A DNA stretch of 62,678 nt, the filler included. It is 6 parts of 6 records of this genome, joined end to end, with 100 filler letters (N's around TTAATTAATTAA, not from the genome) between each part and the next. Parts side by side here need not be neighbours in the genome. Positions count along the whole stretch, not along the records: positions 1 to 19,241 come from DRR378314_764; 5 more parts are not named here. One strand, given 5' to 3'. Shown here piece after piece: positions 1 through 62,678 of this stretch. Position 1 is the stretch's first letter; every line of letters starts with the position of its first letter. The translations under genes were made by a program, and so were the position numbers. Under the pieces are notes generated by a model, which searched no databases, was not told the origin of the DNA, and was given only the letters and a program-made list of their open reading frames with translations.

Positions 1-390
1 ATCGGTGCGCGCAAGCTGGCGGATTACGGTGAGGGTTTTCTGGCCGTTATTCTGGCGCACCAGGAAATCCATCAAGACACCCCGTCCGTGGGCAGCAGTG
101 CCTTGGAATCCGCCGCCTTGCTGCGCAAGGGGTTAACACCTGAGGAAGTCGCCGAGCAACGCGGCCTGGCCGCCAACACCATTTATCGCCACCTGAGTAA
201 TGTGATTCAAAGCGGCGGGCTGGCGCTGGAAGAAGTCGTCGACTTGAATCCCGTAACCCTGGAGCAGATCCGCACCGCCTTTGCGCACTATCCAGACCAA
301 GGGCTGAAAGTGGTTTTCGAGTCACTGGAAGGGCGTATCGATTATCCCATCCTACACTGTGTACGGGCGTCTCTGGCGGCACCACGTTAG
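1..390 (+). CDS. recQ: RecQ DNA helicase, C-terminal fragment (end of HRDC domain + C-terminal HTH), 5'-truncated
   Basis: Frame 1 is open from base 1: IGARKLADYGEGFLAVI resembles the HRDC end; then EEVAEQRGLAANTIYRHL...LKVVFESLEGRIDY resembles the RecQ C-terminal HTH. Confidence 0.75.
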   Translation: MGARKLADYGEGFLAVILAHQEIHQDTPSVGSSALESAALLRKGLTPEEVAEQRGLAANTIYRHLSNVIQSGGLALEEVVDLNPVTLEQIRTAFAHYPDQGLKVVFESLEGRIDYPILHCVRASLAAPR

Positions 391-400
391 CGCGGCGGCG

Positions 401-1411
401 TTATCGGCAATGCTCGCACCGGGCAATGGCGGCGGCATCAAACACGCCGGTATCCAAAACCCAGGCGGTGACGAGGCTGGCGGGGGTAACGTCAAAAGCC
501 GGGTTCCATACGGGAGCATCGCTGGGTGCCCACACTACGTCGCCAAAGGCACCCGAAACACCGCGTATTTCGGCGCCGTCACGCTGTTCAATAGGAATCT
601 CGGCGCCAGTGGCGCAGGCGGGATCCACCGTGGTGTAGGGTGCGACCACGTAAAACGGCACTTTATGGTAGTGGGCGGCAACGGCGAGCATGTAAGTACC
701 CACTTTGTTGGCGAGGTCACCGTTGGCGCAAATGCGGTCGGCACCGACCATGACTTTATCGACTTTCCCCGCGGCCATTAAGCTTGCGGCCATGCTGTCA
801 GCAATCAGTTGGTAGGGAATATCTAGGTCAGCCATTTCCCAAGCGGTTAAGCGGCCACCTTGCAGCAACGGGCGGGTTTCATCCACATACACATGCAGCG
901 CCACACCGCGTTGCTTGGCGATTGCCAGCGCGCCAATGGCGGTGCCAACGCCTGCGGTAGCAAGCGCCCCGGTATTGCAGTGGGTCAGGACGCGGTCACC
1001 TGATTGCAAAAGGTCGGCTCCCCGCTCGGCCATGCGCTGGCAAAGCTCGCGGTCTTCTGCAAACAGTTCAGCGGCACGCTCAGCCAAGGCGGCAACCCCT
1101 TGCTCAAAGCAGGCTTCCATGGCATCCAGGCAGTACATCAGGTTCACTGCGGTGGGACGCGTGGCGCGTAAGCGATCACTTACCAACTGCCAATCACTTT
1201 GCGGATGACGCGCGGCGTATTGAGCCAGCACGAAAGCAGCGCTCAAACCAATCAGCGGTGCGCCGCGAATCGCTAAGCTTTTTACCGCTACCTGCCACGT
1301 TTCTGGCGAGTCACAGCGCACCCACTGTTCCATCTGGGGCAGTTGGGTTTGATCCAAATACTCAAGGTAGTCGGCATAGACCCGTAAACTGCGTGACTGT
1401 AAGTGTGGCAT
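401..1411 (-). CDS. mtnA: Methylthioribose-1-phosphate isomerase
   Basis: Motifs IRGAPLIG, RPTAVNL, THCNTGALATAG, DETRPLLQGGRLTAWE, NKVGTY, NPAFDVTP. Confidence 0.96.
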   Translation of the reverse strand: MPHLQSRSLRVYADYLEYLDQTQLPQMEQWVRCDSPETWQVAVKSLAIRGAPLIGLSAAFVLAQYAARHPQSDWQLVSDRLRATRPTAVNLMYCLDAMEACFEQGVAALAERAAELFAEDRELCQRMAERGADLLQSGDRVLTHCNTGALATAGVGTAIGALAIAKQRGVALHVYVDETRPLLQGGRLTAWEMADLDIPYQLIADSMAASLMAAGKVDKVMVGADRICANGDLANKVGTYMLAVAAHYHKVPFYVVAPYTTVDPACATGAEIPIEQRDGAEIRGVSGAFGDVVWAPSDAPVWNPAFDVTPASLVTAWVLDTGVFDAAAIARCEHCR

Positions 1412-1522
1412 TGCTGGACTCCTTGAGCACTCGAACTTGACTAGCAGAACAACGGCGCGGCTTATCAGGCGCGAAGCTTATCATATAGAATGGCTGCTAC
1501 TAGATGAGGCGACGCAGATCCT

Positions 1523-2113
1523 ATGATGACGCTACAAACTGAACTGCTGGCCGCCATTTCATGGGCGGCGCAGCAAGGCTGGACACCCGCCACCGGCGGT
1601 AACTTTTCCGCCCGTACCGAGGCGGGCTATCTTGTCACCGCTTCTGGCCGAGATAAAACCCGCATTCAGGCCGATGACCTCTTGCTCTGCAACCTGGATG
1701 GCAAGGTGCTATCCGGTGATGGGAAACCTAGCGCGGAAAGTGATCTTCACGCTGCGCTTTATCGGCTAGACCCGACCATTAACTGCGTGCTGCATACCCA
1801 TACCCTAGCCAGCACTGTGCTGTCACGGCGCTTTCCAAACGGCATTGAGCTAAGTGGCTTCGAGATGCAAAAAGCTCTGCAGGGCAACGTGACTCATGAT
1901 GCCTCGGTTCTTTTACCTGTGGTACCAAATTCCCAAGATATGGACGAGCTAGCGGAGCATGTACGCCTCGGCTGGCCGATGCCCTGGGGCTTTTTGGTAG
2001 CGGGGCACGGTATTTATGCCGTGGGCGATAGCATCGCTAGTTGCCGTCGGCACTTGGAAGCCATTGAATTTTTACTGTCCTGTGTACTTGAAGAGAGCCG
2101 GTGGTCTAAATGA
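1523..2113 (+). CDS. mtnB: Methylthioribulose-1-phosphate dehydratase
   Basis: GWTPATGGNFS, KPSAE..LH, HTH and GHG class II aldolase-fold motifs; co-operonic with mtnC and mtnD. Confidence 0.93.
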   Translation: MMTLQTELLAAISWAAQQGWTPATGGNFSARTEAGYLVTASGRDKTRIQADDLLLCNLDGKVLSGDGKPSAESDLHAALYRLDPTINCVLHTHTLASTVLSRRFPNGIELSGFEMQKALQGNVTHDASVLLPVVPNSQDMDELAEHVRLGWPMPWGFLVAGHGIYAVGDSIASCRRHLEAIEFLLSCVLEESRWSK

Positions 2114-2796
2114 GTAACCCAGCTGTTCGCGCCGTTGTAACCGATATCGAAGGCACCACCACGGATATTAACTTCGTGCATAAGGTGCTGTTTCCCTACG
2201 CCCAGGCCAAACTGCCCGGCTTTCTACGCGCGAATGCAGACACACCTGCGGTTGCCGAGCAAATTAGCGCCGTGCGCAGTGAAATGGATGCCCCTGATGC
2301 CACGCTGGATGCCGTCATTGCGCAGTTACTGCACTGGATCGAGACCGACCAAAAAGTCACGCCGCTGAAAGCACTGCAAGGCATGGTGTGGGCCGATGGC
2401 TATCAACGTGGCGATTTTAAAGGCCATTTGTATAACGATGTAGCCCCAGCACTGCGCCAGTGGCAGCAGGCAGGCAAAGCGCTATACGTGTATTCGTCAG
2501 GTTCCGTGCAGGCGCAGAAACTGCTGTTTGGCTACAGCGAAGAAGGCGACTTAACCCCCCTGTTTAGCGGCTACTTCGACACCCATATTGGCCATAAGCG
2601 CGAAGCCACGGCCTATCAGCGAATTATCGCTGAGCTTGACCTACCGCCGGAAGCGGTGCTGTTCTTATCGGACGTGGTCGAAGAGCTGGACGCCGCCAAG
2701 CAGGCGGGCATGCAGACCCTGCAGTTAGTTCGCGAAGGCACCCAGGCGGGCAATAGCCACGCGTGCGTTACCCGCTTTGATGAAATTGCGCTTTAG
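2110..2796 (+). CDS. mtnC: Enolase-phosphatase E1 (acireductone synthase)
   Basis: HAD motif DIEGTT, LFPYA, LKALQG, YSSGSVQAQKLLF, FLSD; ATGA overlap with mtnB. Confidence 0.96.
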   Translation: MSNPAVRAVVTDIEGTTTDINFVHKVLFPYAQAKLPGFLRANADTPAVAEQISAVRSEMDAPDATLDAVIAQLLHWIETDQKVTPLKALQGMVWADGYQRGDFKGHLYNDVAPALRQWQQAGKALYVYSSGSVQAQKLLFGYSEEGDLTPLFSGYFDTHIGHKREATAYQRIIAELDLPPEAVLFLSDVVEELDAAKQAGMQTLQLVREGTQAGNSHACVTRFDEIAL

Positions 2797-2807
2797 GAGA
2801 GCCTAGA

Positions 2808-3356
2808 ATGTCGCAACTGAAAGTATTTGCTGATCAGAACCCTAACAATGCCCTGCTGGACATCACCGACGGCGAGCAGATAACTGCTGAGCTGAACAAG
2901 GTGGGTGTGCTGTTTGAGCGCTGGGCAACGCCAGGCGAGATTGCCGACGATGCCACCCAGGAAGATATTCTGGCGCTCTACCAAGACGATATCGACCGGG
3001 TGAAAGCCATGGGCGGCTACCAAACCGTTGATGTGCTGCACATGGTGCCCACGCACCCAGACAAAGACGCCATGCGCCAGAAGTTCTTAAACGAACACCG
3101 CCATCACGAAGACGAAGTACGCTTCTTCGTCAAGGGCCAGGGGCTTTTCTGCCTGCATATTGAAGACACGGTGTATCAGGTACTGTGTACCCGCAATGAC
3201 CTGATCAGCGTACCCGCGAACACGCCCCATTGGTTCGATATGGGTCCAGCGCCAGAGTTCACTGCGCTGCGCTTCTTCGATAACGTAGAAGGCTGGGTGC
3301 CTCACTGGACAGAGAGCGATATCGCCGGGAAGTTTGATCGCCTGGATCAGTTGTAA
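2808..3356 (+). CDS. mtnD: Acireductone dioxygenase
   Basis: Cupin motif FLNEHRHHEDEVRFFV and HWFDMG; AGGAG RBS. Confidence 0.96.
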   Translation: MSQLKVFADQNPNNALLDITDGEQITAELNKVGVLFERWATPGEIADDATQEDILALYQDDIDRVKAMGGYQTVDVLHMVPTHPDKDAMRQKFLNEHRHHEDEVRFFVKGQGLFCLHIEDTVYQVLCTRNDLISVPANTPHWFDMGPAPEFTALRFFDNVEGWVPHWTESDIAGKFDRLDQL

Positions 3357-3394
3357 GTTGTGAATAGTAAATCGTAAGTAGTGAATCGTGGGAG
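3353..3394 (+). repeat. Degenerate 7-bp tandem repeat (5-6 units)
   Basis: GTAAGTT GTGAATA GTAAATC GTAAGTA GTGAATC GTGGGAG, starting at the mtnD stop codon. Confidence 0.6.
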
Positions 3395-3405
3395 ATAGCA
3401 CCGCC

Positions 3406-3540
3406 CGCGGGTGCCTCATACGCTCGTCCCTCGCGAGATTCGTTACACCGCGCTACGGGGCTTTACAATAGTTGAGTTGGGCTCATTATGTAGCGCGGCG
3501 TAAGCGTCAGCGCACCCGCGAAGCAACGCGCCAGCGTTGC
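3406..3540. repeat. Inverted pair of GTAG-type REP-like elements plus a small hairpin
   Basis: 3490-3520 GTAGCGCGGCGTAAGCGTCAGCGCACCCGCG; 3406-3456 reads GTAGCGCGGTGTAA...GCACCCGCG on the minus strand; hairpin GCAACGC-GCCA-GCGTTGC at 3523-3540. Confidence 0.7.
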
Positions 3541-3614
3541 CGAGGTTGGCACCGAGGCCGGATCAGCCACAGCGCCATTATCAAGAAGTCCATTATATCG
3601 AGAGGGGTAAGCGT

Positions 3615-4880
3615 TTATAACACCTCTTGCTGGTTATACGTCTTGGCAAGCTCCGCCAGCGCGGCAAGATCACAGTAAGCTTCAGGCTGCATAATTAACG
3701 CTTGGCCCATCAGCACATTGCGTGCTTCAAGCTTAGCGCGTAGTGCGGTGTCTTCGATCTCTTCAAAGTCGGCGTTGTGGGCCAGCGATAAAACGCGGCG
3801 ATGCATTTCAATACCGCAATAAGCCAGTGCATCCAGGCGAATCTCTTCAAGCAGTGCATCGCAGGCGTCATCGGCACTATTGCCCTGGGCTTCAAACAGC
3901 GCCCGGGGGAACAGAATGCCGGTGCGTTCGGTTTGCCATAGATGGCGGAACTCGGCATCAAAGCGGGTAAAGCACGCTTCAATCACGTCAAGAATCCACG
4001 CTTGGTAGGCATCAAGCTCATCGGCTTGGCGGTGGGCGGGCTGGCTGAAATAGGCCATCAGGAAGTTGGCAACGGCCATGCCTAGATCAAAGGCCATTGG
4101 GCCATACTGGGAAAACTCGGGATCAATCACCCGCACATCCGACTCAGTGGCCATAATTGACCCAGAGTGCAAATCACCGTGCAACATGGTTTCCGTGTTC
4201 GCAGTGAACTTCATCAACAGCCGCTGCACTTTAGCTTTTAAGCGCGCATTACGGCGCAGTTCATCCACTACCGGCGAAAGCTCTGGCGTATGGCGGTTCA
4301 TTTCGGCGCCATAATAGGGATCGGTAAACACTAGGGATTCGGTAATCGCAGGAATCGCCACGTTGCCTGAAAACAGCCCCACGTCGGCTTTCTTCTCAGG
4401 GCTGCTTAAGGAGAGTTCCGAGCCACGAAACGCCATGCGCGCACAGAATTCACCGATGGTTTCGCCAAGCTGAGCAACCCGCTCACCGCTGATCAGTTTA
4501 CGACGCAGAATCGTGTGCGGGTAAAGGTACTCCATGACAATCAGCGCTTGGGGCTTGTCGAAATAGAACACCTCAGGGGCGATGCCCGGCGCACGCTGGG
4601 CTTGGCGTACCAGGGCGTAATACTCAAAGTGGGCGCGATAAAGTGGCAGCGGCCAGCTCTCACCGACCATACGCACATAGGGTAGCGCTTGTTTTACCAC
4701 CACGCTTCCCGCACTCCCCGATACAATGAACACCAAGTTGAGATTGCCATCCCCTACTTCGCGAATCTGCCACTGCTCAGGGTTGGCGCCCACTCGGCTT
4801 GCCACTGCCTCGACACTCCCCAACCGCTGGGCCAGAGTATCTACCTCTAACGCTTGATAGGCCTGTTCGTGTGCCACCAT
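3615..4880 (-). CDS. mtnK: 5-methylthioribose kinase
   Basis: EVGDGNLNLVF, KQALPYVR.VGESWPL, HGDLHSGS, VIDPEF, GPMAFDLG; ATG at 4880 with a GAGGAA RBS is preferred over 4916. Confidence 0.95.
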   Translation of the reverse strand: MVAHEQAYQALEVDTLAQRLGSVEAVASRVGANPEQWQIREVGDGNLNLVFIVSGSAGSVVVKQALPYVRMVGESWPLPLYRAHFEYYALVRQAQRAPGIAPEVFYFDKPQALIVMEYLYPHTILRRKLISGERVAQLGETIGEFCARMAFRGSELSLSSPEKKADVGLFSGNVAIPAITESLVFTDPYYGAEMNRHTPELSPVVDELRRNARLKAKVQRLLMKFTANTETMLHGDLHSGSIMATESDVRVIDPEFSQYGPMAFDLGMAVANFLMAYFSQPAHRQADELDAYQAWILDVIEACFTRFDAEFRHLWQTERTGILFPRALFEAQGNSADDACDALLEEIRLDALAYCGIEMHRRVLSLAHNADFEEIEDTALRAKLEARNVLMGQALIMQPEAYCDLAALAELAKTYNQQEVL

Positions 4881-5008
4881 TTTATTCCTCACGAAAAATG
4901 CGTTTTTATTTGTCACACTGGGGAATGGTTGTCAAACACCTTCATACGCAAGCGTAGCGAAACCGTCATAACACGATTAGCCCAGCAACCGACGACAAGG
5001 AGAGCACG

Positions 5009-5293
5009 ATGCAACGTCAGCAAGACCCATCAACAAACGATTGGACATTTACTATTGGTCATCGCGAGCTAATCGTTCACCGTCGTTATGAAGTACTAAG
5101 CATAATGAACGACTTCATGATTGGCATTTGGTTTACTATCGGCAGCATCTGCTTTTTTTACAGCGGCACGATACTGACCGTCGGCGTATGGCTATTTGTG
5201 CTTGGTAGTGTACAGCTCTTGATACGCCCAGCGATTCGTTTACACCGCTACGTCTATTTCAAGCAGTTACCCGATACTGATCACGATGCTTAA
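5009..5293 (+). CDS. YrhK-family small membrane protein
   Basis: RYEVLSIMNDFMIGIWFTIGSICFF...GVWLFVLGSVQLLIRPAIRL; AGGAGAG RBS. Confidence 0.8.
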   Translation: MQRQQDPSTNDWTFTIGHRELIVHRRYEVLSIMNDFMIGIWFTIGSICFFYSGTILTVGVWLFVLGSVQLLIRPAIRLHRYVYFKQLPDTDHDA

Positions 5294-5305
5294 GATGTCT
5301 CATCG

Positions 5306-6058
5306 TTAGCTTAAAAATCGCACTCCTCTCGCGGCCAGAGGGCTGCGCAACCTATCCGGTAGCGGGCTATCAGTAATCACCGCATGATAGTCAGCAAGCT
5401 GGCCAGCGGCACAGCGCAGCGGTAGGTCGAATTTGGTTTTATCCAGCACCAGAATGCGATAGGCGGCATGGGATAGCAGCGCTTCGCGAGCCATAACTTC
5501 GTCATCATTGTAGTCATATAAATGGCCATCACTGTCCATGCCGCCCACTGAGACAATGCCGACATCCACCCGGTAGCGTTGAAAGAAGCGCCAGGCATCG
5601 CCGCCAATCACATCTTGATCACGCCGCCGTACCCGCCCACCCGCTACCACCAGCTCGCATTCCATGGTGCACAGTTTGATGAGTGCGTGCAGGTTATTGG
5701 TCATAATCTGCAGACCTTGCTTATCGCGTAAGGCGTCAGCCAGTTGCTCTACCGTGGTACCGGTACCTAAAAATAGCGATTGGTGATGCTGAACCAGCGA
5801 AGCGGCCTGGCGGGCAATCTGACGCTTACCCGCTTGATTAACGATTTGGCGCTGATCGTAGCCAATATTCTCCTGATCGGGAAATGGCAACACTTCTCCG
5901 TGGCGACGCAATACCAGCCCTTGCTCAGCCAAGACACGAACATCCCCACGCAGTGTTTGTATCGACACATCAAACTGGCCAGCTAGCGATTCCAGGGGCT
6001 GGCGACCTTGCTGGCGCACCTGTGCCAACACGGCACGGCGGCGCTCGTTTAAGCCCAT
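5306..6058 (-). CDS. DeoR/GlpR-family transcriptional regulator
   Basis: N-terminal HTH (FDVSIQTLRGDVRVL, LRRHG), KRQIARQAA, GTGTT, MTNN, DKTKF; start at ATG 6058 or GTG 6082. Confidence 0.92.
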   Translation of the reverse strand: MGLNERRRAVLAQVRQQGRQPLESLAGQFDVSIQTLRGDVRVLAEQGLVLRRHGEVLPFPDQENIGYDQRQIVNQAGKRQIARQAASLVQHHQSLFLGTGTTVEQLADALRDKQGLQIMTNNLHALIKLCTMECELVVAGGRVRRRDQDVIGGDAWRFFQRYRVDVGIVSVGGMDSDGHLYDYNDDEVMAREALLSHAAYRILVLDKTKFDLPLRCAAGQLADYHAVITDSPLPDRLRSPLAARGVRFLS

Positions 6059-6090
6059 TATTTTCTTCACGTCGGCGACCACCTTAGTAA

Positions 6091-6139
6091 CGAAAGCCTT
6101 TTTTTGACAGGCGAAAGCCTACCGCCATCAAACGAAAGC
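6091..6139. promoter_or_regulatory. Three phased direct repeats, putative DeoR operator
   Basis: CGAAAGC at 6091, 6112 and 6133, exactly 21 bp apart, in the divergent intergenic region. Confidence 0.6.
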
Positions 6140-6142
6140 GTA

Positions 6143-6176
6143 GTGTCACGATGTTGTAAGGCGATGACAGTAGTGT
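6143..6176 (+). promoter_or_regulatory. Pho box plus -10 element (putative PhoB-activated promoter)
   Basis: GTGTCACGATGTTGTAAG (TGTCA and TGTAA 11 bp apart), 10-bp spacer, then TAGTGT; same layout as the E. coli phoA promoter. Confidence 0.7.
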
Positions 6177-6206
6177 GATCAGTGTTCACCTACTGGAGGT
6201 TTTACG

Positions 6207-7187
6207 ATGTTGAAGCGCTCACTGTGCACTGCCGTTACGCTTGCAAGCTTTGCTCTATCGTCGTCACTGCTGGCTGATGACAAATTGGTGCTCTATACCA
6301 GCCAACCGAATAGCGATGCCCAACAAACCGTGGATGCCTTTCAGGCCGCCTATCCTGATATTGAGGTGGAGTGGGTACGCGATGGCACCACTCGCCTGAT
6401 GACTCGCCTACGCTCAGAGCTTTCCGCGGGTGTCAGCAACCCAGACGTACTATTAATTGCTGACAGCATGACCATGACCTCACTCAAGCAAGAGGGCCAT
6501 TTGCAGGCTTACCTCAGCCCAGAGCGGGAGGCTTATGATGAGGCGCTATACGATCCGGAAGGCTACTTCTACGGCACCAAACTGATCACCACAGGGATTG
6601 TGTATAACACCGCTGCCGAACATCAGCCGCAGCGTTGGCAAGATCTGACGGGGCCTGACTATGAAGGCCTGGTAACAATGCCAAGCCCGCTCTATTCCGG
6701 CGCAGCGCTGATTCATATGGCTGCGCTGAGCGACAACCCCGACCTTGGAATGGGCTACTACGAGGCGCTGCAAGCTAATCGTGCAGAAGCTCAGGGCGGG
6801 AATGGCGGCGTGTTCAATGCCGTTGCCTCAGGCACGAAGCCCTACGGTATCGTGGTGGATTTCCTGCCGATTCGCGAGGCCGCCAAGGGTTCACCGGTTG
6901 AGTTTGTCTTCCCTGCAGAGGGCGTTAGTGCGGTCACCGAGCCTGTCGCAATTATGCAGGGTGCCAACAACCCGGACGCCGCGCAGAAATTTGTCGATTT
7001 CGTGCTTTCTCAACAAGGCCAGGAACTCGTCAGCCAGCAAGGCTACCTGCCTGCCCACCCGGCTGTTGCACCGCCTGAAGGCTTTCCCGCTCGTGATGCT
7101 ATCCAGCTAATGCCGATCAATATTGAGCAAGCACTGGAGCAGGAAGAGACGTTGAAGCAGCGCTTTAGCGACCTGTTTGGCGGCTAA
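6207..7187 (+). CDS. ABC transporter substrate-binding protein (AfuA/FbpA/PhnS-like family)
   Basis: Signal peptide, LVLYTS, PSPLYSG, FVFPAEG, AAQKFVDFVLS; GGAGG RBS. Confidence 0.9.
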   Translation: MLKRSLCTAVTLASFALSSSLLADDKLVLYTSQPNSDAQQTVDAFQAAYPDIEVEWVRDGTTRLMTRLRSELSAGVSNPDVLLIADSMTMTSLKQEGHLQAYLSPEREAYDEALYDPEGYFYGTKLITTGIVYNTAAEHQPQRWQDLTGPDYEGLVTMPSPLYSGAALIHMAALSDNPDLGMGYYEALQANRAEAQGGNGGVFNAVASGTKPYGIVVDFLPIREAAKGSPVEFVFPAEGVSAVTEPVAIMQGANNPDAAQKFVDFVLSQQGQELVSQQGYLPAHPAVAPPEGFPARDAIQLMPINIEQALEQEETLKQRFSDLFGG

Positions 7188-7189
7188 CC

Positions 7190-8890
7190 ATGACACCGTC
7201 GCTTAACGTTGGCAGCCAGCATCGCTGGCTGCTCAGCCTAATCACACTCACGGTGGTGCTATTAAGCCTAGCGCCTAGCCTGCGGCTACTGGCTGAGGCA
7301 CTTAGTGACCTTGGCCAGGGCAGCGAATCACCGCTATGGAAGGTGCTTAACGCAGCGAGTACCTGGCGAGCGCTGTGGCACAGTGTGTATACCTCAGGTC
7401 TTGGAATGTTGATTGCTCTGGTGCTGGGTAGCCTATTCGCCTTCGTGATTACGCTGACCGACATCCGTGGCAAAGCATGGCTCGTGTTCTGCTTTATGCT
7501 GCCGATGATGATTCCTCCCCAGGTGACGGCACTGAGCTGGCTACAGCTGTTCGGCCCCGCCAGCCCGTTGCTGAAAAGCATTGGTATGGCACCGCCGCTG
7601 GGCAGCCCTCAGCCGCTCTACTCAGCTGAAGGCATTGCTCTGTTGCTAGGGATTCAGAGCGCACCGCTGGTCTTTTTAGCACTGCGCACCTCACTGATCT
7701 CACTCCCCCGCGAGCTTATCGAAGCAGCCCGTATCAGCGGCGCGCGCCAGACCCAAGTCTGGGGGCAGATTATTTTGCCAGTCACTCGGCACGGTTTAAT
7801 CGCCGGGGCGGCGATGGCGTTTATTTCTAGCCTGGGCAACTTCGGTATCCCTGCCATGCTGGGGATTCCTGCGGGCTACTACGTGTTACCGACGCTGATC
7901 TACCAGCGTATGGCTAGCTTTGGTACCGGCGTGCTGGCGGAAATGGCAGCGCTATCGTTATTGATTGGTGTGCTGGCACTGGCAGGGGTTGCCTTGCAGC
8001 AGTACTGGATGAATCGCAGCCGCTTTGGCTTAGGCGGCCATAGCGGTCGCTCTCATGACTTTACCCTGGGCCGCTTTCGGCCAGCGGTGACGACCGCACT
8101 CGTCGGCGTTTTATTGGTGATTCTCGTCGCGCCACTCGCAGCGCTGGTGGTCAGCTCATTGGTGCCCGCCATGGGCGTTCCCCTTAGCTTCGATAGCGTG
8201 ACGTTAAACGCCTATCACGAAGTGATTGGCCGCCAAGGCGCCACCTGGCGCGCTGTACGCAACAGCCTATGGCTAGCAGGCGGTGCCGCGCTGGTGCTTA
8301 TGCTGTGCAGCCTGCCGCTAGCGTATCGCCTGCAGCGGCTGCCACCCCGCCTCCAGCAACTGACGCTCAGCGCTATTGAGCTGCCCTACGCGCTGCCTGG
8401 TGTAGTGCTGGCGATCGCCTGCATTTTGCTGTTCGTACGCCCTCTGCCGCTGATCAACGTTGCGCTCTACGGCACGCTCGGGCTGATCTTTGTGGCCTAT
8501 CTGGCGCGTTTCTTAGTGGTATGCCTCAAACCCGTTAGCGCCAGCCTGGCCCAGCTTGATCCCTCCTTGGAAGAAGCCGCACAACTGGCGGGGGCAGGCC
8601 CGTGGCGGCGGCTAACCACGATCGTACTGCCACTGATTGCACCATCGCTATTTGCCGGGGGGCTGTTGGTCTTCCTGCTGGCGGTGAACGAGCTGACGGT
8701 ATCGGCACTGCTTTGGAGCGCTGGCAACGAAACGCTGGGCGTATTGATTTTTAACCTTGATGAGGGCGGTGAGAGCGTGCTGGCATCTGCGGTATCGGTA
8801 CTGGTGGTCTTGATGGTCGCCACGCTGATGCTGTCGCTCAGCCTGCTCGCCCCTCGTTTACCCAAAGGAGTCGTGCCATGGCAGGGCTAG
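7190..8890 (+). CDS. ABC transporter permease, fused two-domain FbpB/AfuB type
   Basis: Two EAA loops (EAARISGA, EEAAQLAGA); about 12 hydrophobic segments. Confidence 0.92.
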   Translation: MTPSLNVGSQHRWLLSLITLTVVLLSLAPSLRLLAEALSDLGQGSESPLWKVLNAASTWRALWHSVYTSGLGMLIALVLGSLFAFVITLTDIRGKAWLVFCFMLPMMIPPQVTALSWLQLFGPASPLLKSIGMAPPLGSPQPLYSAEGIALLLGIQSAPLVFLALRTSLISLPRELIEAARISGARQTQVWGQIILPVTRHGLIAGAAMAFISSLGNFGIPAMLGIPAGYYVLPTLIYQRMASFGTGVLAEMAALSLLIGVLALAGVALQQYWMNRSRFGLGGHSGRSHDFTLGRFRPAVTTALVGVLLVILVAPLAALVVSSLVPAMGVPLSFDSVTLNAYHEVIGRQGATWRAVRNSLWLAGGAALVLMLCSLPLAYRLQRLPPRLQQLTLSAIELPYALPGVVLAIACILLFVRPLPLINVALYGTLGLIFVAYLARFLVVCLKPVSASLAQLDPSLEEAAQLAGAGPWRRLTTIVLPLIAPSLFAGGLLVFLLAVNELTVSALLWSAGNETLGVLIFNLDEGGESVLASAVSVLVVLMVATLMLSLSLLAPRLPKGVVPWQG

Positions 8891-9936
8891 CAATTCAACA
8901 GGTCACCAAACAGTTTGGCGACCATCGCGCGGTCAATGACCTCTCGCTAGAGATTACGCCAGGGGAATTTGTGGCACTGCTGGGCCCCAGCGGCTGCGGT
9001 AAAACCACCATGCTACGTATGTTGGCGGGGTTCGAAAATGTCACTGGCGGCGAAATACACCTGAACGATACACTGCTAGCCAGCCGCCATCACCATGTAC
9101 CACCAGAACAGCGCAACATGGCAATGGTATTTCAGTCATACGCGCTCTGGCCGCATATGAACGTGGCCGACAACGTCGGTTACCCACTCAAACTGCGCCG
9201 CATTCAGGGCAGTGAGTATCAACGCCGAGTTGCTCATGCACTGGCTCAGGTAGCCTTGGAACCCTATGCACAGCGTTCGCCACAGGAGCTTAGCGGTGGT
9301 CAGCGCCAACGGGTCGCGCTAGCCCGCTGTCTAGTGACCGACCCTGCGGTTGTACTGCTGGATGAACCGCTGGCCAATCTAGACCGTAATCTGCGTGCCT
9401 CCATGGAACACAGCTTTGTGGATTTCCACCGCCGTACCCGCGCGACGATGGTGTACGTCACTCACGATCAAAGCGAAGCCATGGCGATGGCCGACCGCAT
9501 TGCCGTAATGCGCGACGGTGAGCTAGTACAGTGGGCAACGCCCGAAGCGCTTTATCGCCAACCGCGCAGCGAATGGGTGGCCAGCTTTATCGGCCAAGGT
9601 AGCCAGTTGGCCATTGCCAACGGCGCGCCAGGGCAGCGGCTAACGGAAAGTGCCCTGATGCAAGGGCTGGCTGCAGCACACAACTCCCGCGCCCAAGCTG
9701 CACGTCAACCCGTCCTGGTTCGCCCCGAACATATTCGCGTAGACGCTCAGGCTCCCAATGAACATGACCTTACCGGGCGCGTCGAGCGGTTAACATTTCG
9801 TGGTGAACGCTACGAGTTGCACCTGCGTCTGCCCAGCGGCGAAGCCTTGCTGGCTTACCATCACTGCGCGCTTGAAGAAGGTCAGCAAGTCGCTTTGCGG
9901 CTACTAGAAGGCTGGTGCCTGGAGCCTGACCAATGA
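8878..9936 (+). CDS. ABC transporter ATP-binding protein with C-terminal TOBE-like region
   Basis: Walker A GPSGCGKT, signature LSGGQRQR, Walker B LLDEP, VTHD. Confidence 0.95.
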   Translation: MAGLAIQQVTKQFGDHRAVNDLSLEITPGEFVALLGPSGCGKTTMLRMLAGFENVTGGEIHLNDTLLASRHHHVPPEQRNMAMVFQSYALWPHMNVADNVGYPLKLRRIQGSEYQRRVAHALAQVALEPYAQRSPQELSGGQRQRVALARCLVTDPAVVLLDEPLANLDRNLRASMEHSFVDFHRRTRATMVYVTHDQSEAMAMADRIAVMRDGELVQWATPEALYRQPRSEWVASFIGQGSQLAIANGAPGQRLTESALMQGLAAAHNSRAQAARQPVLVRPEHIRVDAQAPNEHDLTGRVERLTFRGERYELHLRLPSGEALLAYHHCALEEGQQVALRLLEGWCLEPDQ

Positions 9937-11015
9937 GCGCCCGTATTCATCTATTAAGCGGGCTGGGTGATAAAGGCCCTGCCGCTATCGTGGTCGAAAC
10001 CAACGGCAAGCGGCTGCTGCTGGACGCAGGGGGTGCGCTGCACCCTGGGGAGCCTATCACCTGGGCAGATGGCTTGGACGTAGACGCTATTCTGATTAGC
10101 CACGACCATATTGACCATATCGGTGGCGTTGCCGAACTGCCCGATACTATCCCGCTCTACTGCACGCCCTTAGTCGCCAACACATTGCCTAAACACCGCG
10201 CTTGGCAGCCTTTGCCAGCACGCGGAAGCCTTATGGTCGAAGGTATCAAGGTGACCACCGGCCAAGCAGGACACTCGCTGGGTGGCGTTTGGCTGCACCT
10301 GGACGTAGATGGCGGCATTTTCTACAGCGGCGATGCCTGTTTTGAATCCCGCTTGTTTCCTTTCGATACACCGCCACCTGCACGCACGGCGCTGCTGGAC
10401 GCTTCCTATGGCACCTACGATCAACCCCAGGAAAGCTGCGTGCAGGCTATTCGTCTGCAGCTTGACCAGCCGTTAGTATTACCGGTGCCTGAAACAGGGC
10501 GCGCCCTGGAAATGGCCCTGTGGCTGTCGGAAGAGGCCGACCGTCGTCAGCTCCCTTTCGCCATTGACCCGATTATTCGCGATAACCTCGCCGCACTGCT
10601 AGCACTGCCAAGCGACTTACGCCGCCCAGGTCTCGACAGTGCGATTAGCACACTGCTAGAACGGCAGAATGCTTCGCAGCCAGCGCTGCAGTTGGTCAGT
10701 GACCGCAATGATACGCCCGACCAATGGCCCAATTACCAGCTACTGCACACCGGTTACCTAACACCTGAACGCCAAGTTCAACTCGCCGCAGGCGAGACAA
10801 GCTGGCAACGCTGGAATGTGCATCTGCGCGCCTCCCACCTAGTAGCGCTTGCCGATCAGCTTGCTGCCGCTCAGGTAGTGCCGCTATTTACCCCGCTGAC
10901 TGGCAACTGTTTAAGCGAATGGCGTCAACGTCTGGGACAGCGGCTACGCATCCATCACACCATAGAGCTTCAACCGCATACGGCCACGCGCCCTACCGCC
11001 CATTTAACCGTTTAG
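9933..11015 (+). CDS. MBL-fold metallo-hydrolase, beta-CASP-like
   Basis: LLLDAG, SHDHIDH, AGH, YSGD, DASYG, P..GRALE, HTGY, WNVH; no signal peptide; ATGA overlap with the ATPase gene. Confidence 0.85.
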   Translation: MSARIHLLSGLGDKGPAAIVVETNGKRLLLDAGGALHPGEPITWADGLDVDAILISHDHIDHIGGVAELPDTIPLYCTPLVANTLPKHRAWQPLPARGSLMVEGIKVTTGQAGHSLGGVWLHLDVDGGIFYSGDACFESRLFPFDTPPPARTALLDASYGTYDQPQESCVQAIRLQLDQPLVLPVPETGRALEMALWLSEEADRRQLPFAIDPIIRDNLAALLALPSDLRRPGLDSAISTLLERQNASQPALQLVSDRNDTPDQWPNYQLLHTGYLTPERQVQLAAGETSWQRWNVHLRASHLVALADQLAAAQVVPLFTPLTGNCLSEWRQRLGQRLRIHHTIELQPHTATRPTAHLTV

Positions 11016-11025
11016 GAAATTAATA

Positions 11026-11472
11026 ATGTCCGCAGTGATTGTTGATGTTGACGGCACGCTTGCCGAATTCCACCCCACCGACGTACACGAGTGGGTTCTT
11101 GGCCCCGCCAAGCAGTGGGATCCTTTTTTTGCCCATATGGCTGAAGCGCCGGTGATCGACGCGGTGGCCAAACTGGTTAAGATCCTGAAGGCCCAAGGCC
11201 AGCAGATCGTGATTTGCAGCGGCCGTCCGGATAGCCACCGTGAGCATACCCAGCGCTGGTTAGAGCGCCACACCATTCCCTTTGATGCGATGTACCTGCG
11301 CCCGCAAGGCGATGACCATGTAGATGATGAAGAGGTGAAAGCCGCGCTACTCAATCAAATGCGTAGCGACGGCTTTGCGCCTTGGCTGGTGCTGGATGAC
11401 CGTGACGCGGTCGTCGCTCAATGGCGCGCACTCGGACTTACTTGCCTGCAGTGCGCACCGGGAGATTTTTAA
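11026..11472 (+). CDS. HAD phosphatase resembling the 3'-phosphatase domain of polynucleotide kinase/phosphatase
   Basis: DVDGT, SGR, K, DDRDAVVAQWRALGLTCLQCAPGDF. Confidence 0.85.
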   Translation: MSAVIVDVDGTLAEFHPTDVHEWVLGPAKQWDPFFAHMAEAPVIDAVAKLVKILKAQGQQIVICSGRPDSHREHTQRWLERHTIPFDAMYLRPQGDDHVDDEEVKAALLNQMRSDGFAPWLVLDDRDAVVAQWRALGLTCLQCAPGDF

Positions 11473-12632
11473 GCGCTTGCTAGGCTGATTCGGTGCTGCC
11501 ACACCAGCACCACCAAGGGCACCAGCGCGACGGGGATTAATAGTAGGTTAAGCATCGCCCAGCCCAAGCCGCTAACCAAAGGCCCAGCGAACAAGGCGGT
11601 CACCGCCGCGGTGCCAAACACTAGAAACTCGTTGGCGGCCTGGGTGCGCGCTTTATCCACCGGGCGGTAGCTCTCAGTGAGCAGTCCGGTGGCGGGTAGG
11701 AAGGTAAAGTTCCAGCCCAAGCCCAACAAAATCAGCGCTACGTTGAAACCGACTAAACCGATTCCCCACTGAGCAACCAAAGCACTGGCTACCAGCAGCA
11801 GGCAACCTGCCACAATGACTTGTTTGGCGCCGAAGCGGGTGGCCAAATGGCCAGTAAAGAAGGAAGGCAAGAACATCGCTACCACGTGCCACTGAATGGT
11901 CATTGAAACGTGGTTAAAGTGGTGGCCAGCTCCCTCCATGGCGAGCGGTGTGGCGGTCATCGCCAGATTCATCACACCGTAGCCGACCATCGCCGCGCTC
12001 ACCGCGACAATAAATCCGGGCTGGCGAAGTATCTTCCCTAGCGGCAGTGCGCTGCCTTCGCAGTGGGTGCGAGAAGCGGGCGGTAACCGTGTCAGCATCA
12101 ATACCGCTAATGCCAACGCATAGAGCACAGCTAAACCCACGAAACTGCCCAGAAACGGCACCTCGCCCAGCTCACGGCTTACTCTGGCCAGCCACGGTCC
12201 TGCAAACGCCGCCAGCACACCACCGCCCATCACCAGACCAATCGCCCGGTCACGCATCAATGCCGGGGCGGCCTCTACTGCGGCAAAGCGATACAGTTGA
12301 CCAAAGCCAATGCCGATACCAATCAGCCAGGTGGCCAGTAAGAACAGTCCAAAGTGCTCATCCATCAGCGCCTGGACGGCAACCAGTGCGCCTACGAATC
12401 CCACTATATTGCCCAGTATAAAGCCACGCTTTCGACCCAGCCTGGCCATGATTAGCGAGGCAGGAATAGTCGCACACATCAGCCCCAGCCACTGGGTAGC
12501 GACAGGCGCTGTCGACCATGACGCGCTAGGGGCCAAGGACGCCCCTATCAGCGGTGATACGGCGATCAACAAGACATTGCCAGTAACCAGCAGCGCCTGG
12601 CAGAGCGATAATAGAGTGACGGTTAAAGGCAT
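11469..12632 (-). CDS. MFS transporter
   Basis: About 12 hydrophobic segments, RLGRKRGF loop, YRFAAVE, IQWHVVAMFLPSFFTG. Confidence 0.9.
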   Translation of the reverse strand: MPLTVTLLSLCQALLVTGNVLLIAVSPLIGASLAPSASWSTAPVATQWLGLMCATIPASLIMARLGRKRGFILGNIVGFVGALVAVQALMDEHFGLFLLATWLIGIGIGFGQLYRFAAVEAAPALMRDRAIGLVMGGGVLAAFAGPWLARVSRELGEVPFLGSFVGLAVLYALALAVLMLTRLPPASRTHCEGSALPLGKILRQPGFIVAVSAAMVGYGVMNLAMTATPLAMEGAGHHFNHVSMTIQWHVVAMFLPSFFTGHLATRFGAKQVIVAGCLLLVASALVAQWGIGLVGFNVALILLGLGWNFTFLPATGLLTESYRPVDKARTQAANEFLVFGTAAVTALFAGPLVSGLGWAMLNLLLIPVALVPLVVLVWQHRISLASA

Positions 12633-13627
12633 GAGAGGTTCTCCTGTGTGGCGCCAGCATGGGAAGAGGCAAAGCGTTGACGATAGACCGAGGGCGATAC
12701 GCCGTAGTAGCGCTGAAACTGGCGGCGCAACTGCTCTGCGCCGCCCAGCCGCCAGCGTTGCGCTAGGCGCTCAAGGGAGAGCTGCTCGCGCTCGTTGAGC
12801 AGCGCCAGGCGCGCTTGCTCAAGGCGTAGTTGGGTCAGGTAAGTACCCGGCGTAGTATTCAGATAACGCCTGAACAGCCGGGTTAAATGACGCGGGGAGA
12901 CCGCCATTAGGTCGGCCATACTCTCAAGCCCGTGATCTACGCTGGGGTCGGCATGGAGTTGATCCAGCAGGCGGCGCAGCGGCCCCGCCTCTTGCTGGTG
13001 GCGCAGTATCTCGCTGAACTGTGACTGCCCGCCTGGGCGCTGCAAAAACACCACTAACTCGCGCGCCACTCGTCCGGCTAGGTCAGCACCGTGGTCCGCC
13101 TCTACCAGCGACAGCGCCAAATCAATTCCTGCCGTTACACCGGCGCTGGTGTAGCGGCCGTTGCTTTCGATATACAGTGCATCAGGCTCAACGCTTAGCG
13201 CGGGATACTCTTCGGCCAATTGAACTGCATGGCGCCAGTGGGTGGTGACGCGGCAGCCATCCAGCAGCCCTGCAGCGGCTAGTAAAAATGCCCCAGAGCA
13301 GATAGATCCAAACCGTCTCACCTCAGGGGCGACCTCACACAGCACCTGTTTCACAGCGGCTATGTCACGCTGCTGCATCACGCCACTGCCGCCCGCCACC
13401 AACAGCGTATCCAGGGGCAGTAAATGCTTAAGCTGGTGGTAGCTGTGCGTCGCATGCACGGCTAAGCCGCTGTTGGTGGCTACTGGGCCAACGGCATCGG
13501 AGACCAGCGTCAACTGATAGAGCGGTTGAGGGCTTAACGCATTGGCGCTGGCAAACACCTGCCAAGGGCCACTGACATCCAACAGTTGGCAGTCAGGGTA
13601 AGCAAATAGGACAACATGGCGAGTCAC
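12623..13627 (-). CDS. GlxA-family regulator (DJ-1/amidase-like domain + AraC HTH)
   Basis: SICSGAFLLAAAGLLDG, TTHW, TSAGVTAGIDLAL, RPGGQSQFS, C-terminal AraC HTH. Confidence 0.93.
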   Translation of the reverse strand: MTRHVVLFAYPDCQLLDVSGPWQVFASANALSPQPLYQLTLVSDAVGPVATNSGLAVHATHSYHQLKHLLPLDTLLVAGGSGVMQQRDIAAVKQVLCEVAPEVRRFGSICSGAFLLAAAGLLDGCRVTTHWRHAVQLAEEYPALSVEPDALYIESNGRYTSAGVTAGIDLALSLVEADHGADLAGRVARELVVFLQRPGGQSQFSEILRHQQEAGPLRRLLDQLHADPSVDHGLESMADLMAVSPRHLTRLFRRYLNTTPGTYLTQLRLEQARLALLNEREQLSLERLAQRWRLGGAEQLRRQFQRYYGVSPSVYRQRFASSHAGATQENLSCL

Positions 13628-13745
13628 AGTCTCTCTCCGCTAACGGGATATAGAAGCATGAGAGAGTGTCAGCGCTACGCCCGATGTCGGCAAGGACCAT
13701 TACCCCACCGATTCGGACATCTTTATCAAAAACGATATATTAGGC

Positions 13746-14435
13746 TCAGCCCGTTCTCTCTATCTCTAATGGAGACTCCATCCTGCGTACGCTGGAAACG
13801 AAATCGCTAAAGCGCTCGCCCTGAATCAATACATGGTCGCTCAGTGCTTGCTGAGCAGCCACTGAGTCGCCCCGCTCAATAGCCTCGACGATGGCTTGAT
13901 GCTCGCTGAGAGAGCTATTTACCCGTTGACGCACCTGCAGCTGTAGCCGCCGGTAAGGCTTTAAGCGCTGCTTCAATTGACGCGCTTCGCTGGCCAAAAA
14001 GGCGTTGTGGCTAGCGGTGTAGATACAGTCATGAAACCCTTCGTTTTCGTAGTAATACTCGTCGCTGTCACCAGCCAGCGCTGCTGCTTCGCAGCGCTGA
14101 TGGGCTTCGCGTAACGCGGCCAGTTCGGCTTCGGTAATCCTCCGTGCCGCCAAGCGGCCGCACATACCCTCTAACTCCGCCATCACCTCGAACATCTCGA
14201 TCAGTTGATCAATTCCCACTTTCGCAACGAAGGTGCCCTTCTTCGGCGAAACGGTGACCAAGCCGCTGGCGACCAGCTGCTGAAAGGCTTCGCGCACCGG
14301 GGTACGCGAGACCTGAAACTCTCGCCCTAAGGCTTCTGGATCCAGGCGCTCTCCCGGTAAACGACGGCCATTGATGATGTCATCTTCAAGAGAATCTCTT
14401 AATCGCTGAGCGTTAGAAAGCTTAGTGCCCGTCAT
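13746..14435 (-). CDS. GntR/FadR-family regulator, probable malonate regulator
   Basis: VSRTPVREA HTH plus FCD domain; divergent from the malonate genes. Confidence 0.9.
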   Translation of the reverse strand: MTGTKLSNAQRLRDSLEDDIINGRRLPGERLDPEALGREFQVSRTPVREAFQQLVASGLVTVSPKKGTFVAKVGIDQLIEMFEVMAELEGMCGRLAARRITEAELAALREAHQRCEAAALAGDSDEYYYENEGFHDCIYTASHNAFLASEARQLKQRLKPYRRLQLQVRQRVNSSLSEHQAIVEAIERGDSVAAQQALSDHVLIQGERFSDFVSSVRRMESPLEIERTG

Positions 14436-14515
14436 GTTTCACCTCCTTGGATCACGACTCATGTTAGCCATTTTAATGCTGTCATATAGTTGACATTAGC
14501 ATACGTAGCGCCTAT

Positions 14516-14550
14516 TGATATATATATCAGGTCAACTGATAGATATATAT
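14516..14550. promoter_or_regulatory. Palindromic putative GntR operator with a second imperfect copy
   Basis: Perfect palindrome TGATATATATATCA at 14516-14529; related TGATAGATATATAT at 14537-14550. Confidence 0.55.
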
Positions 14551-14591
14551 AGCCAATCCAAACACACAACAACAACTGTTGGAGACGCCAC

Positions 14592-15590
14592 ATGCAACGC
14601 TATTTGATCTCAACTGCTGCCGCCCTTGGTCTCGCCATTGCGGCTTCTTCCCATGCCTCTGCCGATACCGTGCTACGCGCGTCGCACCAATTCCCCGGAG
14701 GGCAAGGGGATGTTCGCGACGAAATGGTGCAAATGATGGCCCGCCATGTCGCCGAGGCAGATGTTGGCCTGACGATAGAGGTCTACCCGGGTCAATCGCT
14801 GTTTAAAGCGCGTGAACAGTGGAGCGCTATCGCTCGTGGTCGCCTCGATATCACCTCGCTGCCGCTGGATTATGCCAGCGGACGGCACCCGGAGTTCTCT
14901 GCCACGCTGATGCCTGGCTTAGTGCGCAACCAAGCACACGCTCAGCGTTTGAATGACTCCGAATACATGGAGATGATCAAAGCGGTGATTCTAGAGGGCG
15001 GCGCTCGAGTACTCTCGGATGCGTGGCTATCGGGCGGTTTTGCCTCTAGCGAACAGTGCGTTACCTCCCCGGATACCGTCGAGGGCCAAAATTTCCGTGC
15101 TGCCGGACCTGCGTTTGAACAAATGCTTGAGGCCGCTGGTGCCTCCATTGCCTCCATGCCCTCTTCTGAGGTGTATACCGCCATGCAAACCGGTGTGTTG
15201 GATGCCGCCAACACCTCGTCGATGTCGTTTATCTCTTTCCGGCTTTATGAACAGGTTGAATGCTTGACCGAACCGGGTGACTTCGCGCTCTGGTACATGT
15301 ACGAGCCGATTCTTATTTCCGAGCAGGTATGGCAAGGGCTTAATGAAGAGCAGCAAGCGGCGCTGATGGAAGCCGGAGAAGCCGCAGAGGCCTTCTTCGC
15401 TGAAGAGGCCGCCGCCATTGATCAGGAGATGGTCGACCTTTACGAGGAGAATGGCGTCGAGGTGGTCAGTATGAGCGAAGAGGACTACAACGCCTGGCTC
15501 GATATCGCCAAGGAAACTTCCTACAAAAACTTTGCCGACAATGTGCCCAATGGCCAAGCCATTATCGATGCAGCGCTGGCCGTCGAATAA
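14592..15590 (+). CDS. dctP: TRAP transporter substrate-binding protein DctP (malonate, MatP-like)
   Basis: Signal peptide, LRASHQFPG, MPSSEVYTAMQTGVLDA; upstream of matA/matB. Confidence 0.9.
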   Translation: MQRYLISTAAALGLAIAASSHASADTVLRASHQFPGGQGDVRDEMVQMMARHVAEADVGLTIEVYPGQSLFKAREQWSAIARGRLDITSLPLDYASGRHPEFSATLMPGLVRNQAHAQRLNDSEYMEMIKAVILEGGARVLSDAWLSGGFASSEQCVTSPDTVEGQNFRAAGPAFEQMLEAAGASIASMPSSEVYTAMQTGVLDAANTSSMSFISFRLYEQVECLTEPGDFALWYMYEPILISEQVWQGLNEEQQAALMEAGEAAEAFFAEEAAAIDQEMVDLYEENGVEVVSMSEEDYNAWLDIAKETSYKNFADNVPNGQAIIDAALAVE

Positions 15591-15614
15591 GCAACCCACG
15601 AACGCCTAATGGCT

Positions 15615-15640
15615 CGGCTGCCCTTCGGGGTGGCCGTTTT
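15615..15640 (+). terminator. Intergenic stem-loop after dctP (terminator or mRNA stabiliser)
   Basis: CGGCTGCCC-TTCG-GGGTGGCCG followed by TTTT. Confidence 0.6.
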
Positions 15641-15690
15641 CAACGGATGCTTGCTTAGCTTGGCGACATAACCAGCTTGACGAGGGAAAT

Positions 15691-16212
15691 ATGGCACCTG
15701 CAACGACTCACAATGCCCTTGCTCGCGGGGGCATCATTGGCGGCTACATTCGCGTCATGGATAAGCTCTCGCGGCTTTCCGCTTATTTAGCCTGCGCCAT
15801 GTTTATCGCTGGCGTATTAGTGATTTGCCAGATGGTATTTATTCGCTACTTACTCGGAATGAGCACCAGTTGGCAGACCGAATTCACCATTTTCTCAGTA
15901 ACGGCGGCGATGCTGATGGGCAGCCCTTATGTACTGATGACCGGCGGCCACGTCGCGATCACGATTGTGCCCGATGCGCTGGGCGGTATTACCCGCACCA
16001 TCATGCGTTTGATCGCTTCCCTGTTTGGATTAGGTTTCTGTGCCGCCCTGGCGTATGCCAGCTGGGTGTATGTTTTTGAGGCACTCCACGGCGGGTGGAC
16101 GACGGGCTCCGTCTGGAATCCACCGCTGTGGCCCGCCCTGTTGCCCATGGCCATCGGCGCCACCCTGCTGTCGTTGCAGTATGTGGCTGAAATTCTGCGT
16201 GGGGAGAGTTAA
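15691..16212 (+). CDS. dctQ: TRAP small permease DctQ
   Basis: Four TM segments, RY...WQTE, GGHVAI. Confidence 0.9.
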   Translation: MAPATTHNALARGGIIGGYIRVMDKLSRLSAYLACAMFIAGVLVICQMVFIRYLLGMSTSWQTEFTIFSVTAAMLMGSPYVLMTGGHVAITIVPDALGGITRTIMRLIASLFGLGFCAALAYASWVYVFEALHGGWTTGSVWNPPLWPALLPMAIGATLLSLQYVAEILRGES

Positions 16213-16214
16213 GC

Positions 16215-17561
16215 ATGGATCCCATTACCTTAGGCATTATTGTCGCCATCGCACTGATTGGGCTAATGGCCATTGGCACCCCTATCGCTTTCGCCCTCGG
16301 CGGTGTATCGCTGCTAGCGCTGCTCTACGACCGCGGCCTTGCCGAGCTCACCTACTTCGGTGAAACCTTTTTTGACCGCATCGCCGAGTTTGGTTTTGTC
16401 GCCATTCCAATGTTTATTCTGATGGGCGCAGCGGTAGCCTCCTCCCCTACCGGGCGCGATCTGTATCGCTCGCTGGATCTATGGATGGGCAAGCTGCCCG
16501 GCGGCTTGGCGGTTTCCAATATCGGCGCCTGTTCAATCTTTGCTGCGCTCTCGGGATCATCACCGGCCACCTGCGCAGCGATTGGTAAAATGGGCATTCC
16601 CGAAATGCGCATGCGTGGCTACCCGGATGGCGTCGCGGCGGGCTGTATTGCCGCAGGCGGCACCCTGGGCATTCTGATTCCGCCGTCGGTCACCATGATT
16701 ATCTACGGTATCTCCACCGAAACCTCGATTGGTCGACTATTTATTGCCGGGGTGGTGCCAGGCTTTATGCTCGCGGGCCTGTTTATGATCTGGACGATGA
16801 TCGCCTGCAAGCTGGCCGGTGGCTATAACAATTCCATGAACAATCCCATGGCGGAGTCCGTCGAACGGCTAAAGCAGAACGTTAAGCAGAATGTTGATAC
16901 CAACCTGAAAGCGCTCGTGCGTGTTCTGCCTTTCCTGGGCGTGGTCGCGGGCATCCTATTTGCCTTGTATGGCGGGGTGGCAACACCTTCAGAGGCGGCG
17001 GGCGTGGGTGCGTTTCTGTGTTTGGCGCTGGCGATTCTGATCTACCGCATGTGGCAGTTGGGCCCAATCAAGCTGATTATGCGCGACTCACTGCGCGAAA
17101 GCGTGATGATTATGCTGGTGATCGCCACCGCCGAAGTGTTCGCCTACGCACTCTCTTCCATGTTTATCACCCAAACCGTCGCCGCTGCGATTGCTGATCT
17201 GGAGATCAACCGCTGGGCGCTAATGGGGGTGATTAACCTCTTCCTGCTAGTGGCCGGTTTCTTCCTGCCGCCTGTGGCCGTGATCGTCATGACCGCGCCG
17301 ATTCTGTTACCCATCATCCTGGCGGCTAATTTCGACCCCTACTGGTTTGCGGTGATTTTGACCATCAACCTGGAGATCGGCCTGATCACACCGCCAGTGG
17401 GTCTCAACCTGTTCATTATTAAAGGTATCGCGCCGGATATTTCGCTGCGCGACATTCTGATGGGAAGCTTGCCCTACGCGCTATGTATGGTGCTGGGTAT
17501 CTTGCTGCTGTGCCTCTTCCCGGGCATCGCGCTTTGGCTACCTAACTTGATCATGGGTTAA
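16215..17561 (+). CDS. dctM: TRAP large permease DctM
   Basis: AIPMFILMG, GGTLGILIPPS, TPSEAA, GLITPPVGLNLF. Confidence 0.95.
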   Translation: MDPITLGIIVAIALIGLMAIGTPIAFALGGVSLLALLYDRGLAELTYFGETFFDRIAEFGFVAIPMFILMGAAVASSPTGRDLYRSLDLWMGKLPGGLAVSNIGACSIFAALSGSSPATCAAIGKMGIPEMRMRGYPDGVAAGCIAAGGTLGILIPPSVTMIIYGISTETSIGRLFIAGVVPGFMLAGLFMIWTMIACKLAGGYNNSMNNPMAESVERLKQNVKQNVDTNLKALVRVLPFLGVVAGILFALYGGVATPSEAAGVGAFLCLALAILIYRMWQLGPIKLIMRDSLRESVMIMLVIATAEVFAYALSSMFITQTVAAAIADLEINRWALMGVINLFLLVAGFFLPPVAVIVMTAPILLPIILAANFDPYWFAVILTINLEIGLITPPVGLNLFIIKGIAPDISLRDILMGSLPYALCMVLGILLLCLFPGIALWLPNLIMG

Positions 17562-17572
17562 GGAGTTCGACC

Positions 17573-18940
17573 ATGAACATGCTGTTTTTGCAGGAGCTGT
17601 TCAACAACATCACCCAACGTGATGCGCTGTTGCGGCGCCGCCATCCCGAGACCTTAACGCCCGACCATGGGCAGTTGGTGAAAGCCTGCCAAAAGTTGCT
17701 GGAAAGCGATGGTGAGGCTTCCAGCATTGCGCTGGCAAGCCGCGCTTTGGCGATTTATCAGCGCCTTTCGGCAGCTGAAAAAAGCAGCTTCTTTGCCCGC
17801 CTAACGACTGACTTTGCGGCCGAGCCCGGCCCCATTGACGCGGCCTATCTGGCGTATCAAGACGCTCGCGACAATCAATCGCTACAGCGCTTGTTTGAAG
17901 CCTGTGAGCCCCGTCGCCAAGAGCTTTTCCGGCGCCTAAATCTCGCCAGCGACGGCACCTATGAGCTGGTTAAAATGCGTGAAGACCTGCTGGGGTTGCT
18001 ACGCGAACAGCCGGAATTAGCGGCTATCGACAACGATTTCGCACACCTGTTCGGCTCCTGGTTTAACCGTGGCTTTTTGATGCTCAAGCGCATTGACTGG
18101 AACACCCCCGCCTCGATTCTAGAGAAGATCATCCGCTACGAAGCGGTACACGAGATTCAGGATTGGGACGACCTGCGCCGTCGGCTGGATGCCCGTGACC
18201 GTCGCTGTTTCGCCTTTTTCCACCCGGCGATTGGCGATGAGCCGCTAATCTTTGTAGAAGTGGCCCTCCACAAGGGCCTGCCAAGCCGTATTCAACCCAT
18301 CCTCTCTGGCGAAAGCAGCTATAGCAAAAAAGGTATCGATGACCCCGAGGATGCTGACACGGCGGCGTTCTTTGGCATTAGCAACTGTCAGAACGGGCTG
18401 CGCGGGATCTCCTTCGGTAATTTTTTGATCAAACAGGTGGTGCAAGAGCTCTCCCAGGAGCTGCCGCAGCTTAAATACTTCGTCACCCTCTCGCCGGTGC
18501 CTGGCTTCGCTCAGTGGCTTCAGGAGCAGCGGGACGATGAGCAACTTCCCTCGTCGCTGCGTCAATCACTCAAAGGGCTTGAAACCCCAGGATGGCATCA
18601 GGACCAAGCGCTTGAAGAGCAGCTGAAAGCCGCCATTCGCCCACTGGCCGCCCGTTATCTGGCCGAAGAGAAAAACCGCCACGGCTTGCCACTCAATCCG
18701 GTGGCCCGCTTTCACCTCGGCAATGGCGCCGAACTCCACCGTATTAACTGGTTGGGCGATACCTCCGAGAAGGGCTTTAAACAAGCCGCAGGACTGATGG
18801 TTAACTATCTGTATGTGCTGAACGATATCGAGCGCAATCACGAAAACTATACCGCCAAGGCGACCGTTGCTTGCTCAAATGAGGTGCGTGACCTCGCCAA
18901 ACGCGCCCGCAAGCTGGCCAAGGGAGAGACCACCAAATGA
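17573..18940 (+). CDS. matA: Malonyl-CoA decarboxylase
   Basis: YEAVHEI..WDDLRRRL, RRCFAFFHP, EPLIFVEVAL, GISFGNFLIKQV, TLSPVPGF, PVARFHLGNGA. Confidence 0.95.
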   Translation: MNMLFLQELFNNITQRDALLRRRHPETLTPDHGQLVKACQKLLESDGEASSIALASRALAIYQRLSAAEKSSFFARLTTDFAAEPGPIDAAYLAYQDARDNQSLQRLFEACEPRRQELFRRLNLASDGTYELVKMREDLLGLLREQPELAAIDNDFAHLFGSWFNRGFLMLKRIDWNTPASILEKIIRYEAVHEIQDWDDLRRRLDARDRRCFAFFHPAIGDEPLIFVEVALHKGLPSRIQPILSGESSYSKKGIDDPEDADTAAFFGISNCQNGLRGISFGNFLIKQVVQELSQELPQLKYFVTLSPVPGFAQWLQEQRDDEQLPSSLRQSLKGLETPGWHQDQALEEQLKAAIRPLAARYLAEEKNRHGLPLNPVARFHLGNGAELHRINWLGDTSEKGFKQAAGLMVNYLYVLNDIERNHENYTAKATVACSNEVRDLAKRARKLAKGETTK

Positions 18941-19241
18941 GCCACAACCTATTTGAAACCTTTGCTGCCAAAATGCGCGAGCGCGCAGAGGCCGATTTTA
19001 TTACCACCCGCGACGGCCGCCGCTATCGCTACGCCGATGCGCTAGCCATCAGTGCGCAGCTTGCGGGTGCACTCACCGAGTTAGGCGTTAAGCAAGGTGA
19101 CCGCGTCGCGGTACAGGTGGATAAAAGTCCTGAGGCGATACTGCTTTACTTGGCCTGCCTGCGCATCGGCGGCGTCTATTTGCCCCTCAATACGGGCTAT
19201 ACCGGCGATGAAATTCGCTACTTTTTAAATGACGCCGAGCC
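18937..19241 (+). CDS. matB: Malonyl-CoA synthetase, 3'-truncated by the contig end
   Basis: GDRVAVQVDKSPEAILLYLACLRIGGVYLPLNTGYT; ATGA overlap with matA. Confidence 0.88.
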
Positions 19242-19341
19242 NNNNNNNNNNNNNNNNNNNNNNNNNNNNNNNNNNNNNNNNNNNNTTAATTAATTAANNN
19301 NNNNNNNNNNNNNNNNNNNNNNNNNNNNNNNNNNNNNNNNN
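19242..19341. other. Artificial contig linker
   Basis: 44 N + TTAATTAATTAA (stop codons in all six frames) + 44 N; abrupt change in base composition. Confidence 0.99.
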
Positions 19342-19437
19342 CAATAATTAAGAAAGGAAATTCTATAACTATGCTAAGTTATTTATTACTAATAATAATT
19401 CCTCTAGGTTGGTTTTTGGTTGAGAAAAGACGAAAAA

Positions 19438-21132
19438 TCAAGTCTTTTTAATAGATTTTAAGTATTCTGACGGTGTAATTCCTAGTTCTTTTTTAAATAC
19501 TCTAGTAAAAGCAGATGCATTTGTATACCCAATTTCTTCTGCTAAATATTGAATGGTGTAATGGTGATATTTAGTGTCTGAATTAAGTTTTTTAATCAAG
19601 TAATCAATTCTTAATTTGGTAATATACTGTTTAAAACTTTGGTTTTTAGAGTTGTTGATAATGTAAGAAATATATGTAGTATTAGTGTTTAACTTTTGAG
19701 CAAATTCTTTTAAAGTGAAATTGTGATTTAAAAACTCAGTAGAATTCTCCAAATCATTAAGTTTTTCTATAATCGTTTCTTCAAGCTCTTTTTCTATGTT
19801 GTAATCTTTTTTTGGCGGTGCTTCACTCGACTTAAATTCATCTAGCTTTTCATCATATTCTTGTTTGTTTAATTTTCTGTTTTTATTAAACCATAAATAC
19901 AATAAAGAAATGAAAATTATAAACAATGATGCAATAATGATAATTTGAATTACATGATTTTTACGTTTAGAATTAATAACTAAATCATTTTTGCTATTAA
20001 CTTCATTAAAATTATGTAAATAGTGTAGTTTGTTAATTTTTGTTTTATGCTCATTAAGTTCTGAGACCTCATTTAAACCTAATCTAGAAAACTTATAAGC
20101 ACTGTCCTTTTGTTGTAAGATGTCATATTGTTGTGCTAAAATATCATAAACCTTAATTAAATTTACTTTTGTGTTAGGGGTGTTTTGTTGATAGTTTAAG
20201 AATCGATGAGCATAATAAAGTGTAGAGTCACTTTGCTTTAAATTAAAATAGATGATAGATTTATATAAATTCAAATCCTGATTTAGATTTGCTAGTTTCA
20301 AATTTTCTTCACTATTTAAGTCTTGCACTATGGTTAAAGAATTCTTGTAATCTTCTTTTTTTAATAATACCTTTATTTTTCTTAAATTAAATAAGTAATC
20401 TGTGTCTTTATGTGGAGGATTAAAATTTAAGGCAGTTTCATATGCTTTTTTATAATAAATCAATGATAAATCTAAATTTTGATCTTCTTTATTTTTACTT
20501 TTTTTGATATAAGTATCTCCTAAAATATTATAAGCACTACTTTTATGTGTTATGATATAGTATTTTTCTTTTTCAGTTTTTGGTTTAATAAATTCTGCTT
20601 CTTTAATAGCATTTTTTAATATAGTAGTTGCTTCATTATAAAATCCTAACTCTGATTTTATTAAAGCCTTACTATATTCATTGGCCAATTTTTTTAAATA
20701 AAACTTGGTATCTTTAATAAAAGATTTAGAAATTGATTCTTTTAAAATTAAATAGTCAAATGCTTCCTTGTACCTGTTTGTGTTTTTATTAATCCAAAAC
20801 AGTCTTTCATAAATTCGATACTTGTTTTTATTTTGACAATCGTTATTGATGCTTTTTATTTCTGAAAGAATGGCTAAGCAAATAGCTTCAGATTTTTTGT
20901 AATTTCCTGTTTTGTAATAATTGTTAGCTTCTATAAATTTACCTAATACAGCAGTACAAGGATTTTTAGATGCTTGCATTTCTATTGCGTAATATTTTAA
21001 ACTATCTATGTTGTATTTAATTCCTTTAGAATAATTTCTTTTTTCATAATCATTTAATTTATCTACTAAGTTTTGACTATTTATAGAGATTGTAAAAAAT
21101 ATTGAGATAATTATGATAAAAATTCTTTTCAA
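19438..21132 (-). CDS. Membrane-anchored TPR-sensor AraC-family regulator
   Basis: Signal peptide, TPR-like helical region, one TM segment, C-terminal AraC HTH (LNTNTTYIS, TIQYLAEEIGY, FTRVFKKELGITPS); TTG start. Confidence 0.88.
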   Translation of the reverse strand: MKRIFIIIISIFFTISINSQNLVDKLNDYEKRNYSKGIKYNIDSLKYYAIEMQASKNPCTAVLGKFIEANNYYKTGNYKKSEAICLAILSEIKSINNDCQNKNKYRIYERLFWINKNTNRYKEAFDYLILKESISKSFIKDTKFYLKKLANEYSKALIKSELGFYNEATTILKNAIKEAEFIKPKTEKEKYYIITHKSSAYNILGDTYIKKSKNKEDQNLDLSLIYYKKAYETALNFNPPHKDTDYLFNLRKIKVLLKKEDYKNSLTIVQDLNSEENLKLANLNQDLNLYKSIIYFNLKQSDSTLYYAHRFLNYQQNTPNTKVNLIKVYDILAQQYDILQQKDSAYKFSRLGLNEVSELNEHKTKINKLHYLHNFNEVNSKNDLVINSKRKNHVIQIIIIASLFIIFISLLYLWFNKNRKLNKQEYDEKLDEFKSSEAPPKKDYNIEKELEETIIEKLNDLENSTEFLNHNFTLKEFAQKLNTNTTYISYIINNSKNQSFKQYITKLRIDYLIKKLNSDTKYHHYTIQYLAEEIGYTNASAFTRVFKKELGITPSEYLKSIKKT

Positions 21133-21279
21133 TTGAAAACTATTTAATGTTAATTTATTAATTGATTATTTGTGTGCTTTTTATAAAAAGCAGAAAAGAT
21201 AATTATTATAGAGTAAAGATAATAGGTATATTTACATAATAAAAAAAAGAGTGCTAAAATTACTTGGTGTGAAAAAGAT

Positions 21280-21309
21280 AAAAAAAGAGAGCTTTTGCTC
21301 TCTTTTTTT
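21280..21309. terminator. Bidirectional terminator-like hairpin
   Basis: AAAAAAAGAGAGC-TTTT-GCTCTCTTTTTTT. Confidence 0.65.
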
Positions 21310-21386
21310 ATTTTATATGTTTTTCATGTAAAGTAGTTTGTATACATTTGATATTTAAATTTTATAATAACATTAGTACATAGAAG

Positions 21387-22607
21387 ATGAATATAGGAAT
21401 GTTATTAAATGGAAATTATCCATCTGATATTAGAGTTAGAAAAGAAGCTGAAACATTAGCTAAAAAACATGCTGTTTTTGTTTTGTGTAAGAAAAATGAA
21501 AACGAAAAAGAGTATGAAGTAATTAATGGTGTTCAGGTAATACGTAAAATTATTTATAAAAGCCTTGCTCATGAAGGGGTAATTGATGTAATTGCTTCTG
21601 TAAGTTTTGTACATCCTTATTTTAAAGCTACTTTACCTTATTTTATTAATGAAAATAAAATAGACGTACTGCATGTACACGATTTGCCGTTAGCTAAAAC
21701 CGCTTTTTTAGCTGCAAGAAAATACCACTTAAAAACAGTATTAGACTTACATGAAAATTACCCAGCAGCTTTAAAAACATGGTTTGCTTGGAGGAAAAAC
21801 CCTGTGATAAGAATTAAAAATAGATTATTTTTTAGTTATCAAAGATAGAGACATTACGAATCAAGAATTGTAAAAAAATATGACATTGTTATTGCTGTAG
21901 TAGATGAAATGAAGCAGAGACTTGTAGAGCAACATAATTTGTCTTCTGAAAATATTGTAATAGTTCCAAATGCAGAAAAAAAAGAGTTCGCTCATAATTT
22001 TGATGATCAAACTCCTAGTTATTTTATAAATGAAGAAAATAGATTTATCATTTCTTATGTTGGTGGTTTTGGACCACATAGAGGCTTGCATACTGCCATT
22101 TTAGGGATGAAAGAAATCTCAAGTCAAATTCCAAATTCTAAATTAGTTTTAGTTGGACCATCAAATAATGATGTTAGAAGCCATTTGCAAAGTTTAATTA
22201 ATGAAAATAGTTTAGAAAATTTTGTTGAAATTCGAAATAAAGAGCCTTTTAAGAATGTTGTGAACATAATGCAAAGTTCTGATGTAAATATCATTCCACA
22301 TATTTCAAATGAACACACAGAAAGTGCTGTTCCACATAAATTTTTTCAAATATTATTATCTGGTAAGCCTTTGTTGGTTTCAGATTGTGCTCCTATGAAA
22401 AGGTTAGTTTTAGATAATGATATAGGTAATTACTTTATTTCTGAAGATTCAAGTAGTTTTGCAAATTCTATTAAAAATATTCATAATAATTATCAATCGG
22501 CATTGCAAAAAGCATCAAAAGGAAATGAAAAATCATTAAATGGAGAATTGAATTGGGAGTTTACTTCTAAAAACTTAGTACATTTATACGATAACTTAAA
22601 TAAGTGA
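21387..22607 (+). pseudogene. GT4 glycosyltransferase interrupted by one in-frame TAG at 21846-21848
   Basis: ORFs 21387-21848 and 21909-22607 share a frame and read YQR*RHYESRIVKKYDIVIAVVDEMK; GT4 motifs DIRVRKEA, HVHDLP, DLHENYP, PHKFFQ. Confidence 0.8.
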
Positions 22608-23878
22608 AAGTATTAATTGTAACATACTATTGGCCACCCTCTGGTGGTTCTGGAGTGCAACGATGGTTGAAGTTTGTGAAATATTTGCAAAATTTCGGTA
22701 TTGAGCCTGTTGTTTATACAATTGCAAATCCAAATTACCCAATTACTGATGAATCATTAATTAAAGAGATTCCAGATAATATAACAATTTTAAAGCAACC
22801 TATATGGGAGCCTAATAATATATTAATAAAATTTAAAAGGAATAAAACACAAGAATCTGCAGGTTTTTTAAATCCTAATCCTTCCATCTTTGGGAAGATC
22901 TTACAATATATAAGAGCTAATTATTTTATTCCGGATGCAAGAAGATTTTGGATTAATCCTAGCGTGAAATATCTTAATAATTTTTTAAGTACAAATTCTA
23001 TAGATGTTGTAATAACAACAGGGCCACCACATAGTTTACATTTAATTGGTCTAGAATTAAAGAAAAATAATGATATTAAATGGATTTCAGATTTTAGAGA
23101 CCCATGGACAGAAATAGATTATTTTGAACAGTTACCTTTGACGATTAAGTCAAAAAAGAAACATAGAGAACTTGAGATAATGGTTCTTAAAGCTTCTGAT
23201 GTCGTCTTGGTAATTGGCAAGACAATGAGAGAGAGGTATAAGAAGTATTCAAGTTCTATACATGTTATAACAAATGGATTTGATTCTAAGGATATTAATA
23301 AAGATATTCAGTTAGATAAAAAGTTTACTATCACTCATATTGGTTTAATGAATTCTGATAGAAATCCAAATATATTTTGGAGGGCTATAAAAGAATTAAC
23401 AGATGAGAATTCTAGTTTTGCTTTAGATTATAAGATACAATTAGTTGGAGAAATTGCTAATGAAGTAAAAGAATCAATTCGAAATTATAACTTAAAAGGT
23501 GTTGAAGATGTTGGTTATGTATTACATGATAAGGTCTCTGAGTATCAGAATAAATCTCAAGTATTATTATTGGCAGTAAATAATGTTAAAAGTGCTAAAG
23601 GAATAATTACAGGGAAAATATTTGAATATTTACAAGCTAAACGGCCTATTTTAGCTATTGGACCTGTGGATGGAGATTTAGCAGAGATTTTAAATACCAC
23701 CAAATCAGGTAAAATATTTGATTTTGAAGATTTATCAAATTTAAAAGCTGAAATATTAAGGTTATATAATTCTTATAAAGAAAATAATTTAGTCTTAAAT
23801 TCGGAAAATATAGAGCAATATCATAGAAAAGAACTGACATTACAATTGTCTAAAATATTAAAAGAAACAATTTCTTAA
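22604..23878 (+). CDS. GT4-family glycosyltransferase
   Basis: YYWPPSGGSGVQRWLKF, TTGPPHS, DFRDPW, GKIFEYL. Confidence 0.9.
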   Translation: MKVLIVTYYWPPSGGSGVQRWLKFVKYLQNFGIEPVVYTIANPNYPITDESLIKEIPDNITILKQPIWEPNNILIKFKRNKTQESAGFLNPNPSIFGKILQYIRANYFIPDARRFWINPSVKYLNNFLSTNSIDVVITTGPPHSLHLIGLELKKNNDIKWISDFRDPWTEIDYFEQLPLTIKSKKKHRELEIMVLKASDVVLVIGKTMRERYKKYSSSIHVITNGFDSKDINKDIQLDKKFTITHIGLMNSDRNPNIFWRAIKELTDENSSFALDYKIQLVGEIANEVKESIRNYNLKGVEDVGYVLHDKVSEYQNKSQVLLLAVNNVKSAKGIITGKIFEYLQAKRPILAIGPVDGDLAEILNTTKSGKIFDFEDLSNLKAEILRLYNSYKENNLVLNSENIEQYHRKELTLQLSKILKETIS

Positions 23879-23884
23879 AATTAT

Positions 23885-24961
23885 ATGAAGAAGATAGTTA
23901 CAATATTAGGAGCAAGACCTCAATTTGTTAAAGCAGCTGTACTAAGTAGAGTTATAAAAGAGCACAATGTAATAGAAGAAGTAATTGTTCATACAGGTCA
24001 GCATTTTGATACAAATATGAGTGCTGTATTTTTTCAAGAGATGGAGATTCCAATGCCAGCATATAATTTAGATATAAATAGTTTGGGTCATGGTGCTATG
24101 ACAGGGAAAATGTTAGAGAAAATTGAAGTTATTCTATTAGATGAAAAGCCAGATGCTGTTGTTGTTTATGGAGATACTAATTCTACAATTGCTGGTTCTT
24201 TGGCTGCAAAAAAATTACAAATAAAAGTAATTCATATTGAAGCTGGTTTGCGATCATTTAATATGAAAATGCCTGAAGAAGTAAATAGAATTTTAACCGA
24301 CAGAATCTCAGATTTACTTTGCTGCCCTACAGATTCTGCAATTCGAAATTTGAAAAATGAAGGATTTGAGAACCTTCCTATTCGAATAGAAAAGAATGGT
24401 GATATTATGAAAGATGCTGTAGAGTATTATAGTAAAACCTCAAAAGAGAAGTCTAATATTATATCTGAATTACAATTAAATAATTTTGTTTTAGCTACAA
24501 TACATCGACAAGAAAATACAGATGATTTAGATAGATTAAAATCTATTTTTTCCGCTTTAGATGACATTCATAAGTCTTGTGAGGTAGTTTTACCAATACA
24601 TCCGAGAACAAAAAATATATTAGAACAAAACAATATAAAATCTAAAATTACATTTATTGATCCTGTTGGATATTTTTCAATGTTAGAATTATTAAAAAAC
24701 TGTAAAATGGTAATTTCTGACAGTGGAGGATTACAAAAAGAAGCTTTTTTTAACAAAAAAAACTGCATAATTGTTAGAGATGAAACAGAATGGACAGAGT
24801 TGGTTGAAAACAATTTTGCTGAAATTGTAGGAAGCGATAAAACTAAAATTGTTGATGCTTTTAATAGGTTTAAAAACATTAATATGAAGTTTAATAAACA
24901 ATTATATGGTGCAAATGTAGGGGAAAGTATTCATCAATCAATATTGTCTTTATTAAATTAA
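23885..24961 (+). CDS. wecB: UDP-N-acetylglucosamine 2-epimerase (non-hydrolysing)
   Basis: GARPQFVK, HTGQH, GDTNST, HIEAGLRS, PEEVNR, DSGGLQKEA. Confidence 0.95.
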   Translation: MKKIVTILGARPQFVKAAVLSRVIKEHNVIEEVIVHTGQHFDTNMSAVFFQEMEIPMPAYNLDINSLGHGAMTGKMLEKIEVILLDEKPDAVVVYGDTNSTIAGSLAAKKLQIKVIHIEAGLRSFNMKMPEEVNRILTDRISDLLCCPTDSAIRNLKNEGFENLPIRIEKNGDIMKDAVEYYSKTSKEKSNIISELQLNNFVLATIHRQENTDDLDRLKSIFSALDDIHKSCEVVLPIHPRTKNILEQNNIKSKITFIDPVGYFSMLELLKNCKMVISDSGGLQKEAFFNKKNCIIVRDETEWTELVENNFAEIVGSDKTKIVDAFNRFKNINMKFNKQLYGANVGESIHQSILSLLN

Positions 24962-24970
24962 AATATTAAA

Positions 24971-26431
24971 GTGGGAATTGTATTAAAACAGTCATCTAGG
25001 AATACACTAATTATTTTTGTAGCTTTTGCTATAGGTGGAATTAATACGCTATTTTTATATACACAGTTTCTAACTGATTCTTATTATGGATTAGTGGTTT
25101 TTCTATTATCTGCCGCAAATTTATTAATGCCATTAACAGCTTTTGGAATTCAATATACAATTGTTAAGTTTTTTGCTTCATATACAACTAAAATAGAACG
25201 TGATAAGTTTTTGTCATCTGCTATTATTTTACCACTGTTTATTGCTTTGCCTATTGGTTTTTTGGGTAATGTTTTCTACGAGCAAATCAGTATCTTTTTA
25301 TCCTCTAAAAATAGTATGATAAAAGATTACACTTTTGTAATTTATCTTGTAGCTATAGCAACAGCATATTTTGAGATTTTTTATGCTTGGTCTAAAGTGC
25401 ATTTACAATCAGTATTTGGAAATGGTATAAAAGAACTTTATCATAGAGTTTCAACGATGGTATTATTATGTTTAATTTGGCTAGAATTCATAAATGTAGA
25501 ACAGTTTATTTGGCTTATGACTGCTTCTTATTTTTTACGAATGTTATTAATGATTTGGTATGCGTTAAAATTATATACACCAAAATTTACTTTACAATTA
25601 CCAGAAAACTATAAAGAGATTTTTAAATACTCGCTATATATTATTTTAGCAGGTTCTGCTAGTGCTATTTTGTTAGATATAGATAAAGTTATGTTACCGC
25701 AAAAAGAAGCCATAGAGTTTACTGCATATTATACGGTTGGTGTTTTTATAGCTTCTGTAATTGAAGCCCCTGGCAGAGCTATGAGTCAAATATTACAACC
25801 ATTAACATCTAAAGCAATTCATGAAGATAATATTAATGAATTGAAAAAATTATATAAGAAAAGCTCTATTAATTTATTATTGGTTTGTGGTCTGTTCTTT
25901 CTTCTAATAAATTTAAATATTACTGAACTATATCAGTTATTGCCAGAAAAATATTCTGGAGGAGTTTTTATTGTTCTTATGATTTCTGTTGCTAAATTAT
26001 ACATTATGTTTTTAGGGAATAATGGAGCCATTATTTCTAATTCTAAATATTATAAAGTTTTATTACCTTATGGTATAGCAATGGCACTTTCTGTTGCGTA
26101 TTTAAATGTTTGGTTAATTGATCTTTATGGGATGAATGGTGCTGCTTTATCTACTTTATTAGTAATCTTAGTTTTTAATACAATTAAGATATGGTATGTG
26201 AAAATTAAATTTGATATGTTACCTTTTACTAAGAAATCTTTTGTGTTAATGATTTTAATTGTATCCTTTTATACTTTATTCATATTTTGGAATTTTGATT
26301 TTCATCCAATAATAAATATTGGATTAAAATCGGGGATAATTATTATATGTTATTTACTTATAGTTTATAAACTAAAAATCTCAACAGATATAAACCAATT
26401 AATTTTAAAGTTTATAAAATACAATCAATAG
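24971..26431 (+). CDS. Polysaccharide flippase (Wzx/MOP superfamily)
   Basis: About 14 TM segments, IDKVML, GMNGAALST; located in a glycan cluster. Confidence 0.85.
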   Translation: MGIVLKQSSRNTLIIFVAFAIGGINTLFLYTQFLTDSYYGLVVFLLSAANLLMPLTAFGIQYTIVKFFASYTTKIERDKFLSSAIILPLFIALPIGFLGNVFYEQISIFLSSKNSMIKDYTFVIYLVAIATAYFEIFYAWSKVHLQSVFGNGIKELYHRVSTMVLLCLIWLEFINVEQFIWLMTASYFLRMLLMIWYALKLYTPKFTLQLPENYKEIFKYSLYIILAGSASAILLDIDKVMLPQKEAIEFTAYYTVGVFIASVIEAPGRAMSQILQPLTSKAIHEDNINELKKLYKKSSINLLLVCGLFFLLINLNITELYQLLPEKYSGGVFIVLMISVAKLYIMFLGNNGAIISNSKYYKVLLPYGIAMALSVAYLNVWLIDLYGMNGAALSTLLVILVFNTIKIWYVKIKFDMLPFTKKSFVLMILIVSFYTLFIFWNFDFHPIINIGLKSGIIIICYLLIVYKLKISTDINQLILKFIKYNQ

Positions 26432-26720
26432 TGTCTGCCAAAATATGAAGTAGCAGAGCAAGTCCTAATACTCTTGTTTTTTTAAAAAAAAATAAAATAC
26501 TGTATAGTCCTATTGCATAATAGGAGTGAAGGGGATGGAAAGTAATACTACATCTATTCGGGTCAAAAATTGGAGAAGCTAATATGTGATCTAAATCTAT
26601 AATTATTCCTGCAATTAATATGAAATATACTTTTTTCCATTGCTTGTTGTAAAATATATATGCTATGAATATGGGCACTATAAAGTGAAAACCATAATGT
26701 ATAAAAAATTTTAATTCCAT
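26412..26720 (-). CDS. DUF6122-like small membrane protein
   Basis: HYGFHF..P, DLDH...PIFDPNRCSITFHPLHSY; ATG 26720 preferred because 26756 lies inside a terminator hairpin. Confidence 0.75.
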   Translation of the reverse strand: MELKFFIHYGFHFIVPIFIAYIFYNKQWKKVYFILIAGIIIDLDHILASPIFDPNRCSITFHPLHSYYAIGLYSILFFFKKTRVLGLALLLHILADTIDCIL

Positions 26721-26728
26721 AATTATGT

Positions 26729-26763
26729 AAAAATAAAAAGACTTGTATTTATACAAGTCTTTT
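26729..26763 (-). terminator. Rho-independent terminator
   Basis: AAAAGACTTGTAT-TT-ATACAAGTCTTTT with a U-rich tail on the minus strand. Confidence 0.8.
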
Positions 26764-26812
26764 CTTTTAGAATAAATTACTAGGGGATAGTATATTTATT
26801 AGGGGACATTCT
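26733..26812 (-). ncRNA. Candidate ~80-nt small RNA (or 9-aa micro-ORF transcript) with two TCCCCTA motifs
   Basis: Bounded by a Bacteroidetes -7 motif (TATTTTTG, minus strand, 26817-26824) and the terminator; inferred, no family recognised. Confidence 0.4.
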
Positions 26813-26846
26813 ATATCAAAAATATGTTTTTATTGTTTATTAAGTG

Positions 26847-26860
26847 TTAACATATGTTAA
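26847..26860. promoter_or_regulatory. Perfect palindrome, putative Crp/Fnr-type binding site
   Basis: TTAACATATGTTAA, 7 bp downstream of the Crp gene stop codon. Confidence 0.6.
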
Positions 26861-26867
26861 TAGATTG

Positions 26868-27443
26868 TTATTTAGAGTACAATTCTTTTCTAATTCTACT
26901 TAACTGAACTGCTGTAATATTTAAGTAAGATGCTATATGATATTGTTGAATAAGGTTCTCAACTTCTGGAATATCATTCTTTAGTTTTAGATATCTTTCT
27001 GTTGCATTTAATGTAGTTAATTCATTAATCCTTTTTACAACATTAAGAAAAACATTCTCAAGAACTTTTGAGTGAAACAAAGCTAATTCATGATTCATTT
27101 TTGTAAGTTCTAAAAACTTAAAATAATCACCTTCTAAAAACTCACAATCAGTCAAACAATCGTAAGTTGATGCAGAGGGTTGTTTTTTGACTAATGCTGT
27201 TAATGAGCCAGAAGTTGTTATAGGTACAAACAACGTTCTAATATGTTCTTTGCCTTTGTCATCAGTAACAAAGGCTCTTGCCACCCCTTTTTTTAATACA
27301 TAAAATTTTGTTGGAATTTCACCAATTGATACAAATTCTTCTCCCTTTAAGTAGTTTTTTTCATGCATAACACTTTTAAATAAAGTACTAGCTTCTTCTG
27401 ATAAAGGTTGAATTTGGTTTATAAAACCATCAATAAATTCCAT
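26868..27443 (-). CDS. Crp/Fnr-family transcriptional regulator
   Basis: cNMP-binding-like N-terminus; ATERYLKL...QYHIASYLNITAVQLSRIRK HTH typical of Bacteroidetes. Confidence 0.92.
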   Translation of the reverse strand: MEFIDGFINQIQPLSEEASTLFKSVMHEKNYLKGEEFVSIGEIPTKFYVLKKGVARAFVTDDKGKEHIRTLFVPITTSGSLTALVKKQPSASTYDCLTDCEFLEGDYFKFLELTKMNHELALFHSKVLENVFLNVVKRINELTTLNATERYLKLKNDIPEVENLIQQYHIASYLNITAVQLSRIRKELYSK

Positions 27444-27476
27444 TAATAAATTGTTTTAGATAAAATAAATCTGAGT

Positions 27477-28088
27477 TTAATGTAGTGATTTATTTTCTAA
27501 AAAACTAATTGAGTTTGGTCCTTCCATAAATAAAAGATCCAAAACAGATAGGTTTTTTATGAATCCAAATTTGTCATCAAACATTTGAGTGTAGCTATCA
27601 AAAACAATACCTAAGTCTTGTTTAGCATTACCTAAATGTCTAAAGTCATTTTCAGTCTTAATAATATACTCTTTAGTATTATTAAAATTTGAAGATATTT
27701 GAAGAGCATCAGTCATAAAAAGATAAGTGTCAATATTTACATCTAATAAAAATTTGTATTCTTTTGAAAAAATAGGAATAAGATCATCCTCATAGAATTC
27801 AAAAAAAGGCGAATTTCTATAGGCGATTTGAATAGATTTTAAATGTTGACTTTGCCATTGAGAGCTATTATCAACAAGTGTGTCCTTAGTTTTCTTTTTT
27901 TCTTTATTTGATAAGTGTTTAACAGGGATATTTAAAAGTTGTTTACCATTAGGCCCGTATATATAACAACGATTTCTATAGGTTTGTTTTTGATAGTTAT
28001 CTTCAAATTCAAAAACAACTTCATTAGAATTTACAATTGCTATATATTGAGAGATTGGTGAAAAATATGTTGGTAATAGTAAAGACAT
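27477..28088 (-). CDS. WbqC-family protein
   Basis: YQKQTYRNRC, AYRNSPFFEFY, NLSVLDLLFMEGP. Confidence 0.9.
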   Translation of the reverse strand: MSLLLPTYFSPISQYIAIVNSNEVVFEFEDNYQKQTYRNRCYIYGPNGKQLLNIPVKHLSNKEKKKTKDTLVDNSSQWQSQHLKSIQIAYRNSPFFEFYEDDLIPIFSKEYKFLLDVNIDTYLFMTDALQISSNFNNTKEYIIKTENDFRHLGNAKQDLGIVFDSYTQMFDDKFGFIKNLSVLDLLFMEGPNSISFLENKSLH

Positions 28089-28090
28089 TT

Positions 28091-29704
28091 TTATTTTGAT
28101 GTCTTTTTACGTTTTAAGAAATAACTAACTACATAATATCCCATTAGTGCTATTAAAAAGAACTTAAAATAAGAAACAGGTTTTCCACTTCCACCAACTG
28201 TTGTAAACATTCTATCCCACTTAATTGACTTAATCTTATCAGTAAAATTAAAGATAGAAATATTAGGATCCCAACTTAACCAAATAAAAACAGGTTTACC
28301 CACAACATGGTCAAATGGAACATATCCCCACGCTCGTGCATCTAAAGAATTATGTCTATTGTCTCCCATCATCCAATAGTAATCTTGTTTAAAAGTATAT
28401 GAGGTTACTTGTTTTCCATTTAAGTAATATTTTCCATCAGCAATATTAAAATTATTATGTTCGTATCTTCTAATTATTTGCTCATAAAATGGAATTGATT
28501 TTTCATTTAATTCAACTTTATCACCTGCTTTTGGAATATATATTGGGCCATAATTATCTTGACTCCATTTATATTGAGGGTCATGAGGAAAAAGACTTTC
28601 AGTAAATGTTCCTTTTGGATCAATATTTTTTGTTATTTTTTTAACTATCGGGTTTTTTGCTATTAAAGCAGCTTCTTTATCTGTAAGATTTAATATAAAT
28701 TCTCCCTTGGCATTGGTTCTTAACTGTCCATTACTTCCCCATAGAGCTTCTCTAATATTATAACGTTGTAAAGCGCCTCTGCTAAATTGTTTACCACCAG
28801 TGTCTACCATAAAAATATATTGTGGATTTGCTCTATCTGGTAACACTGTTTTTTTACCATTTATATAAACATAACCATCAATCACTTCTAAAGAATCACC
28901 AGCAATACCAACACATCTTTTTACATAGTTTGTTCTTTTGTCTACCGGTTTGTATGTGAAATTGTTAGAATAATCGTTGTACATTGAGTTGGTAGAATCT
29001 GCAGGCCAACTAAAAACAACAATGTCATTTCTTTTTATTTTTTGTAAACCAGGAAGTCTTAAATCTGGAATAGATAACTTATTTAGCCAAGACTCTTGAT
29101 TTTTAGAATCAGAAAGATAAGACTTACCAATAAAAGGTAAGGTGTCATGTACCATTGGTGCTGCTATTGGTGTTCTTGGAACTCTAGCACCATAATGAAA
29201 TTTACTCACAAATAGAAAATCACCAACATACAATGTCTTTTCTAAAGATGAAGTAGGAATTGTATAAGGCTGCATAAAATAAGTATGCACTAAAGTTGCG
29301 GCAATTATAGCAAATGAAATAGAACTTACCCATTCTCCTAAAGCAGTTCTTGGTTGTAAACTCCTTTCTTTTATATGATCATTTGTTGATGTGTAATTAA
29401 TATAAAACAAATAAAACCCTAAGGTAATGACAGCTAAAATTGAATCAATATTTTTATTATGTCCAAAGCTTCTACAAGTTTCAATCCATAAAATAGGGAA
29501 CATTAATAAGTTTACAATCGGAATAAATAATAATATAACCCACCATTTAGGTCTGTTAATTATCTGCATTAATACAATACCGTTATAAATAGGGACAATT
29601 GCTTCCCAAGCTTTTCTATCAGCCTTAACATATAGTTTCCATGTAGCTAAAAAGTGAACAACTTGAATTGCTATAAAGAATATAAACCAATCTGTAAATG
29701 TCAT
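28091..29704 (-). CDS. lepB: Signal peptidase I
   Basis: IPTSSLEKTL (catalytic Ser), YVKRC (catalytic Lys), MGDNRHNSLDAR. Confidence 0.96.
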   Translation of the reverse strand: MTFTDWFIFFIAIQVVHFLATWKLYVKADRKAWEAIVPIYNGIVLMQIINRPKWWVILLFIPIVNLLMFPILWIETCRSFGHNKNIDSILAVITLGFYLFYINYTSTNDHIKERSLQPRTALGEWVSSISFAIIAATLVHTYFMQPYTIPTSSLEKTLYVGDFLFVSKFHYGARVPRTPIAAPMVHDTLPFIGKSYLSDSKNQESWLNKLSIPDLRLPGLQKIKRNDIVVFSWPADSTNSMYNDYSNNFTYKPVDKRTNYVKRCVGIAGDSLEVIDGYVYINGKKTVLPDRANPQYIFMVDTGGKQFSRGALQRYNIREALWGSNGQLRTNAKGEFILNLTDKEAALIAKNPIVKKITKNIDPKGTFTESLFPHDPQYKWSQDNYGPIYIPKAGDKVELNEKSIPFYEQIIRRYEHNNFNIADGKYYLNGKQVTSYTFKQDYYWMMGDNRHNSLDARAWGYVPFDHVVGKPVFIWLSWDPNISIFNFTDKIKSIKWDRMFTTVGGSGKPVSYFKFFLIALMGYYVVSYFLKRKKTSK

Positions 29705-29788
29705 AATATGTATTTTTTGTTTCTTTTATTGAAACGAATTTGTCAATAATAATTAATAAGTTCATTATTGAAAGAAATGTTACATTCT

Positions 29789-30490
29789 TTAACCTATGTT
29801 TAACACATCTTTCATGCTAAAAACTCCTTTTTTATTTAATATCCATTCAGCAGCAACAACAGCTCCAAGTGCAAAACCTTGTCGATTGTGTGCCGTATGT
29901 TTAATCTCGATGGTGTCTACCTCAGATGAGTATTCTACCACATGAGTTCCAGGTACATCAGGTATTCTTTTGGCAATTATTGGAATAGAATCTGATGAGT
30001 CTGTAGTATCTAATTTCCAATCAGATTTATTGGAGTTTTCTATAATGCCTTCTGCAAGTGTTATTGCAGTTCCACTTGGGGCATCTAACTTTTTAGTATG
30101 ATGTATCTCTTCTAAGCTAATATTATAATCAGATAAAGAATTCATCATTTTTGCTAATTGATTGTTGAGTTCAAAAAATATATTAACTCCTAAACTAAAA
30201 TTTGAAGCATAAATAAAAGCTCCATTTTTTTGTTTACACAATTCAATTGCTTCATCATATTTATCTAGCCAACCAGTGGTTCCAGAAATAACAGGTATGT
30301 TATTTGTAAAACAAGTAGAAATGTTGTTAAAAGCAGCAGAAGGAACGCTAAAATCAATAGCGACATCTGCTTTTGAAATTTCGTATTCTGTATTGTCACT
30401 AATTGTTAATACAATTTCATGACCCCTTTGTAAAGCTATTTTTTCAATCTCTTTACCCATTCTTCCGTATCCTAATAATGCAATCTTCAT
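29789..30490 (-). CDS. dapB: 4-hydroxy-tetrahydrodipicolinate reductase
   Basis: GYGRMG, GTTG, NFSLGVN, EIHHTKKLDAPSGTA. Confidence 0.97.
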   Translation of the reverse strand: MKIALLGYGRMGKEIEKIALQRGHEIVLTISDNTEYEISKADVAIDFSVPSAAFNNISTCFTNNIPVISGTTGWLDKYDEAIELCKQKNGAFIYASNFSLGVNIFFELNNQLAKMMNSLSDYNISLEEIHHTKKLDAPSGTAITLAEGIIENSNKSDWKLDTTDSSDSIPIIAKRIPDVPGTHVVEYSSEVDTIEIKHTAHNRQGFALGAVVAAEWILNKKGVFSMKDVLNIG

Positions 30491-31084
30491 TTAAAATGAA
30501 AGTTTAAATTTAAGTCCAACTTTTGGTATTTCATAACCATCTGTTGGGTTTGAAATTACTGTTGGTGAAAATGATAAATTATCGTTTGTGTTAAATTGAA
30601 TTAAATGTGCATTTACACTTGCTTCAACAATTTGTAAAACATAAAAAATAACAGTAGTTAGTAATGATAAATCTCTATTGCTTTTCAAAGTTTTCTGAGC
30701 ACTAATTAATCCATTTCTTGATATTAAAACCGATCCATCGCTTTGTGTAAATTCATCTGTTAACCCTGCTTCTCTTAACTTAAAAGCAGTTCTGTATCGC
30801 TTATATTCTTTATTATTATCTAAGTAGAAATAAATACTAGTTCCCATAGCTGCCCAAACTACAGGCGCTTTCCAATATTTTTTATTGTAAATTTGTCCTA
30901 ATCCTGGAAAAATAGCAGAATAAAAAGCCGCTTTTGAAGGGGCAAGAGGATTAAAATAATTGCTATTTATTTTAATATCACCCTTAACTTTTACTTCTTT
31001 TATTTGAATTGAATCTTTTTGTGCATTTAATCCAATGGATATAAATAATACACTTAAGAAAAATATTTTTTTTAAAGGAGACAC
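30491..31084 (-). CDS. DUF5683-like protein
   Basis: PSKAAFYSAIFPGLGQIYNKKYWK; lies between parB and dapB. Confidence 0.8.
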   Translation of the reverse strand: MSPLKKIFFLSVLFISIGLNAQKDSIQIKEVKVKGDIKINSNYFNPLAPSKAAFYSAIFPGLGQIYNKKYWKAPVVWAAMGTSIYFYLDNNKEYKRYRTAFKLREAGLTDEFTQSDGSVLISRNGLISAQKTLKSNRDLSLLTTVIFYVLQIVEASVNAHLIQFNTNDNLSFSPTVISNPTDGYEIPKVGLKFKLSF

Positions 31085-31971
31085 TATTTTAAAAGGTTTT
31101 TAATTCGATTAAAGTCTTCTTCAGAAGAGAAAGGAATCGTTAATTTTCCTTTTCCTTTTGAGTTTGCAGATATTGATACTTTATGCCCAAAAAATGAATT
31201 TATCTCTTTTATTGAGTTCTTAACAAAACTTGGTGTTTCATTCTTCTTATTAACTGAAGTAATTCCTTCTTTAAGGTTTTTTACCAAAGCTTCTGTTTGT
31301 CTAACAGAAAGCTTGTCTTTAACAATTTTAGTGTAAATATTTAACTGATCGTCAGAAGAATCAATGTTAATCAAAGCTCTTCCATGCCCCATAGAAATAA
31401 ACCCATCTCTCATTCCGGTTTGGATGATAGGATCTAATTTTAATAAACGTAAATAATTTGTAACTGTAGATCTTTTCTTACCAACCCTAATACTTAGTTG
31501 TTCTTGTGTTAATTTAATCTCATCTATTAAGCGCTGATAAGATAATGAAACCTCAATAGGGTCTAAATTTTTTCGTTGGATATTTTCTACCAATGCCATT
31601 TCTAGCATTTCTTGATCATTCGCAATTCTAATATAAGCAGGTACGGTACTATTTCCAATTAATTTTGAAGCTCTAAATCTACGTTCACCAGAAACCAATT
31701 GAAATTTATTTCCTGATAGTTTTCGTACAGTAATTGGTTGAATAACCCCTAATTCTTTAATAGAGTTAGCTAGTTCTGTTAAAGCTTCTTCATCAAAATA
31801 TGTTCTTGGTTGAAACGGGTTTACTTCAATACTGTTCAATTCGATTTCAACAATATTTCCAACCAATTGATCAGCGTTTTTATCAGATGCAGAATTTATT
31901 TCTGCAGAGTTTTCTTTTAATAAAGCAGACAATCCTCTTCCTAAAGCTTGTTTTTTTGTTGCTTTTGCCAT
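31084..31971 (-). CDS. parB: Chromosome partitioning protein ParB
   Basis: LGRGLSALL, NPFQPR, GERRFRA, ENIQR, RSTVTNYLRLL. Confidence 0.96.
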   Translation of the reverse strand: MAKATKKQALGRGLSALLKENSAEINSASDKNADQLVGNIVEIELNSIEVNPFQPRTYFDEEALTELANSIKELGVIQPITVRKLSGNKFQLVSGERRFRASKLIGNSTVPAYIRIANDQEMLEMALVENIQRKNLDPIEVSLSYQRLIDEIKLTQEQLSIRVGKKRSTVTNYLRLLKLDPIIQTGMRDGFISMGHGRALINIDSSDDQLNIYTKIVKDKLSVRQTEALVKNLKEGITSVNKKNETPSFVKNSIKEINSFFGHKVSISANSKGKGKLTIPFSSEEDFNRIKNLLK

Positions 31972-32735
31972 TATGCGTTCTTCTTTATAATTTCGTTTGC
32001 TAAACTTAAATAATTAACAGCTCCTTTACTTGTTGCATCATAAGCTATAATACTTTCACCATAACTTGGTGCTTCTCCTAAACGAGTATTTCTTCTAATA
32101 ATTGTTTCAAAAACCATAGTGCTAAAGTGTTTTCTAACTTCTTCTACTACTTGATTTGATAAACGTAAACGAGAATCAAACATGGTTAAAAGTAATCCTT
32201 CAATGTCTAAATTAGGATTATGAATATTTTGAACACTTTTAATTGTGTTTAATAATTTACCTAACCCTTCTAAGGCAAAGTATTCACATTGAATTGGAAT
32301 TATAACAGAATCTGCTGCAACTAATGAGTTTAATGTAATTAAACCAAGAGAAGGAGCGCAATCGATTAAAACATAATCGTAGTCACTCACTACATCTTTC
32401 AATGCTTTTTGAAGCATGTATTCCCTTTGTTCTTTGTCTACTAATTCAATTTCAATTGCAACTAAATCAATATGGGCTGGAATAATATCTACATTAGGAG
32501 AGTTTGTTTTTAGAATAGCATCTTTTGCAGAAACAGTCAATTCTAAAACTTGATAAGTTCCAATCTCAATACTTTCAACATCAATACCTAAACCAGAAGA
32601 TGCGTTTGCCTGTGGGTCTGCATCTATTAGTAAAACTTTTTTTTCTAAAACTCCTAAAGAAGCAGCTAAATTTACTGTTGTTGTTGTTTTTCCAACACCA
32701 CCTTTTTGATTTGCTATTGCAATGATTTTACCCAT
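31971..32735 (-). CDS. parA: Chromosome partitioning ATPase ParA/Soj
   Basis: NQKGGVGKTT, DADPQAN, DCAPSLG, QCEYFALEG. Confidence 0.97.
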   Translation of the reverse strand: MGKIIAIANQKGGVGKTTTTVNLAASLGVLEKKVLLIDADPQANASSGLGIDVESIEIGTYQVLELTVSAKDAILKTNSPNVDIIPAHIDLVAIEIELVDKEQREYMLQKALKDVVSDYDYVLIDCAPSLGLITLNSLVAADSVIIPIQCEYFALEGLGKLLNTIKSVQNIHNPNLDIEGLLLTMFDSRLRLSNQVVEEVRKHFSTMVFETIIRRNTRLGEAPSYGESIIAYDATSKGAVNYLSLANEIIKKNA

Positions 32736-32865
32736 TAATTGTTTCTGATTTATAAGAAGTAAAAATACGATTATTTACGATTAATTAAAATCAAAGATGT
32801 TAACAATAGGAATAAAAAATAAAACACTGAAAAACAGTTGTTTGTGTTTGTTTTGTTAAGGATAA

Positions 32866-32965
32866 NNNNNNNNNNNNNNNNNNNNNNNNNNNNNNNNNNN
32901 NNNNNNNNNTTAATTAATTAANNNNNNNNNNNNNNNNNNNNNNNNNNNNNNNNNNNNNNNNNNNN
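32866..32965. other. Artificial contig linker
   Basis: N44-TTAATTAATTAA-N44. Confidence 0.99.
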
Positions 32966-33003
32966 GTGAAACGCTGAATTCTGCATTTTGAGGTGTTTGG
33001 GTA
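32966..33003. repeat. Right part of an ERIC-like palindromic repeat
   Basis: 32966-32995 is identical to 41876-41905 and continues TTTGGGTA, the inverse of the TACCCAA end. Confidence 0.75.
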
Positions 33004-33077
33004 ACAATCACATTGCATATGTTTCTATTTAAACTACAATTTAATGAAATGTGATCAAGGATGATACTTTAACCGCT

Positions 33078-33443
33078 ATGCTCGCAAAACCTATATACGA
33101 ATCGATTCCCTATTTTTACTTCACCTTTGGTGCAAGCTGCTTACTTATTGCAAGCTCTATTATCCCAACCGCGATTGGTATCATAGTGTTTTTAAATGGC
33201 GCTAACATTTGGCGCTTACGCTCTAACGCTCGACGAATTGATCACAAAGTTAACCGCAAAAAAGTAAAAAAGCACTATTACTACTATGAATTTAAACCCT
33301 TTCTTTTGTTAACGTGTGCACTACTTTTGATTAGATGGGCTCCTTATCAAATAGTAACAATTGCAGGTTTAATACTGTGTTTAATTGCGATGCTAATCAT
33401 ATTGCTAAGAGTATTAAACAGGCGCTCACGTTCTATGGTGTGA
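33078..33443 (+). CDS. Hypothetical membrane protein with an internal duplication
   Basis: Two similar halves (IYESIPYFY / YYEFKPFLL), each with two TM segments followed by LR; ATG 33078 preferred over GTG 33051. Confidence 0.7.
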   Translation: MLAKPIYESIPYFYFTFGASCLLIASSIIPTAIGIIVFLNGANIWRLRSNARRIDHKVNRKKVKKHYYYYEFKPFLLLTCALLLIRWAPYQIVTIAGLILCLIAMLIILLRVLNRRSRSMV

Positions 33444-33490
33444 TTAAGTGCTTCACTGGTAGGAATATTTTATTTATGGCTCTAGCTGAG

Positions 33491-33527
33491 AGTGCAACAG
33501 CATTACTCACTTCGCTGCTGTTGCACT
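33491..33527. terminator. Hairpin between convergent genes
   Basis: AGTGCAACAGCA...TGCTGTTGCACT, 12-bp stem. Confidence 0.55.
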
Positions 33528-33533
33528 TTAGGT

Positions 33534-34817
33534 CTAACCTAGCTTTTCTAAGATGATGTTTCGTAACTCTTCATAATCATCTTTAATCTCTTGTGCTAAG
33601 CACGGCTTAGCAAGGGCATCTGCAAGCGGCTTTGGCATATCAAGTTCAATAGCTAGAATCTCTTCAACACTTTCTTTAAATTTAGCAGGGTGTGCAGTTG
33701 CTAAGAATATACCTGCACTGCCTGGGGCTAAATCTGATTTTAGGCCTTGGTAAGCAATCGCGGTGTGTGGTTCAGCAACATACCCTGTTTGTTGAATTGC
33801 TTTCATTACTGCTTGGGTGTCGTTTTCATCCACACTGGTTGAGTAAAAATTATCATAACTAAACCAGTTGTTATCAAGCATGGTTTGCACGCGAGGCCAG
33901 TTATTAGGCTTACTCACGTCCATCGCATTTGACAGCGACTCGATTGTTGCATTTGGTGCCCAGTTTTTATCTGCAATAAAACGCGGCACTGTATCATTTT
34001 GATTGGTTGTGGCGCTGAGCTTAGCAACAGGTAAGCCAATTACGGCACCTATCATCGCGGCGCACACATTACCAAAGTTACCACTTGGTACAGAAACATG
34101 TGCAGTTGCACGTTTTTCTTTTGGTAGCTGTGCAATGGCTTCAAAGTAATAGCATACTTGTGCCACTAAACGGCTAATATTGATCGAGTTAGCGGAGTTC
34201 AAGCCTAGGCGTGTTTTTACTTCATCATCTAAAAAGGCATTTTTTACCATGCTTTGGCAATCATCAAAACTGCCCTCTACCGCATAGCAATGAATGTTGT
34301 TGCCAAGAGTCGTAAATAACTTTTGCTGAGCCAGTGATATTTTGCCTTTAGGGTATAAAATGACTACGTCGATATTGGGCTTATTGTAAAAAGCATGTGC
34401 CACAGCGGCGCCAGTATCCCCTGAGGTCGCCGTTAAAATAGTGGTTTTTTCACCTTGGCTGAACTGCGCTAAACACTCTGCCATAAAACGCCCGCCAAAG
34501 TCTTTAAACGCAAGGGTTGGCCCATGAAATAGCTCTAAACAATAAATATTCTCTTCTACTTCCACTAACTCAACCGGGAAGTTAAAGGCATTTTGCACCA
34601 TTTGTGCCACGGTATCTGCCGGGAGCTCATCGCCAATCAGGTGCGATAAAATAGCCGAACTACGGCTGACAAAGTCCATTTCAAGCAAGGCATCAATATC
34701 TGCCATGGGCGCTAAAGATTCAGGAAAAAACACCCCTTGATTACGGCCAAGGCCTGTTTTAACCGCTTCAACAAACGACACTTTTTGCGTATCGTCCTTT
34801 AAATTATGTAATTGCAT
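33534..34817 (-). CDS. thrC: Threonine synthase
   Basis: ELFHGPTLAFKDFG, ATSGDTG, NSANSINISRL, PSGNFGN, TAHPAKF. Confidence 0.97.
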   Translation of the reverse strand: MQLHNLKDDTQKVSFVEAVKTGLGRNQGVFFPESLAPMADIDALLEMDFVSRSSAILSHLIGDELPADTVAQMVQNAFNFPVELVEVEENIYCLELFHGPTLAFKDFGGRFMAECLAQFSQGEKTTILTATSGDTGAAVAHAFYNKPNIDVVILYPKGKISLAQQKLFTTLGNNIHCYAVEGSFDDCQSMVKNAFLDDEVKTRLGLNSANSINISRLVAQVCYYFEAIAQLPKEKRATAHVSVPSGNFGNVCAAMIGAVIGLPVAKLSATTNQNDTVPRFIADKNWAPNATIESLSNAMDVSKPNNWPRVQTMLDNNWFSYDNFYSTSVDENDTQAVMKAIQQTGYVAEPHTAIAYQGLKSDLAPGSAGIFLATAHPAKFKESVEEILAIELDMPKPLADALAKPCLAQEIKDDYEELRNIILEKLG

Positions 34818-34834
34818 TCTTAGTTCCTTAATTC

Positions 34835-35761
34835 TTATAGCTGACGCGTGCCGGCATTATCAAGCTTACAGATATGGCAAAAGCCTTGTTCGTTTATATA
34901 ATTACTTTGTAACCATTGCTCGCACTGCTTTGCCGCTTCAAGCGTTTTACACACAGTAAATAACGTAGGTCCTGCTCCCGAAATACTGACAATTTCAGCA
35001 CCTAGCTCAGGTAGCGCTGCTTTCGCTTCACTAAATCCTGTGATGAGAGGAGCACGGTGTGGTTCGGCTATTTCATCACTCATAATTGATAAAGCGTCAT
35101 CGAAACGGTTCGTGAGCAGTAGCGTGCTAAACGCCGATAAACGCTGAGCAAACTCTACACTCGCATGCATGCTTAACTGTGTGGGTAACACCGAACGAGC
35201 TTTAGCTGTATTGAGTGAAAACCCCGGAAAAGCCGCCACGTAATACCAGCTATCATCGACAGGTAACGCCAGTGATTTGTCAGGGATTAAATCGCCCGTT
35301 AGCTGCAACCCACCTAAATAACATGGGGTAATGTTGTCATAATGACGCCCCCCACTAACAATAGCCTCAAAATCAGCCATTAATTCAATGAGTGCAACTT
35401 GACTAAGCTTGGTATCAGCAAATTTATCAAGCGCTGCAAATGTGGCAACCACTGAGCATGCGCTAGAACCAAGCCCTGAGCCTATCGGTAAGTTCTTTTT
35501 CAGCTCAAGCTTAACCGTCGGCATATTGGGCGCTACGTGTTCACGAAAATGCACTAAGCATTGATATGCTAAATTTTCACTGGCATCAGTGGGCAGTTTA
35601 TGGGCATAGTCGCCAGAGCAAATAAACTCATCAGCCGATGCTGAACTAACAGCCACTACATCACCCAATAAAGTGCCATCAATTGGTGCAAGCGCGGCAC
35701 CTAAGGCATCAAACCCTACCGCAAAATTACCGATAGAAGCCGGAGCATATACTTCAATCAT
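34835..35761 (-). CDS. thrB: Homoserine kinase
   Basis: APASIGN, PIGSGLGSSA (GHMP motif), HYDN, ISGAGPT. Confidence 0.97.
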   Translation of the reverse strand: MIEVYAPASIGNFAVGFDALGAALAPIDGTLLGDVVAVSSASADEFICSGDYAHKLPTDASENLAYQCLVHFREHVAPNMPTVKLELKKNLPIGSGLGSSACSVVATFAALDKFADTKLSQVALIELMADFEAIVSGGRHYDNITPCYLGGLQLTGDLIPDKSLALPVDDSWYYVAAFPGFSLNTAKARSVLPTQLSMHASVEFAQRLSAFSTLLLTNRFDDALSIMSDEIAEPHRAPLITGFSEAKAALPELGAEIVSISGAGPTLFTVCKTLEAAKQCEQWLQSNYINEQGFCHICKLDNAGTRQL

Positions 35762-35770
35762 AGCCCTCTC

Positions 35771-38188
35771 CTAACGAGACAATGTTTTTAAGATGTCAGC
35801 GAATACACCCGCGGCGGTCACCGCAGAGCCCGCCCCATATCCACGAATAACAAATGGGCGCGGTTGGTAGTACTCACTCAAAATTGCTAATGCGTTTTCT
35901 CCATCACGAATAACACTCAGTGCATGACTTGAATCAACAGCCTCAATACCGACTTTGCAGTGACCTTGTTTGATAGTACCAACATAACGTAGCACTTTGC
36001 CTTCACTTGCTGCACTGTGGATGCGGTCATTGAATGCGGCATCTAAGCTAGGCAGCTTGGCCATAAAGTCATCAACACTGTCATCTTGTGCAAACCCTTG
36101 TGGTAGCACAGATTCAACTTCGATATCACTAAGCTCTAGTTTTAACCCTGCCTCGCGAGCAATGATTAGAAGCTTACGCGCAACATCAGTACCTGATAAG
36201 TCATCCCGCGGATCTGGCTCAGTAAAGCCACTTTCCTTTGCTTTAACTGTGGCCTCTGATAGTGACAAGCCATCCTCTAGCGCGCCAAACATATACGACA
36301 ACGAACCTGATAAAATACCGCTGAATTCAAGTAACTCATCACCAGCACCAAATAGCGACTGCAAGTTATCAATAACCGGAAGGCCAGCGCCTACGTTGGT
36401 TTCGTATAAAAACTTGCGGTTATTTTTTTGCGTTGCACTAATTAAATCTTGGTAATACGTATACGAGCTAGTTGTGGCTTTTTTATTGGCCGCAACGACA
36501 TGAAAACCAGCATTTAAAAAGTCGACGTATTGTGCAGCTAATGCATCCGAAGAAGTACAATCAACCAGCACCGGGTTGATTAAATGATTTTGCTTTACAA
36601 ATTGCTCAACCAGTTTTAAATCAAACCCTTGCTCTGATGTTGCGAGCTTTTGCTGCCAATCACCAAATTGCACCCCTTCACTGTCTAAATGAAGTTGACG
36701 AGAGTTGGCTACGCCATACAAGTTAAGTTTAATGTTGCGTTTTTCAAGCCAGGCTTGTTGGCGCTCAAGTTGTTGAATTAGCTCCTGACCGACTAAGCCA
36801 CAGCCCAGTAAAAACACATCGATTGACGGGATATGAGTAAAGAAGTTTTCGTGGCACACTTTAACAGCATCGTTACACAGTTCACCGTCAATAACCGCTG
36901 AGATAGCACTTTCAGTCGAGTCTTGTGCAATTGCAACAATGTTTACTTGTGCTTGTGCTAAAGAGGCAAAAAACTTGGCAGCTAAGCCTTTGTGCGCGCG
37001 CATGTTGTCACCTACTAGGGTAACAATCGCTAAATTACGCTGCACTTGAACAGGCTCAATCAGACCCGCTTGCGATTCAAGCTCAAAGGCCGTTTGTAAA
37101 GCTTCAAGTGCAAGGGCTAAATCTGATTCATGAACACAAAAACTGATACTAAATTCACACGACGATTGCGTGATTAATACGATAGACACGTTATCATGAG
37201 CAAGGGCATTAAATACCTTTGATGCCATACCTACCTTACCTTTCATGCCTGGGCCCGAAACCGTTAACATGGCAAGATCTTGTAAGCTAGACAGCGCTTT
37301 TACAGGTTCATCTGATGCGTAATCATTACCAATTAATGAGCCTTGCGCCTCTGGGTTATGGGTATTTTTAATTTCACATGGCACGCCCGCTTTAGCGCAC
37401 GGTAAAATTGTTTTCGGGTGAAGCACCTTAGCACCAAAATAAGACAGTTCCATCGCTTCTTTATAAGATAAAAAATCGACCTTAGTCGCCTTTTTAATAT
37501 AGCGAGGATCGGCATTATAAACGCCATCTACATCAGTCCAAATTTGGCACACGTCGGCTTCTAAACACGCTGCTGCAATCGCAGCTGAATAATCAGAGCC
37601 ATTACGGCCAAGTGTTGTTAACTCACCTTGTTCATTACTTGCCGTAAAACCAGGCATGATGTAAATGTTAGCAGGGCTATCTTTTAATGCTGCTTGAAAA
37701 CGAACCTTACTTGCAGCTAAATCAGCTTCAGCATCAATATGGCCACCCGTTGAAGCGATACAGGCTGTGGCTTCTAAGTAACGTGCATTGTGTGAGCTCA
37801 ATAAACATTGCATTAATGACACACTAACGCGTTCACCAAAGCTAATAACATACGCACGTACTTGATCAGGGCAACACTTAATCAGTTTTACGCCTGCCAG
37901 TTTATTGCTTAATTCATTAAGATCTGGCCAGTTCTCGACTTGACCAAAATCAGCTTCTACCGCACTTTTTAAACTTTCACAACGCTGCGTTAAAGCTTGC
38001 CATTGGTCGCTGTAATCTAGCCCTTGTTCTGCGCTGCTAGCCAGCGCAACAAGAGAGTCAGTCATACCGCCTGGCGCTGACAATACCAATAACATTTCAT
38101 CTTTTAGTTGCGCTTTGACTAACTGAGCTACCTGTTGTAAACACGCAAAGTCGGCAAGTGATGACCCACCAAATTTTAATACTCGCAT
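35771..38188 (-). CDS. thrA: Bifunctional aspartokinase/homoserine dehydrogenase I
   Basis: KFGGSS, LGRNGSDYSA, DVDGVY, ACT domains, YETNVGAGLP, EPDPRDDLSG. Confidence 0.98.
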   Translation of the reverse strand: MRVLKFGGSSLADFACLQQVAQLVKAQLKDEMLLVLSAPGGMTDSLVALASSAEQGLDYSDQWQALTQRCESLKSAVEADFGQVENWPDLNELSNKLAGVKLIKCCPDQVRAYVISFGERVSVSLMQCLLSSHNARYLEATACIASTGGHIDAEADLAASKVRFQAALKDSPANIYIMPGFTASNEQGELTTLGRNGSDYSAAIAAACLEADVCQIWTDVDGVYNADPRYIKKATKVDFLSYKEAMELSYFGAKVLHPKTILPCAKAGVPCEIKNTHNPEAQGSLIGNDYASDEPVKALSSLQDLAMLTVSGPGMKGKVGMASKVFNALAHDNVSIVLITQSSCEFSISFCVHESDLALALEALQTAFELESQAGLIEPVQVQRNLAIVTLVGDNMRAHKGLAAKFFASLAQAQVNIVAIAQDSTESAISAVIDGELCNDAVKVCHENFFTHIPSIDVFLLGCGLVGQELIQQLERQQAWLEKRNIKLNLYGVANSRQLHLDSEGVQFGDWQQKLATSEQGFDLKLVEQFVKQNHLINPVLVDCTSSDALAAQYVDFLNAGFHVVAANKKATTSSYTYYQDLISATQKNNRKFLYETNVGAGLPVIDNLQSLFGAGDELLEFSGILSGSLSYMFGALEDGLSLSEATVKAKESGFTEPDPRDDLSGTDVARKLLIIAREAGLKLELSDIEVESVLPQGFAQDDSVDDFMAKLPSLDAAFNDRIHSAASEGKVLRYVGTIKQGHCKVGIEAVDSSHALSVIRDGENALAILSEYYQPRPFVIRGYGAGSAVTAAGVFADILKTLSR

Positions 38189-38216
38189 TTTTTATGTTTC
38201 CTCATCCCATAAAACG

Positions 38217-38252
38217 AAAAAAGGCCTGTGTTCTTAGTGAACACAGGCCTTT
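38217..38252 (-). terminator. thr attenuator terminator
   Basis: Minus strand AAAGGCCTGTGTTC-ACTAA-GAACACAGGCCTTTTTT, between the leader ORF and thrA. Confidence 0.92.
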
Positions 38253-38277
38253 AAATTTGTTGCACCGACCTATGCCA

Positions 38278-38337
38278 CTATCCAGTAAGAATGGTGGTTG
38301 TAATAATAATGGTCAGTACATGATTATTTGTTTTCAT
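38278..38337 (-). CDS. thrL: thr operon leader peptide MKTNNHVLTIIITTTILTG
   Basis: 19-aa ORF with 6 Thr and 4 Ile codons directly upstream of the terminator and thrA; missing from the ORF track. Confidence 0.92.
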   Translation of the reverse strand: MKTNNHVLTIIITTTILTG

Positions 38338-38417
38338 AGCCTTTAGACTGCCTTAAAGGTGGCTATTCTGTCAACCCACTTGAAAAGATAAATTATGTCT
38401 TTTGGTTATATAAAAAA

Positions 38418-38783
38418 CTATCGAATGCCAAATTTATGCAAGACTTCTTTCAACCTTGGTTTATCTATTGGCTTGTGAATAAAGTCGATAGCCCCCAATT
38501 GAGTGACGCGCAGCTTCATTTTTTCTTGGATATCCGCTGAGATAACCAAAACAAAACACTCAATTTTTTGTGCTCTTATCGCTTCTAATACCTGCACGCC
38601 ATCGACTTCAGGCATCGTTAAATCAAGACACAGTAGGTCAAAGCTCTGGGTCTTCATTAATTCAAGTGCTTCTTTACCGTTTTTAGCCTGCTTGATATCT
38701 GCATCAATACATTCATTTAAACAGCGCACTACTTGCTTACGTGCTACAGTTGAGTCGTCACAGACTAATACAGAAAAATTCAT
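38418..38783 (-). CDS. Single-domain response regulator (CheY-like)
   Basis: VLVCDD, LDLTMPEVDG, ISAD, FIHKP; ATG 38783 preferred. Confidence 0.9.
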   Translation of the reverse strand: MNFSVLVCDDSTVARKQVVRCLNECIDADIKQAKNGKEALELMKTQSFDLLCLDLTMPEVDGVQVLEAIRAQKIECFVLVISADIQEKMKLRVTQLGAIDFIHKPIDKPRLKEVLHKFGIR

Positions 38784-39035
38784 ACCTTTAACTACTAGAT
38801 TAAGAATAAAAAAGTTAATAAGTGGATCATACACTCATTACGTTTTGACAAATGATAATAGATTTTATATCACAAATAATAAAATGAGATAAGCTTAAGT
38901 TTTTGCTAAAAAAAGAAAATTTCCTTACTTTGTTGCTTAATAAACAATTCTTTTATTTATTTTTACACGTTTATTAGCTAACTTTAGTAAAAGCAAAACG
39001 TAATTCAATTGCCACCAAGGAGCTATGGACAATCC

Positions 39036-40799
39036 ATGCTACAAAAAAGTCTCTCAAAAAAGCTATTGACCAGCGTATTATCTGTCTACTTTTTACTTAC
39101 ATTTGTTGTCACTTGCGGCCAAGTAATTGCTGAATATATCAATACTAAAGATTACATTCGCAACGAGCTAACTACGTTACAAAAAACTTTTAGCCGTAGT
39201 TTAACTCGCGCAATTTGGGAGTTAAACACAAAGCAAACCATCACAACTGCTGAAGGACTACTTGCGATCCCAATGATTGAGGGCATTATTGTACGCGATG
39301 ACAGCGGTGAAATAATATCACAACTAGGCCGCTCATTAGATATACGAGAACTATACAGTCAGCAGCTTGTTCAAGAAGAGGCGATTATTGAAGATACTCC
39401 TTCAGGTTTATTTGGCTACACTTTCCCTTTAATTTTTGAATTTTCAGGACGCGCCACCCAAGTAGGTGACGTGACCCTTTTCTCAAGTAGAGAAGTTGTC
39501 TTTAGTCGAATTATGATCTCAATTTACTTTTTAATAGGTAATGCGATGATCAAAACCACATTTTTAATCATCCTATTTTTAATGGCCTTTAGAAAACTAT
39601 TGACTGATCCTCTTGCTCAATTAACTGAGCAAATAGAAGATTTAGAACTGAACGATATTGAAGGACAACACATCAATATTGAAACAACTGAACATAACGA
39701 ATTAAAAGTTATGGAGCAGTCTTTCAATACATTAATAGACAAAGTAGTGCAATACCGTAAAGAGCTTGAGCACACTCAAAAAGAACTTATTATCAGCAAT
39801 GAAAAGCTTGACCAACAAAATCTACAATTAGAGCAAGAAGTGGCACGAAAGACCTCTAATTTGAGCCAAGCAATGATGGACTTACAACAGCAAAAGTATG
39901 AACTAGAAAAACAAAAGCTAACATTGACTGAAGAAGTTGATCTACGCCGCCATACAGAGCAAGAACTTCTTACAAAGCAAACTCAGCTACAACGCTATGT
40001 TGATGAGTTAAATATTGCTCAGGAACGTTTAGTTAGTTCGGAAAAGATGGCTGCATTGGGTGGCTTAGTCGCTGGTATTACTCACGACATCAATACACCT
40101 GTAGGAATAGGTGTTACAGCTACATCGTTTTTACAAGAGCGACTTGTTCAAATTGAAGCCGCCTACAAAGATAAAACATTGTCGCCAAAAGCATTGGAAG
40201 AGTTTATTAACGACGCTAAACAAAGCACTAGCTTATTAACCAGTAACCTTGATAGAGCGTCAGAGCTTGTTGCCAGCTTTAAACAAATAGCTGTCGACCA
40301 AGCAAGTGAAGCTGTGCGGACTATTAATTTTAAAGAGTATCTGGGAGAAGTAATTCGCTCGTTGCACCCTAAAATTAAAAATACTAGCCACCACATAAAT
40401 TTAGACTGCCCTGAAGAGCTAACACTGAACTTACCCGCAGGGGCTATAAGCCAGATTTTTACTAATTTAATCATGAATTCATTGATTCACGGTTTTGATG
40501 GATTAGAAAATGGCATCATTGATATCATTATCAAGGATGATGATAATTACGTTGTTATTGATTTTAAAGACAACGGTAATGGTGTGAGCGAACAACAACT
40601 AGAAAAGCTGTTTGACCCATTTTTTACAACTAAACGCGACCAAGGAGGAAGTGGTTTAGGTACACACATTACATTTAACTTAGTTAAGCAAACGCTTAGT
40701 GGTGATATCGACGTATCAAGTTCACCAGGTAATGGCCTCCATTACCATATTAGCTTCCCTAAGGACATGCCAAAGCCACTTTCAATCTTCAATAATTAA
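39036..40799 (+). CDS. Sensor histidine kinase
   Basis: Two TM segments, HAMP-like region, coiled coil, H-box THDINTP, N-box NLIMNS, DNGNG, FDPFFTT, GSGLG. Confidence 0.93.
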   Translation: MLQKSLSKKLLTSVLSVYFLLTFVVTCGQVIAEYINTKDYIRNELTTLQKTFSRSLTRAIWELNTKQTITTAEGLLAIPMIEGIIVRDDSGEIISQLGRSLDIRELYSQQLVQEEAIIEDTPSGLFGYTFPLIFEFSGRATQVGDVTLFSSREVVFSRIMISIYFLIGNAMIKTTFLIILFLMAFRKLLTDPLAQLTEQIEDLELNDIEGQHINIETTEHNELKVMEQSFNTLIDKVVQYRKELEHTQKELIISNEKLDQQNLQLEQEVARKTSNLSQAMMDLQQQKYELEKQKLTLTEEVDLRRHTEQELLTKQTQLQRYVDELNIAQERLVSSEKMAALGGLVAGITHDINTPVGIGVTATSFLQERLVQIEAAYKDKTLSPKALEEFINDAKQSTSLLTSNLDRASELVASFKQIAVDQASEAVRTINFKEYLGEVIRSLHPKIKNTSHHINLDCPEELTLNLPAGAISQIFTNLIMNSLIHGFDGLENGIIDIIIKDDDNYVVIDFKDNGNGVSEQQLEKLFDPFFTTKRDQGGSGLGTHITFNLVKQTLSGDIDVSSSPGNGLHYHISFPKDMPKPLSIFNN

Positions 40800-40920
40800 A
40801 GGCATTTTAAGTTTAGGTTAATGCTTGGCTTAATTGCTGAGCATTAACTAAATCAGCCATTTCAGCATCCGGTTTTTATTGCTATGATTGAGCAAATTTA
40901 CCAAATGGATCAAATCCCCT

Positions 40921-41832
40921 ATGTGGTTTAGTAACCTTATTTGTTACCGCTTTAAACAAGATGTTTCATACACTCAAGAAGACTTTGATAACGCCCTAGA
41001 GCAAGATGTATTTCGCCCTTGCGGCAGCCAAGACTTAAGCACGTTTGGCTGGACCAAAGCCTTTGGTAAACACGGTGAATCTCTTTCTCATTTTTCTCAA
41101 AAAAGCATCTTAGTTTGCGCAAAACGCGAAGAAAAAGTTTTACCCGCTGCCGTTGTAAATGAAATGGTTGCTGAAAAAATAGAGCAAATCGAAGCTGAAG
41201 AAAATCGCCCTGTTAAGAAAAAAGAAAAAGACGAGCTAAAAGAAAACATTCTTCACACTTTATTACCTCAAGCGTTTAAAAAATCGAGCTTACAATTTGC
41301 TTTTATTGACCAAGAAAATGGTTGGGTCGTGGTTAACAGCGGTAGCTTTAATAAAGCTGAAGAGCTATTAGCACTTTTACGTAAATCACTTGGCACATTA
41401 CCTGTAGTACCTGCATTTGCAAACTATGATTTAGACGTATTTCTAACCGACTGGTTAACCAACTTTAGTACGCCAGAAGGTTTTGCCATTGGTTCTGATG
41501 CAGAACTTGAAGAAGCGGACGACAGTGGCGCGCAAGTAAAACTTAAAGGCCATGATCTTGCTTGTGATGAAGTTAAATCTCACCTTGAAAGTGGTAAGCG
41601 AGTAACTAAGCTCGCCCTTGATTGGCAAGAACGCCTGAAGTTTATGCTACAAAATGATGGTTCAATCAAACGCTTAAGTTACTCGGAAACACTAAAAGAA
41701 GAGAATGCTGATATTCCTAAAGAAGATATGCTGATTAAGCTTGATGCTGATTTTATTTTAGCTTCTGAAGAAATAAAGCAAATGTTAGAAGAGCTAACAT
41801 CCGGTTTGGGTGATGCTGACGATCTAGCTTAA
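40921..41832 (+). CDS. rdgC: Recombination-associated protein RdgC
   Basis: MWFSNL..YR, LLPQAF, LLRKSLGTLPVVP, VTKLALDW. Confidence 0.95.
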   Translation: MWFSNLICYRFKQDVSYTQEDFDNALEQDVFRPCGSQDLSTFGWTKAFGKHGESLSHFSQKSILVCAKREEKVLPAAVVNEMVAEKIEQIEAEENRPVKKKEKDELKENILHTLLPQAFKKSSLQFAFIDQENGWVVVNSGSFNKAEELLALLRKSLGTLPVVPAFANYDLDVFLTDWLTNFSTPEGFAIGSDAELEEADDSGAQVKLKGHDLACDEVKSHLESGKRVTKLALDWQERLKFMLQNDGSIKRLSYSETLKEENADIPKEDMLIKLDADFILASEEIKQMLEELTSGLGDADDLA

Positions 41833-41842
41833 CTTTAAAATA

Positions 41843-41865
41843 ATAAGCGCCGTAATGGCGCTTAT
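41843..41865 (+). terminator. Terminator hairpin after rdgC
   Basis: ATAAGCGCC-GTAAT-GGCGCTTAT. Confidence 0.7.
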
Positions 41866-41905
41866 ACCCAAGCCAGTGAAACGCTGAATTCTGCATTTTG
41901 AGGTG
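41863..41905. repeat. Left part of an ERIC-like palindromic repeat
   Basis: TATACCCAAGCCAGTGAAACGCTGAATTCTGCATTTTGAGGTG; the last 30 nt equal the contig start. Confidence 0.75.
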
Positions 41906-42005
41906 NNNNNNNNNNNNNNNNNNNNNNNNNNNNNNNNNNNNNNNNNNNNTTAATTAATTAANNNNNNNNNNNNNNNNNNNNNNNNNNNNNNNNNNNNNNN
42001 NNNNN
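41906..42005. other. Artificial contig linker
   Basis: N44-TTAATTAATTAA-N44. Confidence 0.99.
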
Positions 42006-43133
42006 CGCATGTTTGTAAGTATGGGGTATGAAAGCGTGACCATTGAGGATTCGACCTCCTTTGTTTTATACAACAGGCAAAGCGTAGTCGTGTGCCGCAA
42101 TACGGAAGATAACGTGCTCTTCTCGCGATCACACTCTTCACGTACACGCCCTGTCCCCTGTTCCACCTCATTTCAGTTCTACTCTCGCGAAGCTATCCAA
42201 CTCGATGAACGAAACTGCGAGCTCGAAAAGTCTCTCAGGGATTTGCAAACGAATTTCGATTCGGTGGATGCGGATCGTGAGTACTTGGTGCGCCAGCTGG
42301 TGACGGTGAAACGCGAAAACTCGCGACTGCGCGCGCAAGCTGACGTTGGCGAGGAAACTGGACAGCATGCAACGTCATCTTCTTCACCGATATCATTTGG
42401 CATCAGCTCTCCGATAAGTCCTGTTCCCTCCAGTGAGCACGAAGAGGTACGGTTCCACGTCGTCGGGAGTATTCCTCACGGCACAGCGGTCGCCCAGTCT
42501 CGTTGCGCGTGGCAGAAACGAAGCAATTCACAGAAGCCCCAAAGTACACGCGAACCAACGGGAGTAAAATATTGCGTCTACCAGGCCGCATTTCGATACC
42601 GTGTGATCTCTTGTGCACTGTAATGCGTCGCAATTGCAACTAAACTATTTTTTTCATAGGTTCGGTGCAGAAAAGAAAAAGGTTAGAGCGCCCTGCATTG
42701 GCGAGTCGTGTCAGCGATGCACACGACATGCCGAGAGATATCGATGAAACCCTCCGACCTTGACAAACTTAAGTTGCTGGTGATTTTCCTCTGCATGGCA
42801 CTCGCGCGATACCATGTAGGGAATTCCTCACTCTCCATCCCAGGCACCAGAACAAGTATCAAAACGATACAGCGAGGTGAATCAGAAGTTACGCAAAATG
42901 TTGGAAATAGAGCGACGGAATCTCCGCGAGGTTCGTGCTGCTCACATACACGAACTTGAAAGCCGAACCGAAATCGAGCGACTTGTGCGCAAGTGCCTGG
43001 ACGACCTGCGAGAAAAATCAGGCGCGTACGTCGTTCCCAAGAATATGGACGCGGAGCAACGAAAAGAATTTGCTGAACATCTGCTGCACTCGGAAGGAAT
43101 CATGCGAGCAATACTTTCTCAGGGATTTTCACG
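42006..43133 (+). CDS. Eukaryotic spliced coiled-coil protein, partial (probable exons 42006-42014, 42177-42446, 42844-43133)
   Basis: Donors GTAAGT 42015, GTACGG 42447, GTACGT 43134; acceptors TTTCAG 42176, CCCAG 42843; phase-0 joins give heptad-rich FYSREAIQLDERNCELEKSL...ELESRTEIERLVRKCLDDLRE. Confidence 0.6.
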
Positions 43134-44617
43134 GTACGTTTTGCAAATAGACGCACGACCTACACCTCTGTGTTCCCGCTTGCACGAGAAGTGCACCGTG
43201 GCAGAGCGTGGAGAATTCAACAGGCAGCGAGAGAGGGAGCGCACCCAGGCGCAGCAGCAGCGCCCAGAATGCAGAAGTTGAATATAATCTCGAGGTGAAA
43301 GAAATTTCCTTTCGTTACAAAGTACGCATTTTTTTTTCTGTGCTGGCCAGAAGAATGTGCGTACGCCCCCCAAACTTGAATACTTTACGTTCTCTCTGAT
43401 GTCGCCCGGCAATGCTGTTGCCGCGAGTACGAGTGTCGCCGAGCTTCTCGGGCCTCCCCGTGTTCACAAATTGTACCGATACACTACTCAATGTATCAAA
43501 AAAGCGCGCCTAAGGACGACACATGCACGTGTTCAAAATTGATCACCTCAGAAAGAAACGTTGCATGTTGGCCACTACATGTTGGTTGCATAGCAGACCA
43601 GTATTGCAATGGACTGCTTGCACACATACATCGGATCTTGCAGCTCACCCACCGTATTCCTTGCGCGCGTCTAATCATGGTTGTTTCCTCTTTCATACAC
43701 ATATGTATTTCGTGGATCGTTAGTCCGTCTAGTAGGAGGACTAGTGCTCGCCCAGGCAGCGCGGGAACACCCGTACACGCTGTCCGGTCACGCCCAAGCT
43801 CGTCGAACCAGCGAATACCAACGAGTCAGGTGAGATCCCATGGCGGAAGAGAAGTCGGAAGAGAAAGCACGGCCTTACCTGTATCCCTTGCATAGTTACC
43901 GCACATGGAGAGCGGAGGCATTTCTCAATGAAAACCGGAAAACGGATCCTTTATTTGGACAGAAGATGAGATCGCGCACAGAGATCTCTGTTCTCCATAG
44001 CTCTGCAGCATTGCACTGCAAGCCATTGATACAAGCCTGCAGGCAGTCTTTCATTTCTCCTGCACATCGATTCAACCTTCATTACAGAGTGATACATTCC
44101 TGATTGATGTATGTACTGCTGGTACGCGATTGTTTGCTTTGCTTTACCACAGTCAATGTGGCGGGAGACCGTTGCGAATCTGAACCAGCTGTAACGCAGG
44201 CCGCTGCGCGCAGGGGGGAGAATCTTCACCACGCGTGCCCAAGACGTACCGCGTCATCACCTGCGCAGTGCTACTTGTCCACACACCAAAATACAAGACT
44301 CCAAATCTCCTCACGCTCTTAATATCATATTTTTGGCCCAAAGTGCTGAAACGTGCGGGAGAGGACGGAGCGCTCTGCAACAAGCAGAGGACGAGGCCAC
44401 AGCTGTTCCATCTTCGTCCGAACACTGCGAACAGCAGTGTTGTGTAGCAGGCGCAGTGCCGTTGTTGGAAGAGCGATGGCGTAGTATAAAGGGCTCAAGT
44501 GGTGAGAGGAGTTCATTTACGTTTCGACCACTACATCGCAGTCTTGTAATAATTTGATCGATACAAAGCTGCGGTGCTTCATTCTTTGCACTGCGCACGT
44601 TTCCGCTCGCATCGCAG

Positions 44618-46496
44618 CTACTTGGCCTTCGGCTCGTCCTCCGAGGCGTCGGGAGCTTGCCCTTCGAACGGATTGAAACCAAATGTGTCGAAGGAACGTC
44701 GCGCCTTGACGTCTCCCAGAATTTCCCATGCCTATGAAGTACATAGCAAAGAATAGAGAATACGTTTTAGGGTACTTTCTGGATCAGGGGAAAGTATCGC
44801 TCCATACGTTCGGGTTCTTGGTATGGAACGTAAAAAAGCACTTGAGAAGCGCGTGTGGCATGTTGTATAGCATTCGCGAGCGAAACAACTCCGCCCGACA
44901 TTCTCTTCGCTCTACAACGTAAAAACTTTGAATACCACATTGCCCCAGAGTACGTAGAAACAAACACGTGGTTCGTTTGCGCACATATACATAGGGAACT
45001 CGCTCTTGCAGGAGATGAATCACTGCAGACAACAGCATTCCATCGCGCGCGATGAAAACGAAGAGTGCGCTAGCGCGGCGAGCCTCCCAATCGCAAGACC
45101 AGGGAACCTGTGCTTGCACCGGCGCTCTTACGATAAAGTTACCGCCGCTACACTATACACATTACCTTGTTGATTTCGCTGGTTTTCTGTAGGCATTCGT
45201 CACCACAATCTGGATTCTTGTCTGGGTGCCAGCGAAGCACAGCGCTCCTGTACGCTCGTCGTACTTCTTGCTGGCTGGCGGAGGAAGTCACGCCAAGCAC
45301 TTCGTAGGGATCAAAAGACTGGACGAGAAAGAGTCGGAATAGTCAACAGGATGCAGCTCAGTTGGAGTATGCATATCAACCATTTCCCCATCGATGAAAT
45401 AAGATTGGTGCATCGACACGAAGACTGATATATACGGCGCGGTATCGCGGCCACCACGCACCTCCGTCTCCTGCAGGTATTCCGGAAATACTTTCGAGAA
45501 CAGGCGCTCGAGGATCTTTCCCAGAGCAGCAGCAGGGTCATCCGCGTCCCTCAAGTACACCACGTAGAACACGCCACCAAACTACATTATGAGAATAGAG
45601 ATATGCAATCAGGAATTCACGTAAGTTCGTAAAATGAAATCATGCCGACACTGATGCTCTTTTGCAAGGAAGAAAAGGGACACAAGAGGTTCGCACTCGT
45701 CTGGGTGCATCCTCACGCTTGTCTAGGACACCGAGGCGCGACGAAAGCAACACTCGCTCGGGCGACCAGCACTTGCCTCAGTAGTGCACGCTACATGTGA
45801 GGCATGGGTGACCAATTCAAACGACGTATGTATGCGGGTAAATAGATTGAAAGTTTAAAGCTCGAGATTCGACACGGTGAACCCCACCAGATTCACGCTT
45901 GCGCAGCAGAGGTGCCACGCGCTCGTCCTGGCACTATCCGCGTGCGGAACTGCTCGTACGCAATGGCGACACCGGAAACGCTTACGCGGAAAGAGCGGTC
46001 GTGAGGAGGGCGCGGCGCAACGTACCACAACGGTAGCAGCCAAGAGCACTGTCACAATCTCACAGCCTATGCGAAGCGTTGAACAGCAGCAGCGACAGCA
46101 CCGCGTACAGCACCCGCGGCCCTGCGGCGTTTCCTCGGGAAGCTCCCGGCTTTCTTTCTCCAGGCGCTGATTCGTCGAGCGGACGAGCCGCGGCAACGCA
46201 AACAGCTGTACCGCCCACAGCGCTGTGTCCAAGTGCTCGTACTTTTCCTCGAAGAAAGCATTGATCAACAGGATAGCAAGAAACCATTTGAATTTTCGCA
46301 GATACAAAAGGTGCCAACAAGAAGTTCCTCCTAAGAAAAGGAGTACATACGCCATTTTGAGTGACTTGTGCGGCGTATCGCGCCGCCGCGCTTGCTCACG
46401 GTCGCGCCCAGTGGCGGCGGACGGCGCGCTGCGCAAAGGCGCCGAGCCGCGCTGGCGCACAGCGCTGCCGTCGACCTCGCTCTGCGTCGACTCCAT
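44618..46496 (-). CDS. Eukaryotic TM2-domain + C-terminal J-domain protein (DNAJC22-like architecture); exons 46026-46496, 45462-45581, 45166-45318, 44618-44731; about 285 aa
   Basis: Three phase-0 GT-AG introns; TM2-like KSLKMAYVLLFLGGTSCWHLLYL; spliced J domain DPYEVLGV...RRAYRSAVLRWHPDKNP...EINK/AWEILGDVKARRSFDTFG. Confidence 0.82.
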
Positions 46497-47678
46497 GGGG
46501 GAGCGACTTCCGAACAGAGCTTGATTTCGTCGAGAGAAAACCAATGACCACTTCCGTCTTTTCTGAATTGTTCGTCAATACACGTTTGGAGTGCGTCCCG
46601 AGCACAGAGCCTCGGCGCTCGCCGCCTGGTGAGGAGCAGCCGGGTTGCAGGGACGGGGAAGTGCGGTTCGGAGGACGGCGCGGCACCGGCTGAGCGCTCC
46701 GACGCGCTCCTGTCGTCCCGCGCGTATCCCTCGCGCGCCGTCCGCAGCGCCGAGGTGCGGAGGGAGAGTGCGCACCTCACTGGCCCGCTTCTGCAGCGAG
46801 AGGACACACCCAAAAATATACAGGTTCCGTACAGAAGGTGATCTGGAATTTAAAAAATTGTAAAGCGTTGACCGACTTTGTTCTGTTCGACGCGTGCGTG
46901 CTCTGCCCGGTTGACTCTCGCTGCGCCAACTCTCTCTTTCGACAACGGCGGCTACGAAGGCGCTGGGTAAACACATGCTGGCTCGAGCGCGCAACGCAAA
47001 TGATCCAGCGAAACGCAAAGCATAGGTCCGCTCTTGCTGATTGTTATATCGAATTGGTTACATCCACACACATGTCATCTCTCATTTCAATCGCCTTGCA
47101 TCATGCATCGCATACCAGAAGGAGCCTAGTAGCTACCTGGAAAGTCGGCCGATGCACTGGCAAATCGTCGGCGACATAGGGGACAGAACATGAGAGACCG
47201 CTTCCTCTTCTGGTTCAATTTTTACGGGATATTACGAAGACAGTTTTTTTTTCTTGGTGAAGGCAGAGTCTCAATGAAAGTAGCAAATTTTTAAAGCGAA
47301 AGTATTCCTTGGCGTGCGTCAAACGCCGACGCTAGCGTCAGAGAGCACCATCGTAGCATCCCTTCGTGAGTAGCTCAAACCAGTTTCACGGAGAGCAGAG
47401 CCCACCACAAGTACCCACTACTGCGCAGCGGCCACCACGACCGTGCAGGATCTGCTCGATCGAATCATCTGCAGTTTTTGGAAGCTCTATCACAAGTACA
47501 GACATATAAGAAGTATCTTATATTGCGACAGAGCATTCTCTCGGCACAACCATGTCTGAGAGGCGTCTAGTCCCGACTTGCCCACAGCACGAGGGAACAA
47601 GTCCTCCGCTCGTTCTCGCAGCGTGCACTGCACTCACGCAAGCATTTTCTTTTCTCTTCGTCTTTATGAATATCACAG

Positions 47679-48078
47679 CCTCAGCAATGCAAGTACATCA
47701 TCTTTTCGGCTCTCCGAAAAGGGTCCGAAGGTGGTAAGGGACGAATTGGAAGAAAGAGGTTCGTTGTCAGACAAGCTTTCTCTTTGTTCTTTGTAGCCCT
47801 GAGACCGCAACGACGGAAACCTCTTCCTTCGCCCGTCCCCGACGGGAACACTCGTCGATGCTCGTTTGCTCAGCAAAGCCTTTTCTTCGCGTACTCGCCT
47901 CGGTCAAAGAATAGGGATGCGATGGAAACCCGATATATCCATGCAATCGTCGGATGATGATAACGACGACGTGCGAATATGGTGGAGATCTGCGCGCTTT
48001 CGGCCAGGGGAGTACCGCAGAGCCTCCCTTTCGCGCCGTCTGAACCACTTTCCGAAATCGTGGATCATCACCAGAAAG
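47679..48078 (+). CDS. Tubulin-tyrosine-ligase-like (TTLL) gene, N-terminal exons (~47679-47758 and 47915-48078), partial
   Basis: Spliced FRLSEKGPKVVRDELEERG/MRWKPD...VRIWWRSARFRPGEYRRASLSRRLNHFPKSWIITRK contains the TTL NHFP...TRK(D) motif; GT-AG intron 47759-47914, donor at 48079; first exon boundary uncertain. Confidence 0.72.
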
Positions 48079-48182
48079 GTACCCCGAGGTCTCTCAGAAC
48101 ACGACAAGTCCAAGCTCGTTAGAGCACACAAACTTTTTCTCCCATACCATTGACGCATGGAACGCGCTGATCTAACCTTGAG

Positions 48183-48282
48183 NNNNNNNNNNNNNNNNNN
48201 NNNNNNNNNNNNNNNNNNNNNNNNNNTTAATTAATTAANNNNNNNNNNNNNNNNNNNNNNNNNNNNNNNNNNNNNNNNNNNN
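48183..48282. other. Artificial contig linker
   Basis: N44-TTAATTAATTAA-N44. Confidence 0.99.
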
Positions 48283-48796
48283 GCCGTTGAAACACCGCAA
48301 GAAACGGCTGGACCTCGAGGCGCGCGGGTTGATCAAAGGCGCTCAGGTGATCTGGCTGGGGGACGGGCGTAAACCGGGGTTCAGTCGCCTGCATGTGATG
48401 GGGGCAGAGGACCCGCAGGTCAGTGCCGCCTCTATTGTGAAAATCGAAAAGCCGGATGAGGAAGAACCCTTTATCCCCTTTGCGGCACGGATGGGTGCCA
48501 CTTTTTTGCATGGGGCGGCGGTGACGATTCACAAGGCACAGGGCAGCCAGTGGGAGAATGTGCAGGTCTTTGCCCCTGATCTATATGCCGCGGCGCGTAT
48601 GGGCCGGGTAGAGGCGGGGCAGCCACTGTGGAAGCGTCTGGCCTATGTTGCTATCACCCGTGCGCAGGAGCGGCTGATTTGGGTTGTGCGCAACCGTCTG
48701 TCTAAGCCCAGCGGTCCCTTGGTAGTGGATGATCTGAAGGCAGTTCCAGCGGCCCCACTGACGCTTGATGCGCCAGAGCCAGATCAGTTTCTGTAA
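48283..48796 (+). CDS. ATP-dependent RecD-like SF1 helicase, C-terminal fragment
   Basis: AVTIHKAQGSQWENV (motif V) and LAYVAITRA (motif VI); 5'-truncated. Confidence 0.85.
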
Positions 48797-48822
48797 ACCA
48801 CCCGGTTGCGACAAGGGCCCGA

Positions 48823-49581
48823 TCAGCGGCGCAGTGCGGTGAACACGGCTGAGGCGCCCCAACCTGCAGCGATTGCAATCGCCAATGACATCAGCCCATA
48901 GAAAAACGCATTTTCGCGCGACATGCGGAACAACCAGCGTTCCATCCCGACCTTGCGTACAAAGATGCTGGTTTCGTATTTCGCGACCACATCACCGCCG
49001 CGCGTCAGGAAAATCCGCGTTTTATAATCCCCTTCGGTCAGGGCGGCGGGCAGTTCAATCGCGGTGCGAAATAAGGTCTGCTCGTCGACGCTGACCGTGC
49101 CTTCGTTCAGCTGATACTGGTTGGAGGCCGATTTGATACGGATCAGCGCCTGGGAAAAGCTTTCGCTGTCAGTGATGTTCATCGGGGCACCAACGGAACG
49201 GATGGCGCGGGGGATTGAAACGCTGTGGCGCTGATCCTCGGTTTCGCTCAGCGACAGGCCTAGAAGGGTGCTGGTCGAGACGGCATAGAAACTGGGGGCG
49301 TGATCCACTTCTACCGCATCGACATTGACCCAGATGCCAAACCGCTTTTCCTTGCGCCGCACTGTCACCGGCTCTGACGGACCGGCCACGGTGACGATAA
49401 CTTGCAAACGTGGTTCGTCGGGGGCCGGTTCCTCGCGTTTGACGGCACCGAAAATCAGGATTTCGGAACCGTCGAAATTCGTGTTGATCGACACCTGATC
49501 GCTGCTGAGACCCAGCACGATTTCTTCGGCCAAGGCGGGCTGGGCCAGAAGCAGGGTGAGGGCAAACAGCAGCGCGCGCAT
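48823..49581 (-). CDS. TIGR02186-family conserved membrane protein
   Basis: Signal peptide, NFDGSEILIFGAV, VRRKEKRFGIWVN, C-terminal TM segment; coupled to the TauE-family gene. Confidence 0.85.
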   Translation of the reverse strand: MRALLFALTLLLAQPALAEEIVLGLSSDQVSINTNFDGSEILIFGAVKREEPAPDEPRLQVIVTVAGPSEPVTVRRKEKRFGIWVNVDAVEVDHAPSFYAVSTSTLLGLSLSETEDQRHSVSIPRAIRSVGAPMNITDSESFSQALIRIKSASNQYQLNEGTVSVDEQTLFRTAIELPAALTEGDYKTRIFLTRGGDVVAKYETSIFVRKVGMERWLFRMSRENAFFYGLMSLAIAIAAGWGASAVFTALRR

Positions 49582-50495
49582 CAGTGGCCCCCCGCCGCGC
49601 CAAGTGAATAAAGCTCGGAAGGTTGCAGCAACAGGTCCATCGCCAGTTTGCCACAGACGCCCAGCACCATCATCGCCAGCAGAATACGCAGTTGTTCGGC
49701 CTTCATTTTAACGCCGATCCTTGCCCCGATTTGCGCACCAATCACACCACCGACCAGCAGGAGAACCGCCAGAACAATATCGACGGTATAGTTGGTTGTG
49801 GCGTGTAACATGGTGGTAAAGGCGGTCACGAAAATGATCTGAAACAGCGAGGTGCCAACAACCACTTTGGTCGGCATCCCCAGAAGATAGATCATTGCGG
49901 GCACCATGATGAAGCCGCCGCCAACCCCCATGATTGCCGCTAGAATGCCGACGGCAACACCGACAAGCAGCGGTGGAATGACAGAGATATAAAGCCCCGA
50001 AACGCGGAACCGCATTTTGAACGGCAGGCCGTGGATCCAGTTGTGTTTCTTGCGCGGCGGGGCTTTGCCCTTTTTCGTATTACGGATCGCATTCAGCGAT
50101 TCCAGAAACATCAACCCGCCAATAACGCCAAGGAAAATCACGTAACACAGCTTGACCAGCAGATCGACCTGACCCTGTGCCTTGAGATAGTTAAAGACCA
50201 AAACACCCAACGCCGCCCCGATCAAACCGCCGATCAGCAGTACGGTGCCCATCCTGAGATCCACCGTCTTTCGTTTGAAATGGGCCAATACACCCGAGAA
50301 AGAAGAGGCGACAATCTGGTTCGCTTCGGTGGCAACAGCCACGGCCGGAGGGATGCCGATAAAGAACAACAGCGGCGTCATTAAGAAGCCGCCGCCAACA
50401 CCGAACATCCCCGAAAGGACGCCCACCAGCCCACCAAGCCCCAGCAGGAGGAAGGCATTGACCGATACTTCGGCAATAGGAAGGTAGATTTGCAT
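49581..50495 (-). CDS. TauE/SafE (TSUP) family transporter
   Basis: MQIYLPIAE, GMFGVGGGFLMTP, duplicated GVGGGFIMVP. Confidence 0.92.
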   Translation of the reverse strand: MQIYLPIAEVSVNAFLLLGLGGLVGVLSGMFGVGGGFLMTPLLFFIGIPPAVAVATEANQIVASSFSGVLAHFKRKTVDLRMGTVLLIGGLIGAALGVLVFNYLKAQGQVDLLVKLCYVIFLGVIGGLMFLESLNAIRNTKKGKAPPRKKHNWIHGLPFKMRFRVSGLYISVIPPLLVGVAVGILAAIMGVGGGFIMVPAMIYLLGMPTKVVVGTSLFQIIFVTAFTTMLHATTNYTVDIVLAVLLLVGGVIGAQIGARIGVKMKAEQLRILLAMMVLGVCGKLAMDLLLQPSELYSLGAAGGH

Positions 50496-50595
50496 AAAGT
50501 CCCTTAGCGCGATGGTTGTATCAAATCAACGGTCCTTGCAGTCTGCTACAACATCGGACCAACGGGATGCGTAAACTGGCCTTATCGTGGCCAGC

Positions 50596-51564
50596 CTAGC
50601 GTTCTTTAACATAAGGCTCTCCGCCTGCTCTGGGCGGGATGGCCTTGCCGACAAAGCCGGCCAGAATAACCACTGTCATGATATAGGGCAAAGCCCCCAA
50701 AAATTGGGCCTGAACCTTCATGCCGATGATGGATTCGATTACATCGGGACGGGTTTCAAGCGCGCCGAACAGCCCAAACAGCAACGTCGCCCAAAGCGCA
50801 TACCAAGGCCGCCATTTGGCAAAGATCAGCGCCGCAAGTGCGATAAACCCACGCCCCGCCGACATGTCTTTGACAAAGCCTGCCTGCAAGGCGGTGCTGA
50901 GGTAGGCACCGGCAATGCCGCATAATACGCCGCAAATCGCCACCGCCGCATAGCGCAAGCCGACAACGGAAACCCCTGCCGTATCGACTGACGCTGGGTT
51001 TTCGCCCACGGCCCGCAGGCGCAGTCCAAAGCGGGTGCGATAGAGCAGCCACCATGTCAGCGGCACAGCCGCCAAGGCCATATAGACAAGGATCGAATGG
51101 CCTGAAATCAGTTCCGAATAGAGAGGGCCGATGAAGGGCACATCGGCAATTGCATCTGCACCGGGCAGGGTGATCCCTTCAAAACGGGCACCACCCATCA
51201 GTGATGGGGTGCGCCCCCCTTGTTTGAACCAGCTTTGGGCAATCAACACGGTCATGCCCGCCGCCAGAAAGTTAATCGCCACGCCGGAAATCAATTGGTT
51301 GCCGCGAAAGGTGATCGAGGCAATGCCATGTAGCGCGGCAAGCGCCAGGGACGCGCCGATACCGGCCAGAAGGCCAATCCAGACACTGCCGGTCAGAGAG
51401 GCGACCGCAGCGGAAAAGAACGCTGCCGCCAGCATTTTGCCCTCAAGCCCAATGTCGAAGATGCCAGCGCGTTCACTGAACAACCCGGCCAGACAGGCCA
51501 GCAGCAGCGGTGTGGCAAGGCGCAGGGATGAATCGAGCAATTGGATAAGCGTGAGATAATCCAT
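50596..51564 (-). CDS. Nucleoside/purine ABC transporter permease
   Basis: SERAGIFDIGLEG, RTRFGLRLRAVGENP, GRGFIALAALIFAKW. Confidence 0.92.
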   Translation of the reverse strand: MDYLTLIQLLDSSLRLATPLLLACLAGLFSERAGIFDIGLEGKMLAAAFFSAAVASLTGSVWIGLLAGIGASLALAALHGIASITFRGNQLISGVAINFLAAGMTVLIAQSWFKQGGRTPSLMGGARFEGITLPGADAIADVPFIGPLYSELISGHSILVYMALAAVPLTWWLLYRTRFGLRLRAVGENPASVDTAGVSVVGLRYAAVAICGVLCGIAGAYLSTALQAGFVKDMSAGRGFIALAALIFAKWRPWYALWATLLFGLFGALETRPDVIESIIGMKVQAQFLGALPYIMTVVILAGFVGKAIPPRAGGEPYVKER

Positions 51565-52682
51565 CAGTCCGCTGCCCCCGCTGCTTTGCTGGTTCGTGCC
51601 CGTCGCAGGGCGAGGAACAGCTTTTCAAGGGGCATGCGCACCATATTGTCCAGTGCACCGGTGAACAGGATGACGAGGGCCTGAATCACCACGATCAATT
51701 CACGCGGGATTGAGGTCCACAGTGCCAGCTCGGCACCGCCTTGGTACAGGAATCCAAACAGAATCGCCGCGATAAAGACACCAAGAGGATGTGACCGCCC
51801 CATAAGCGCCACCGCGATGCCGATAAACCCGGCGCCCTCTGTCGAGTTCAGAACCAGCCGTTCGGCTTCGCCCATGACATTATTGGTCGCCATCAGCCCG
51901 GCCAAAGCGCCGGAAATGATCATTGCGATCATCGTGATCTTAAACGGCGAGATGCCTGCGTATTTGGCCGCTGATTCCGAATGGCCATAGGCGCGGATTT
52001 CATAGCCCAGACGCGTGCGCCAGATCAGCACCCAAAGCCCGATGCAGGCCGCGATGGCAAGCAACAGTGACACGTTGGCTGGTGCGGCCTTGGAAAACTC
52101 GATGCCCAGAGGGGACAGCAGATCATGCAGGGTGGGCAGGTTTGTGGCTTCCGGGAACCGTGCGGTGGCCGGATCCATGCTGCCCTTGGGGCGCAGCATA
52201 TTGACCAGCGTATAGTTCAGCAAAGCGGCAGCTATAAAGTTGAACATGATGGTGGTGATCACAATGTGACTGCCGCGCTTGGCTTGCAGCCAGGCAGGGA
52301 TCGCGGCCCAGACCGCACCAAACAGCCCCGCCATGACCGCCGCCCCAACCAGCGCCAGCGACCAATGTGGCCAAGGGATGTACAGACAGGCCAAAGCAAC
52401 ACCCAAACCGCCCAGCATCGCCTGACCTTCGCCACCAATGTTAAACAGCCGCGCATGGAAGGCGATGGCAACGGCCAGACCCGTGAACATAAAGTTCGTG
52501 GCGTAATACAGCGTATAGCCCCAGCCGTATGTAGAGCCGAGCGCGCCTGTCACCATCAGCTTGGCCGCGGCAACCGGGTCTTCACCGATTGCCAGTACCA
52601 CCAGCGCGGAAATAATGCCGGCCAGCAACAGCGAAATCAGCGGCACAAGGACAACTTCGGCCCATTTTGGCATCACATCCAT
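51564..52682 (-). CDS. Nucleoside/purine ABC transporter permease
   Basis: LFNIGGEGQ, SHIVITTIMFN, GFIGIAVALMGR; ATG 52682 preferred. Confidence 0.92.
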   Translation of the reverse strand: MDVMPKWAEVVLVPLISLLLAGIISALVVLAIGEDPVAAAKLMVTGALGSTYGWGYTLYYATNFMFTGLAVAIAFHARLFNIGGEGQAMLGGLGVALACLYIPWPHWSLALVGAAVMAGLFGAVWAAIPAWLQAKRGSHIVITTIMFNFIAAALLNYTLVNMLRPKGSMDPATARFPEATNLPTLHDLLSPLGIEFSKAAPANVSLLLAIAACIGLWVLIWRTRLGYEIRAYGHSESAAKYAGISPFKITMIAMIISGALAGLMATNNVMGEAERLVLNSTEGAGFIGIAVALMGRSHPLGVFIAAILFGFLYQGGAELALWTSIPRELIVVIQALVILFTGALDNMVRMPLEKLFLALRRARTSKAAGAAD

Positions 52683-52683
52683 G

Positions 52684-54276
52684 TTATGTCCCCTTTGCGG
52701 CAGCCGCCGCATCCGTATCTGTGATGCCCGCCATCAGCAGGCCCAGTTCTTTCTCATCCGTCTGATCCGGCAGGCGCTCACCCATGACCTGACCGTCAAA
52801 CATCACGGCAATCCGATCGCTGAGGGCCAGAATTTCCTCCAGCTCGACCGAGACCAGAAGAATCGCTTTGCCCTGATCGCGCAGGGCGACAATTTGCTGG
52901 TGGATAAATTCGATGGCACCAATGTCCACACCACGTGTCGGCTGGCCGATCAGCAACAGATCCGGGTTGCGTTCTATCTCGCGGGCCAGCACGATTTTCT
53001 GCTGGTTGCCGCCGGAGAAGTTCTTAGCAGCGAGTTTCGGATTTGGCGGGCGCACGTCAAACCGTTCCATCTTTTCAGCGGTATCGTCGCGGATCGCGGC
53101 GTTGTTCATCAACACCCCGGCGCGGTATTCAGGATCATGGTGATAGCCGAAGGCCGTGTTTTCCCAGGCCTGATATTCCATGATCAGCCCCTCGCGCTGG
53201 CGATCTTCGGGCACATGGGCAATGCCCCTGCGGCGGCGCGACTGGCCATCAGACAGGCGTCCCGTCAGATCAAGCGGCGCACCGTTCAGGCGGACCTCAC
53301 CAGTGCCATCGGCATAGCCGCCCAGCACCTCAAGCAGTTCGGACTGCCCGTTGCCCGCAACCCCTGCGATGCCCAGAATCTCACCGGCGCGCACCTGCAA
53401 ATCAATCCCGCGCAGACGCTCCACGCCCTTGTCATCAACTACCTTCAGGCCCTTGACGTCTAGCACCACATCTCCCAGTGTCGGTGGATTTTTATCGACG
53501 CGTAACAATACCTTACGCCCTACCATCAATTCGGCCAGCTCTGCCGGAGAGGTATCGGCGGTCTTGACCGTTGCGGTCATTTCACCGCGCCGCATCACCG
53601 AAACTGTATCGGTGGTCTCCATGATTTCGCGCAGCTTATGGGTGATCAGGATGATCGTCTTACCTTCGGATTTCAGCCGGTCAAGAATGCGAAACAACTG
53701 GTCGGCCTCGGCTGGGGTCAGCACGCCGGTGGGTTCATCCAGAATCAGAATATCGGCCTGCCGGTACAGCGCCTTGAGGATTTCGACACGTTGCTGCATG
53801 CCCACGCCGATGTCTTGGATCAAAGCGTCAGGATCAACGTTCAACCCGTAGTCATTTGCCAGCTCCACCAGCGAGCGCCGGGCCTTGGCCAAAGAGGGTT
53901 TTAATAACCGCCCGTCTTCGGCACCCAGAATGATATTCTCAAGTACCGTGAAATTTTCAACCAGTTTGAAGTGCTGGAACACCATCCCGATGCCCGCAGC
54001 AATGGCCGCCTGACTGTCAGGGATTTCGGTCTTGGACCCGTTGATCCAAACCTCGCCTTTATCGGCTTTGTAAAACCCATAGAGGATCGACATCAGCGTC
54101 GATTTTCCCGCGCCGTTTTCCCCGATGATCCCGTGGATCGTGCCGGGCATGACGCGGATGGAAATGTCCTTATTGGCCTGAACCGGACCAAAGGCTTTCG
54201 AGATGCCTTTCAGCTCGATCGCGGGGGCAGTGGAAGCGGCAGTTGCCTGCCGCTTCGCTGTTGTCTCGTCGCTCAC
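52684..54276 (-). CDS. ABC ATP-binding protein with two nucleotide-binding domains (CUT2/nucleoside family)
   Basis: GENGAGKST, LDEPT, PEDR, FSGGNQQK, QPTRGVDIGA. Confidence 0.95.
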   Translation of the reverse strand: MSDETTAKRQATAASTAPAIELKGISKAFGPVQANKDISIRVMPGTIHGIIGENGAGKSTLMSILYGFYKADKGEVWINGSKTEIPDSQAAIAAGIGMVFQHFKLVENFTVLENIILGAEDGRLLKPSLAKARRSLVELANDYGLNVDPDALIQDIGVGMQQRVEILKALYRQADILILDEPTGVLTPAEADQLFRILDRLKSEGKTIILITHKLREIMETTDTVSVMRRGEMTATVKTADTSPAELAELMVGRKVLLRVDKNPPTLGDVVLDVKGLKVVDDKGVERLRGIDLQVRAGEILGIAGVAGNGQSELLEVLGGYADGTGEVRLNGAPLDLTGRLSDGQSRRRRGIAHVPEDRQREGLIMEYQAWENTAFGYHHDPEYRAGVLMNNAAIRDDTAEKMERFDVRPPNPKLAAKNFSGGNQQKIVLAREIERNPDLLLIGQPTRGVDIGAIEFIHQQIVALRDQGKAILLVSVELEEILALSDRIAVMFDGQVMGERLPDQTDEKELGLLMAGITDTDAAAAAKGT

Positions 54277-55186
54277 TTAGAAGTCCAGCGCTGGGCAGCT
54301 GTCGTTCTCGTAATAGGACACCACGTTGACTTTGCCAGCGATGATATCATCGCGTGCAGCGTTTACAGCGGCTTCCATTTCGTCAGTGACCAGAGCGGCG
54401 TTGTTGTCATCCATTGCAACACCCACACCTTCTTCGGCCAGACCCATCGTCACCACAACGCCGGTCTCAAGGTCTTCGCCAGCTTTCATGGCTTCATAGA
54501 CCGCAACATCCACGCGTTTCAGCATGGAGGTCAGGACCTTGCCCGGATGCAGGTGGTTCTGGTTGCTGTCCACACCGATGGACAGAATGCCTTCATCAGC
54601 CGCCGTTTGCAGAACACCCACACCGGTGCCGCCTGCCGCAGCATAGACAACATCCGCGCCTTGGCTGATCTGCGCCTTGGTGATTTCAGAACCTTTCACC
54701 GGGTCATTCCAAGCGGCAGGTGTGGTGCCTGTCATGTTGGCAATGACTTTGGCGTCTGGGTTCGCTGCTTTTACGCCTTGGGCAAAGCCGCAGCCGAAGT
54801 GGCGGATCAGCGGGACGTCCATGCCGCCGACAAAACCGACTGTGCCGCTTTTGGAGGCCATGGCAGCCATCATACCAACAAGGTAAGACCCTTCATGCTC
54901 AGCAAAGGCGACCTGGCGGACGTTCGGGAAATCAAGCCAGCTTACGTCGATCACAGCGAATTTTGTGTCGGGATAATCCGGTGCCACAGCGGACAGCGGA
55001 TCGGCCATGCCAAAACCCATGGTGATAATCGGATTGGCACCGGTCTCGGCAAAGCGGCGCAGGGCCTGCTCGCGCTGGGCTTCGGACTGCATTTCGATTT
55101 CACGGAAGGTGCCGCCGGTCTCTTCGGCCCAGCGTGTGGCACCGTTAAATGCTGCTTCGTTGAAGGATTTGTCGAACTTGCCGCCA
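54277..55186 (-). CDS. BMP-family ABC substrate-binding protein, 5'-truncated
   Basis: Open from the contig edge: GGKFDKSFNEAA...EHEGSYLVG, AAGGTG, IGVDSNQ, LTSMLKRVD. Confidence 0.92.
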
Positions 55187-55286
55187 NNNNNNNNNNNNNN
55201 NNNNNNNNNNNNNNNNNNNNNNNNNNNNNNTTAATTAATTAANNNNNNNNNNNNNNNNNNNNNNNNNNNNNNNNNNNNNNNNNNNN
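55187..55286. other. Artificial contig linker
   Basis: N44-TTAATTAATTAA-N44. Confidence 0.99.
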
Positions 55287-55314
55287 TTAATCACGAAAGG
55301 TCAACACGCCCTAG
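55287..55314. mobile_element. Probable terminal end of a MITE/IS-like repeat at the contig edge
   Basis: ...GAAAGGTCAACACGCCCTAG (reverse complement CTAGGGCGTGTTGACCTTTC) resembles an Alteromonadales repeat end as I recall it; only one end is visible. Confidence 0.45.
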
Positions 55315-55397
55315 TATCAATACAACTTTAATTAACAGGAGGTTTAAACTTTTTATTTTTTTCTTTCGTCTAAGTTATTTTAAATTGGACAAAATAA

Positions 55398-56003
55398 ATG
55401 AAAATGTATTGTTTGATCACCACGTTGTTTTTTATTGGTGCCTCTACCGTAACTGCACAACCTGAAGTGGATTGCAGTGTTTACAGCTCCCATGAGAGCA
55501 CGCCCTATATATTACCCTTTAAGTCAGGAACTGAGCATGAGGTTGTTGTCTCGACTGGGCATTACCGAAAATCAAACCATGGAGTTGGTTTATATGCGCT
55601 AGATTTTATTATGCCAATCGACACACCCATTGTTGCAGCAAGAGCAGGTCACGTGGTTGCATTGCGTGAACAGTTTCATGATGGTAATGGTCAAGATTTG
55701 CATGAAAACTTTGTATTTATACAGCATGATGATGGCACAATAGCACGATATATACACCTTACTCATGATGGCGTATTGGTTGAAATGGGTGAGCAAGTTA
55801 ATGCAGGGCAGCTGATTGCTAAAAGTGGTGATACCGGCCAAACTGGCGGGCATCATTTGCATTTTGATGTGCAGCAATGTGGTCCCAATTTACCACCGCA
55901 GTATAACCAGCTACCTTGTGGACAAACAGTGCCTGTCACGTTTAAAAATACGCATCCCCACCAATGTGGGCTTGAGGAAGGTATGCGTTATCGCGCGCTA
56001 TAA
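55398..56003 (+). CDS. Secreted M23-family metallopeptidase
   Basis: Signal peptide, YALDF, PIVAARAG, YIHL, SGDTG, HLHF. Confidence 0.88.
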   Translation: MKMYCLITTLFFIGASTVTAQPEVDCSVYSSHESTPYILPFKSGTEHEVVVSTGHYRKSNHGVGLYALDFIMPIDTPIVAARAGHVVALREQFHDGNGQDLHENFVFIQHDDGTIARYIHLTHDGVLVEMGEQVNAGQLIAKSGDTGQTGGHHLHFDVQQCGPNLPPQYNQLPCGQTVPVTFKNTHPHQCGLEEGMRYRAL

Positions 56004-56097
56004 TATGATGATTAGTGTGCGAATTAAGTAACTCGTATTTATCAAATATTTCATAACTGGTATTCTATGCTCATTAATTTGTTAAAGAGTAAACAGT

Positions 56098-56346
56098 ATG
56101 ATTAACGATAACGATGTCATTGACACCCTTGAGGAGCTCGACGCATTTATCCATTTAGTTGAGAGCGGTGGCTTAGGCTTAAAGAATGTTTCAGGCTTGG
56201 CTTTGGCAACCCACAACAGTAGCAAACGTCCATTTATCGCCGTGCTTGATGATGAGCATAAGTTATTGTTGGGCCGTTGGGTTACGCAAGAAGTATATGA
56301 AAACGGTAAAGATCTAGTGCGTGGTGGTTCTAAAAAACCCCATTAG
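56098..56346 (+). CDS. Hypothetical protein (82 aa)
   Basis: Clean ORF with protein-like composition filling the intergenic space; no family recognised. Confidence 0.7.
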   Translation: MINDNDVIDTLEELDAFIHLVESGGLGLKNVSGLALATHNSSKRPFIAVLDDEHKLLLGRWVTQEVYENGKDLVRGGSKKPH

Positions 56347-56478
56347 TCACATTATCTGCAGGCTTTTATACACATAGTTTATCAAAATGACCCAGTGCTA
56401 AATAATGGCAGTGGGTCGGCCTTACCTTCTTCTTACTCACTTTTCGAAATTGTTGTTATTTTATGAGCGTCGTTACTT

Positions 56479-56499
56479 TTTTAATCTAATTTTAATCTT
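56479..56499 (+). promoter_or_regulatory. Tandem direct repeat, putative OmpR-family binding site
   Basis: TTAATCT at 56481 and 56492 (11-bp period), upstream of the delta-CA gene. Confidence 0.45.
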
Positions 56500-56566
56500 C
56501 CCTATAAGTTTTTTTTAGATACTTTCAATAACATGGGTTTATGAACTTTTTAAAGGCATAAACAAC

Positions 56567-57430
56567 ATGAAACAAACGATGATTTCAAAGTGTGTAACAA
56601 TTATTGGTTTTGGTGCACTAGCTCTAACAAGTGATGTAATAAATGCAAAAGCAGTGAGTGATAGCGTTATTCAAGCACAGCGGGTCGCGCTTGAAAAAAA
56701 CACTCATACTCAAGGCTACGGGCCTCAATCTCCACGCGACATTGACCAAGCTTATGGTACTAACCTTCGCAGCTTTGGTACTGCTCCAAATCGCGGTAAC
56801 CTCAATTTATGTAATATTCACTTTCATAAAAATGCAGAGCATAAAGGGGGAAAATTTACCACGTTTGCAGGTAATGGAGATGGCAAAGGACACAACACAG
56901 GGTACATTTATGATGGCCAGTTATCGGCTTCACAGTTACAACCTGTAAAAGGCAAGGTGTGTTCAGCGAAAGGGAGTTCGTTAAATGTAGGGGACACACT
57001 TGAGGTGCATTTTGTTTATTCATCAGCACAAGTTAAACCTGGGCCTACACTCGGTGCATGTTTAGCTGATAGTACGATGAACCCAAGCTTACGTGTTGAA
57101 GGGCAGGTGATTGTATTAGCGAATGATAAAAATGCGGTTAACTTTTCAAAGCTCACTCACATCGAAAAAGTAAATGGTTATTATCAAGCGCCAAATATAC
57201 CAACTAATACCGGTAACCCCATTGAGTATTTAGGTTCCACAACAGGCCCTGGGTATAATGAAAAAGCGTCGCCATTACAAGTTAGTTGGAGTGTTAGGCC
57301 TGAAGTTGCTGTGGTAAATATCAATAGTGTTGGCCAATGGTGTAACGACAATGTATTTAAAGAAGATCACGCCCATGGTGTTCGTAACCTAGTACAAAAC
57401 CCAAAATTACTATCACCGATTAGCAAGTAA
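56567..57430 (+). CDS. Secreted delta-class carbonic anhydrase
   Basis: Signal peptide; LCNIHFHKNAEHK, GDTLEVHFV, GPTLGAC, YLGSTTGP, SPLQVSWSV, DHAHGVR. Confidence 0.82.
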   Translation: MKQTMISKCVTIIGFGALALTSDVINAKAVSDSVIQAQRVALEKNTHTQGYGPQSPRDIDQAYGTNLRSFGTAPNRGNLNLCNIHFHKNAEHKGGKFTTFAGNGDGKGHNTGYIYDGQLSASQLQPVKGKVCSAKGSSLNVGDTLEVHFVYSSAQVKPGPTLGACLADSTMNPSLRVEGQVIVLANDKNAVNFSKLTHIEKVNGYYQAPNIPTNTGNPIEYLGSTTGPGYNEKASPLQVSWSVRPEVAVVNINSVGQWCNDNVFKEDHAHGVRNLVQNPKLLSPISK

Positions 57431-57438
57431 ATTAATTT

Positions 57439-57463
57439 TGGCGCGAGTTATTTGCTCGCGCTA
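57439..57463. terminator. Hairpin between the convergent delta-CA and response regulator genes
   Basis: TGGCGCGAG-TTATTTG-CTCGCGCTA. Confidence 0.6.
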
Positions 57464-58141
57464 TTTTAAGCTCATTCTATACCCGTTGCCGCGTAAAGTT
57501 TGAATTGTAAGATTAGGCTCACTCTCAATTTTTTTTCTTAACTTACTCACATACACATCTACGATATTGGTATTAGGCTCATTATAAGTTTGCCAGACAC
57601 GGCTTAATATTCGCTCTCTTGACAATACCTTGTCTTGGTTTTCGACAAAATAAAGCAGTAATTCGAATTCAATTTTTGTCAGCGTTAACTCAGTCTCATT
57701 GAGCAATGCAATTCTTTGCTGAGTCAGTAAAGCCAAGGAGCCGATAGCGGTTGACGCTTGATGATCCGAATGTGCAGTATTCATACGACGTTTTAATGCG
57801 ATAACACGTGCTAAAAGTTCATCAAAGTCAAAGGGTTTGCAAAGGTAATCATCAGCACCCATTTCCAGCCCTTTGACACGCTCTGCTACTTCATCCAATG
57901 CTGTTAACATAAGCACCATAGGTGGGTGGGAAAGGGTTTTTATCGCTTCGAGAATGGACAAACTATCTTGCGAGCCAAAGAGCCTGTCGAGTATTACAAC
58001 GTGAGGTGAATGCTTTTTAATATATGGCAGCACTTCGTGTAACTCGTTTAAGGTGCTGCAATCGTAGCCTTCAGCACGCAGGCCACGTGATAAAAAGTTT
58101 AATAGAGGTAATTCATCGTCTGCAAGTAAGATGTTCATCAT
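57461..58141 (-). CDS. OmpR-family response regulator
   Basis: LADDE, ILDR, GADDYLCKPF, winged helix NIVDVYVSKLRKK, TLRGNGY. Confidence 0.95.
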   Translation of the reverse strand: MMNILLADDELPLLNFLSRGLRAEGYDCSTLNELHEVLPYIKKHSPHVVILDRLFGSQDSLSILEAIKTLSHPPMVLMLTALDEVAERVKGLEMGADDYLCKPFDFDELLARVIALKRRMNTAHSDHQASTAIGSLALLTQQRIALLNETELTLTKIEFELLLYFVENQDKVLSRERILSRVWQTYNEPNTNIVDVYVSKLRKKIESEPNLTIQTLRGNGYRMSLK

Positions 58142-59694
58142 GGCTGTCCAGCTGGTAAAGAAATTGAAAATACAGAGCCTTGCCCTTGGGTTGAGGTAAC
58201 ATTAATAGTACCGCTATGTGCTTCTATAATTGCTTTTGCAATAGGGAGCCCTAACCCGAGTCCTTCATTGTGTTTGCTAAAACGTACGAAACGCTCAAAA
58301 ATATTATCAACCTCAGCAGCAGAAATCCCTTCACCATGATCCTCTATAGAAACAGTGACTAATGACTGTGTTATTGTGAGGCTAATCTCTATGGGTTGCT
58401 CTGAGCTTGAATATTTAACAGCATTATCAAATAAAATAGCCAGCACTTGCTGTATGCGTTGGGTATCAATAGTGACAACAGCATGGTTTAAATTTGACTG
58501 GGTTATATAGGTAATACTTCGAGTTGGGTTTAGTTTTTGCCATTTGGTGACTTCAGTTTTTATTAGCGGCACTATCTTAGTGGGGGAGACTTCTAGATTT
58601 ATTTGATTCATTTCTGCCCGTGTTAAGAGTAATAAATCATCCACTAAACGGCTTAAGCTAATGGCTTGTCCGAGTATAGAGTTGAGTGTTTGATTATAAT
58701 CATCTACGGACACTGATTTCATTCTAAGTGTAACTTGTGCTTCGCCTCGTATAATGGTTAATGGCGTACGCAATTCATGAGACACATCAGCAATAAATTG
58801 GCGACGACGGGAGTCTATTTTAGTCAATAACAGGTTAGCTTCTGTTAATTCGCTCGTACGTTGCTTAACTTCAAGCTCCAGCTGCTTTCTTGATTGAACA
58901 GCATTGTTTTCATGTTGTTGCAGGCGCAACGCAAGTTGATTAATTGACGTTGCGAGCTCTTCAAACTCATCGTCTAGTTTTACCGATATGGGTTTGTGGT
59001 AGTGCCCCATTGCTATCGAGTTGGTGGCATTTGCTATTAAAATAAGCGGTTGATAAAGTTGATTAAAAAGCCAGTAACAGCCATACAAAATAAGTGGGAT
59101 TGAAAGGCCTCCTAAGCCAATCGCAAACCAAAATATGGTGGTGTTAAGCATATCCATTTTAGCGTTAATTGCTGCAACAACACGAGTCTGACGTGCAACT
59201 GCAGAGTTAATCGCTTCTCTGAACTGATCATCTATCGTGACTTCTAATAATCGTTTTAACTTGGCCTGCTGATTGAGAGGGGCTGTATTTTTGCTACTAA
59301 CAACAGCCCTAAATTCAACGGTGATCTCATCAATCATTCGAACAAGTTCATCAGTGTCTTCAATACTGCCTTTTGTAAAGGAGATACCTAATGCTTTACG
59401 CTGTTCTATTTCTAGCTTTTTTATTTGATTTAGTGATTGTTGAATAAGATTTTGTTTTTTACGAACATACGCTTGATTGGCATTTTGACCGAAAATAATT
59501 TCATCTGTTAGCTGCTTAAATAATCGGTATGAGATACTCGATAACTTTTCATGCTCCACCAATAATGAATGTGCAATATTGCTTTGCAGTAAATTTTCAC
59601 GTGTAAGGTGGGATGATATTGCGGTGCTTAGTAGTGCTAAAAACAAGAAAAAGGCGGTTGTCAGGCCAAAATAAAACAGTTTGCGTTTATACAT
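58138..59694 (-). CDS. Sensor histidine kinase (helical periplasmic domain, HAMP)
   Basis: H-box SHELRTPLT, DNAVKYS, DHGEG, FERF, GLGLGL; ATG 59694 preferred. Confidence 0.93.
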   Translation of the reverse strand: MYKRKLFYFGLTTAFFLFLALLSTAISSHLTRENLLQSNIAHSLLVEHEKLSSISYRLFKQLTDEIIFGQNANQAYVRKKQNLIQQSLNQIKKLEIEQRKALGISFTKGSIEDTDELVRMIDEITVEFRAVVSSKNTAPLNQQAKLKRLLEVTIDDQFREAINSAVARQTRVVAAINAKMDMLNTTIFWFAIGLGGLSIPLILYGCYWLFNQLYQPLILIANATNSIAMGHYHKPISVKLDDEFEELATSINQLALRLQQHENNAVQSRKQLELEVKQRTSELTEANLLLTKIDSRRRQFIADVSHELRTPLTIIRGEAQVTLRMKSVSVDDYNQTLNSILGQAISLSRLVDDLLLLTRAEMNQINLEVSPTKIVPLIKTEVTKWQKLNPTRSITYITQSNLNHAVVTIDTQRIQQVLAILFDNAVKYSSSEQPIEISLTITQSLVTVSIEDHGEGISAAEVDNIFERFVRFSKHNEGLGLGLPIAKAIIEAHSGTINVTSTQGQGSVFSISLPAGQP

Positions 59695-59866
59695 AATAAT
59701 TACTAATTCAAAAAGTCGATTAAGGGTACATGTAAGGCTTTTGCTAAGCAATAAAACAAAGAGCACAGGTTAATCAGCTCTGTAAAAAAGTTCACTCATT
59801 CACCTCAATAGACAAAACCATGATGAGCTATTACCATAAGCAAAAATTTATTTATGCGTGCTAATT

Positions 59867-60202
59867 ATGTCTCTACCTTCTTGTCCTAAATGTCAGTCTG
59901 ACTATGTTTATGAAGATCAAACTCTATTAATTTGTCCTGAATGTGCGTTTGAGTGGGATCCCACTCAAAATGACGTCGATGATGCTGTTAAAGTTAAAGA
60001 CGCCAATGGAACACTGTTAGCTGAGGGTGACAAAGTGACTGTGGTTAAAGACTTGAAAATAAAAGGCAGCTCTCAGGTAATTAAAATTGGTACTAAAGCC
60101 GTGATCCGCTGGATTAAAGACACAAAAGATCATGAGCTTGACTGTAAAGTGGATGGCGTTGGTGAAATGATGGTAACTGCTAAGTTTGTAAAAAAAGCTT
60201 GA
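59867..60202 (+). CDS. Zinc-ribbon protein YjdM (PhnA-like)
   Basis: CPKC...[23 protein letters not shown]. Confidence 0.9.
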
Positions 60203-60288
60203 TAAGACAGACGCTGTGTAATTAGAGTTTTGTTGTATAAAACGAGTAAAGACTGATAAGCGTATAAACTTAATTTACTATCAAAGGC

Positions 60289-60510
60289 ATGCCAATGAAC
60301 CAAATAAATCCTCGCAAATTATTACGCAGTAAGTGGACAGCAGTATCACCGATCAATAAAGAAAAACACTTCATAATTACCGACATTGAATTTGATGAAG
60401 AGGGTGTGGTCATCCATTGTGAAATAGAAGCTGTAATGTCAAAACGAACTCAATTAATTGATTGGCGACAGCTTAAAGAGCAAGACGTGTGGCTCCAAGG
60501 GTGGAAATAA
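60289..60510 (+). CDS. TIGR02450-type Trp-rich small protein
   Basis: NPRKLLRSKWTA..P..KEKHF...IEAV...W..L...WLQGW. Confidence 0.85.
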   Translation: MPMNQINPRKLLRSKWTAVSPINKEKHFIITDIEFDEEGVVIHCEIEAVMSKRTQLIDWRQLKEQDVWLQGWK

Positions 60511-60560
60511 AAATCGGCGAGTGTGTTATTATTTCATTTCTACAATAAAGGGTCTTTAAA

Positions 60561-60992
60561 ATGATGAATACAAAGCTGTATAAACGTGTACTAAATCTTG
60601 CTGGCGATCTTGTTCATGCTGCGCAGAGAAAAGATCAAAAGAAATTTGACGCGCTTTACAATGATCTCAAAGCCCTGTGTATAGAAAACGATAACACAGA
60701 AAAAGATCACCCAGTGCAGTGGGAAACGTTAGCTGATTTTACTGACGAATTCAGTGATGCCATTACGCTATACGAAAAAGCACTGGCTAAAGCATCAGCT
60801 ATTAATGCTAAAGATTACATGTCATCAATAGGTTACTCATTAGCAACGATGCATGTTGAATTAGGCCAACAACCGCAAGCTATTAAAGCGCTTGAAGCAG
60901 CCAAGGTGAGTGCGAATAAAATTGCAGATAAAGAACTCAAAGCGGAAATTGAAGACTTATTAGCTGACTTAAAAGGCCCAAGGAATAAGTGA
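60561..60992 (+). CDS. Hypothetical TPR-like helical protein
   Basis: HPVQWETLADF, AITLYEKAL helical repeats. Confidence 0.7.
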   Translation: MMNTKLYKRVLNLAGDLVHAAQRKDQKKFDALYNDLKALCIENDNTEKDHPVQWETLADFTDEFSDAITLYEKALAKASAINAKDYMSSIGYSLATMHVELGQQPQAIKALEAAKVSANKIADKELKAEIEDLLADLKGPRNK

Positions 60993-61441
60993 TGAAAAAA
61001 GTGTTGGTGGTGTGTTTAGGTAATATTTGTCGCTCACCCACAGCAGAAGCTGTTTTAAAGGCAAAAGTGGCTGAGCGTAAAGTCGCTGTAGAGGTCGATT
61101 CCGCTGGCACTATCGGTTACCACGCAGGTAGTCCACCTGATAAACGTTCACAGGCCGCAGGATTAAAGCGTGGTTACAGCTTTAACGGTATGAAATCGCG
61201 CCAAGTTAGCCTTCACGACTTTGACTATTTTGATTTAATACTGGCGGCAGATAAATCTAACTTGGCTGATTTGACCGCGCTTTGCCCATCCCATTTACAG
61301 TATAAGTTAGCCTTGTTTTTAAGTTACGGTAATTCAGTGACTGACGAAATTCCAGACCCTTATTACGGCGGAGAAAATGGCTTTGAGCATGTAGTTGATT
61401 TAATTGAAGAGGCGAGCGAAGCGATTCTCGATACTTTATAA
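60989..61441 (+). CDS. Low-molecular-weight protein-tyrosine phosphatase
   Basis: VCLGNICRS P-loop, DSAGT, DPYY. Confidence 0.95.
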   Translation: MMKKVLVVCLGNICRSPTAEAVLKAKVAERKVAVEVDSAGTIGYHAGSPPDKRSQAAGLKRGYSFNGMKSRQVSLHDFDYFDLILAADKSNLADLTALCPSHLQYKLALFLSYGNSVTDEIPDPYYGGENGFEHVVDLIEEASEAILDTL

Positions 61442-61465
61442 AATAGCCCATAACAGGGCTATTTT
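61440..61465. terminator. Bidirectional terminator
   Basis: AAAATAGCCC-ATAACA-GGGCTATTTT between convergent genes. Confidence 0.8.
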
Positions 61466-61480
61466 TGATTAATAAGGTGT

Positions 61481-62560
61481 TTAACGTATTTTAAAATCAA
61501 GTTGCACCTTGGCTTTGGCCAGTACGGCACGGCCATCTTCAAATTTAGGTGCATAACGCCACTTTTCTATGGCTTTTAATGCCTCTTTTTCAAACGCAAT
61601 TCCACCAACCGATTTTAACACACTGATGTTTTCTACAAATCCAGTTGGTGTGACATCAAATTCCATTTGTACATAGCCGCTGCGTCCTTGTTTAACTTTA
61701 CTTAAAGGATAATCAGGGTTTTCTCGATAGAGCGGAGTTTGCTCTTGATTTTCATTCCATGGCACCATTTTAGCAATCGAGATACAGTGCTTGGTAGCTT
61801 CTTCACTTTGACCTTTTAGTTCATAAAGGTGAACGAGCTTAGAATGCGCACTGAGCTCTGCTTGATGATCAAAGCTCAGCGCATTATCAAATACGTTTAC
61901 AATGCGGTTTAAACGTTTAATCGCTTTGTTATATTTCTTTTTTCCTTGTGCAAAAGCAGCCACTAAAAAATCAGCTTTGATACGCTCAACTGAGTTTTCA
62001 GGTAAATTTTGTGTGTAATATTCATCCGCTTGCTTTAAGTATTTGCGTGCTGTTAGATGTTTTCTGCCAAAGTGTGAATAGGCAAAGTCTTTGGCTGCGG
62101 CTAGTTGCAAGTCAGCAGCTAGCTTAAACTGGTTGTTGTGCTTTGCAAGAGCGATTACTTGATCATACAAATCCACTGCATGAGAGGCGGTTGAGGCGCT
62201 GTTAGCCATACCTGTTAGCGAATCGACCAAGATTAAACTATTTTCAGAGTGGTTTTTGGCTAATATGTTATAAGCACTTTTAAACAAATCATAACGCTCA
62301 ACTTTTGACTCTTTACTTTTGTTTTTAAGTGCATTTGCAAAATTAGTCGCAAGGTTTGCTGTGTTATCTGATGTTGGGCCGTATAACTGCTTTCCTAAAG
62401 TGTAGGCTTGTTTAGCAAAAGGGTAGGCGTTTTCATCCCCTTGTTGGGCTGTTAAATAATTTTGGTAGGCGGTTTTAAAATCAGCGTTTAAAGTTTCATT
62501 TGCCACTGCATAGTTGCTATAAGCTAAACCGAGACACAGCACTAAAGTTGATACCTTCAT
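61481..62560 (-). CDS. TonB C-terminal-domain protein with signal peptide and TPR-like region
   Basis: C-terminal PDYP...GYVQMEFDV..GFVENI.V...FEKEALKAIEKWRYAP; ATG 62560 preferred. Confidence 0.88.
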   Translation of the reverse strand: MKVSTLVLCLGLAYSNYAVANETLNADFKTAYQNYLTAQQGDENAYPFAKQAYTLGKQLYGPTSDNTANLATNFANALKNKSKESKVERYDLFKSAYNILAKNHSENSLILVDSLTGMANSASTASHAVDLYDQVIALAKHNNQFKLAADLQLAAAKDFAYSHFGRKHLTARKYLKQADEYYTQNLPENSVERIKADFLVAAFAQGKKKYNKAIKRLNRIVNVFDNALSFDHQAELSAHSKLVHLYELKGQSEEATKHCISIAKMVPWNENQEQTPLYRENPDYPLSKVKQGRSGYVQMEFDVTPTGFVENISVLKSVGGIAFEKEALKAIEKWRYAPKFEDGRAVLAKAKVQLDFKIR

Positions 62561-62678
62561 AATAATCCTTATTACTTTGTGTTGGCGAATACTACCAAAT
62601 AGGTACGCAGGTGTCATTTATGCGCAGTAATATTAAATGTTAACTGTGGCTTTTAATTCCAACGACGCTCGCATCTTG

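Follow-up and report, generated by a model that had tools for sequence, protein, structure and literature searches.

A six-gene cassette on a Vreelandella-type contig of a salt-loving bacterium very probably encodes a phosphorus-scavenging system. This function is well supported because Pho boxes, the linkage of a transporter to phosphatases, and a phosphate-responsive S. meliloti orthologue all point to it. What the system imports is less certain, and a nucleotide-type cargo is about evenly balanced against the alternatives weighed below.

Organization of the cassette

The window analyzed here is a 62,678-nucleotide stretch of joined, unrelated contigs with N runs from position 19242, and the cassette lies entirely within the first contig (Table 1). 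A sequence-only reading had described a five-gene run divergent from deoR together with its promoter elements, and gene calls and Pfam searches bear this out. The run is compact: 2 nt separate the binding-protein and permease genes, the permease and ATPase genes overlap by 13 nt, the ATPase and MBL genes share an ATGA overlap, and 10 nt lie between the MBL and HAD_PNKP genes, after which an MFS gene follows in convergent orientation. The order of all six genes is kept in 11 of 11 close relatives. RNA reads from run X21 (growth condition unspecified) give a sense depth of ~36 where the binding-protein gene begins and 0.3–7 downstream, with antisense reads prevailing across the MBL and HAD_PNKP genes; these reads did not demonstrate a single transcript and no transcription start could be placed from them. 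Neither a promoter nor a terminator exceeded chance in a sigma-70 scan.

Table 1 Genes and promoter features of the cassette, by position in the window
Feature	Position	Strand	Basis or detail
deoR, DeoR/GlpR-family regulator, divergent	5306..6058	-	250 aa from ATG at 6058; Pfam DeoRC 139 bits + HTH_DeoR
Three CGAAAG direct repeats, putative DeoR operator	6091..6138	+	starts 6091, 6112, 6133; 21-nt phase
Pho box, two heptamers, 4-nt spacer	6143..6160	+	pattern + homologous promoters
Putative -10 hexamer TAGTGT (TAnnnT)	6171..6176	+	10 nt after Pho box
Cluster-D periplasmic binding protein (SBP)	6207..7187	+	Pfam SBP_bac_6; AfuA/P5PA-like fold
Fused two-domain ABC permease	7190..8890	+	Pfam BPD_transp_1 x2
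ABC ATPase with TOBE domain	8878..9936	+	Pfam ABC_tran + TOBE_2
Compact beta-CASP metallo-hydrolase (MBL), 360 aa, predicted phosphodiesterase	9933..11015	+	Pfam Lactamase_B_2
Stand-alone HAD_PNKP phosphatase (DxDGT), 148 aa	11026..11472	+	PF25109, 107.9 bits, cut-off 27.6

The promoter region

A Pho-regulon promoter is expected to carry its Pho box at the -35 position, 10 nt ahead of the -10 hexamer, and this is the spacing found here; transcription is predicted to start ~7 nt after position 6176. The Pho-box pattern occurs once in the window against 0.08 occurrences expected, and was seen in 8 of 100 shuffles. Combined with the -10 pattern, it matches three times in the close genome G152 and twice in G153, with none in the reversed control; the strict G152 matches are the cassette and otherwise only pstC and a phytase-like esterase. 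The repeats, Pho box and TA..T hexamer are conserved in an alignment of 12 promoter sequences, while the spacers diverge. Across 52 homologous promoters, a Pho-like box at p<=0.05 is found in 39, compared with 9 on the reverse strand; one locus (L058), whose upstream region was wrongly chosen from an unrelated ATPase, is scored as a miss in this count. TA stands at the -10 offset in 30 of the 52, against a background of 1.9% over whole loci. Together with the induction of the S. meliloti orthologue, these observations support the activation by PhoB that had been proposed.

The triple CGAAAG repeat is not rarer than chance genome-wide: it matches once per genome in five genomes, always at this site, and the reversed control also gives five matches in the same five. 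Support for the repeats is their positional conservation and their co-occurrence with deoR. Where deoR is divergent, 21 of 22 loci have at least two CGAAA/TTTCG words upstream; among the loci that lack this arrangement, 4 of 30 do. The best NCBIfam match of the regulator itself is GlpR-like (148 bits, cut-off 331).

The binding protein and the S. meliloti orthologue

One reading is that the transporter imports iron(III), as its database label ("iron ABC transporter permease") implies, or another metal, with the hydrolases incidental. FbpA-type proteins are indeed among the fold matches, and tandem tyrosines are the iron ligands of FbpA/FutA ferric binding proteins. In the alignment to the C. 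jejuni protein of this type (1y4t), however, Phe-Leu stands in place of the tyrosine pair and Pro in place of the N-terminal His, and no Tyr pair (columns 196–198) is present in any of 43 binding-protein sequences. Among related transporters that lack the MBL gene, L087 has a Fur-family gene and one for a ferritin-like protein in divergent orientation, and L086 lies beside Fur/ZnuA; L087, however, carries one of the best Pho boxes in the homologous promoter set. Metal import is also at odds with an orthologue that is induced by phosphate limitation, and we consider it very improbable, in agreement with the non-iron cargo that the sequence-only reading put forward.

The nearest solved structures are AfuA, the G6P-binding VcA0625 and P5PA, at ~24–25% identity. 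Their phosphate ligand Ser37 is kept as an invariant Thr, whereas Thr150 is replaced by Ala. The sugar-binding residues of AfuA differ: no His is found in the segment aligned to His205, Glu229 aligns to Val, and the match to Asp206 varies with the alignment. AccA is absent among the PDB matches. 2-Aminoethylphosphonate transporters (PhnS/PhnS2) score below cut-off (TIGR03261, 130 of 393 bits; TIGR03227, 42 of 395 bits), and the cassette contains neither phnW nor phnX.

The orthologous transporter of S. meliloti is SMc04317-SMc04316-SMc04300 (57/56/49% identity, SMc04317 being assigned by synteny; the binding protein is 57% identical to the protein of record CP090106.1). SMc04317 has been published among the most phosphate-starvation-induced genes, yet is labelled as iron transport; under phosphate stress, SMc04317 changes by +9.0/+8.6 and SMc04316 by +7.9/+7.2, and a Pho box is present. 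A HAD-IIB gene behind the transporter is induced by +3.6/+4.3. No MBL, HAD_PNKP or deoR gene was found within the 18.9-kb S. meliloti region, and therefore the induction data bear on the transporter only.

Of 24 transporter-bearing genomes, 10 keep the transporter without the hydrolase, S. meliloti being a named example. This pattern, and the induced HAD-IIB gene as the only one behind the transporter in S. meliloti, would fit import of phosphomonoesters (sugar phosphates or NMPs) as substrates of the phosphatases; the MBL would then be a dispensable addition, either a further phosphatase or an enzyme for an internal substrate. We regard this as unlikely, because the MBL family is accompanied by the transporter in 42 of 43 loci, the partnership reaches a sister subfamily, and a midpoint-rooted tree places the MBL-less transporters within groups that have the MBL, suggesting that the MBL was lost. 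An Exo_endo_phos gene is found near 4 of the 10 MBL-less transporters (its best NCBIfam match, ExeM/NucH, is far below cut-off). Replacement of the MBL by this gene was set aside as a weak lead, as the four cases form one clade and the gene is adjacent in only two (L081, L082) and 1.3–2.7 kb away in the others.

The beta-CASP hydrolase and its phosphatase partners

The AF2 model of the MBL (pLDDT 95.7) was compared with known structures by Foldseek and VIA, and the top matches are aCPSF1, Ysh1 and CPSF3. It aligns to CPSF3 over 344 of 360 residues (Z 34.7) and has a profile match to CPSF73 (E 3.6e-30). Metallo-hydrolase motifs 1–4 (D31; H57-x-H59-x-D61-H62; H114; D134) are present in 77–79 of 79 sequences at each position, as are motif A (D156, 78/79) and motif B (H297, 77/79) of the beta-CASP insert, aligned to CPSF73. 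The previously suggested beta-CASP assignment is thus upheld, and the fold and motifs are shared with the beta-CASP nucleases CPSF73, aCPSF1, TTHA0252 and SNM1A/B. From these features, the MBL is a predicted phosphodiesterase. Unlike those nucleases, it is tied to a nutrient importer, is shorter (~350–360 aa versus 431–461 aa in TTHA0252/CPSF3), and carries Phe at motif C, where those enzymes have His/Val (73 of 79 sequences have Phe, 2 have His). In PMC4678830, the motif C histidine of CPSF73 (H418) is described as a zinc ligand, and SNM1 enzymes have likewise lost it. The MBL scores far below the NCBIfam cut-off for the RNA-acting type (TIGR03675, 44 of 580 bits) and has no visible signal peptide. 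ESM Atlas searches gave only generically named matches. A PhnP-like role was rejected (PhnP fold Z 19 versus 35 for CPSF3; the phn-linked clade described below already has DUF1045), as was membership in the family of the phytase-like MBLs Mblp01/02, which are ZipD-like.

The HAD_PNKP protein is nearest to Pnkp1 (4xrp, E 7e-16) and T4 PNKP (E 3e-12), as expected from the earlier PNKP-type assignment. In Pnkp-type end healing, the phosphatase is joined to a kinase domain and belongs to an RNA repair cassette; here, the phosphatase domain stands alone. Each of the two folds is known from RNA processing and repair, and weak Pfam scores to Apyc1 and HAD_SAK_2 were obtained, so that the two enzymes could in principle be a module for RNA end healing, repair or defence that just happens to lie behind a transporter. 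That is hardly to be expected of a cassette with Pho boxes and without ligase, kinase or methyltransferase, in whose relatives HAD_PNKP is swapped for SurE, DSP or a histidine phosphatase while the transporter stays.

Histidine phosphatases, DSP and HAD enzymes accept a wide range of substrates. A phosphatase gene lies directly 3' of the hydrolase in 37 of the 43 species-level loci and belongs to one of four unrelated families (histidine phosphatase, HAD_PNKP, SurE, DSP), although the 37 cases collapse to about four clades. HAD_PNKP is present in 11 of 11 close relatives and 22 of the 43 distant loci. One clade is located directly 3' of phnE-DUF1045-phnM-phnN, and these phn-linked cases are a single clade, 97% identical. 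In a sister-subfamily search, the hydrolase is linked to the transporter in 28 of 29 long loci; a phosphoglycerate-mutase-like gene adjoins it in 3 of 29. A fifth phosphatase family, IMPase, occurs at locus L134 (inositol monophosphatase 152 bits versus CysQ 73 bits). The claim that the hydrolases are conserved beside the transporter therefore holds.

Many proteobacteria share the cassette; the uptake route was counted in 14 genomes among 401 sampled from Pseudomonadota and in 24 among 201 of one order. More often than not the cassette also includes a histidine phosphatase, which the Vreelandella-type locus has lost, and the full seven-gene form is found in Phaeobacter inhibens; the Phaeobacter binding protein is PGA2_RS18435. 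A search of the family of G001 gave 0 of 151, which is uninformative because the window is a concatenation of contigs and G001 itself has no match. The sequence-only reading is thus supported on PhoB activation, non-iron cargo, both enzyme types and their linkage, and none of its refuting outcomes that the analysis covered was seen. It also put forward an oligonucleotide, cyclic nucleotide or glycerophosphodiester as candidate substrates and a possible induction by substrate through DeoR. It overlooked the commoner form, the MBL-less transporters, the S. meliloti data and the close architectural parallel in Agrobacterium acc.

Proposed pathway and cargo

At low phosphate, phosphorylated PhoB would bind the Pho box and switch the operon on, as the published induction of the S. 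meliloti orthologue suggests. The ABC transporter may import a small phosphorylated molecule intact, to judge by the fold of its binding protein and the residues at the phosphate site. Fold and gene context suggest that the beta-CASP enzyme would then cleave a phosphodiester of the cargo in the cytoplasm and that HAD_PNKP, with the histidine phosphatase in most relatives, would release inorganic phosphate. Repression by DeoR, presumably exerted through the CGAAAG repeats, might be lifted by a sugar-phosphate product. As cargo we favor a fragment from the breakdown of nucleic acids (a dinucleotide, pNp, or a 2',3'-cyclic or 3'-nucleotide), and the scheme with this cargo has roughly an even chance of being correct.

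The scheme resembles E. coli ugpBAECQ, in which Pho-regulated ABC import is likewise coupled to a cytoplasmic phosphodiesterase, although the proteins differ (UgpA 40 of 335 bits, UgpC 326 of 432 bits; UgpB and UgpQ no match). The layout of DeoR regulator, ABC transporter, phosphodiesterase and phosphatase is shared with Agrobacterium acc (AccR, AccABCDE, AccF, AccG), which is additionally under PhoB/phosphate control. In contrast to acc, where AccA belongs to peptide-binding class 5 and AccF is a GDPD, the importer of the cassette combines a cluster-D AfuA-like protein with a single fused permease and a single ATPase, and the predicted diesterase is a beta-CASP protein. PMC4526662 describes a DeoR-family repressor in acc, ABC import of an intact phosphodiester and its processing by a cytoplasmic phosphodiesterase and phosphatase, with the cleavage product as inducer.

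This acc precedent also suits a cargo of small sugar, polyol or glycerate phosphodiesters or cyclic phosphates, for which the beta-CASP enzyme would have been fully repurposed from nucleic acids. Candidates include lipid head-group or teichoic-acid fragments, inositol or ribose 1,2-cyclic phosphate, and agrocinopine-like diesters. The GlpR-best regulator, the IMPase-like L134 and the mutase-like genes point to small sugar or polyol phosphates; in the closest solved binding proteins the ligand is a sugar phosphate or PLP rather than a nucleotide, GlpR-like, LacI and SorC regulators sense sugars or sugar phosphates, and the beta-CASP domain is shortened. However, AfuA's sugar-binding His205 and Glu229 are not conserved, and the characterized beta-CASP enzymes among the matches act on RNA or DNA. 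Nucleotide-type cargo is further favored by a beta-CASP fold that is complete and retains its metal motifs, by partners nearest the Pnkp 3'-phosphatase and the SurE 5'/3'-nucleotidase, and by alternative regulators at other loci that are nearest B. subtilis DeoR and RbsR (both below cut-off). We consider sugar-type diesters a serious but distinctly less probable cargo.

Among the major pools of organic phosphorus in the sea and in soil are dissolved nucleic-acid fragments and phosphodiesters, and the usual assumption is that Gram-negative bacteria remove the phosphate from them outside the cytoplasm. We tentatively suggest, at somewhat less than even confidence, a dedicated uptake of nucleic-acid fragments without periplasmic dephosphorylation, finished by a nutrition-only beta-CASP subfamily, in an old partnership spanning proteobacteria and Bacillus-type genomes. 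No description of the cassette was found in the literature searched, a coverage that stops short of subscription journals and bioRxiv supplements. If correct, direct uptake would revise the picture of extracytoplasmic dephosphorylation, give a beta-CASP subfamily its first role in metabolism, clear genome surveys of a set of wrongly counted "iron transporters", and identify the cargo of a highly phosphate-induced, misannotated transporter of rhizobia and roseobacters. Model strains carry the parts: P. inhibens the full seven-gene form, and S. meliloti the transporter.

Gene content and boundaries of the cassette

The sequence-only reading described a tightly coupled five-gene set divergent from a DeoR regulator, and this layout was confirmed. 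The cassette sits on the first of the joined contigs, and its MBL gene shares 94-95% identity with records of Vreelandella venusta and V. alkaliphila. The order of all six genes is kept in 11/11 Vreelandella/Halomonas loci although their flanks vary, and a relative's contig matches the window from 5334 until exactly the HAD stop, so the HAD_PNKP phosphatase is a cassette member. Methionine salvage genes (mtnA, mtnB, mtnC, mtnD and mtnK-like, named in part from Pfam matches) lie upstream at 401-4916. Since mtnK is found in the fetched flank of only 4/11 relatives, these genes are placed outside the cassette. At 13746-19293, a GntR/FCD regulator and a TRAP transporter accompany genes that we take to be malonyl-CoA decarboxylase-like and acyl-CoA synthetase-like, probably a malonate uptake cluster unrelated to the cassette. 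Runs of N (19242-19341, 32866-32965, 41906-42005, 48183-48282 and 55187-55286) separate stretches with successive GC contents of 57%, 27%, 41%, 52%, 57% and 39%, differences which show that contigs from unrelated organisms have been joined in the window.

Cassette and promoter features in the window
Feature	Position	Remarks
DeoR-family gene	5306-6058	Divergent from five-gene block
Three CGAAAG repeats	6091, 6112, 6133	Kept across 12 aligned promoters
Pho-like box	6143-6160	Kept across 12 aligned promoters
TAGTGT hexamer	Exactly 10 nt past Pho-like box	Kept across 12 aligned promoters
Five-gene block, tightly coupled	6207-11472	Binding protein, fused permease, ATPase, MBL-fold hydrolase, stand-alone HAD_PNKP phosphatase

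A compact beta-CASP hydrolase

Assignment of the MBL protein to the beta-CASP hydrolases was borne out by a confident model (pLDDT 95.7) built from a 79-sequence alignment. Its best structural matches are aCPSF1, Ysh1, CPSF73 and TTHA0252; Z is 34.7 over 344 residues against CPSF3, whereas RNase Z, PhnP and SNM1-type chains reach about 19-21. Across the alignment there is almost no variation in motifs 1-4, A (D156) and B (H297), and motif C, the position of zinc-binding His418 in CPSF73, is Phe in 73/79 sequences. The motif-C His is lost in DNA-acting SNM1 enzymes, and its restoration left their DNA/RNA preference unchanged (PMC4678830), so the state of motif C is no predictor of substrate. 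The protein reaches no NCBIfam cut-off and constitutes a compact beta-CASP subfamily without a name. A role in RNA repair is very improbable.

Distribution and partner genes

The MBL profile matched 14/401 Pseudomonadota genomes and, in four order-level samples, 24/201, 9/201, 1/201 and 7/251 (the samples overlap). The sequence-only reading had made itself dependent on the hydrolase being conserved beside the transporter, and this is what we found: among all 43 distinct MBL matches other than that of genome G152, 42 have a complete transporter no more than 6 kb away. A phosphatase gene directly follows MBL in 37/43, namely HAD_PNKP plus His-phosphatase (21), His-phosphatase (7), DSP (4), SurE (4) or HAD_PNKP alone (1); six have none. 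One metagenome locus carries an IMPase-family gene in this slot. Regulators are DeoR (23, one distant), LacI (5) and SorC (4). In a 54-sequence binding-protein tree the phosphatase/regulator combinations form about four clades, and thus represent few independent events; in the lineage of the window the His-phosphatase was apparently lost. A single clade, of 3 loci that are 97% alike, lies directly behind phnE-DUF1045-phnM-phnN.

Among the named records bearing the cassette are Phaeobacter inhibens (seven genes), Paracoccus, Alloyangia, Nitratireductor, Phyllobacterium and Enterobacter plasmids. On a conjugative E. hormaechei plasmid (L045, 2883-9607), ABC, MBL and His-phosphatase genes are found, with an IS5-family element at the expected deoR place. 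The sole orphan family member (L072, 6720-8174) neighbors LacI, xylulokinase and xylose isomerase genes. Two SurE-type cassettes have a gene of the Na/Pi cotransporter family behind surE (L093, 12841-14505; L174, 7963-9627).

Transporter and its S. meliloti orthologue

Of the same 401 genomes, 24 had a match to the transporter profile; MBL is present in 14 of these and absent from 10. Import of monoesters, with MBL as an accessory, is an unlikely reading. The nearest solved relatives of the binding protein are G6P-binding VcA0625 and AfuA, then P5PA. Relative to the AfuA ligand residues Ser37, Thr150, His205 and Glu229 (PMC4546632), Ser37 is conserved as an invariant Thr, and Thr150 is replaced by Ala inside an invariant S-G-A; sugar-binding His205 and Glu229 are absent from the aligned binding proteins, and invariant Arg and Lys residues persist. 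The ferric-binding tyrosine pair is likewise absent from this alignment, and iron uptake is a most improbable function.

A S. meliloti record holds an orthologous transporter (subunits 57%, 56% and 49% identical) between cold-shock genes, rpsU and ftsZ, identified as SMc04317 by synteny (neighbor tags cspA1 and rpsU1) rather than by strain 1021 sequence comparison. In PMC8829014, SMc04317 is among the highly induced core phosphate-stress genes, has a Pho box, and is still annotated as iron transport; its induction is +9.0 and +8.6 (taken as log2, the header showing no unit). The orthologous transporter is thus phosphate-induced. No MBL occurs in the S. meliloti transporter region; behind the transporter (L089, 13144-14856) lies a phosphate-induced gene fusing HAD-IIB and P-loop ATPase domains. 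An Exo_endo_phos gene near four MBL-less transporters was left out as evidence because it comes from one clade with variable spacing.

Promoter architecture and expression

The proposed Pho box and three repeats are present in the shared promoter and conserved in the 12-promoter alignment, with variable spacers between repeats, box and hexamer. A strict box-plus-hexamer pattern has three matches in G152 (cassette operon, PstC gene and phytase-like esterase gene) and two in genome G153; its reversed control gave none. When 52 homologous upstream regions were scored with a Pho-box consensus (p against shuffles), 39/52 had a box at p<=0.05 on the coding strand versus 9/52 on the reverse strand, and TA at +10, a feature outside the score, followed in 30/52 (background 1.9% over whole loci), although these counts overstate independence because the loci are related. 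PhoB is the probable activator of the cassette operon here.

The triple CGAAAG repeat is genome-wide no rarer than its control. At least two CGAAA-type words occur in 21/22 promoters with divergent deoR versus 4/30 without, which fits a candidate local operator; DeoR would mediate induction.

In one RNA run (X21) the binding-protein gene had a modest sense signal and the genes behind it little, a pattern neither supporting nor refuting the scheme. Across MBL and HAD (9600-11700), antisense reads outnumber sense reads, which looks like read-through out of the convergent MFS gene; between that gene and the HAD gene there is no terminator. In G152 (L012, 1-2421), a class B/C acid phosphatase gene and the phytase-like esterase gene have tandem Pho-like boxes between them.

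Relation to known systems and possible cargo

The cassette would work in like manner to Agrobacterium acc (PMC4526662) and ugp, yet membership tests place it outside ugp, as they do for AfuABC, FbpA and aminoethylphosphonate transporters, and the acc and ugp diesterases differ in fold from its beta-CASP protein. It is not described in the portions available of PMC2848018, PMC6584368, PMC9306846, PMC6421345 and PMC4771312, and full-text searches, whose coverage excludes most subscription journals, returned no account of it. We conclude that this is a real, widespread and so far unnamed cassette for phosphorus scavenging, a role that we consider highly probable.

In the proposed scheme, a phosphorylated molecule would be imported intact, the beta-CASP protein would cleave a diester, and the phosphatase would release phosphate. 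Nucleotide fragments, to which we give an even chance as cargo, are suggested by the fold shared with nucleases, by the PNKP-type and SurE partners, and by alternative regulators of a pentose-sensing flavor. A small sugar, polyol or glycerate diester or cyclic phosphate is a possible but less likely cargo, favored by the sugar-phosphate-like binding protein, the GlpR-like regulator, the IMPase partner and mutase-linked sister loci. Monoester import, iron uptake and RNA repair are weaker than both.

The sister beta-CASP subfamily retains the motif-C His and has LysR or AraC regulators. The 40 loci examined comprise a Bacillus record and the best 39 of 78 metagenome loci; among the 29 longer than 7 kb (two being core-family members), a related binding protein lies beside the hydrolase in 28. 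A phosphoglycerate-mutase-like gene adjoins the hydrolase in three sister-search loci. Directly behind sister-family beta-CASP genes, L099 (7251-8819) and L131 (7179-8753) encode cofactor-independent phosphoglycerate mutase-like proteins of permuted domain order, with iPGM_N at the C-terminus.
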